A program made the position numbers and the translations under genes. A model generated the notes under the pieces. That model did not search any database. It was not told where the DNA came from and saw only the letters and a list, made by a program, of their open reading frames with translations. DNA of 24,000 nt from an uncultured Acidobacteriota bacterium (GTDB lineage Bacteria > Acidobacteriota > Terriglobia > Acidiferrales > UBA7541), in the NCBI GenBank assembly GCA_963729595.1, contig CAVSNW010000003.1:1750979-1774978 (forward strand), read 5' to 3'. Positions 1-24,000 of this stretch are shown here, piece after piece (within the stretch, counting starts at the first letter, position 1; every line of letters begins with the position of its first letter).

Positions 1-1
1 T

Positions 2-343
2 GGCGTCGAGTTAGGCTCCGGCAGTATAAGAATCCATCGCCAAGACATCCAGCAACGCCTGTTCAAAGCCCTGGGCTTAACGGAAGAGCAAACCCGCCGC
101 CGCTTCGGTTTCTTCCTGGACGCCCTAACCTACGGCACCCCTCCGCATGGTGGAATAGCGTTAGGTCTAGACCGCGTAGTCATGCTTCTGGCTGGCGAAA
201 AATCCATCCGCGAAGTAATCGCCTTCGCAAAAACCACCCAAGCCCAAGACCTAATGGCGGAATCCCCGTCCGAGGTCGACAAGGACCAGCTCGACCAACT
301 AGGCATCGCCCTGAAGACCGAGGCCAAGGCAACCAGCGAATGA
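2..343 (+). CDS. aspS: Aspartyl-tRNA synthetase, C-terminal fragment (gene starts upstream of the window)
   Basis: Frame 2 is open from the window edge to TGA at 341-343. It reads [30 protein letters not shown]...[39 protein letters not shown]. The [14 protein letters not shown] block is the class II motif 3 region typical of AspRS. It is absent from the ORF track because it has no start in the window. Confidence 0.88.
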   Translation, partial: GVELGSGSIRIHRQDIQQRLFKALGLTEEQTRRRFGFFLDALTYGTPPHGGIALGLDRVVMLLAGEKSIREVIAFAKTTQAQDLMAESPSEVDKDQLDQLGIALKTEAKATSE

Positions 344-392
344 TATCCTTGGCGCCGAGAGTTGGGGAATTGAGGTCGGGAGCGAAACGGCA

Positions 393-665
393 ATGCGAGC
401 TCTTGCGGTAACGGCTGTATTTCCATGGGTGATGGCTTGGCAATATCGCAAAAATGAGCTTTTGTGTTTTGTCATAATTGCGACGTTGTTTGCTGACGCA
501 GCTATGTTGTCGCTGCAAGGGGAAAATGTCTCTGATCGGCCCTTACGAATGTTTTCGATTTGCTCGCTGACCTGCATGCTTATCGCGGGAGTTTTCTTCC
601 TACTCTCCGTCGGAAAAAAGAAGCGAGATAAAGCAACCCTTGCCGAAAGGCCGGAGACGCACTGA
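393..665 (+). CDS. Hypothetical small membrane protein (90 aa)
   Basis: This ORF fills the aspS-mutL gap on the same strand. It has two or three hydrophobic segments (AVTAVFPWVMAW, LLCFVIIATLFADAAML, CSLTCMLIAGVFFLLSV) and a basic tail. GGGAG lies about 11 nt upstream of the ATG. I recognise no family, and the region is more AT-rich than its neighbours. Confidence 0.3.
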   Translation: MRALAVTAVFPWVMAWQYRKNELLCFVIIATLFADAAMLSLQGENVSDRPLRMFSICSLTCMLIAGVFFLLSVGKKKRDKATLAERPETH

Positions 666-670
666 ACTAG

Positions 671-2668
671 ATGAGCCGCATCCGCATATTGCCCGAAGCA
701 GTTGCTAACCGCATTGCGGCTGGCGAAGTCGTCGAGCGTCCCGCTTCCGTCGTGAAGGAGCTGCTCGAGAACGCGCTCGACGCTGGCGCGAAATCGATCC
801 GCGTTGAGGTCGAAGCCGGCGGCAAGCGCATGATCCGCGTCGCCGACGACGGTCACGGCATGACGCACGACGACGCGCTGCTCGCATTTGAGCGGCACGC
901 CACCAGCAAACTGCGTTCGGCGGACGATTTGATGTCGATCGCCACACTGGGTTTTCGCGGCGAAGCTATGCCGACCATCGCGGCGGTCTCACGGCTGCTC
1001 CTCGAAACGCGCGATGCCGCAGAAGCCGAAGGCACTCGTGTCGAGTTCGCCGGCGGAAAACTAGTTGGCGTAAAATCCGCAGGCCTGCCTGCGGGAACGA
1101 CCGTCAGCGTTGCCGATCTGTTTTACAGCGTTCCGGCACGGCGAAAATTCCTGAAGGCGGAAACGACCGAACTGGGCCACATTGCCTCGCTCGTCACGCA
1201 CTACGCGCTCGCCAATCCCGGCAAGCAATTTGTACTCGCCACGCCGACGCAACAAATTGTGGATTGCGCCCCGGTCGATCGGCTGGCCGATCGCGTCTAC
1301 CAACTCTTCGGCAAACAAGCGCTCGATGAATTGGTGGAAATTCCCACGGTCTCTGCCGCCTTTCGCGCCGCTGTCACCGAACCCGAGCTCGAACCTAGCG
1401 AAGAGCGCGCGCGAATCAGCGTGTACGGCTTCACCTCGCGTCCGGAAATCCAGCGCCCGAACCGCAATGGCATCTACGTGTTCGTGAACCGTCGTCTCGT
1501 TCGCGACCGGCTCATCCTGCACGCCATTCACGAAGCCTATCGCAATATCCTGCCGGGAAACGTTTTTCCCGCAACGCTGCTCTTTCTCGAGATGCCGTAC
1601 GACGAAGTCGATGTCAACGTCCATCCCGCGAAGATCGAGGTGCGCTTCCGCAGATCGCAATTCGTCCACGATTTCACGCGCGACGCGATTCGCCAGGTGC
1701 TCATGGGAGCCCGGCCGATTGCCAGCTTCGCGGCCGCAGCCGGCTCTGGTACGGCCTCCGGAGCGCCTCCGACGAACGGGATCGATTCGCCGATTTCTGC
1801 GACTGGCGTGCCGCCAATCGGGCCGGGCAACGGCATCGGCGTACCGCGAGCGATCGTTCCCGCTCTGGAAGAAATCGGCCTCGGCTCCGGCGTGGGTTCC
1901 GACGGAGGTTTCGATCTGACGAGCGCACCGCAGCGGCCCGTCCCGCAACGTTTTTCCTTCGATCCTGGAACTTCCTTCGGCGTCGCCGTACAGTCGTCTG
2001 CGACCGCAGGGGCGGCGGCACCGAATTGGGCAGCGAATTTCGCAGCGGCGAGCAGCGATTCCCCCGCGCGCTTGCCGCATCCCGAAGAAATCACCGACTT
2101 GAAGCCGCTTGGTCAAGTGAGTTCCAGTTTCATCGTGGCCGTGAACGGCGAAGGCCTGTGGATCGTGGACCAGCACGTCGCGCACGAGCGCGTGCTCTTC
2201 GAGCAGCATCTGGAAGCCCGCCGCTCCGGCAAAGTCGAGAGCCAGCGGATGCTGATGCCCATGATTCTGGAGCTGGCCCCTAGGCAGTTGGTGATCTACG
2301 AAAAAATCGCGGAGGAGCTTTCCGCCAATGGTTTCGAGGTCGCGCCCATGGGGCCGCGTAGCGTCGCCATCCAGGCTGTTCCCGCTGGCGTAGCCAACGC
2401 CGACGCAGAAAAATTGCTGACGGAAATCCTCGACGGCATCGAGCGAGAAAATGCAGCAATCTCCATCGAAACGCTGCAAGCGAAGATCGCGGCGTCTACA
2501 GCATGTCACGCGGCGATAAAAGTAAACATGCCGCTCGACCAAACGAAAATGGAATGGCTGCTCGGCGCTTTGGCGAAAACGGATTGCCCGATGAGCTGTC
2601 CGCACGGCCGGCCGGTCGTCCTGCGTTATTCGGTGAAAGAGATCGAGCGGGCCTTTCACAGGACTTAG
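671..2668 (+). CDS. mutL: DNA mismatch repair protein MutL, endonuclease-type
   Basis: The N-terminal GHKL ATPase region reads IRILPEAVANRIAAGEVVERPASVVKELLENALDAGA. A Pro/Gly/Ala-rich linker follows. The C-terminal domain carries DQHVAHERVLFE (a DQHA-x2-E-x4-E nicking motif variant), ACHAAIK and CPHGRP metal-site motifs. Confidence 0.97.
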   Translation: MSRIRILPEAVANRIAAGEVVERPASVVKELLENALDAGAKSIRVEVEAGGKRMIRVADDGHGMTHDDALLAFERHATSKLRSADDLMSIATLGFRGEAMPTIAAVSRLLLETRDAAEAEGTRVEFAGGKLVGVKSAGLPAGTTVSVADLFYSVPARRKFLKAETTELGHIASLVTHYALANPGKQFVLATPTQQIVDCAPVDRLADRVYQLFGKQALDELVEIPTVSAAFRAAVTEPELEPSEERARISVYGFTSRPEIQRPNRNGIYVFVNRRLVRDRLILHAIHEAYRNILPGNVFPATLLFLEMPYDEVDVNVHPAKIEVRFRRSQFVHDFTRDAIRQVLMGARPIASFAAAAGSGTASGAPPTNGIDSPISATGVPPIGPGNGIGVPRAIVPALEEIGLGSGVGSDGGFDLTSAPQRPVPQRFSFDPGTSFGVAVQSSATAGAAAPNWAANFAAASSDSPARLPHPEEITDLKPLGQVSSSFIVAVNGEGLWIVDQHVAHERVLFEQHLEARRSGKVESQRMLMPMILELAPRQLVIYEKIAEELSANGFEVAPMGPRSVAIQAVPAGVANADAEKLLTEILDGIERENAAISIETLQAKIAASTACHAAIKVNMPLDQTKMEWLLGALAKTDCPMSCPHGRPVVLRYSVKEIERAFHRT

Positions 2669-2854
2669 GAAGTTGTGCCTGCGACGTGCGGCGTCAACTC
2701 CATCGTTGCTAAGGGACGCCCCCTAGTCGCGGTCTTCGAGACCGCAGGGTTTCGATTCAGATACGAGCACGGTTTGCACGGCTTGCGCAAAATATCCGAG
2801 CCCGGGGGATATTGGTCTTCGTCGTGGTGGTGGTGCCAATTCGTGATCTAAACC

Positions 2855-2880
2855 CCGCCCTCGGAAAGGCACGAGGGCGG
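2855..2880. other. GC-rich stem-loop in the mutL-fabI intergenic region
   Basis: CCGCCCTCG (2855-2863) and CGAGGGCGG (2872-2880) form a perfect 9-bp stem around the 8-nt loop GAAAGGCA. No U-tract follows on either strand. A smaller hairpin, GCGGTC/GACCGC, sits at 2729-2745. Confidence 0.3.
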
Positions 2881-2919
2881 CTGCGGGCTGCGTGCAAGCG
2901 ATTTTAGTCAAGGAGAGAA

Positions 2920-3684
2920 ATGAGCGAAACACAAAAGACGGCGGTGATTTTCGGGCTGGCGAATAAGCGCAGCATTGCTTGGGCGATTGCGCAGAAACTG
3001 CAACAAGCCGGCTGGCGCTTGGCGATTACCTATCAGAATGAACGCCTGGAGTTGGAGGCCAAGGACCTGATCGCCGAATTGCCAGGCGCGACGGGATTCA
3101 TGTGCGATGTGACGCAAGACGATCAGATTGCTAAGCTGTTTGATCAACTCAAGGAAAAATATGGTGCGTTGCACGGACTGGTGCACAGCATTGGCTTCGC
3201 GCCCGAGAGCGACCTGAAAGGGGAATTCGTCAACACCACGCGTGAGGGATTCCGCATCGCGAACGATATCAGTGTGTATTCCCTGATCGCCGTGGCGCGC
3301 GGAGCGCTGCCTTTGATGACGTCGGGCGGCGCCATCGTTACGCTCACGTATTATGGCGCGGAAAAAGTCGTGCCGCGATACAACCTCATGGGTGTGTCGA
3401 AAGCCGCTCTGGAAGCGACGGTTCGCTACCTCGCCAACGATCTCGGCTCGAAAGCAATACGCGTCAACGCCATTTCCGCCGGACCGATCAAGTCGCTGGC
3501 GTCGCGCGGAATATCCAATTTTGGCGATATGCTGAAGACCCAGATCGAGCGGGCGCCTTTGAAGCGTAACGTGGACCCCGCCGAAGTGGGCGCGACCGCG
3601 GCGTTCCTGCTTTCCGATGGCGGTTCGGGCATTACCGGCGAGACCATCTACGTGGATTGCGGCTATAACATCATGGGTTTTTAA
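2920..3684 (+). CDS. fabI: Enoyl-[acyl-carrier-protein] reductase (NADH) FabI
   Basis: A strong SD (AAGGAG) precedes the ATG. The N-terminus is GLANKRSIAWAIAQKL. The catalytic Tyr-x6-Lys region is YNLMGVSKAALEA. NAISAGPIKSLASRGI is also typical of FabI short-chain reductases. Confidence 0.95.
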   Translation: MSETQKTAVIFGLANKRSIAWAIAQKLQQAGWRLAITYQNERLELEAKDLIAELPGATGFMCDVTQDDQIAKLFDQLKEKYGALHGLVHSIGFAPESDLKGEFVNTTREGFRIANDISVYSLIAVARGALPLMTSGGAIVTLTYYGAEKVVPRYNLMGVSKAALEATVRYLANDLGSKAIRVNAISAGPIKSLASRGISNFGDMLKTQIERAPLKRNVDPAEVGATAAFLLSDGGSGITGETIYVDCGYNIMGF

Positions 3685-3814
3685 GCAGTCGACAGTCGGC
3701 AGTTCAACGTTTACAGTTAACCCCGAAAAACAACACTGTGCCGAAGTGTGTAAACCAAGGTGTGGCGAAAACTTGACGTGTGGTTGGCCATTGAGGACTG
3801 ACGACTGACAACAC

Positions 3815-4534
3815 ATGCCTAGACTTACGATTGCAATTGACGGTCCCGCAGGTTCGGGGAAGAGCAGCGTCGCGAGGCGAATTGCCGGCGTCCTGGAATA
3901 TTTGTATTTGGACAGTGGGGCGATGTATCGCGCGCTGGCGTTAAAAGCGCTGCAACACGGTGTTCCTCTCGACGACGAAGAGCAGCTCGAGAAACTGGCT
4001 GCCGACACCCACATCGAGTTGAAGGCGCCGACGCCCGAGCGAGAGCGGGGCGGATCAAAGAACGATGTTTTTCTGGATGGTGCGGACGTTACCGATGAGA
4101 TTCGCACCGGGGAAGTAGCGCAGGCGGCGTCGCGGCTGGCAACGATCGCAGGCGTGCGGCACGTGCTGGTGGCCGAGCAGCAGCGCGCCGGTGCGGGCGG
4201 TGGCGTGGTGATGGAAGGGCGCGACATCGGCACTGTAGTGTTTCCCAACGCGGAGCTCAAGATTTTTCTGGATGCTTCGCCGGAAGTGCGCGCGGAGCGG
4301 CGTTGGAAGGAGCACCAGGAAAAAGGAGATGACCTGACTGTGTTCCAGGTTCTCGAGGAAGTGCGGGAGCGCGACAAACGTGACCGAGAGCGCAAGGTGT
4401 CGCCTCTCGTACGGGCCGCCGATGCGGTCATCGTGGACAACACCGCAATGGATGTTGAGGAAACGGCGCGGCTGATCGTCATGCTGGCACGAGAGCGCGA
4501 GAAGGAGTTTGCGGAGGCCAGGAGGAAAGCTTGA
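3815..4534 (+). CDS. cmk: Cytidylate kinase
   Basis: The P-loop region IAIDGPAGSGKSSVARRIA is followed by YLDSGAMYRALA and EGRDIGTVVFPNAELKIFLDAS, a typical Cmk layout. Confidence 0.95.
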   Translation: MPRLTIAIDGPAGSGKSSVARRIAGVLEYLYLDSGAMYRALALKALQHGVPLDDEEQLEKLAADTHIELKAPTPERERGGSKNDVFLDGADVTDEIRTGEVAQAASRLATIAGVRHVLVAEQQRAGAGGGVVMEGRDIGTVVFPNAELKIFLDASPEVRAERRWKEHQEKGDDLTVFQVLEEVRERDKRDRERKVSPLVRAADAVIVDNTAMDVEETARLIVMLAREREKEFAEARRKA

Positions 4535-6369
4535 TGCGAATGCTGGCGATGGGGGCGGTGGGTCTGAGTAGCGCGTTGCTGATTGTTCCGATGTTGATTC
4601 TGGGTGATGAAAAAACCCGCTCGGCCGCTGACGCGCAGACCGACGAAACCCGCAAATTCCGGGCGTATCTCGACGCCGATTGGCAGCGTTGGATGGAAGA
4701 GTATCCGGATGTAGCGACGCAGGTCGGCTATCCCGGACAGAACAATCGCTGGACCGACGATTCGCCCGCGGGAATCGAGCGCAGGAAGAAGCACTTGGCC
4801 GAAAGCATTGCGGAACTGAAAGCGATTCACCGCGGTGTTTTGCCGGAAAGCGAAAAGCTGAACTTCGATCTGTATTCGCAGTTGCTGGAGACCTCGGAGG
4901 AAGGGTTGCAGTACGGCGACGATCCGCTGCCTTTTCGGTTTGTGGTGCCGCGAAGCCTTTGGATGCCGCTGAACCAGATGGAAGGGATTCAGCAGGGAGC
5001 AGCGGATGCGCTGGAGAGTACGCCGCACCATAGTTTGGCGGAATACGAAATTATTCTGGAGCGGATGAAAGCGCTGCCAACGGCGGTCGAGCAGCAGATT
5101 GCGCTGCTGCAAGAGGGATTGAAGCGCGGGTTCACGCCGCCGAAGATCACCATGCGCGACGTGCCAAAGCAGATCGCCGACCTGATTCCCGCCGATCCGA
5201 TGGCGAGCGCGCTGCTTCAGCCGTTCACGGAATTTCCCAGCGCATTCTCGGATGCAGAGCGTGCCCGCGTGACCGAGCAGGCGAAGAAAATTTACACGAG
5301 CGCGCTGGCACCGGCGTTTCAGAAATTGCACGACTACGTGGCATCGACATATTTGTCTGCGTGTCGCGAGAACACTGCGGCGACGGCGCTGCCGAATGGC
5401 GCCGCGGCATATGCCTTCCACGTTCGCTGGCAAACGACCGCGGATTTGACGCCGCAGCAGATTCACGACATCGGATTGTCGGAAGTGAAACGGATTCGCG
5501 CGGAGATGGACAAGGTCATCGCGTCGGTGAATTTCAAAGGGAGCTTTCACGAGTTCACGGAGTTTCTGCGCACCGATTCGCAGTTTTATTACGACAAGCC
5601 GGATGATCTTGTGAATGGCTACCGGATTATTACGAAGAAAATCGATCCGGAGCTGGCGCATGAATTCGGAAAACTGCCGCGCCTTCCCTATGGCGTTTGC
5701 CCGATTCCGGATTTCAAGGCGCCTTCGCAGACTACGGCGTATTACCAGGGAGGATCGCCTGCGGTGGGAAGGCCAGGCTGCTACTTCGTGAACACCTACA
5801 ACTTGAAGGCGCGGCCGAAGTTTGAGATGGAGGCGCTTTCGTTGCACGAGGCGGTGCCCGGGCACCATTTGCAGCTTTCCTTGGGACAGGAAATGGAGAA
5901 CGTGCCGGAGTTCCGAAAGCACGTGGGCTATTCGGCATTCGTGGAGGGATGGGCGCTGTACGGTGAGAGTCTCGGGGAAGAGTTGGGGTTGTACAAGGAT
6001 CCATACTCGAAGTTCGGGCAGCTGAGCTACGAGATGTGGCGCGCGGTGCGGCTGGTGGTGGATACCGGAATGCATTCGATGGGCTGGACGCGGGAGCAGG
6101 CTATTCGGTTCTTCAACGACAACACGGGGAAGACCAGCCAGGACACTACGGTCGAAGTGGATCGTTACCTCGTGTGGCCAGGTCAGGCGTTGGCTTACAA
6201 GCTGGGACAATTGAAGATACGGGAGTTGCGGACCGCAGCGGAGTCGAAGCTGGGGCCGAAGTTTGACGTCCGGAAGTTTCATGACGCGGTGCTGGAGAGT
6301 GGATCGTTGCCTTTGCGTGTGCTGGACGGGCACGTGAGATCGTGGATCGCGGGAATGAGCGCCGACTGA
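4531..6369 (+). CDS. Secreted DUF885 family protein
   Basis: The N-terminal hydrophobic signal-like segment is MLAMGAVGLSSALLIVPMLIL. Family-typical blocks are LHEAVPGHHLQ, FVEGWALYGE and EVDRYLVWPGQALAYKLGQLKI. The ATG at 4531 overlaps the cmk stop as ATGA. In-frame ATGs at 4534, 4540 and 4549 are alternative starts. Confidence 0.88.
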   Translation: MMRMLAMGAVGLSSALLIVPMLILGDEKTRSAADAQTDETRKFRAYLDADWQRWMEEYPDVATQVGYPGQNNRWTDDSPAGIERRKKHLAESIAELKAIHRGVLPESEKLNFDLYSQLLETSEEGLQYGDDPLPFRFVVPRSLWMPLNQMEGIQQGAADALESTPHHSLAEYEIILERMKALPTAVEQQIALLQEGLKRGFTPPKITMRDVPKQIADLIPADPMASALLQPFTEFPSAFSDAERARVTEQAKKIYTSALAPAFQKLHDYVASTYLSACRENTAATALPNGAAAYAFHVRWQTTADLTPQQIHDIGLSEVKRIRAEMDKVIASVNFKGSFHEFTEFLRTDSQFYYDKPDDLVNGYRIITKKIDPELAHEFGKLPRLPYGVCPIPDFKAPSQTTAYYQGGSPAVGRPGCYFVNTYNLKARPKFEMEALSLHEAVPGHHLQLSLGQEMENVPEFRKHVGYSAFVEGWALYGESLGEELGLYKDPYSKFGQLSYEMWRAVRLVVDTGMHSMGWTREQAIRFFNDNTGKTSQDTTVEVDRYLVWPGQALAYKLGQLKIRELRTAAESKLGPKFDVRKFHDAVLESGSLPLRVLDGHVRSWIAGMSAD

Positions 6370-6828
6370 CGAATTGGGATTGTTGGGCGATGGGATCGGT
6401 GGATGGGGTCGATTGGGAGCGACGTCCGAGCTTTCGTTGAATGTTTCCTCGTTGAGCAAACTGATACACCAATTTTTTGGGGAGTTGCCTTCGAAGTGTC
6501 TGCGGTTAAAAGAGCCTTGACGTATTTGAGGTAGATTTGTGTCAAGAACCTGCAAGGTTATGAAAACAATCGGTTTGCTTGGCACCTCTCGGTACGCAAT
6601 CTGATGACAAACCAATTTCGCGAAACGATGAGGTGGAGGCTGGGCGGCCCATGTCTGGGACCCTTAGAAGGTTTCTGGATATTGACCTATAGGTATCATC
6701 AATACCGTACGAAGTAGAGATGCCTTCGACTTTACTGGATAGCGGGGCGGCCGCTCGAATTGAGAGGCGCGCACCCATCTAGCGACGAGCTTGGCGGCAC
6801 TTCACCCGCTGTCATCCAGCTCGATCGA

Positions 6829-8205
6829 CTATTGAGCGTCGCGGTTGGTGATGGAGACGCGGAAGGGCGGCTTGGATTTTTCGCCGGACTCGAGGACATA
6901 GTCCTGGGCCGTCTTGGTGGGGTCGTAGTCGCGCCATAGCCAGGTCATTTCAGCAGGGAATTCGGCGGCGCCGTGGCCGGAATTGTGGGTGCCTTTGCCG
7001 AAGCTGAAATGATAGTCGTATTCGCGAAATTTGAGGGCGTTGGCCATGCGGAGATTGGCTAGCGGCCAGTTGCCGTAGCGCAGGTCCAAATCTTCGGAAC
7101 CGTCCTGCAGGCATACGCGGATGTTGCGTCTTGGTTCGCGCAGAATCTTGTCGGGGTAGTCCTGACCGCCGTCGGGATTGGCGGGATCTTCCTTCCATTG
7201 GATGCCAGAGAAGCTGCCGATCCAGGAGATTACGCGACTGAACTGGTCGGGCATCTGCCATGCGGCGTTGAAAGAGCAGATGCCGCCGGAAGAGAGGCCG
7301 GTGATGGCGTGGCTGTAGGCGTCTTTGCGGATACTGTATTTGGCGGCGACCTCGGCCAGGACTTCATCGCGGAGGAAGCGCGGATAGCGATCACTAACGG
7401 TGTCGTACAGAGTGCTGCGCATGGAATCTTTGAGGGTGCGCTCCCATTTGTCGGAATAGGCTTTCACAAAATTGAAGGTCGGCGTATTGGGCGAGCCGCT
7501 GATGTCGCCGGGATTGATGAAGACGGCGATCATCACCGGGATTTTCTTTTGGGCGATGAGGTTGTCGATCACATTGAGCGCGAGGTTGTTGCCGTTGCGA
7601 TCGAGGTACCACTCGCCATCCTGAAAAACCATCAGCGCGGCGGGATTGCTGGGATCATACTGAGCGGGAACGTAAATCCAGTAGTCGCTTTTCATGCCGT
7701 CGTAGATTTTGCTGGTGTGCGTGATTTTTTCCGACAATTTGCCAGCGGGGACGCCGGGCTGCTGATAGGAATCCGGTGTGAAGGCCGGGAGGTCGAGGCG
7801 GCCGCCGAATTTCAGCCCATCGACGATGTAGTGAAAGGAATGAAGCTTGCCGAGTTGCTCGATGCGGGCGGCGGCGTACCAGAGATCGGACTTGCCGAGT
7901 TGGTGCATCTGCGGGCCGGGAGCGTCGTCGATAACGAGCGCGGGTTTTGAAGCCGCCTGGACGGCGAAGAAGAAGTCCGGGCCGTGACCGGTCCAGGCGA
8001 TGCCTTTACTGATGTCGGGTGGCGCGAAGGTAGCGCGGATGGCGTCCCCGAGCGCAGGGCTGTTGGAGCTTGCGAGCGCAATAAGTTGCGGGGCGGTGGA
8101 TTTTTCGGCGGCCATGGAGTTGACGGGCGCGCAGAGCACGACGAAGGAAAGCAGGCAAGCGATGCGGTGGGCGAGATGTTCCGCGGATTTGTTTTGCTGG
8201 TGCAT
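6829..8205 (-). CDS. Secreted alpha/beta-hydrolase, putative esterase family (enterochelin-esterase-like)
   Basis: AAAGGA lies 6 nt upstream of the ATG. There is an N-terminal signal-like segment (ACLLSFVVLCAPVNSMAA). The GxSxG nucleophile elbow is in AITGLSSGGICSF. PVMIAVFINPG and a downstream His-containing block are typical of this family. Confidence 0.8.
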   Translation of the reverse strand: MHQQNKSAEHLAHRIACLLSFVVLCAPVNSMAAEKSTAPQLIALASSNSPALGDAIRATFAPPDISKGIAWTGHGPDFFFAVQAASKPALVIDDAPGPQMHQLGKSDLWYAAARIEQLGKLHSFHYIVDGLKFGGRLDLPAFTPDSYQQPGVPAGKLSEKITHTSKIYDGMKSDYWIYVPAQYDPSNPAALMVFQDGEWYLDRNGNNLALNVIDNLIAQKKIPVMIAVFINPGDISGSPNTPTFNFVKAYSDKWERTLKDSMRSTLYDTVSDRYPRFLRDEVLAEVAAKYSIRKDAYSHAITGLSSGGICSFNAAWQMPDQFSRVISWIGSFSGIQWKEDPANPDGGQDYPDKILREPRRNIRVCLQDGSEDLDLRYGNWPLANLRMANALKFREYDYHFSFGKGTHNSGHGAAEFPAEMTWLWRDYDPTKTAQDYVLESGEKSKPPFRVSITNRDAQ

Positions 8206-8342
8206 GGGGAATCCTTTTAGCGTTTTGGCGGAGTGCGCTGATCGAGCGGTGAATCATAGCCCGAAAGGGACGAGGATTGCCAAGTGTCTAGGAATCGCGT
8301 CATCGAGGCCATGCCTGGTTAATTGCCCGGGAGCGGTTTGAA

Positions 8343-8374
8343 GAAAGCAGACCTCGCGCCTCGCTCGGGATGAC
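8343..8374. repeat. Copy 1 of a short dispersed intergenic repeat (GTCATCCCGA...GAGG type)
   Basis: GAAAGCAGACCTCGCGCCTCGCTCGGGATGAC resembles 23912-23942 (GAAGCAAATCCCTCGCTCCGTTCGGGATGAC). They share TCGGGATGAC exactly, plus CCTCGC and GAAGCA-like flanks. Confidence 0.4.
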
Positions 8375-8424
8375 ATTTGTCATGTCGGGATGACACTTGT
8401 TGTGTCGGATGAAAGTTGTTGTAT
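8365..8424. repeat. Three tandem 20-bp direct repeats in a divergent promoter region
   Basis: The units are TCGGGATGACATTTGTCATG (8365-8384), TCGGGATGACACTTGTTGTG (8385-8404) and TCGGATGAAAGTTGTTGTAT (8405-8424). Unit 1 contains the 14-bp palindrome ATGACA-TT-TGTCAT (8370-8383). Confidence 0.6.
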
Positions 8425-8462
8425 TGTTCGCGTACGCCGGAGCGAGCGTAGTGGAGGGTGAG

Positions 8463-8729
8463 ATGCGGACTGCGTTGATTATTCTGGCCGGTTTTGTGCT
8501 GTGGGGTGTTTGTCTGGGGATCGCGAAAGTTGCTGCGGGAGCGAGAGAGTCGTCGATGAATCTGGCTACCGGGATTTTTGCGGTGCTCTGGTTCGTTGGG
8601 GCCGGGTTGAATATGTGGATCGGCGTGACCAAGGCGGGGTATTCGTTCCGCGAGGGGCTGCCAATATTTCTGGTGATTTTCCTCGTGCCGACCATCGTGG
8701 CGGTGATCGTGATGTGGAAGGTTCTGTGA
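8463..8729 (+). CDS. Hypothetical small integral membrane protein (88 aa)
   Basis: The ATG at 8463 is preceded by GGAGGG at 8453-8458. Three hydrophobic helices are visible (ALIILAGFVLWGVCLGIA, GIFAVLWFVGAGLNMWI, LPIFLVIFLVPTIVAVIVMW). The track ORF begins further upstream at 8397 but lacks an RBS there. Confidence 0.5.
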   Translation: MRTALIILAGFVLWGVCLGIAKVAAGARESSMNLATGIFAVLWFVGAGLNMWIGVTKAGYSFREGLPIFLVIFLVPTIVAVIVMWKVL

Positions 8730-8758
8730 CAGTTTTCCCGAAAAGGGGCGACGACTGG

Positions 8759-9343
8759 ATGGGGACAAGCAGGCTCGAGGCATTCAGTGACGGAGTGATC
8801 GCGGTCATCATCACGATCATGGTGCTGGAATTGAAGGTGCCGCAGGAGACCACCCTCGGTGCGTTGAGGCCGTTGTGCATAACGCTGTCCAGCTACGTCC
8901 TGAGTTTCTTGTACGTGGGGATCTACTGGAACAACCATCACCACATGTTGCACACGTGCGAGAAGGTGACGGGCAGGATTCTTTGGGCGAACCTGCACTT
9001 GTTGTTCTGGTTGTCGTTGATTCCGTTTGCGACGGCATGGATGGGAGAGAAGTTTTCGGCGGCGGCGCCGGCCGCTTTGTACGGCGCGGTGCTGTTCCTC
9101 GCGGCGATTGCCTACGTGATTTTGCAGCAGCAGATTATCGCCTCGCAGCCGGAGAGCTCGCTGCTGAAAAAGGCGGTCGGAAAGGATTGGAAGGGGAAGG
9201 TTTCGTTGGCGCTTTATGTTATTGGGATTTCGGCCGCTTTTCGGGCAGCCTGGATTTCGCAGATGTTGTATGCATTGACGGCGCTGATCTGGCTGGTGCC
9301 CGATCGAAGAATTGAGAGGGTCATCGAAGGAAGCGAAGGGTGA
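8759..9343 (+). CDS. TMEM175 / DUF1211 family membrane protein (putative K+ channel)
   Basis: The N-terminal signature RLEAFSDGVIAVIITIMVLEL is followed by further TM helices (YVGIYWNNHHHMLH, LHLLFWLSLIPFATAWM). The start is either the ATG at 8759 or the in-frame GTG at 8726, which overlaps the upstream stop as GTGA. Confidence 0.85.
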   Translation: MGTSRLEAFSDGVIAVIITIMVLELKVPQETTLGALRPLCITLSSYVLSFLYVGIYWNNHHHMLHTCEKVTGRILWANLHLLFWLSLIPFATAWMGEKFSAAAPAALYGAVLFLAAIAYVILQQQIIASQPESSLLKKAVGKDWKGKVSLALYVIGISAAFRAAWISQMLYALTALIWLVPDRRIERVIEGSEG

Positions 9344-9473
9344 GATTGAGATCTGCAAGCGAGGCCTTCCTCGCACGAATCGAGCGCGAGTGACGTCGCG
9401 GAATGCTAAGTACTTTCGAATTAACAAGTAACGCGAAAAAGCCTGGTATTTTGCAGATTTGTAGAAATTGTGC

Positions 9474-9502
9474 TTGACAGAAAAACGAATTGGCTTTACT
9501 TT
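9474..9502 (+). promoter_or_regulatory. Sigma-70-like promoter candidate facing the structured RNA array
   Basis: TTGACA (9474-9479), a 17-nt spacer and TACTTT (9497-9502). It lies in an AT-rich stretch after the TMEM175-like gene and its GCGAGG/CCTCGC hairpin (9359-9374). Confidence 0.35.
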
Positions 9503-9704
9503 GCGGTTACCTCAGTTGTACGCCTGCCTTGCGGCGGGTCCTCACTGAGCGTGGAAAGCAAACGATGAGACATAAACAACTTAGCCAAGCTGGACGCATG
9601 AAAAGGCTGCAGGGTCTCGTCGATTGCTTGACCGCGCGACCATAACAGAATCAGCCTAAGTCATTTCGATCCAGAACCATGCGTTACGGAAATAGGTGTT
9701 TGTA

Positions 9705-9802
9705 TTTTCCGGGATGGTGAAGTTCACAGTTACTTCTGGTAAGGCCGAAAGGTCTCGGGTTCGAAGCCCGAAAGACTGTGAGCGGTTGTTCCTCCCGGAA
9801 AA
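9705..9802 (+). ncRNA. Y-RNA-like structured RNA, module A (bulged basal helix plus compact tRNA-elbow mimic)
   Basis: Basal helix: 9705-9714 TTTTCCGGGA pairs with 9793-9802 TCCCGGAAAA, T9715 is bulged, and GG 9716-9717 pairs with CC 9791-9792. Second helix: TCACAGT 9724-9730 with ACTGTGA 9775-9781. Then TA, and CTT 9733-9735 with AAG 9772-9774. A CTGGTAA linker follows. A GAAA-capped hairpin (GGCC/GGTC) spans 9743-9754. A canonical T arm, TCGGG-TTCGAAG-CCCGA, spans 9755-9771. Confidence 0.45.
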
Positions 9803-9949
9803 GATTCACGTTGTGATGGATTGACTTGGTCGGGGCGTTTGGGGCGCGCCCTTTGAAGCTCAGAGTAAAGGAGCCCCGCCCGTACAAGAGAGGGCTGGTG
9901 TGTGCGTGCTGAAGGTGTGAGTGCAAGCGCGATTTTGCTGAAAAGTTTT

Positions 9950-10076
9950 CGGCGTGGCGAAGGCGCAAGTTACATCGGATCCATGGGTCGCAGGTTCAAT
10001 TCCTGCCGGTGGCGAAAGCAGCCGTAGCTCAGTGGTAGAGCAATGGGCAAAAAACTCGTGCCGGATGTTCCCGCCG
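9950..10076 (+). ncRNA. yrlA: YrlA-like Y RNA candidate, module C: circularly permuted tRNA mimic on a bulged basal helix
   Basis: Basal helix: CGGCG 9950-9954 with CGCCG 10072-10076, T9955 bulged, GG 9956-9957 with CC 10070-10071. Middle helix: ACATCGG 9972-9978 with CCGGATGT 10061-10068, with one bulged G. tRNA-like core, in order: TCCAT 9980-9984 (anticodon-stem 3' strand analog), 5-nt variable GGGTC, T arm GCAGG-TTCAATT-CCTGC 9990-10006, acceptor-like CGGTGGC-GAAA-GCAGCCG 10007-10024, TA, D arm GCTC-AGTGGTA-GAGC 10027-10041, A, ATGGG 10043-10047. Confidence 0.7.
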
Positions 10077-10117
10077 CAGAGCTTGAAGCACGGCCAGGAA
10101 TGGCTTGCTACCGAGAT

Positions 10118-10202
10118 GCCGGGATGGTGGGGAGTGGAGTTACTTCGTCTTGACACGATGCGGGGCGGATGTCCCGTGCCTCTGCTCGAAGTTCCTCCCG
10201 GC
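10118..10202 (+). ncRNA. Y-RNA-like structured RNA, module B (long imperfect hairpin, no tRNA-like domain)
   Basis: Basal helix: GCCGGGA 10118-10124 with TCCCGGC 10196-10202, T10125 bulged, GG 10126-10127 with CC 10194-10195. An internal loop follows (TGGG versus GAAGTT). Then GAGTGGAG 10132-10139 pairs with CTCTGCTC 10180-10187 (8 bp, two G-U). The apical region holds CGGGG/TCCCG-type pairing. Module B shares CCGGGATGGTG and GTTCCTCCCGG exactly with module A. Confidence 0.45.
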
Positions 10203-10308
10203 TTGATCTTATCGGGCGGATTGGGGGAAGCCGCAAGTCTCCGCAGACTTCGCTTGGCGCTACAGGATGCGCGCGAATTTAGGGCGACTTGGAAAGGAGG
10301 GTCACAGT

Positions 10309-10569
10309 ATGGATGAAGAACTATCACTGGAAGGTCCGGTGTTGAGGATCAATGGAGAATGGATGCTTTTGATTCCTCTCGAAGCTGGAGGTGCTGAATT
10401 GGTGGAGTGCTCTCGCGGCGTTTCGGAAGTGCAAGGAGAGTTTCTCAAGATCGTCATTCCGGAGTGGCTCGCGGGCGTGCTCCGAATTGAAGAAGGAGAT
10501 TTGGTGCGCGTTCAGGAGTCAAACGGGACACTCAACATTCAACCGCGCGAGGCGAGGCCTGTGAACTGA
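10309..10569 (+). CDS. Small AbrB/SpoVT-like (swapped-hairpin) domain protein, 86 aa
   Basis: A strong SD, GGAAAGGAGGG (10291-10301), lies 7 nt before the ATG at 10309. The C-terminal half FLKIVIPEWLAGVLRIEEGDLVRVQESNGTLNIQP fits the AbrB/MazE/SpoVT pattern (v-IP-...-l-i-eGD-v-v-...-g-l-i-P). The N-terminal half (VLRINGEWMLLIPLEAGG) may be a second degenerate half-domain. Confidence 0.6.
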   Translation: MDEELSLEGPVLRINGEWMLLIPLEAGGAELVECSRGVSEVQGEFLKIVIPEWLAGVLRIEEGDLVRVQESNGTLNIQPREARPVN

Positions 10570-10624
10570 GTGAATCAGTGCTTGGTTGAGTCTAGTGCTC
10601 CGTAACTACAACGCCGCCAGGAAT

Positions 10625-10730
10625 GAGTCTGGGTGGCAACTCGAACGACGGGCCCGGTCAGCCAAAGCCGGAACGAAATGAGCCTTTGCGGCACGGCGGA
10701 AACCGTACCCGCTCGTCGCCACGCAGACTC
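10625..10730 (+). other. Structured leader or RNA element between the AbrB-like ORF and rsr
   Basis: GAGTCTG 10625-10631 pairs with CAGACTC 10724-10730, and GTGGC 10633-10637 pairs with GCCAC 10718-10722, across a G-G mismatch. These helices enclose about 80 nt that contain local hairpins (CCGG...CCGG, ACGG-CGGAAA-CCGT). The element is flanked by CAGGAATG direct repeats. Confidence 0.3.
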
Positions 10731-10813
10731 AGGAATGGCTTTGGCACGAAGAGAGATCTTGTGGCGCTGAGGAGTGCGGTCGGGCTCGGATGCGCAGAAA
10801 GGAGGAGTGGAAG

Positions 10814-12145
10814 ATGGCGAAGATGAATGTTTGGAAGCAGATGTTTGCGGTGCGGACGCACGAGGGAGCGGTGGCGCAGCGCGTCGATGCCAAACGCGAG
10901 CTTCGGCGCAGCGTGCTGACGTGTTTGCTGTGGGAAGACACGTTTTACGAGAAGGGCAGCGAGATCGCGAAGCGGATCGCGGGACTTGCCGCCGAAAGCA
11001 AGCCGGAGGATGTGGCGGCTCTTGCTTGCGAGGCGCGCGATGCGATGCAGCTTCGTCACGCGCCGCTCTTCCTGGTGCGCGAACTGGCGCGGCGCAAAGG
11101 CTCGGGTTCACTCGTAGCGGAATCGCTGGAGCGGGTAATCCAGCGAGCCGACGAATTGGGTGAGTTCGTGGCGCTGTACTGGAAAGAGAAGAAGCAGCCG
11201 CTGTCGGCAGGGGCGAAGCGCGGGCTGGCGCGGGCGTTCACGAAGTTCGACGCCTACCAGCTGGCGAAGTACGACCGCGAAGCCGTGGTGACGCTCCGCG
11301 ACGTGCTGTTCCTGTGCCACGCCAAACCGAAGGATGCCGAGCAAGCGGCCGTTTGGAAGAAACTCGTCGAGAACACGCTCGAATCTCCCGATACGTGGGA
11401 GGTTGCGTTGTCCGCAGGGAAAGACAAGCGCGAGAATTTCGAACGGTTGCTGCGGGAAGGCAAGCTCGGTGGCATGGCTGTGCTCCGCAACCTGCGCTTG
11501 ATGCTGGCTGCAGGCGTCGAGCCGTCGCTCATTCGTGAACGCCTCGAGAAAGGCGTGGGGCGCGCGCTGCCGTTCCGGTTTGTGACGGCGGCGCGGCACG
11601 CGCCGAAGGTGGAGGACGCGATCGAGGAGGCCATGCTCAAGGGAATCGTCGGACTTGGCGGACTTGCAGGTTCGACTGGACTGATTGTGGACGTGTCCGG
11701 GTCGATGGACGGCAAGTTGTCCAAGAAGGGCGAGACCACGCGCATGGATGCTGCGGCAGGGCTGGCGATCTTGCTGCGTGAGAGGGCCGAAGGGTTTTGC
11801 ATCGCGACCTTCTCCGACGCATGCGTCGAACTGCCTGCGCGGCGTGGCTTCGCGCTTCGCGACGTGATCGTGGGATCACAAGCGCACTCGGGGACGTACC
11901 TCAAGCGCGCGCTGGAGAAGCTCCACGAGAAGCGAGAATGGCGCGAGCTTTCGCGAATCATCGTGATCACCGACGAGCAATCGCACGACGGAATCCTGGA
12001 TGCGTGGACGCCGAAGGCGTACGTCGTCAACGTGGCCCCGTATCAGTACGGCATCAGCTACGGTCGAGGATGGACGCACGTGGACGGTTGGTCGGAACGG
12101 ATCGTGGATTACATTGCGGCGGTGGAGGAAGAGACCGCGGCGTAA
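10814..12145 (+). CDS. rsr: TROVE domain + vWA domain protein, Ro60 ortholog (Rsr-like)
   Basis: The SD AAAGGAGGAG at 10798-10807 favours the ATG at 10814 over the track start at 10790. The N-terminal TROVE-type block is RTHEGAVAQRVDAKRELRRSVLTCLLWEDTFYEKG, followed by a helical-repeat body. The C-terminal vWA domain has the MIDAS motif DVSGSM (nt 11690-11707) and a later ITDEQSHD block. Confidence 0.88.
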   Translation: MAKMNVWKQMFAVRTHEGAVAQRVDAKRELRRSVLTCLLWEDTFYEKGSEIAKRIAGLAAESKPEDVAALACEARDAMQLRHAPLFLVRELARRKGSGSLVAESLERVIQRADELGEFVALYWKEKKQPLSAGAKRGLARAFTKFDAYQLAKYDREAVVTLRDVLFLCHAKPKDAEQAAVWKKLVENTLESPDTWEVALSAGKDKRENFERLLREGKLGGMAVLRNLRLMLAAGVEPSLIRERLEKGVGRALPFRFVTAARHAPKVEDAIEEAMLKGIVGLGGLAGSTGLIVDVSGSMDGKLSKKGETTRMDAAAGLAILLRERAEGFCIATFSDACVELPARRGFALRDVIVGSQAHSGTYLKRALEKLHEKREWRELSRIIVITDEQSHDGILDAWTPKAYVVNVAPYQYGISYGRGWTHVDGWSERIVDYIAAVEEETAA

Positions 12146-13455
12146 TTCGTTAACAAAAGCGATTTGCCGGCGCGGCGGAAAGATTCGTCGCGCCGCTTTC
12201 TTTGGGGCGTTGTGCACTGGAAGAGAATCCACAGGGCTGCCCAGACCTCGCCCCGCGCTACAAGAGGCTCGCAGCGCGGGAGGTGGCGGAGGTGTAACAG
12301 TCCGGAATGAGGGTTTCGACGGAGCCGAAGCAGGCGGCAGCGAGGGCGGGCCAAATCAGCGCGTTCGTAGGCGAGAAGAATGTTGTAGATGTTGCGCAAT
12401 TGGTTCGGGCCGCCACAGAGGGCGGTGCGGATCTGCGGGGAAACAGGGAGGTTAGAAAGGACCTCCTCGATTGGCCGGTCGAGGATGGCGTCGGTGACGG
12501 AGAGAAGGCCCATCAGGAAGAGGTCAGAGGCCTGAGAAGAGATGCCGGCATGGTTGGCCATGGCTTCGCAGAAAAAGGCCCGGGTCAGAGCGGTACGAAT
12601 GAGCTCAGGCGGTTTGTCGCTGGCCATGGCGACGACGGCGAGGATGGAAATCCAGCGGCGAAACTCGTTATCACCGAGCAAGGAAATGGCCTCGCGAACA
12701 TCGTGAATTTCTCCGCGAAGGCCGAGCAGCGGGGAGTTTAGGTACCGGAGGAGCTTGTAAACAAGAGAAGGGTCGCTCTTCAGCAGGTCTTCGACAACTT
12801 CGTGGGAAAAGGCTGCGGGGGAAACCGCGGCGAGGAGCCGCAGATAGTGAAGTTTGTTTCCAGGAATTTCGCGGGCGTTGAGCATGGCGGGCTTGCAAAA
12901 GAAATAACCCTGGAAAAAGGTGTAGCCGAGGGAGCGGGCTTCGTTGAGCTCAGCTTGGGTTTCGACTTTTTCGGCCAGGAGTTGCATACCGTCACCTTTG
13001 TGGCGGCGGCTGACGGTCGCGCGGGTGTCAGAATCGGCAGCGCGAAAGTCGACTTTAAGAAATTTTGCGACCGGGAGTAAGAGATCCCACTTGGGGTGGC
13101 CGATGTAATCGTCCAGCGCGAGAGTGTAGCCGGCGTCGCGGAGATCAGTGCAAAGCTGGACGACCTCCGGAGTGGGGACGATGTTTTCGAGAATTTCGAG
13201 AATGACGCGATCGGGAGGAAGGAAGCGCGCGGCGCCGCGCTGGAGAGCGGAGAGATCGACATTGATGAAGGCTTTCGCGCTGCCGGTGAGAGTCTGGAGA
13301 TCGAACAGCATGGTGGAATCAACGATGACGCTACTAGAGGCTTCCTTTTGGGGGCGAAAAATGTTGTCCGGACCGGCACGGAACAAGAGTTCGTAGGCGA
13401 AGAGCTTGAGTTTTTCGTCGAAGATTGGCTGACGAGCGATGAACTTTTCGTACAT
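12109..13455 (-). CDS. EAL domain + HDOD domain signalling protein; the C-terminal ~80 codons are probably out of frame (see findings)
   Basis: The start is taken at the ATG at 13455 (MYEKFIARQPIFD), not the upstream TTG of the track ORF. EAL-domain blocks: YELLFR, VILEILEN, LALDDYIG, FLKVDF, LLAEKVETQAE, FFQGYFFCKP. HDOD block: LLKSDPSLVYKLLRYLNSPLLGLRGEIHDVREAISLLG. The Arg-rich tail after ...LAYERAD runs through the rsr terminator and 37 nt into rsr. Confidence 0.8.
   Translation of the reverse strand: MYEKFIARQPIFDEKLKLFAYELLFRAGPDNIFRPQKEASSSVIVDSTMLFDLQTLTGSAKAFINVDLSALQRGAARFLPPDRVILEILENIVPTPEVVQLCTDLRDAGYTLALDDYIGHPKWDLLLPVAKFLKVDFRAADSDTRATVSRRHKGDGMQLLAEKVETQAELNEARSLGYTFFQGYFFCKPAMLNAREIPGNKLHYLRLLAAVSPAAFSHEVVEDLLKSDPSLVYKLLRYLNSPLLGLRGEIHDVREAISLLGDNEFRRWISILAVVAMASDKPPELIRTALTRAFFCEAMANHAGISSQASDLFLMGLLSVTDAILDRPIEEVLSNLPVSPQIRTALCGGPNQLRNIYNILLAYERADLARPRCRLLRLRRNPHSGLLHLRHLPRCEPLVARGEVWAALWILFQCTTPQRKRRDESFRRAGKSLLLTNYAAVSSSTAAM
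12169..12203. terminator. Intrinsic terminator candidate downstream of rsr (possibly bidirectional)
   Basis: GGCGCGG 12169-12175 pairs with CCGCGCC 12189-12195, and CGGA 12176-12179 pairs with TTCG 12184-12187 with T12188 bulged. The loop is AAGA. The stem is followed by C-TTTCTTT (12196-12203). On the minus strand the same stem is followed within about 10 nt by TTTTGTT. Confidence 0.5.
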
Positions 13456-13576
13456 GTCTGCTCGCTCTGCGCGGACTCTAGCCAACAGGCAGTTCCTCAG
13501 GGGCTGAAGCCCAGGGAACCAGACCTGCCCATGTCGGACCTAAAGTCCGACCCCCCAAGAGAAATGCACGAGAGGA

Positions 13577-13650
13577 ATACCCAAGGGAAGCGACGCCCAA
13601 GGGAACATACCCAAGGGACGATACCCGAGAAGAGATTCCCAATCGAAAAG
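13577..13650. repeat. Five degenerate tandem 14-16 bp repeats (ATACCCAAGGGA-type)
   Basis: The units are ATACCCAAGGGAAGCG (13577-13592), ACGCCCAAGGGAAC (13593-13606), ATACCCAAGGGACG (13607-13620), ATACCCGAGAAGAG (13621-13634) and ATTCCCAATCGAAAAG (13635-13650). They lie 120-195 bp upstream of the EAL-HDOD start. Confidence 0.55.
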
Positions 13651-13740
13651 CCACGAGAGAAACATCATAGTGACGCGTTCGGGAGGAGAACGTGCGCGAA
13701 GGGGATACTACTCTGCGATTGCTACTACTGGTGGAGCAAT

Positions 13741-13763
13741 CCCGCGGCCTAAAAGGCCGCGGG
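13741..13763 (-). terminator. Perfect 9-bp GC hairpin just downstream of rho
   Basis: CCCGCGGCC (13741-13749), a 5-nt loop, and GGCCGCGGG (13755-13763), 11 nt after the rho stop. There is no clear U-tract. A second hairpin, GATTGCT/AGCAATC, follows at about 13717-13741. Confidence 0.45.
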
Positions 13764-13774
13764 CTACGACTGCT

Positions 13775-15034
13775 TCACGTTGGGGCGGACATAGACCCGA
13801 GAAATTCGGTGTTCGACTTCGTCTTGGTGAGGCGACTGAGCAGGAGCTCCATCGCTTCGACCGTGGAGAGAGGGCTCAAGACCTTACGCAGAACCCAGAC
13901 GCGGCTGAGCTCGTCGGGAGGGAGGAGCAGCTCGTCTTTTCTGGTGCCGGAACGCTGAATGTCGATCGCGGGGAAGACGCGCTTGTCGGAGAGGCGGCGA
14001 TCGAGGTTGATTTCCATGTTGCCAGTGCCCTTGAACTCCTCGAAGATGACGTCGTCCATGCGGCTGCCAGTGTCGATAAGGGCGGTGGCGATGATGGTGA
14101 GCGAGCCGCCTTCTTCGACATGGCGTGCGGCGGCAAAGAAACGGCGCGGGCGCTGCAGGGCGTTGGCGTCGATTCCGCCGGAAAGGACTTTGCCCGAAGG
14201 CGGGGTGACGGCGTTGTAAGCGCGGGCGAGACGGGTTACCGAATCGAGGAGAACGACTACGTCGCGCTTGTGTTCGACGAGGCGCTTGGCTTTCTCGAGG
14301 ACCATTTCGGCGACTTGAATGTGGCGCTGGGGCGGTTCGTCGAAGGTGGAGCTGATGACTTCACCCTTGACGGTGCGCTGCATGTCGGTGACTTCTTCGG
14401 GGCGCTCGTCGATGAGGAGAACGATTAGAGCGACCTCAGGATGGTTGACGGTGATGGAGTTGGCAATGGACTGCAGCATCATGGTCTTACCGGTACGCGG
14501 GGGAGCGACGATCAATCCGCGCTGGCCTTTGCCTACCGGGCAGAGAAGATCGAGCACGCGACCTGTCATGTTTTCCTTGGTCGTTTCCATCTTCAGGCGA
14601 CCCTGCGGGTAGAGCGGGGTCAGGTTGTCGAAGAAGATCTTGTTGCGGGCGACTTCGGGATCTTCGAAGTTGACGGCTTCGACTTTGATCAACGCGAAGT
14701 AGCGTTCACCGTCTTTCGGTGGACGGACCTGGCCGGAGACGGTGTCGCCGGTGCGTAGATCGAACTTGCGGATTTGCGACGGCGAGACGTAGATATCGTC
14801 CGGTCCGGGGAGGTAGTTGTATTCGGGGGCGCGCAAGAAACCGAAACCATCGGGGAGGCACTCGAGGACGCCTTCGGAGAAGATCAAACCGTTCTTTTCG
14901 GTTTGAGCACGGAGGATCTGGAAGATCAGCTCCTGCTTGCGCATGCCGGACGCGCCGGGAATGTTCAACTCCTTGGCAATCTTTGCCAAGTCGGTGATGT
15001 TCTTTTCCTTCAGCTCGGCAAGGCTGATACTCAT
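13775..15034 (-). CDS. rho: Transcription termination factor Rho
   Basis: The Rho N-terminal domain reads [40 protein letters not shown]. An RNA-binding OB region follows. The Walker A region is [14 protein letters not shown]. The start is taken at the ATG at 15034, preceded by GAAGGAAA. The track ORF starts 11 codons upstream. Confidence 0.95.
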   Translation of the reverse strand: MSISLAELKEKNITDLAKIAKELNIPGASGMRKQELIFQILRAQTEKNGLIFSEGVLECLPDGFGFLRAPEYNYLPGPDDIYVSPSQIRKFDLRTGDTVSGQVRPPKDGERYFALIKVEAVNFEDPEVARNKIFFDNLTPLYPQGRLKMETTKENMTGRVLDLLCPVGKGQRGLIVAPPRTGKTMMLQSIANSITVNHPEVALIVLLIDERPEEVTDMQRTVKGEVISSTFDEPPQRHIQVAEMVLEKAKRLVEHKRDVVVLLDSVTRLARAYNAVTPPSGKVLSGGIDANALQRPRRFFAAARHVEEGGSLTIIATALIDTGSRMDDVIFEEFKGTGNMEINLDRRLSDKRVFPAIDIQRSGTRKDELLLPPDELSRVWVLRKVLSPLSTVEAMELLLSRLTKTKSNTEFLGSMSAPT

Positions 15035-15305
15035 CTGATTATTTCCTTCAACGCTTGTTTCCTTCATATGTCCTTAACTTTTATTGGTGAACGTAAGTTG
15101 GTGAAATTGACCTGAAACTCCGGATTGCATACGGGGTGGCGCTCCGCGCTGGCGGATAAACGAAAATCTGCCAGGAGGGGCGAGCCAGACTTTGTGACAA
15201 CCGGTGGCGACGCCGGACCGAGCGAACTATGGACTGCGTTCCGTAGCGAGTAACCCGACGGGGTCGAGATCAAGCGGCGGGACGAGCCTGGGCCGAACGA
15301 CGCTG

Positions 15306-17714
15306 TTAGTTGGTCAAACTCTTGTCTTTCTCGGTGCTACCGACGAAAGGTTCCGCAACGGGCGCAACTGCGGCATGTTCCAGCGGCACGATCAGGCGCT
15401 CAAGCGCGATCTGCAGCACTTCATCCATATTCTCGACAAAATGTACCGTAAGGCTCGCGAGGATTTCCTGCGGGATGTCCGCCAGGTCCTTCTCATTGTC
15501 CTTCGGAAGGAGCACTGTGCGCAAGCCCATTCGATGTGCGGCGAGAAGTTTCTCTTTGACGCCGCCAATGGGGAGGACCTTGCCGCGCAGGGTGATCTCG
15601 CCGGTCATGGTGACGTCGCGGCGGACCGGGATTTTCGTTAAGGCGCTTACGATCGAGTTGCAAATGGTGATGCCCGCGGACGGGCCGTCCTTGGGGATGG
15701 CGCCCTCAGGGACGTGCACGTGGATGTCGATGTTGCGATAAAAATCTTTAGGCAGGCCGAAAGCGTGGGAACGCGAGCGAATGTAGGCCATTGCGGCTTG
15801 TGCGGACTCCTGCATAACGTCGCCAAGTTTTCCGGTGAGCGTCAGCCGGCCCTTGCCTTCCATGAAGGTGGCTTCGGTGGAGAGAACGGAGCCTCCCACT
15901 TCGGTCCAGGCGAGACCGGTGGTCAAGCCGATTTCGTTGTGCTTCTCAAGCCATAGCTCGCGATATTTCAGGATGCCCAGGTAGTCGCTAGCATTGGCTG
16001 GCGTGATTTCGGCGTTTACTGCGGCCCCTTCTGTCACAACCTTGCGGGCCATTTTGCGGCTTACATTTTGGATTTCGCGTTCGAGGCTGCGGACGCCGGC
16101 TTCGTGCGTGTAGTGGCGAATGATATGGAGCAGGCCTTCGTCGGTGAAACCTAGATTCTTGTCGGTTAGTCCGGTGGCTTCGCGCTGGCGCTTGACCAGG
16201 AAGCGCTTGGCGATTTGGAGCTTTTCCTGCTCGGTGTATCCCGGGATGCGCAGGACTTCCATGCGATCCTGCAACGGTTGCGGGATGGTGTGCAGGACGT
16301 TGGCGGTGCAGACAAACATTACTTTGGAAAGGTCGTATTCGACGTCGAGATAGTGATCGGTGAAAGCGTGGTTGAGTTCTGGGTCAAGGACTTCCATCAG
16401 GGCTGCGGACGGATCACCGCGGAAATCCATAGACATCTTGTCGACTTCATCGAGGACGAAGATGGGGTTGACGGTCCCGGCCTTCTTCATCATCTGGATG
16501 ATCTGACCGGGCAGGGCTCCGATGTAGGTGCGGCGATGGCCGCGAATTTCGGCTTCATCGCGCACGCCGCCGAGCGAGACGCGGACGAATTTGCGGCCGG
16601 TGGCGTGGCCGATGGACATGGCCAAAGACGTTTTGCCAACGCCTGGAGGGCCGACGAAACAGAGGATCGATCCTTTGGGATTCTTCACCAGTTGGCGGAC
16701 GGCGAGGAATTCGAGGATGCGATCTTTTATTTTCTCGAGGCCGTAGTGCTCTTCGTTGAGAATTTTCTCGGCCGCGAGGATATCGCGAATTTCCTTGGAT
16801 TTCTTCTTCCAGGGTACAGCGAGAAGCCAGTCGAGATAGTTGCGGCTAACGGTAGATTCGGCGGACATCGGAGGCATGAGTTCCAGGCGCTTGAGCTCCT
16901 GGATAGCCTTCTCGTGTACGTCCTTGGACATGCCGGCAGCGTCGATCTTCTTTTTGAGCTCGTCGATCTCGTTCTTTTCGCCGCGACCAAGTTCTTTCTG
17001 GATGGCTTTAAGCTTTTCGTTGAGGTAGTACTCTTTTTGTGCGCGCTCCATCTGACGCTTGACGCGGGTGTTTATGTTGCGGTCGACGTTAAGCTTTTCG
17101 AGTTCGATTTCGAGGATGTCGCCAATGCGGTTGAGGCGCTCGATGGGATCAACGGTTTCGAGCAAGTCCTGTTTTTCGTCAACGGGAAGCTGGAGATTGG
17201 CGGCGATGGTGTCCGAAAGACGGGCAGGGTCATCGACACGCGCGGCGGCGATCATGGTGTCGTAGTTCAGCGACTGCGAAAGCTTGATGAACTGTTCGTA
17301 AAGGCCGGTGATTTTCTGGACAGTCTGTTCGACGGCCGGCGAAGGCTCAACGCGAGCATTCAGCAGGCGAACCGTGGCACGGAAGAATCCTTCCTCGGTA
17401 GCGATGGAGAGAGCACGAGCGCGCTCGACGCCTTCGACGAGAACTTTGATGTTGCCATCCGGAAGCTTGACGCTCTGCACGATATTGGCAAGGGTTCCGA
17501 CGGCGTAAATCTCTTCCGGCTTGGGATCATCCACCGAAGCGTCGTGCTGGGTGGATAGGAAAATCTTTTTGTCCCCGGTGAGAGCCTCTTCGAGAGCACG
17601 GACGCTGGCTTCGCGGCCGACGATGAAGGGCGTCATCTGCTGGGGGAAAATAACCATATCGCGCACCGGCATCATGGGCACGCGCTTCATTTCCTGTTTT
17701 TCTCGGTTGAACAT
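15306..17714 (-). CDS. lon: ATP-dependent Lon protease
   Basis: The LON N-domain reads [22 protein letters not shown]. The AAA+ Walker A is GPPGVGKTS. The proteolytic Ser motif is PKDGPSAG. The start is uncertain: GTG 17732, ATG 17714 and ATG 17690 are all in frame. Confidence 0.95.
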   Translation of the reverse strand: MFNREKQEMKRVPMMPVRDMVIFPQQMTPFIVGREASVRALEEALTGDKKIFLSTQHDASVDDPKPEEIYAVGTLANIVQSVKLPDGNIKVLVEGVERARALSIATEEGFFRATVRLLNARVEPSPAVEQTVQKITGLYEQFIKLSQSLNYDTMIAAARVDDPARLSDTIAANLQLPVDEKQDLLETVDPIERLNRIGDILEIELEKLNVDRNINTRVKRQMERAQKEYYLNEKLKAIQKELGRGEKNEIDELKKKIDAAGMSKDVHEKAIQELKRLELMPPMSAESTVSRNYLDWLLAVPWKKKSKEIRDILAAEKILNEEHYGLEKIKDRILEFLAVRQLVKNPKGSILCFVGPPGVGKTSLAMSIGHATGRKFVRVSLGGVRDEAEIRGHRRTYIGALPGQIIQMMKKAGTVNPIFVLDEVDKMSMDFRGDPSAALMEVLDPELNHAFTDHYLDVEYDLSKVMFVCTANVLHTIPQPLQDRMEVLRIPGYTEQEKLQIAKRFLVKRQREATGLTDKNLGFTDEGLLHIIRHYTHEAGVRSLEREIQNVSRKMARKVVTEGAAVNAEITPANASDYLGILKYRELWLEKHNEIGLTTGLAWTEVGGSVLSTEATFMEGKGRLTLTGKLGDVMQESAQAAMAYIRSRSHAFGLPKDFYRNIDIHVHVPEGAIPKDGPSAGITICNSIVSALTKIPVRRDVTMTGEITLRGKVLPIGGVKEKLLAAHRMGLRTVLLPKDNEKDLADIPQEILASLTVHFVENMDEVLQIALERLIVPLEHAAVAPVAEPFVGSTEKDKSLTN

Positions 17715-17777
17715 TGGGTCCCTGAATTTCACCTCAAGCGGCCATAAGCCGGCCGATTTTCGGAAGCGCGAAGCAGC

Positions 17778-19028
17778 TTATCCTGCCTTTTCGAGCAAGC
17801 TCCAGTTGATTTCGCGAGTGCGGACCATATCTTCGGTGACCACGAAGTCGCGCACTTTGCGCTGCATCGGCAGGTGATACATAACTTCGAGCATGAGGTC
17901 TTCGAGGATCATGCGCAAGCCTCGCGCGCCGACTTTGCGCTGAAGAGCCAACTCGGCAACGGTGGCGAGGGCATCATCCGTGAAGCGGAGGCGGACGTTT
18001 TCAAATTCAAACAAACGCTGATATTGCTTGAGCAAAGCGTTCTTAGGCTCGGTCAAAATACGAACGAGCGCGGGTTTGTCGAGATCGTTCATCACGCCCG
18101 CGACAGGGAGGCGTCCGACAAATTCCGGGATGAGACCGTAGCGAATCAGATCGCCGGGCTGCACTTGCTCGAGAAGTTCGGTGTTGCGCTTTTGCGCGGT
18201 CGCGGGAGTGGCATCGGTGTGGAAGCCGAGCGCCCGGCGTCCGACGCGTTTTTCGATGATTTTTTCGAGGCCGACGAAGGCGCCCCCGCAAAGGAACAAA
18301 ATGTTGGTGGTGTCAACCGGCGTAAATTCCTGGTGGGGATGTTTGCGGCCACCCTGGGGAGGCACGTTGGCGACCGTGCCTTCGAGAATCTTGAGCAGCG
18401 CCTGCTGGACGCCCTCACCGGAGACGTCCCGGGTGATCGAGGGGTTCTCGTCCTTCTTTGCGATCTTGTCGATTTCGTCGATATAAATGATGCCTTGCTG
18501 GGCCTTCTGGACGTCCCCGTCGGCGGCTTGCAGCAATTTCAGGATAATGTTTTCAACGTCTTCACCCACGTACCCGGCTTCGGTGAGCGTGGTGGCATCG
18601 ACGATGGCGAAAGGCACGTCAAGCATTCGGGATAACGTTTGCGCCAGGAGAGTCTTGCCGGTGCCGGTGGGACCAATCAGAAGAATATTGGACTTACTGA
18701 GCTCGACATCGCCGGGTTGTTTGTTGAGAAAAATTCGCTTGTAGTGATTGTAGACGGCAACGGCGAGTTTCTTCTTGGTGCGATCCTGCCCGATGACGTA
18801 GCCATCGAGGAACTGCTTAATCTCCGGAGGGCGGGGAAGGCGGCGCGCGGGAGCCGTCGCTTGCTCGCGCTTCTCGTCTTCCAGAATGGTCTGGCAGACG
18901 CTGACACATTCGTTGCAGATGTACGCGCGCGGATAGTCCGAGGGCGAACTAATGAGTTTCTCGACCTGCTCCTGAGTCTTGTGGCAGAAGGAGCAGCGCA
19001 ACGGCTCATCTGGATTGAACTTTTTCAC
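17778..19028 (-). CDS. clpX: ATP-dependent Clp protease ATP-binding subunit ClpX
   Basis: The N-terminal zinc-binding motif is CSFCHK...CNEC. The Walker A is GPTGTGKT, followed by [10 protein letters not shown]. The gene sits in the conserved tig-clpP-clpX-lon order. Confidence 0.97.
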   Translation of the reverse strand: MKKFNPDEPLRCSFCHKTQEQVEKLISSPSDYPRAYICNECVSVCQTILEDEKREQATAPARRLPRPPEIKQFLDGYVIGQDRTKKKLAVAVYNHYKRIFLNKQPGDVELSKSNILLIGPTGTGKTLLAQTLSRMLDVPFAIVDATTLTEAGYVGEDVENIILKLLQAADGDVQKAQQGIIYIDEIDKIAKKDENPSITRDVSGEGVQQALLKILEGTVANVPPQGGRKHPHQEFTPVDTTNILFLCGGAFVGLEKIIEKRVGRRALGFHTDATPATAQKRNTELLEQVQPGDLIRYGLIPEFVGRLPVAGVMNDLDKPALVRILTEPKNALLKQYQRLFEFENVRLRFTDDALATVAELALQRKVGARGLRMILEDLMLEVMYHLPMQRKVRDFVVTEDMVRTREINWSLLEKAG

Positions 19029-19184
19029 TGGTATGCAGGCCCTCGTCTCCGCCGGATTTCAACGGAACGTCGTCAATTCCTATTCTAGGCTGAATATTCC
19101 CCTGAGCGAAAGAGAAACCTGAGTGACTGCTAACTTTTAAGAACAAGCTGTTGATCGAAGCGCGAACGCCCCTGCGTCTGCAAA

Positions 19185-19811
19185 CTATCGATGTTTATAG
19201 ATGATCTCGTCGATCATGCCGTATTCTTTGGCTTGTTCCGGATTCATGATGAAATCGCGCTCGACATCTCTTTCGACGCGCTCCACGCTCTGCCCGCTGT
19301 GCTGGGCCAGCAATTTATTGATCATCGTGCGCATGCGCAAGATCTCTTTGGCATGAAGATCGATGTCGGTGGCTTGGCCGCCGAGGCCGGACATCCACGG
19401 TTGATGGATCAGGATACGCGCGTTCGGAAGAGCAAATCGCTTTTTCGGGGCGCCACCCGCGAGCAAGACAGCCGCGATCGATGCAGCCTGGCCGACACAC
19501 GTGGTGACCACGTCGGGCTTAACGAATTGCATGGTGTCGTAAATCGCGAAGCCCGCGGTAATCGAGCCGCCCGGCGAATTGATGTACAGCTGAATGTCGC
19601 GCTCCGGATCTTCGGCTTGCAGGAACAGCATCTGAGCGGTGGCCAGGTTGGCGACGTGGTCGTCAATCGGCGTGCCGATGAAAATGATGTGCTCTTTGAG
19701 CAGGCGGGAATAGATGTCGTAGGCGCGTTCGCCACGGCTGGTTTGCTCAACCACCATGGGTACGAGCGTTGTGCCGCGATATTCTGGTTCGGGTTCGTCG
19801 AAAGTTTTCAT
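19185..19811 (-). CDS. clpP: ATP-dependent Clp protease proteolytic subunit ClpP
   Basis: Family blocks are [27 protein letters not shown], the active-site Ser region [14 protein letters not shown], and RILIHQP. The start is taken at the ATG at 19811, because the longer track ORF would overlap the tig 3' end. Confidence 0.94.
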   Translation of the reverse strand: MKTFDEPEPEYRGTTLVPMVVEQTSRGERAYDIYSRLLKEHIIFIGTPIDDHVANLATAQMLFLQAEDPERDIQLYINSPGGSITAGFAIYDTMQFVKPDVVTTCVGQAASIAAVLLAGGAPKKRFALPNARILIHQPWMSGLGGQATDIDLHAKEILRMRTMINKLLAQHSGQSVERVERDVERDFIMNPEQAKEYGMIDEIIYKHR

Positions 19812-19830
19812 TTGAGTAAAGTTTGTGACC

Positions 19831-21141
19831 TCAGGAGCCCGATTCGGGTGACTTTGTTTCCGTCGCGGCGACGGTACGAATTCGGGAATTCTGCGCGAGC
19901 CAGTCGAGAGTTTTGTCACTCCGCAGCTTCGCTTTCATCCTATCGAGCGTACCCTGCTTTGTCAAACGCGCGTGGATCGCCGCTGCGGATTCGCCACTAT
20001 GGCTGGCCGCATGTTCGAGCTCGTGGTTGAGTTCTTCGTCGGTTACGTCAATGTTTTCCGCGGTAGCAATGCGGTCAACGATCAATTCTGCTTTCACGTC
20101 GTCGGAACTACGTTCCTGCTGGCGGCTGCGCAGAGTAACCCAATCGACATTCACGGCTCGGGGGTCAACACCTTGGGCGGCCAGCGAACGAACAACGCGC
20201 TCCAGGCGTACGTCCATTTGATGCTGCACTAACGATTCCGGTACAGGGAAGTCGTGAGTTTTGATGAGAGCGGCGATGACCTTCTCGCGCAGGAGTTCCT
20301 TGTGTTTGTGGTCGCGCTGATGCTCGAGGCTTTCGCGGACCTTTTTCTTCAGCTCGTCCAGGGTGGTGGCGTCGCTGACGTCCTTGGCGAATTCATCGTT
20401 CAGTTCGGGCAGCTTCTTGTTTTTGATGCCGAGAACCTCGACGGCATAGTGGTACGTTTTGCCTGCGAGCTTGGCGTCGGGGTAGTCGGCGGGATAGGCG
20501 ACGTCGAAATTTTTGTGGTCGCCGGCGCTCGCGCCGCGGAGATTTTCATTAAACGGCTCCATGGTCTCTTCGGCACCAATGTGGCATAGAACGCTGTCGG
20601 CCTGGATGGGTTCGCCGCCGCCTTCGGGCGTGCCGGTCAGTTTGAGCTGAACGTAATCGCCGTTTTCAGCTGGGCGGCCTTCCACTGGAGCGAAAGCAGA
20701 GGCACGTTCGCGCACGGATTCGATTTCTTTGGTGACGTCGTCGTCGGTTACCTCCATCGCCGGCATTTCGAGGTCGAGATCTTTGTAGTTTGCGAGTTCA
20801 AATTCTGGGAGCACCTCGAAGACGGCGCGGAATTTGAGCGGTTGGCCTTCCGTGAAGTCGAGCTTTTCGACTTGGGGCTGCGAGACGGGGGTGAGTTTCT
20901 GCTCCGTTACGGCTTGCTCGACGCGCTGGGGGACCAGAGACTGCACGACTTCGCCCTTGATGTCATCGGCGAAGCGGCGACGAATCAGGGAGACCGGCGC
21001 TTTGCCGGGACGGAAGCCCGGGACGCGCGCGACGCGCGCAAATTCCTTGGCGACGCTTTCCAGTTTTTTGGTGACTTCGTCCGCGGGAATCTCGAGATCG
21101 AGTTCGCGGCGGCAGGTTGCTGCTGCGGTTGCTTCAGCCAT
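19831..21141 (-). CDS. tig: Trigger factor
   Basis: The ribosome-binding N-domain region reads [11 protein letters not shown] central PPIase-like region and a C-terminal helical arm follow. The start is the ATG at 21141, with AAAGGA 5 nt upstream. The gene is immediately upstream of clpP, as in most bacteria. Confidence 0.93.
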   Translation of the reverse strand: MAEATAAATCRRELDLEIPADEVTKKLESVAKEFARVARVPGFRPGKAPVSLIRRRFADDIKGEVVQSLVPQRVEQAVTEQKLTPVSQPQVEKLDFTEGQPLKFRAVFEVLPEFELANYKDLDLEMPAMEVTDDDVTKEIESVRERASAFAPVEGRPAENGDYVQLKLTGTPEGGGEPIQADSVLCHIGAEETMEPFNENLRGASAGDHKNFDVAYPADYPDAKLAGKTYHYAVEVLGIKNKKLPELNDEFAKDVSDATTLDELKKKVRESLEHQRDHKHKELLREKVIAALIKTHDFPVPESLVQHQMDVRLERVVRSLAAQGVDPRAVNVDWVTLRSRQQERSSDDVKAELIVDRIATAENIDVTDEELNHELEHAASHSGESAAAIHARLTKQGTLDRMKAKLRSDKTLDWLAQNSRIRTVAATETKSPESGS

Positions 21142-21618
21142 GGAAATCCTTTCGAACGGCGCCTTGCAGGCGCTCAAAAAGAAATGTCGCGCAGGGAAGG
21201 TCCGCTGGTCACGACAGTATGCGCCCCTGATTGCAAATTTCAGAGAACGTAAGCTTTAGAGAGGCCAGACAGGTGAGAAATCACCCTGCAAACTCGAAAG
21301 ATAAGTATAAGTGACGTGCCCACCAGGGTCAAATCGAGCGCCGCCTGCGACGAAGTCCACACGTCCGGTAGCGCGTCTTATCAGGGTCTGGGAGGGGAAG
21401 GTTGAAAAGGAAAGCATCGCCAACTACCTTCAGCACATCTACGACATGCGCACGATTGCCGTCGTCTAATGGTTGCCGCGGCGCAATCCTGCGGCCTGGA
21501 AATCGATCTAAATCAGGAGCGCGCGATTATCCCTGGAAACCGGACATCAAGTGATTCCTACAAGGAACCCGTCAAATCAAGGGGAGGGCAATCGCTCATA
21601 GATCAACCGCCGCGTTGA

Positions 21619-22230
21619 CTACTGGGGTGCCCAATTCGGGCCGATCAATTTGCGCAAGAATTCTGGGGTCGCCCATGGCGCTGAATTTGCGAAGCGTTTC
21701 ACCCAGTCTGGGCCGGCGCCAATCTTGACGCGATCGGGAGTGAATTCCGGCGACAGCGTATTGGCCATCAGGGCGTAGTTGACGCCATCCTGGAGGCGGA
21801 GTGCCTTCCAGCAGCCACCCGGTACGGCGACAACGGGCTTCTGCCCGGCGGCAAGGTTTGTGCCCAGCGTCAGCTTTTCTGCATGGCCGTCTGGATGAAA
21901 GATGAAATAGTCGACTGGGCCACCCTCGATGACAATGTGGGTGTCGTCGGGCGCGAGCCAATGAAGATAGTTGTTGGGCAGGTTGCGTGTGAGCATGTAG
22001 TAGTTTTGGCTCTGCACGGAGAGCGTGCGACCGTCGACCGTTACCATCTGCGCGGATTTTCCGATTATTCCTAGATAGCCGGACTCCTTGGGCAGAACAG
22101 TGAGCTTCAACGTTTGGATTAGTTCGCGGGCGCGGGCGTCGGAGTTTGGCGACGGCGCGGTGCTGACACGGTTCGTCGTGGCTGTGGCGATGGGCGTCAG
22201 TAAGAGAGCTGCGATCAGAGGGTGTTTCAT
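21619..22230 (-). CDS. Secreted cupin-fold protein (DUF985/cupin_5-like)
   Basis: The N-terminal signal-like segment is MKHPLIAALLLTPIATA. The pattern YYMLT...LHWLAPDDTHIVIEGGPVDYFIFHPDG...LGTNLAAGQKPVVAVPGGCWKAL matches my recollection of the DUF985 cupin family layout. Confidence 0.6.
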   Translation of the reverse strand: MKHPLIAALLLTPIATATTNRVSTAPSPNSDARARELIQTLKLTVLPKESGYLGIIGKSAQMVTVDGRTLSVQSQNYYMLTRNLPNNYLHWLAPDDTHIVIEGGPVDYFIFHPDGHAEKLTLGTNLAAGQKPVVAVPGGCWKALRLQDGVNYALMANTLSPEFTPDRVKIGAGPDWVKRFANSAPWATPEFLRKLIGPNWAPQ

Positions 22231-22447
22231 GCTCGAGAGACTAGCAGAAAAGGGAATTTGACCACCGGGTGCGCACAGGGCTCAGAGTAGGAACGGGGCT
22301 CAAATCGGCCGCGGCTGGGTAGGCAAGAATGGAATCCTGGTTGCTTACGTTTGGCGCCGCATTGTCAAGGGTTGCTGCCGCATCCATTTTCCTCTTCCTC
22401 AGAACTCAATTTCGCGATATGACTTCCAGACGCCCTAGGAGCCACAA

Positions 22448-23581
22448 ATGCACGCGCCATCAGTCCAAGACATCCTCGATCTCTACAACCCCAGCAACAC
22501 GCTCGAAAAAGCCTCCACGATCCCAGCCCCCTGGTATCGGGACAAACGCATCGAAGAACTCGAACGCATTAGTGTCTTCAGCGGAACCTGGCATGTAGCC
22601 GGACGCCTCGACCAAGTCCGCGAGAAAGGCCAATTCTTCACCGCCGATGTCGCCGGCGAACCCATCGTCGTCGTCCGCGGCGACGACGCCCAACTCCGCG
22701 CCTTCTACAACGTCTGCCGCCACCACGCCGCCGCCGTAGTCCCCGAACTCCAAGGCTGCGCCAAACAATTCCGCTGCCCCTACCACGGATGGACCTACGG
22801 CATCGACGGCGCGCTCAAAGGCATGGTCGAATTCGACGGCGTCTGCAATTTCGAACGGGCTGACAACGGCCTCGTTCCCATCTGCGTAGATGTTTGGGAA
22901 AATTTCGTCTTCGTAAACCTCGACGGCCGAGCCGCCCCTCTGCGAAATTTCCTGGGCGCGGTCCCCGATCTAGTCGCGCCACTCGACCTAACCAAAAAAG
23001 TCCACTACTTCGACCGCCGCATCTACCCGCTCAATTGCAATTGGAAGGTCTACGTAGACAACTATCTCGATGGCGGCTATCACGTCCCACATGCGCACAA
23101 GGGCCTGAGCAGCGTCATCGAATACACCAAATACACGATCGAAAATTTCGAGCGGGCTTGCCTACAATCCAGCCCACTCTCGTCCGACGCCAACACGGCC
23201 GCGGGCGTAGCCGCCACCCGCCAAGGCCGCGCATTCTACCTCTGGATCTACCCCAATTTCATGGTCAACGCCTACGAAGGCGTGATGGACACCAACCTTG
23301 TCGTGTCCCTGGGCGCCGACAAGTGCGCCGTCATCTTCGACTATTATTTTGCCGACACCAGCCCCGCCGCCGAAGCCCACAACAAAGCCAGCATCACCGT
23401 AAGCGAAAAAGTCCAAGACGAAGACATGGCCATCTGCGACGCCGTCCAGCGCGGCCTGCACTCCCGCGCCTACGTAGCCGGCCGCCTATCGGTCCGCCGC
23501 GAAGCCGGCGAACACCTCTTCCACCGCCTCCTCCACGCCGACCTGACCACCGCCCTCGCTCATCCCGCTGCCGCAGATTGA
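22448..23581 (+). CDS. Rieske [2Fe-2S] aromatic-ring-hydroxylating oxygenase, alpha subunit-like
   Basis: AGGAG lies 7 nt upstream of the ATG. The Rieske cluster ligands are CRHH...(17 residues)...CPYHGW. A downstream mononuclear-iron region reads DNYLDGGYHVPHAHKGL. Confidence 0.85.
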   Translation: MHAPSVQDILDLYNPSNTLEKASTIPAPWYRDKRIEELERISVFSGTWHVAGRLDQVREKGQFFTADVAGEPIVVVRGDDAQLRAFYNVCRHHAAAVVPELQGCAKQFRCPYHGWTYGIDGALKGMVEFDGVCNFERADNGLVPICVDVWENFVFVNLDGRAAPLRNFLGAVPDLVAPLDLTKKVHYFDRRIYPLNCNWKVYVDNYLDGGYHVPHAHKGLSSVIEYTKYTIENFERACLQSSPLSSDANTAAGVAATRQGRAFYLWIYPNFMVNAYEGVMDTNLVVSLGADKCAVIFDYYFADTSPAAEAHNKASITVSEKVQDEDMAICDAVQRGLHSRAYVAGRLSVRREAGEHLFHRLLHADLTTALAHPAAAD

Positions 23582-23911
23582 AACTAGTGAGTCAAACGGT
23601 CACTAGGCGCGTGGCGCACCCGGCAATTGCATTCGATCCGTGTCGTGGAACGATGCTGGAGTTCAAGCTGGTGTCGCTCATCCAAAAGGATCGCGCTCCG
23701 CACCGTCGCCGTTGCTGCATGATACGATCCGCGATCTCAGGAGCCTCGTAGGCGCTCCCCGGTTTCAACAGGTGCTGCACCTCGACTACTATGTTGTGAA
23801 CTGCGGGGTCCTCAAGCAGCGGCCGAGGATTGAAGACCCATCACAGGAGGGTTGATCTTGCCGAGATGGGGCGCAGGAGTCCGGCGCTTCTACAAGTGCC
23901 GGTTCGGGCAT

Positions 23912-23942
23912 GAAGCAAATCCCTCGCTCCGTTCGGGATGAC
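23912..23942. repeat. Copy 2 of the short dispersed intergenic repeat
   Basis: GAAGCAAATCCCTCGCTCCGTTCGGGATGAC resembles 8343-8374. The small ORFs covering it on both strands translate to motifs such as VIPNGARDLL, HPERSEGF and IPRSVRDD. That is what a repeat read in several frames looks like, not a gene. Confidence 0.4.
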
Positions 23943-24000
23943 TGCGCCGGCGAGTCGTGTGAGGCCGGGCATCGTGGCAAAGGTGCCCGCTACCCTTCGA

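What the first reader, a model, noticed from the sequence alone, without database searches (positions are those of the whole stretch)
9705..10202. Tandem array of three structured RNAs sharing a covarying bulged-U helix, upstream of a Ro60 (TROVE/vWA) gene
Seen in sequence: three plus-strand stem-loop modules are each closed by the same unusual helix.
- A: TTTTCCGGGA-T-GG (9705-9717) pairs with CC-TCCCGGAAAA (9791-9802).
- C: CGGCG-T-GG (9950-9957) pairs with CC-CGCCG (10070-10076).
- B: GCCGGGA-T-GG (10118-10127) pairs with CC-TCCCGGC (10194-10202).
In all three, one T is bulged on the 5' strand and two invariant GG:CC pairs follow. The 5' strand continues YG, and the 3' strand is preceded by an unpaired GTT. 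A and B share CCGGGATGGTG and GTTCCTCCCGG exactly. Between A/B and C the lower helix changes GGGA:TCCC to GGCG:CGCC. These are compensatory changes that keep the pairing, while the bulge and flanking unpaired bases stay fixed. That pattern fits a protein-recognition helix better than a duplicated sequence. Established knowledge: Ro60/Rsr binds the bulged basal helix of Y RNAs, and bacterial Y RNAs (Deinococcus, Salmonella YrlA/YrlB, Mycobacterium smegmatis) are encoded next to rsr. Inference: this is a three-member Y-RNA family for the Rsr encoded 0.6 kb downstream, and the conserved helix is its binding site. About 0.95 kb (9344-10308) has no credible ORF.
Basis: partly seen in the sequence, partly recalled or inferred. 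Interest (0 to 1): 0.8.

Follow-up and report, generated by a model that had tools for sequence, protein, structure and literature searches.

The report
Three tandem Y RNAs upstream of Ro60
Just upstream of a Ro60-like gene, this soil acidobacterium encodes three small structured RNAs that share one protein-binding stem; they are new members of the known bacterial Y RNA class, which standard RNA annotation misses, and related bacteria and phages carry arrays of up to eight.

Summary
Three plus-strand modules (A 9705-9802, C 9950-10076, B 10118-10202) each close with a 5-7 bp helix, a bulged U and two G:C pairs. I found further shared features: a YG(A/G)(A/G) 5' loop, an 8-bp upper helix, an invariant UUAC and a 6-7 nt 3' loop ending GUU.

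Module C is a YrlA-type Y RNA with T, acceptor-like and D arms. It scores 41 bits against Rfam RF02553 (E 3e-7), below the curated cutoff of 69. Module A keeps only a T arm. Module B has no tRNA-like part.

All three modules are conserved upstream of rsr in dozens of Acidobacteriota genomes. Their inner helices covary and their basal stems are almost invariant. A descriptor of the stem finds 257 modules on the rsr strand of 80 related loci, against 1 on the other strand and about 5 in shuffles. These loci carry 3-6 modules each. The same signature precedes homologous TROVE genes in phages, with up to 8 modules.

The most likely mechanism is that the RNAs are cut from one operon transcript, bind Rsr through the shared stem, and present different effector domains. 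Expression and binding are untested. Novelty: new members of a known kind. The multi-module arrays are not described in any paper I could read.

The parts
9411..9430 (.). Conserved palindrome TACTT(T/G)-N8-CAAGTA upstream of the promoter; candidate regulator binding site
   Evidence: Near-invariant in a 28-sequence alignment of orthologous upstream regions. Position. The function is inferred.
9474..9502 (+). Promoter-like TTGACA (9474-9479), 17-nt spacer, TACTTT (9497-9502); likely start of the Y RNA/rsr operon
   Evidence: Both hexamers are invariant or nearly so across 28 loci, and 100% identical to L082 while the flanks diverge. The consensus scanner did not call it because the -10 matches only 3 of 6.
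9503..9652 (+). Conserved structured leader that also holds a 26-codon ORF (9565-9645, MRHKQLSQAGRMKRLQGLVDCLTARP)
   Evidence: Fold energy -55.8 kcal/mol, z -3.4. The consensus fold has 8 pairs with double changes. ORF length and frame are kept in 27 of 28 loci, with ATG/TTG/GTG starts. No Rfam match.
9705..9802 (+). Module A, a Y RNA with a T arm only. Basal helix 9709-9714:9793-9798; bulged U 9715; GG 9716-9717:CC 9791-9792; loop UGAA 9718-9721; upper helix 9722-9729:9776-9783; UUAC 9730-9733; hairpin 9743-9754; T arm 9756-9770; 3' loop 9784-9790
   Evidence: Fold. 38 orthologs, 98.2% of cells paired, covariation above 500/500 shuffles. 98% identical to L082 against 73% for the adjacent spacer.
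9950..10076 (+). Module C, a YrlA-type tRNA-like Y RNA. Basal helix 9950-9954:10072-10076; bulged U 9955; GG 9956-9957:CC 10070-10071; GGCGAAG motif 9956-9962; upper helix 9962-9969:10055-10062; UUAC 9970-9973; T arm 9990-10006; acceptor-like stem with GAAA loop 10007-10024; D arm 10027-10041; 3' loop 10063-10069
   Evidence: Rfam RF02553, 41 bits, E 3e-7, full model length. 26 orthologs, 97.3% paired, 48 cells with double changes against 17.9 in shuffles.
10118..10202 (+). Module B, a Y RNA with no tRNA-like part. Basal helix 10118-10124:10196-10202; bulged U 10125; GG 10126-10127:CC 10194-10195; loop UGGG 10128-10131; upper helix 10132-10139:10180-10187; UUAC 10140-10143; hairpins 10146-10157 and 10160-10177; 3' loop 10188-10193
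   Evidence: Fold. 28 orthologs, 96.9% paired, covariation above 500/500 shuffles. A compensatory A:U to G:C change in the upper helix against L082.
10309..10569 (+). Conserved 86-aa protein of unknown function between the array and rsr
   Evidence: RBS GGAGG at 10296-10300. Called as a gene in L082 and L083. 422 homologs, none with a Pfam domain. Present in 32 loci, usually about 30 nt after the last module. All-beta model, pLDDT 82.6, no significant fold match. Only weak MazE/UFD1_N1 similarity.
10624..10732 (+). Stable stem-loop element in the rsr 5' region, at the place where close relatives carry a fourth YrlA-like module
   Evidence: -52.2 kcal/mol, z -3.0. Conserved only in the nearest relatives L081-L083, with one arm not compensated in L082. 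No match in the 80 loci. L001 has a full TGGACG-type module here.
10814..12145 (+). rsr: Ro60-family protein (TROVE ring + vWA domain with DVSGS MIDAS motif), 443 aa
   Evidence: Pfam TROVE 51.4 bits against cutoff 23; VWA_2 20.4 bits. PDB phiRo60 9KOP/9L5Y, E 3e-30. Profile search also hits RO60 9nen, E 7.6e-5. DVSGS at residue 293.
12168..12203 (+). Terminator-like hairpin plus T run, 23 nt after the rsr stop; the only one between the promoter and the operon end

Best explanation
The region encodes three paralogous Y RNAs for the Ro60-family protein Rsr encoded 0.6 kb downstream.

Transcription probably starts at the conserved promoter at 9474-9502. It probably runs through a leader, modules A, C and B, an 86-codon gene and rsr, and ends at the terminator at 12168-12203 (inferred). 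The modules are then cut out as RNAs of about 85-130 nt (inferred by analogy with M. smegmatis).

Each RNA pairs its 5' and 3' ends into the same stem:
- a 5-7 bp helix of free sequence;
- a bulged U;
- two invariant G:C pairs;
- an asymmetric internal loop, with YG(A/G)(A/G) on the 5' side and 6-7 nt ending GUU on the 3' side;
- an 8-bp helix;
- UUAC.

This stem is the Rsr binding site (inferred). GG + YGAA corresponds to the published GNCGAAN0-1G/CGAA motif.

The distal parts differ. C has a circularly permuted tRNA-like domain (YrlA type). A has a hairpin plus a T arm. B has two plain hairpins. One protein could therefore be gated by, or tethered to, different partners such as PNPase or tRNA-binding factors (inferred from D. 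radiodurans, Salmonella and phage phiLo).
For: - Stem present and thermodynamically favoured in all three modules.
- Module C hits Rfam YrlA at E 3e-7, with T, acceptor-like and D arms aligned.
- GGCGAAG and UUAC match the published motifs.
- The neighbouring gene is TROVE + vWA.
- Orthologs of A, C and B occur in 45, 54 and 35 of 80 related loci, always on the rsr strand upstream of rsr.
- Structures are 97-98% paired against 25-60% for slid controls, and covariation exceeds all 500 shuffles.
- The modules are far better conserved than the spacers (98, 92 and 98% against 73%).
- The stem descriptor gives 257 hits on the rsr strand, 1 on the other strand and 4.6 in shuffles.
- When candidates are picked without using the basal helix, 88 of 132 have 6/6 basal pairs on 23 different hexamers, and slid controls give none.
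- Features the descriptor did not impose are conserved: NUAC in 219/257, a 7-nt 3' loop in 205/257, U at the second-last loop position in 251/257.
- The same signature lies in tandem upstream of homologous phage TROVE genes.
- The closest solved homolog binds two upstream Y-like RNAs through a stem-bulge-stem with CGAA, and point mutations in that motif weaken binding 3-4 fold.
- No terminator-like site lies between the array and rsr.
Against: - There are no expression or binding data. Discrete RNA species and Rsr binding are both inferred.
- Module C is below the Rfam gathering score (41 against 69 bits). A and B have no Rfam match at all.
- A and B carry UGAA and UGGG instead of CGAA. In phiRo60-Yrl2 a C-to-U change lowered affinity about 3-fold.
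- The protein is a short, divergent Ro60 relative: 27 bits against a 900-bit cutoff on the NCBIfam Rsr equivalog. No direct phmmer hit to D. radiodurans or Xenopus Ro60.
- Fold z-scores of C and B alone are weak (-1.2, -1.9).
- Within each module type the basal helix never varies, so its pairing is supported only by comparison between types.
Confidence: 0.85

Rival explanations
1. The modules are not released as separate RNAs. They act in cis, as Rsr-binding sites in a long 5' leader of the rsr operon mRNA, for example for autoregulation of rsr by its own product.
For: No terminator-like site lies between the modules and rsr, and one conserved promoter lies upstream of all of them. The modules always sit on the rsr strand and upstream.
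Against: In every characterised case (D. radiodurans, Salmonella, M. smegmatis) such modules accumulate as discrete RNAs; in M. smegmatis they are processed from a single precursor upstream of rsr. A protein-coding gene lies between the array and rsr. The elaborate and diverse distal domains, including a full tRNA mimic, are not needed for a simple operator. Processing and autoregulation do not exclude each other.
Confidence: 0.1
2. The modules are decaying copies of a permuted tRNA-like repeat or mobile element with no present function. The shared helix only reflects common descent.
For: A and B share identical 11-nt stem strings. The number of modules varies between loci (0-6). The window lacks module types that its relatives have.
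Against: Spacers diverge (73% identity) while modules stay at 92-98%. Inner helices keep pairing through compensatory changes. The stem signature is kept on at least 23 unrelated basal-helix sequences and across Acidobacteria and proteobacterial phages. No copies occur elsewhere in the window or on the opposite strand.
Confidence: 0.03
3. The modules are ordinary cis-regulatory structures (attenuators or riboswitch-like elements), or true tRNA genes, unrelated to Rsr.
For: T-arm and D-arm sequences are present. Rfam's tRNA model gives hits that span two neighbouring modules in relatives. GenBank annotates tRNAs at such modules in two phages.
Against: ARAGORN finds no tRNA in the window. In module C the arm order is T, then acceptor-like stem, then D (circularly permuted), with a closed acceptor loop. 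No riboswitch or leader family matches. The association with TROVE genes holds across 80 loci and in phages.
Confidence: 0.02

Closest known systems
Bacterial YrlA Y RNAs (Rfam RF02553; Salmonella Typhimurium, M. smegmatis; Chen et al. 2014, PMC4201824)
   Same: Encoded on the same strand within 4 kb of an Ro60 gene. A terminal stem carries GNCGAAN0-1G. YUAY follows the upper helix. The tRNA-like domain has T arm, closed acceptor-like stem and D arm in that order (module C).
   Different: Scores 41 bits against the curated 69. cmscan aligned the model's first helix to the upper helix rather than to the true motif. The stem has a bulged U two pairs before the motif, which the Rfam consensus lacks. 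It belongs to Acidobacteriota, which no paper I could search links to Y RNAs. The paper's own species table (Supplemental Table S1) is not held, so I could not check it.
YrlB / Yrn2-type second Y RNAs (Salmonella YrlB, M. smegmatis YrlB, D. radiodurans Yrn2)
   Same: These are additional Rsr-bound RNAs encoded beside YrlA. They share the Rsr-binding stem but lack the full tRNA mimic. M. smegmatis YrlB has a possible T arm, like module A, and both M. smegmatis RNAs come from one precursor upstream of rsr.
   Different: Those RNAs were found only by immunoprecipitation and were reported to have eluded bioinformatic discovery. Here A and B can be recognised from sequence because the stem signature is strict. 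A and B have their own conserved distal domains.
Thermus phage phiLo phiRo60 with Yrl1/Yrl2 (PDB 9KOP, 9L5Y; PMC12135203)
   Same: It is the closest solved homolog of the window's protein (E 3e-30). Two Y-like RNAs lie in tandem directly upstream of the gene. They have a stem-bulge-stem with CGAA, shown to bind the protein and to form ternary complexes with PNPase.
   Different: Two simple hairpin RNAs rather than three with diverse domains. No tRNA-like module is described. It is a phage system rather than a chromosomal one.
Metazoan Y RNAs bound by Ro60 (Rfam RF00019)
   Same: Same architecture: the 5' and 3' ends pair into a lower helix with a single bulged pyrimidine, then an internal loop, then an upper helix. 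There are several paralogs per genome. Ro60 reads mainly the 5' strand.
   Different: No sequence or model match. Metazoan Y RNAs come from individual Pol III genes, not an operon. The bulge is C, not U. They have no tRNA-like domain.

Membership tests
Bacterial Y RNA, YrlA subfamily (RF02553; Chen et al. 2014) | Encoded within about 4 kb of, and on the same strand as, an Ro60/TROVE gene | tested here: met
   The modules at 9705-10202 and rsr at 10814-12145 are both on the plus strand. The same holds in 80 related loci.
Bacterial Y RNA, YrlA subfamily (RF02553; Chen et al. 2014) | Long stem formed by the 5' and 3' ends, carrying GNCGAAN0-1G near the 5' end | tested here: met
   C has GGCGAAG at 9956-9962, an exact match. 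A has GGUGAAG and B has GGUGGGG, which are variants at the C and, in B, at the AA. Across 257 modules UGAA is the commonest form.
Bacterial Y RNA, YrlA subfamily (RF02553; Chen et al. 2014) | Conserved YUAY after the upper helix (start of the variable loop; kink in the solved structure) | tested here: met
   UUAC in A, C and B (9730, 9970, 10140). NUAC in 219 of 257 modules.
Bacterial Y RNA, YrlA subfamily (RF02553; Chen et al. 2014) | tRNA-like domain: T arm, closed acceptor-like stem, D arm | tested here: met
   Met for module C only (9990-10041). A has a T arm only and B has none, so A and B are Y RNAs of the non-YrlA (YrlB-like) sort.
Bacterial Y RNA, YrlA subfamily (RF02553; Chen et al. 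2014) | Score at or above Rfam's gathering threshold (69 bits) | tested here: not met
   41 bits, E 3e-7. All 15 YrlA-model hits in the eight related loci scanned score 32-46 bits, and phage hits score 30-56 bits. The curated model does not cover this clade.
Bacterial Y RNA, YrlA subfamily (RF02553; Chen et al. 2014) | Stable small RNA that binds Rsr and depends on it for accumulation | not testable with these tools
   Needs Northern blots or RNA-seq and Rsr immunoprecipitation.
Ro60 / Rsr protein family | TROVE (HEAT-repeat ring) domain followed by a vWA domain with a MIDAS motif | tested here: met
   TROVE 51.4 bits (cutoff 23). VWA_2 20.4 bits, below its cutoff of 27, but DVSGS is present at residue 293. 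Homologous over residues 13-438 to phiRo60 9KOP.
Ro60 / Rsr protein family | Equivalog of canonical bacterial Rsr (NCBIfam NF041674) | tested here: not met
   27.3 bits against a cutoff of 900. The protein belongs to a shorter subfamily of about 440 aa, shared with phages at about 50% identity.
Metazoan Y RNA (RF00019) | Match to the covariance model | tested here: not met
   No match at E up to 10 in 9300-10900.
tRNA | Canonical cloverleaf with anticodon arm and free acceptor ends | tested here: not met
   ARAGORN finds none in the window. The arm order is permuted and the acceptor-like stem is closed by GAAA.

The most novel reading that the evidence does not exclude
The short TROVE/vWA subfamily found in Acidobacteriota and in many phages works with tandem arrays of 3-8 Y RNA paralogs, not with one or two. 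All share one strict stem (free helix, bulged U, GG:CC, YGNA loop, 8-bp helix, NUAC), but each carries a different effector domain. These domains include several tRNA mimics per locus and new non-tRNA classes. The array would then be a transcribed library of adaptors that directs one Ro60 ring to different partners or substrates. Because the subfamily is spread through phages, that role could lie in RNA damage responses or phage-host conflict. The strict stem would also give the first sequence-only way to find the non-tRNA-like Y RNAs that earlier searches missed.
Probability: 0.3. Interest if true: 0.7.

Novelty: new member of a known kind. Interest (0 to 1): 0.5.

Why it matters
Ro60-Y RNA particles are conserved from bacteria to humans, and the human particle is a major lupus and Sjogren autoantigen. 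Even so, what the variable part of a Y RNA recruits is known for very few cases.

This locus and its relatives add a phylum in which no Y RNA has been reported in the literature I could search. They show that the curated Rfam model misses the whole clade.

They also give a compact sequence/structure signature for the Rsr-binding stem. That signature picks out non-tRNA-like Y RNAs, which until now were found only by immunoprecipitation.

The arrays of 3-8 paralogs with different distal domains, in bacteria and phages, make the question 'what do Y RNA effector modules bind?' testable on many natural variants. They also flag probable tRNA mis-annotations in phage genomes.

Tried and rejected
- Rfam at gathering thresholds on the whole window found nothing. 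Only the permissive search found YrlA.
- ARAGORN found no tRNA or tmRNA.
- The sigma-70 consensus scan found no promoter in 9300-12400. I propose the promoter from conservation only.
- blastn of the A-C spacer, the post-B stretch and 10570-10813 against the 80 loci gave almost nothing. I treat these as variable spacers or clade-specific sequence.
- I considered the 10624-10732 hairpin as a fourth, degenerate Y module and rejected it. It lacks UGGYG and the UCC closure, and one arm is not compensated in L082.
- I considered that the leader (9503-9652) is purely an RNA, or purely a small ORF. The data support both readings and I could not separate them.
- The 86-aa protein has no Pfam or NCBIfam family. 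A confident AlphaFold model had no significant PDB fold match (best E 0.17).
- I did not run the count of structure pairs on descriptor-derived stems, because the descriptor imposes the pairing. I used strand and shuffle enrichment and a scan blind to the basal helix instead.
- Literature: the supplementary tables of Chen et al. 2014 and the two Wolin-lab reviews (PMC6542706, PMC10870794) are not held. I therefore cannot exclude that multi-copy YrlA loci were listed there.
Full report
**Observation.** Folded on its own, each module gives the same closing structure: a basal helix, one bulged U on the 5' strand, then two G:C pairs. The fold z-scores are -4.3 for A, -1.2 for C and -1.9 for B.

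The resemblance goes further than reported. After the GG comes a 4-nt 5' loop (UGAA in A, CGAA in C, UGGG in B). An 8-bp upper helix follows, with one or two wobbles or mismatches, and then AGUUAC. On the 3' side a 6-7 nt loop ending GUU precedes the CC. The hexamer AGTTAC occurs only three times on the plus strand of the 24-kb window, once per module and in register.

A descriptor of the whole stem finds exactly these three sites in the window and none on the other strand. Dinucleotide shuffles of the window give 0.42 hits over both strands. Three hits on one strand within 500 nt are therefore not chance.

**Identity of the parts.** The gene 0.6 kb downstream (10814-12145) has a TROVE domain (51 bits, cutoff 23) and a weak vWA match with a DVSGS MIDAS motif. 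Its closest solved relative is the Ro60 homolog of Thermus phage phiLo (9KOP/9L5Y, E 3e-30). A profile of its orthologs also reaches a chain named RNA-binding protein RO60. It is a short (443 aa), divergent member of the family. It fails the NCBIfam Rsr equivalog model (27 against 900 bits).

Rfam finds nothing in the window at curated thresholds. A permissive search matches module C to YrlA over the full model (41 bits, E 3e-7, gathering score 69), with the T arm, closed acceptor-like stem and D arm aligned at high posterior probability. ARAGORN calls no tRNA, as expected for a permuted mimic.

Chen et al. 2014 define bacterial Y RNAs by these features:
- proximity to rsr on the same strand;
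- a terminal stem with GNCGAAN0-1G;
- a conserved YUAY;
- for YrlA, T, acceptor-like and D arms.

Module C has all of them (GGCGAAG 9956-9962, UUAC 9970-9973). Module A has GGUGAAG, UUAC, a small hairpin and a canonical T arm (CGGGUUCGAAGCCCG), but no D arm. It resembles the T-arm-bearing YrlB of M. smegmatis. Module B has GGUGGGG, UUAC and two plain hairpins.

**Comparative evidence.** The organism is an acidobacterium of the Candidatus Acidoferrum/Acidoferrales group. I fetched 80 genomic loci around Rsr orthologs of 55-90% identity. blastn finds module A in 45 loci, C in 54 and B in 35, always upstream of rsr on its strand.

Alignments that were not fitted to any structure give consensus folds identical to the single-sequence folds. 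Counting pairs on those alignments:

| Module | Cells paired | Pairs with changes on both sides |
|---|---|---|
| A | 98.2% | 8 |
| C | 97.3% | 8 |
| B | 96.9% | 6 |

With partners slid by 1-3 columns, only 25-60% of cells pair. The covariation scores exceed all 500 shuffles in each case.

The covariation sits in the upper helix and the distal hairpins, namely the T stem, the acceptor-like stem and the hairpins of A and B. Within each module type the basal helix, the bulge, the GG:CC pairs and the D stem are essentially invariant. That points to sequence-specific recognition rather than pairing alone.

Against the closest full-length relative (L082, Rsr 95% identical), the modules are 98, 92 and 98% identical and the promoter 100%. 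The A-C spacer is only 73% identical.

**The stem as a family signature.** A stricter descriptor was used on the 80 loci: six free bases, U, GG, YG, a 4-5 nt loop, an 8-nt helix with at least 7 pairs, a 3-7 nt loop, UCC, and at least 5 of 6 pairs back to the first six bases. It finds 257 modules on the rsr strand, 1 on the other strand and 4.6 in shuffles. Nearly all lie upstream of rsr.

Because that descriptor imposes pairing, I repeated the scan using only the unpaired motifs and a perfect upper helix. Of 132 candidates, 88 have 6/6 basal pairs and 9 have 5/6, on 23 different hexamers. Slid controls have no 6/6 cases.

Several features that the descriptor did not impose are nonetheless conserved:
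- NUAC after the upper helix in 219 of 257;
- a 7-nt 3' loop in 205 of 257;
- U at the second-last loop position in 251 of 257;
- A at the fourth 5'-loop position in most.

The lower helix changes freely (CCGGGA, GCGGCG, GCAGAG, CCGGUG, UGGACG; in Terriglobales GCUGGG, GGUCAG, GGCCGG, CGCCGG) while the bulge and flanking bases stay fixed.

**Arrays.** Most related loci carry more modules than this window: 21 loci have three, 25 have four, 12 have five and 2 have six.

A typical Acidoferrales order is: A, C, one or two further T/D-bearing modules, B, a UGGACG-type YrlA-like module, the 86-aa gene, then rsr. Neighbouring modules are often only 8-10 nt apart.

Rfam's YrlA model hits up to four modules per locus, all at 32-46 bits. 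The window, like L082, L006 and several others, has the minimal A-C-B set. Where L001 has a full fourth module, the window has an unrelated stable hairpin (10624-10732).

**Phages.** The window's protein is about 50% identical to TROVE proteins of Xanthomonas, Brevundimonas, Caulobacter, Microcystis, Ralstonia and crAss-like phages. The same descriptor finds tandem modules on the same strand directly upstream of those genes. Phage Tenjo has three, phage Gurke four and CcrColossus eight. Sub-threshold YrlA hits lie among them.

Two GenBank tRNA annotations there overlap these modules and are probably mis-called. The stem and the array habit therefore belong to this TROVE subfamily as a whole.

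**Operon context.** Upstream of module A, 28 orthologous sequences share these elements in order:
- a palindrome TACTTG-N8-CAAGTA (9411-9430);
- TTGACA-17-TACTTT (9474-9502);
- a leader of about 150 nt.

The leader folds stably (z -3.4) and its helices show some compensatory changes. It also holds a 26-codon ORF whose length and frame are kept in 27 of 28 loci, with ATG, TTG or GTG starts. I could not decide between RNA and peptide function.

No terminator-like site occurs until 23 nt after the rsr stop. Between module B and rsr lies an 86-codon gene with a good ribosome-binding site. It is found in 32 loci, has 422 homologs and has no known domain. Its confident all-beta model matches no solved fold.

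**Mechanism and confidence.** The best-supported reading (0.85) is a polycistronic transcript from which three Y RNAs are released. They bind Rsr through the shared stem and present different distal domains.

What is shown: the stem, its conservation, its covariation pattern, its exclusive association with TROVE genes, and the YrlA nature of module C. What is inferred from published systems: processing, Rsr binding, and gating or tethering to PNPase or tRNA-binding factors.

The main rival (0.1) is that the modules act in cis as Rsr sites in the operon leader. This is compatible with the data but is not the precedent. Functionless repeats, or ordinary tRNAs and riboswitches, are poorly supported.

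**Novelty.** This is a known kind of system (Ro60 with adjacent Y RNAs, at least two per bacterium in all studied cases), so I file it as new members of a known kind.

Three things go beyond what I could find in the literature:
- Y RNAs in Acidobacteriota;
- a strict bulged-U stem signature that identifies non-tRNA-like Y RNAs from sequence;
- tandem arrays of 3-8 paralogs in bacteria and phages.

The Chen 2014 supplements and two key reviews were not available. Prior mention of multi-copy loci therefore cannot be excluded.

Noticed in passing
L001-L080 (e.g. L007 2058-3072; L009 1023-2098; L079 373-2029): Related Acidobacteriota rsr loci carry 3-6 tandem Y-like modules with the same stem, including up to four T/D-arm (YrlA-like) modules per locus, often only 8-10 nt apart. 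The window has the minimal three.
   Followed up: yes
L084 2324-2919; L085 2086-2920; L086 1762-2955: Phage homologs of the TROVE gene (Xanthomonas phage Tenjo, Brevundimonas phage Gurke, Caulobacter phage CcrColossus) are preceded by 3, 4 and 8 tandem modules with the same bulged-U/GG/YGNA stem. GenBank 'tRNA-Ser' (L085 2787-2861) and 'tRNA-Gln' (L086 2173-2240) overlap these modules and look mis-annotated.
   Followed up: partly
window 9565-9645 (within leader 9503-9652): A 26-codon ORF (MRHKQLSQAGRMKRLQGLVDCLTARP) keeps its length and frame in 27 of 28 orthologous leaders, with ATG/TTG/GTG starts. The same stretch also forms a conserved, partly covarying structure. Whether it acts as a peptide, an RNA or both is undecided.
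   Followed up: partly
window 9411-9430 and 9474-9502: A conserved palindrome TACTT(T/G)-N8-CAAGTA lies about 45 nt upstream of an invariant TTGACA-17-TACTTT promoter-like element. It suggests a dedicated regulator, unlike the sigma-54/RtcR control known in Salmonella.
   Followed up: partly
window 9654-9672: The box GCCUAAGUCAUUUCGAUCC, between the leader and module A, is nearly invariant across 28 loci and is unpaired in the consensus fold. Its function is unknown.
   Followed up: no
window 10309-10569: An 86-aa protein is conserved between the Y RNA array and rsr in 32 Acidoferrales-clade loci. tblastn does not detect it (E <= 1e-3) in the 32 more distant loci whose Rsr is 55-61% identical (L047, L049, L050, L052-L080, mostly Terriglobales). 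It has no known domain, and its confident beta-rich model has no significant fold match. It could be a partner or regulator of the system.
   Followed up: partly
window 10624-10732: A stable stem-loop (-52 kcal/mol, z -3.0) sits in the rsr 5' region exactly where L001 and L002 carry a fourth YrlA-like module. It is conserved only in the nearest relatives (L081-L083) and has no Y RNA stem signature.
   Followed up: partly
L023 2295-2431; L007 2344-2480; L009 1307-1438: Rfam's tRNA model scores above its own gathering threshold on stretches that join the D arm of one Y module to the T arm of the next. This artefact of tandem permuted tRNA mimics could seed false tRNA calls.
   Followed up: no
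window 2908-6615 (minus strand): A 1235-aa ORF has no Pfam family at E <= 0.001. It was not examined further.
   Followed up: no
window 671-2668, 13775-21177: The surroundings are housekeeping genes (MutL, TMEM175-like channel, EAL/HDOD protein, Rho, Lon, ClpX, trigger factor). The TMEM175 - array - rsr - EAL/HDOD order is kept in L082, so the locus is chromosomal rather than a prophage.
   Followed up: partly

Follow-up and report, generated by a model that had tools for sequence, protein, structure and literature searches.

A probable YrlA-class Y RNA gene with a tRNA-shaped head upstream of a Ro60 gene in an Acidobacteriota chromosome

The question raised by this locus is what a set of tRNA-like parts, arranged T arm first and D arm last, is doing upstream of a gene for a Ro60 protein. 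The element occupies 9948-10078 on the (+) strand of a window of 24,000 nucleotides (the whole stretch of DNA that was analysed, to which all coordinates refer) from an Acidobacteriota chromosome. It is very probably the gene of a YrlA-class bacterial Y RNA, in which a putative Rsr-docking stem carries a tRNA-shaped head. The assignment follows from a match to the Rfam YrlA model, the Ro60 gene downstream, the cloverleaf that ARAGORN recognises in the rotated element and the conserved, covarying units found near rsr. The element is an addition to the established YrlA class and leaves the concept of a YrlA RNA unchanged. The find is correct but unsurprising, in a lineage of soil bacteria missed by the standard database model.

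The array and its place beside rsr

The tRNA-like unit, here Y2, is the middle one of an array of three, which is followed by a small ORF and then by rsr:

9708-9799, + strand: Y1, upstream Y-like unit with the common stem module (48.9 bits with model R1)
9948-10078, + strand: Y2, the whole probable YrlA-class unit and tRNA-like member of the array (model R1, Rfam YrlA, nhmmer matches in relatives)
10118-10202, + strand: Y3, downstream Y-like unit with the common stem module (33.3 bits with R1; a conserved class of 25 sequences)
10309-10569, + strand: conserved small ORF of about 86 aa between the array and rsr (tblastn)
10814-12145, + strand: rsr, Ro60 orthologue of 443 aa, TROVE plus vWA (Pfam TROVE E=1e-13; alternative start 10790)
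12168-12195, + strand: terminator-like hairpin after rsr, the only strong one on this strand from the array through the end of rsr

The sequence-only reading had set the element at 9950-10076, a span that falls within it; the true ends lie 2 nt further out on each side. R1, the model built in this analysis, scores Y2 at 120 bits over its full length, with the window copy among its own training sequences. The Rfam YrlA model (RF02553), an independent covariance model, matches 9960-10067 at E=2.1e-7 and 41 bits, and this is the sole meaningful Rfam match at the element. The search with YrlA and Y RNA covariance models that had been suggested from the sequence thus lifts the element out of the background, at 41 bits against a gathering threshold of 69 bits, a figure set by curation and not a feature of the biology. 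Relatives score between 39 and 56 bits, none of those tested reaching the threshold, and it is the stem part of the model that accounts for the shortfall. The metazoan Rfam model Y_RNA (RF00019) has no match at E<=10 within 9400-10500, and membership of the metazoan type of Y RNA was rejected for want of one.

Y2 ends 736 nt upstream of rsr (10078 to 10814; alternative start 10790) and lies on the same (+) strand. A Ro60/TROVE gene less than 4 kb away on the same strand is the criterion applied to YrlA, and such a gene is what the synteny provides. The rsr product has more than 8000 homologues, many of them named Ro60 or TROVE, and its closest solved structure is that of the Ro60 protein of Thermus phage phiLo (E=3e-30). 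The small ORF is found by tblastn at the same position in more than 30 related loci, with 55-69% identity; it resembles MazE/AbrB-type folds only weakly, at a level short of the threshold. There is no PNPase or RtcB gene near the locus.

The three units differ in their heads. The head of Y1 comprises two hairpins, one capped by a GNRA loop and the other resembling a T arm (CGGG-UUCGAAG-CCCG); 38 sequences make up the conserved class to which Y1 belongs, for which a consensus fold was obtained, and the 5' module of Y1 lines up in register with those of the other units. The head of Y3 is made of two hairpins and is not tRNA-like. Arrays of relatives hold up to six units, and their tandem units are 6-7 nt apart. 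This spacing, together with the lack of a + strand terminator anywhere from the array to the end of rsr, fits co-transcription and processing. No sigma-70 consensus promoter is found at the locus; Acidobacterial promoters may differ.

Several smaller observations were made on the arrays. In the two closest genome loci (L001 and L002) a fourth, tRNA-like unit lies proximal to rsr; no remnant of a fourth unit is found within 10575-10790 of the window. Among the relatives there are 20 units whose 5' two-thirds are called ordinary tRNAs by ARAGORN. Real tRNA-Pro genes lie 5' of some relatives' arrays, and the Rfam tRNA model spans neighbouring units in relatives. A repeated CAGGAATG motif (10095, 10618 and 10730) is not kept in relatives and was set aside.

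The arrangement could also be taken for a structured leader of the rsr mRNA, whose Y-like stems would be cis sites bound by Rsr that autoregulate rsr, for example through mRNA stability, no free RNA being made. All units do share the strand of rsr and nearly always precede it, neither a sigma-70 promoter nor a terminator separates them from rsr, and the only strong terminator is 3' of it. However, M. smegmatis and D. radiodurans make the Y RNAs encoded 5' of rsr as a precursor, which is processed into stable Rsr-bound RNAs, and here a conserved protein-coding ORF stands between the units and rsr. Moreover, some units lie more than 2 kb upstream of rsr, and some viral contigs (e.g. L144, L129 and L118) place units downstream of it. 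A simple protein-binding role needs neither the exact tRNA geometry nor the covariation of tertiary pairs described below. A leader of this kind is therefore improbable, and we retain the YrlA-class Y RNA.

The tRNA-like head

The head consists of the following segments, in order:

9980-9984, + strand: UCCAU, one strand of P3, the anticodon-stem analogue (3'-side strand in tRNA numbering), paired with 10043-10047
9985-9989, + strand: GGGUC, variable-loop analogue of 5 nt (C9989 is position 48)
9990-10006, + strand: T arm GCAGG-UUCAAUU-CCUGC; 99% paired, 3/5 pairs compensated; T54, T55, C56 and A58 invariant
10007-10024, + strand: acceptor-like stem of 7 bp, CGGTGGC-GAAA-GCAGCCG, with the GAAA tetraloop at 10014-10017
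10025-10026, + strand: UA, tRNA positions 8 and 9; U8 invariant, A9 in 53/58 units
10027-10041, + strand: D arm GCUC-AGUGGUA-GAGC; stem near-invariant and 99% paired; A14, G18 and G19 conserved
10042-10047, + strand: A10042, analogue of position 26, then AUGGG (10043-10047), the P3 partner strand, paired with UCCAU at 9980-9984

Inspection finds every segment described earlier in its place between 9980 and 10047, and the junctions of 2, 1 and 5 nt are exact, as in real tRNA geometry. The order of T arm, capped acceptor-like stem and D arm is that of the tRNA-mimicking head of a YrlA-type Y RNA, as had been proposed (Rfam YrlA E=2e-7). All the sequence hallmarks of the class set out by Chen et al. 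2014 (PMC4201824), namely the GNCGAAN0-1G motif, YUAY, the T, AS and D stem-loops, the UA linker and the Levitt pair, are present in the element. Both arms of Y2 align to their counterparts, the T and D hairpins, in RF02553, whose consensus D stem is the same as that of Y2.

The acceptor-like stem of the window copy is formed by the pairs C:G, G:C, G:C, U:G, G.A, G:C and C:G, the G.A mismatch falling at 10011/10020. Over the family, 94.8% of the cells of this stem are paired, all seven pairs are compensated (7/7), and the cap is a GNRA loop in 50/58 units. P3 has compensatory changes at 5/5 pairs, yet only 71-76% of its cells are paired; it is the weakest helix and lies in a length-variable region. 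The Levitt pair (15:48) is G10032:C9989 in the window, and covaries over 58 units (G:C in 21, A:U in 26, other combinations in 11). Nucleotides that make tertiary interactions in tRNA are invariant in the family (U8, A14, G18, T54, T55, C56 and A58). The head lacks an anticodon loop and a free CCA end.

YrlA RNAs are stable, Rsr-bound RNAs in which TruB makes pseudouridine 55 and DusA makes dihydrouridine. The corresponding predicted sites in Y2 are U9996 (position 55) for pseudouridine and U10033/U10036 in the D loop for dihydrouridine.

ARAGORN calls no tRNA gene in the window, the Rfam tRNA model (RF00005) has no match there, and ARAGORN does not call the unrotated Y2 either; these results led to the rejection of an ordinary tRNA. 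Y2 has no contiguous cloverleaf, no free acceptor ends and no 7-nt anticodon loop, and a cloverleaf emerges only when the element is rotated and given a synthetic anticodon loop. With the cap opened and such a loop of 7 nt in place, the permuted-tRNA check put forward in the sequence-only reading yields a standard 75-nt cloverleaf, against 0/200 shuffles. Rotated in the same way, 52/58 homologues are called tRNA.

It is then natural to ask whether Y2 is a genuine circularly permuted tRNA gene, one whose transcript, once circularised, would be opened again at the acceptor cap and become a functional tRNA able to be aminoacylated. Once rotated, the element gives a perfect class-I cloverleaf, its acceptor stem being 7 bp long. 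The 3' half precedes the 5' half (T arm, 7-bp stem, GAAA, D arm), with a short linker at the acceptor ends. [quoted passage not shown] The permuted tRNA genes of red algae and some archaea, as relayed from Soma et al. 2007 in Wang 2018, likewise have the T-arm half first, an acceptor stem initially closed by a short linker and termini on the anticodon side. The transcripts of those genes, however, have a complete anticodon arm after splicing and give decoding tRNAs, whereas the termini of Y2 form a conserved, putatively protein-binding stem. Y2 has no anticodon loop: its anticodon-side stem runs into the covarying helices P2 and P1, and the P2-P3 region is variable in length and sequence. A complete anticodon arm with a splice motif is the criterion for such a gene, and neither that arm nor a bulge-helix-bulge motif is found. 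Moreover, the element always accompanies rsr and sibling units devoid of a tRNA-like head. A functional permuted tRNA is very unlikely on these grounds.

The stem and its conservation

The stem that carries the head is assembled from both ends of the unit:

9948-9957, + strand: P1 basal helix, 5' strand UUCGGCG-U-GG, with bulged U9955, paired with 10070-10078
9956-9962, + strand: GGCGAAG, the GNCGAAN0-1G motif (identified by sequence, as defined in PMC4201824), a putative Rsr contact
9962-9971, + strand: P2 helix, 5' strand GGCGCAAG plus UU, paired with 10053-10062 (a helix of the MFE fold)
9970-9973, + strand: UUAC, the conserved YUAY element before the V region; GUUAC(A/U)UCG is near-invariant in the family
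10053-10062, + strand: P2 helix, 3' strand AA-CUCGUGCC (MFE fold and covariation)
10063-10069, + strand: GGAUGUU, 3' side of the internal loop, opposite CGAA; the UU preceding CC is invariant
10070-10078, + strand: P1 basal helix, 3' strand CC-CGCCGCA (covariation in both alignments)

The stem is thus a bulged P1, an internal loop with CGAA (9958-9961) on its 5' side, and then P2, GGCGCAAG/CUCGUGCC. Most family members have GGUGAAG where Y2 has GGCGAAG. A bulged basal helix made of the 5' and 3' ends had been foreseen and is borne out by P1, in which 98.5% of the cells are paired and 6/9 pairs are compensated (9/9 in the viral set), the bulged U and the GG/CC pairs being near-invariant. The remainder of the stem had been drawn differently. 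The proposed helix ACATCGG/CCGGATGT (ACAUCGG/CCGGAUGU in RNA) is complementary in the window copy, but only 54% of its cells are paired over 58 homologues and there is no real covariation. It was dropped in favour of P2 (54% against 90% paired), which has 90.3% of its cells paired and 6/8 pairs compensated, or 95% and 8/8 in the viral set. Because P2 takes the place of that helix, the two supposed loops of 13 and 14 nt turn out to be largely the two strands of P2. The window copy departs from the family consensus by three mismatches, U9949.C10077, A9967.C10057 and G10011.A10020.

Related units are found upstream of rsr in 77/80 Acidobacteriota loci. In all, 292 units were collected from the 77 genome loci and 132 from viral contigs, nearly all upstream of rsr and all on the rsr strand. 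Cultured phages of Caulobacter, Xanthomonas, Brevundimonas and Microcystis are among the matches listed, and CcrColossus and Tenjo are two cultured phages that carry such units; the phiLo genome is not among the best 25 of the 75 phage records that match. In alignment A2, 92.8% of the cells are paired, 27/38 pairs are compensated and the covariation measure is 0.401, as against <=0.086 for slid controls. The independent set from viral contigs gives 91.8%, 37/38 and 0.506 (slid controls <=0.095). Covariation is far above both shuffled and slid controls. The T loop, the D loop and the GNRA cap (50/58 copies) are kept in related loci, with compensatory changes, as the sequence-only reading required, and none of the outcomes named there as refuting was encountered. 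Such changes preserve every helix across Rsr proteins that share 43-90% identity. The folding energy of the element is indistinguishable from that of shuffles (z = -1.2), and thermodynamic stability is uninformative as evidence.

This pattern bears on the proposal that the element is what is left, in decay and without function, of a tandem pair of tRNA genes, with the 3' half of the first followed by the 5' half of the second. Dimeric tRNA transcripts have been proposed as ancestors of YrlA RNAs, and the tRNA-reading units, the tRNA-model matches that bridge adjacent units and the neighbouring tRNA-Pro genes of the relatives may be counted in its favour. Yet the family is under purifying selection: its helices, including the acceptor-like stem, P1 and P2, are compensated over the whole range of Rsr divergence, the tertiary-interaction nucleotides are invariant and the GNRA cap is conserved. 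No flanking tRNA halves occur in the window. The covariation makes decay highly improbable.

There is next to no chance that the region is instead protein-coding, its RNA-like features being incidental. Two mechanically derived ORFs, of 120 and 155 aa (9954-10316 on the + strand, 9860-10327 on the - strand), do overlap the element. However, the + strand ORF has no Pfam match, substitutions compensate pairs and are not patterned by codon, and indels occur in every length class. The lengths of 58 units modulo 3 are spread evenly (23/15/20). The coding reading was rejected, there being no family match and no restriction of indels to multiples of three.

Proposed function and relation to known Y RNAs

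By homology with characterised Y RNAs, the 5' and 3' ends of Y2 would pair to form the bulged-U P1, the asymmetric internal loop bearing GNCGAA, and P2. The Ro60/Rsr ring protein, whose gene starts 736 nt downstream, would dock on this P1-loop-P2 stem, while the head would be likely to present a tRNA elbow to a putative tRNA-binding or RNA-decay partner. The RNA may thereby tether or gate Rsr. Such a function has been shown for Y RNA-Rsr-PNPase complexes in Deinococcus, Salmonella and phage phiLo, and binding to Rsr, processing and tethering would extend to Y2 by analogy. The three tandem units, with their common stem and different heads, are probably excised from one transcript that also carries the small ORF and rsr.

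Y2 most resembles the YrlA RNA of Salmonella Typhimurium (RF02553), the class for which a crystal structure is available (Wang et al. 2018, bioRxiv 10.1101/312249). Both lie beside rsr on the same strand and have the GNCGAA motif, YUAY, the T arm with its consensus sequence, a closed acceptor-like stem, UA and a D arm with the stem GCUC/GAGC. They also share covariation at the Levitt pair and the absence of an anticodon loop and of a free CCA end. Unlike that RNA, Y2 falls short of the RF02553 cut-off (41 bits against 69), its GNRA-capped acceptor-like stem has exactly 7 bp, its variable loop is of the 5-nt class-I type, and its locus lacks the rtcBA/RtcR context. In Salmonella and M. smegmatis YrlA only the 5' Ro-binding strand is recognisable, whereas in Y2 both strands covary (P1) and P2 follows.

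Processing of a single precursor yields both YrlA and YrlB in M. smegmatis (Chen et al. 2014, PMC4201824). As at the present locus, these Y RNAs are upstream of rsr and the acceptor-like stem has 7 bp; the second of them has only a T-arm-like hairpin and is comparable to Y1. To that pair correspond three units here and up to six in relatives. Cleavage by RNase P and CCA addition were established experimentally for the M. smegmatis RNA, whereas the GNRA-sealed stem of Y2 is known from sequence. The Ro60 protein of phage phiLo is reported to bind two upstream Y-like RNAs (Yrl1 and Yrl2) and to form complexes with PNPase (NAR 2025, PMC12135203; PDB 9KOP, 9L5Y). From what the available text of that report conveys, these share with Y2 a position upstream of the Ro60 gene and the succession of stem, CGAA-bearing internal bulge and stem; unlike Y2, they are not described there as tRNA-like.

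Metazoan Y RNAs and Deinococcus Yrn1 and Yrn2 also pair their ends into a bulged Ro60-binding helix, followed by an internal loop and an upper stem. The bulge of Y2 is a U two pairs before CGAA, whereas that of metazoan Y RNAs is the C of GGUCCGA; the metazoan RNAs have no evident tRNA-like head. The 5' strand of human Y1, to which Y2 had been likened, had been quoted correctly (primer in PMC3928194). It has the CGAAGG and AGUUA blocks in common with Y2, a likeness equalled in 0/2000 shuffles. This similarity is that of the already-known Ro60-binding motif.

A bolder, rather doubtful reading joins three ideas: that the array is a modular adaptor set, that some of its units function as two pieces after opening of the cap, and that others are living intermediates of a dimeric-tRNA origin. 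The constant Rsr-docking stem and its co-transcribed library of heads (full tRNA mimic, mimic with a long V or acceptor arm, T arm only, plain hairpin) could direct one Ro60 ring to several partners. In units with an exact 7-bp acceptor-like stem, such as Y2, the GNRA cap could be opened by RNase P and the end CCA-tailed, by analogy with M. smegmatis. If this were true, opening of the cap would leave the Y RNA in two pieces, with a true tRNA-like 3' end, and the units whose 5' two-thirds read as tRNAs would be the surviving intermediates in the origin of Y RNAs. Concrete predictions on RNase P processing and partner recruitment follow from the 7-bp acceptor-like stem and from arrays that combine a constant stem with variable heads.

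Whatever the fate of these ideas, the probable YrlA-class assignment extends the tRNA-mimicking Y RNAs to the Acidobacteriota, a phylum abundant in soil and poorly cultured, as well as to a large Rsr subfamily common to many phages. Acidobacteria are unmentioned in the main text of Chen et al. 2014 (PMC4201824), and a literature search on Ro60, Y RNA and Acidobacteria found nothing. The deep alignment provides a well-supported bacterial Y RNA stem (helix with bulge, both strands, the CGAA loop and a second helix) that could help work on Rsr binding and structure. RF02553 systematically misses the subfamily (39-56 bits against 69), so that its RNAs are left unannotated or are mislabelled as tRNA. 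Indeed, units in deposited phage genomes carry such labels, as in CcrColossus ('tRNA-Gln') and Gurke ('tRNA-Ser').

The tRNA-like head of the element

The candidate Y RNA at 9948-10078 (+), hereafter the element, is predicted to carry a head laid out as a tRNA with displaced ends. All the segments that the sequence-only reading had listed are present by direct reading of the window:

9980-9984, +: TCCAT
9985-9989, +: GGGTC
9990-10006, +: T arm, GCAGG-TTCAATT-CCTGC
10007-10024, +: seven-position acceptor-like helix, CGGTGGC/GCAGCCG, capped by GAAA (5 Watson-Crick pairs, 1 U:G, 1 G.A)
10025-10026, +: TA
10027-10041, +: D arm, GCTC-AGTGGTA-GAGC
10042, +: single A between the D arm and ATGGG
10043-10047, +: ATGGG

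The junctions of 2, 1 and 5 nt were claimed to match tRNA geometry. They are exactly of tRNA length, since opening the GAAA cap and joining the other end by a synthetic 7-nt loop yields a standard 75-nt class-I cloverleaf with ARAGORN, whereas shuffled sequences are called in 0/200 cases and the native, unrotated order is not called. The folding energy of the element (z = -1.2) is by itself uninformative.

Conservation and the putative docking stem

Relatives were sampled as 80 species-representative genome loci, fetched by alignment of the Rsr protein (the Ro60 orthologue) at 55-90% identity. An nhmmer search with the element finds 87 related units, all upstream of rsr and on its strand, often in tandem. 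The structure tested on a 58-sequence MAFFT alignment comprises the basal (P1), second (P2) and anticodon-stem-analogue (P3) helices, the T and D arms and the acceptor-like stem. It is 92.8% paired, with both-sided changes at 27 of the 38 pairs and a covariation of 0.401 (at most 0.086 for slid partners, 0.167 for shuffles). R1, the covariance model built from this alignment, detects 292 units in 77/80 loci, again all on the rsr strand; in the other three loci rsr starts just 59-673 nt from the locus start. An independent set, kept outside model building, consists of 132 units beside rsr homologues on IMG/VR viral contigs (GC 0.38-0.67). Here the structure is 91.8% paired, 37/38 pairs are compensated and covariation reaches 0.506 against controls of at most 0.095. 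Cultured phages infecting Caulobacter, Xanthomonas, Brevundimonas and Microcystis also carry R1-type units.

The element is a conserved, covarying RNA in which a tRNA-shaped head sits on a docking stem, and it is genetically linked to rsr. Units lying ahead of rsr on its strand could be read as a cis-acting leader of that gene, and the element as coding sequence; the comparative data count against both, and we disfavour them. After rotation ARAGORN calls a tRNA in 52/58 homologues, and 50/58 units have a GNRA cap. U8, A14, G18, T54, T55, C56 and A58 are invariant in the 58 units, and the Levitt pair 15:48 covaries (G:C 21, A:U 26, other 11). Such a head might be taken for a true permuted tRNA gene or the dead remnant of tandem tRNAs, but these readings too are disfavoured by the comparison among relatives.

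The conserved RNA is joined to its head by the following stem:

9948-9957 with 10070-10078, +: P1, with bulged U9955 and invariant GG/CC pairs
between P1 and P2: asymmetric internal loop, CGAA opposite GGAUGUU, the UU of the latter invariant
9962-9971 with 10053-10062, +: P2, GGCGCAAG(UU)/(AA)CUCGUGCC, the MFE helix, with comparative support
after P2: variable junction starting with UUAC
P3: five-pair anticodon-stem analogue, the weakest helix (71-76% paired)

The sequence-only reading had instead continued the anticodon-side helix through ACATCGG/CCGGATGT. These strands are complementary in the window copy, but only 54% of cells pair across homologues, with no real covariation. This helix is rejected in favour of the mutually exclusive P2, which is 90% paired with 6/8 pairs compensated in the alignment and 95% paired with 8/8 compensated in the viral-contig set. 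The order P1, internal loop, P2, junction, P3 follows from this better support, and is strengthened by the presence of exactly the same module in both neighbouring units. This family conserves the docking helix on both strands. For the YrlA RNAs of Salmonella and M. smegmatis, by contrast, Chen et al. 2014 (PMC4201824) state that the 5' strand alone of this helix can be recognised, whereas Deinococcus and metazoan Y RNAs retain both. This well-supported two-stranded stem is new.

Class assignment and possible function

The whole window gives no Rfam match at curated thresholds and no ARAGORN gene. In E-value mode, the only meaningful match in 9400-10500 is YrlA (RF02553), full length at 9960-10067 (41 bits, E=2.1e-7; gathering score 69). 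Relatives, too, all fall short of 69, at 39-56 bits, so the whole subfamily lies below the cut-off; this systematic miss by the curated model is new. The element has all the features that define the class in Chen et al. 2014 (PMC4201824): GNCGAAN0-1G (GGCGAAG, 9956-9962), YUAY (UUAC, 9970-9973), the T, acceptor-like and D stem-loops with UA linker, the tRNA tertiary nucleotides with covarying Levitt pair, and a location on the Ro60 strand less than 4 kb away. It falls short of the class only in the Rfam gathering score, and the proposed YrlA-type identity is borne out.

The 5' strand of human Y1 given in the sequence-only reading is correct (a Y RNA1 primer in PMC3928194 has the identical sequence), and the suspected resemblance is real: its global alignment to 9951-9976 scores 7, a value reached by 0/2000 shuffles (-4.8 +/- 2.9). 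CGAAGG and AGUUA are the common blocks. Chen et al. (PMC4201824) had already noted this likeness, comparing GNCGAA with the GGUCCGA contacted by Xenopus Ro60. Membership of the metazoan Y RNAs is rejected despite it, the Y_RNA model having no match at E<=10 in 9400-10500.

By analogy with homologous systems, the P1-CGAA-P2 module would be bound by Rsr. Among solved structures, the nearest to Rsr is Ro60 from the Thermus phage phiLo (E=3e-30). This protein is described as binding a pair of Y-like RNAs whose genes lie upstream of its own, both with CGAA in an internal bulge and a stem on either side, in a complex that also contains PNPase (PMC12135203). The head, whose elbow and D/T stems are invariant, may recruit a partner that recognises tRNA elbows or shields the RNA from nucleases. 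In RNA decay or repair, the Y RNA might thereby act as a tether or gate for the Ro60 ring, as in the Rsr-Y RNA-PNPase complexes. In M. smegmatis a 7-bp acceptor-like stem makes YrlA a target of RNase P, and CCA is then added; the element has a stem of exactly this length, here GNRA-sealed, and might possibly be cleaved.

The circularly-permuted-tRNA resemblance, a dimeric-tRNA origin model and a tRNA-like crystal structure are already published. The lineage (Acidobacteriota and a large phage-linked Rsr subfamily) appears new, as judged from the main text of Chen et al. 2014.

The array, the rsr locus and tRNA annotations

9708-9799, +: upstream unit, P1/bulged-U/GG/UGAAG/P2/UUAC stem as in the element
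9948-10078, +: the element, middle of three units
10118-10202, +: downstream unit, the element's stem with two unrelated, non-tRNA-like hairpins
10309-10569, +: small ORF (~86 aa) between array and rsr
10814-12145, +: rsr, 443-aa TROVE + vWA protein, 736 nt downstream of the element
12168-12195, +: terminator-like hairpin 3' of rsr, the only strong one on this strand

In the upstream unit the head consists of two hairpins, the first GNRA-capped and the second T-arm-like (CGGG-UUCGAAG-CCCG); the class of this unit has 38 conserved sequences in relatives, four of them called tRNAs by ARAGORN. The downstream class (25 conserved sequences) is represented here by a unit reading GGUGGGG at the GNCGAA position. 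Relatives have 1-6 units per locus, often spaced by just 6-7 nt. Some tRNA-like heads bear long V arms, extended acceptor-like arms or truncated D arms, and plain-hairpin heads also occur. Since M. smegmatis and D. radiodurans are already known to make several Y RNAs from one precursor upstream of rsr, the array is new in size but not in kind. Between the small ORF and rsr, the closest genome loci (L001 and L002) have a fourth unit, tRNA-like and bearing a long V arm; the window has ~215 non-coding nt there (10575-10790), in which no remnant of it is detectable. The motif CAGGAATG(R)NNYT has three copies within 650 nt (+), at 10095 (just before the downstream unit), 10618 and 10730, one of them ~60 nt before rsr; it occurs at background frequency in related loci and is probably incidental.

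Rsr has >8000 homologues, many named Ro60/TROVE, the closest from Acidobacteriota MAGs. The small ORF is kept at 55-69% identity in >30 related loci, always between Y-RNA units and rsr, and may be a functional partner within the locus; its similarity to MazE/AbrB-type and UFD1-N folds is weak and sub-threshold. Other window genes are those of an ordinary chromosome (mutL, cmk, rho, lon, clpX, clpP, tig), with no RtcB, RtcA or PNPase gene in the window. Neither Pfam nor NCBIfam has a match for the 375-aa ORF directly upstream of the array (8300-9427, -).

Of the units in related loci, 20 have their 5' two-thirds called as an ordinary tRNA (L066 3704-3771, L070 3701-3768, L023 3454-3523, L061 2274-2348 and 16 more). 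[quoted passage not shown] Together with the real tRNA-Pro genes preceding some arrays, they fit the published dimeric-tRNA origin model. The Rfam tRNA model also scores above threshold across junctions of adjacent tRNA-like units (L023 2795-2931, L007 2844-2980, L009 1807-1938), joining the D half of one to the T half of the next with ~65 nt read as insertion, a pitfall in annotating tandem YrlA units. The 'tRNA-Gln' of Caulobacter phage CcrColossus (109217-109284; L162 1673-1740) and the 'tRNA-Ser' of Brevundimonas phage Gurke (157691-157765; L163 2287-2361) lie inside R1-type units just upstream of a TROVE gene, and are probably mis-annotated Y RNAs; CcrColossus has eight such units in ~1.1 kb. 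Gurke also encodes a permuted tmRNA (RF04321, 57.7 bits, above threshold; L163 5863-6208) ~2 kb downstream of its rsr, unrelated to the Y RNA finding.
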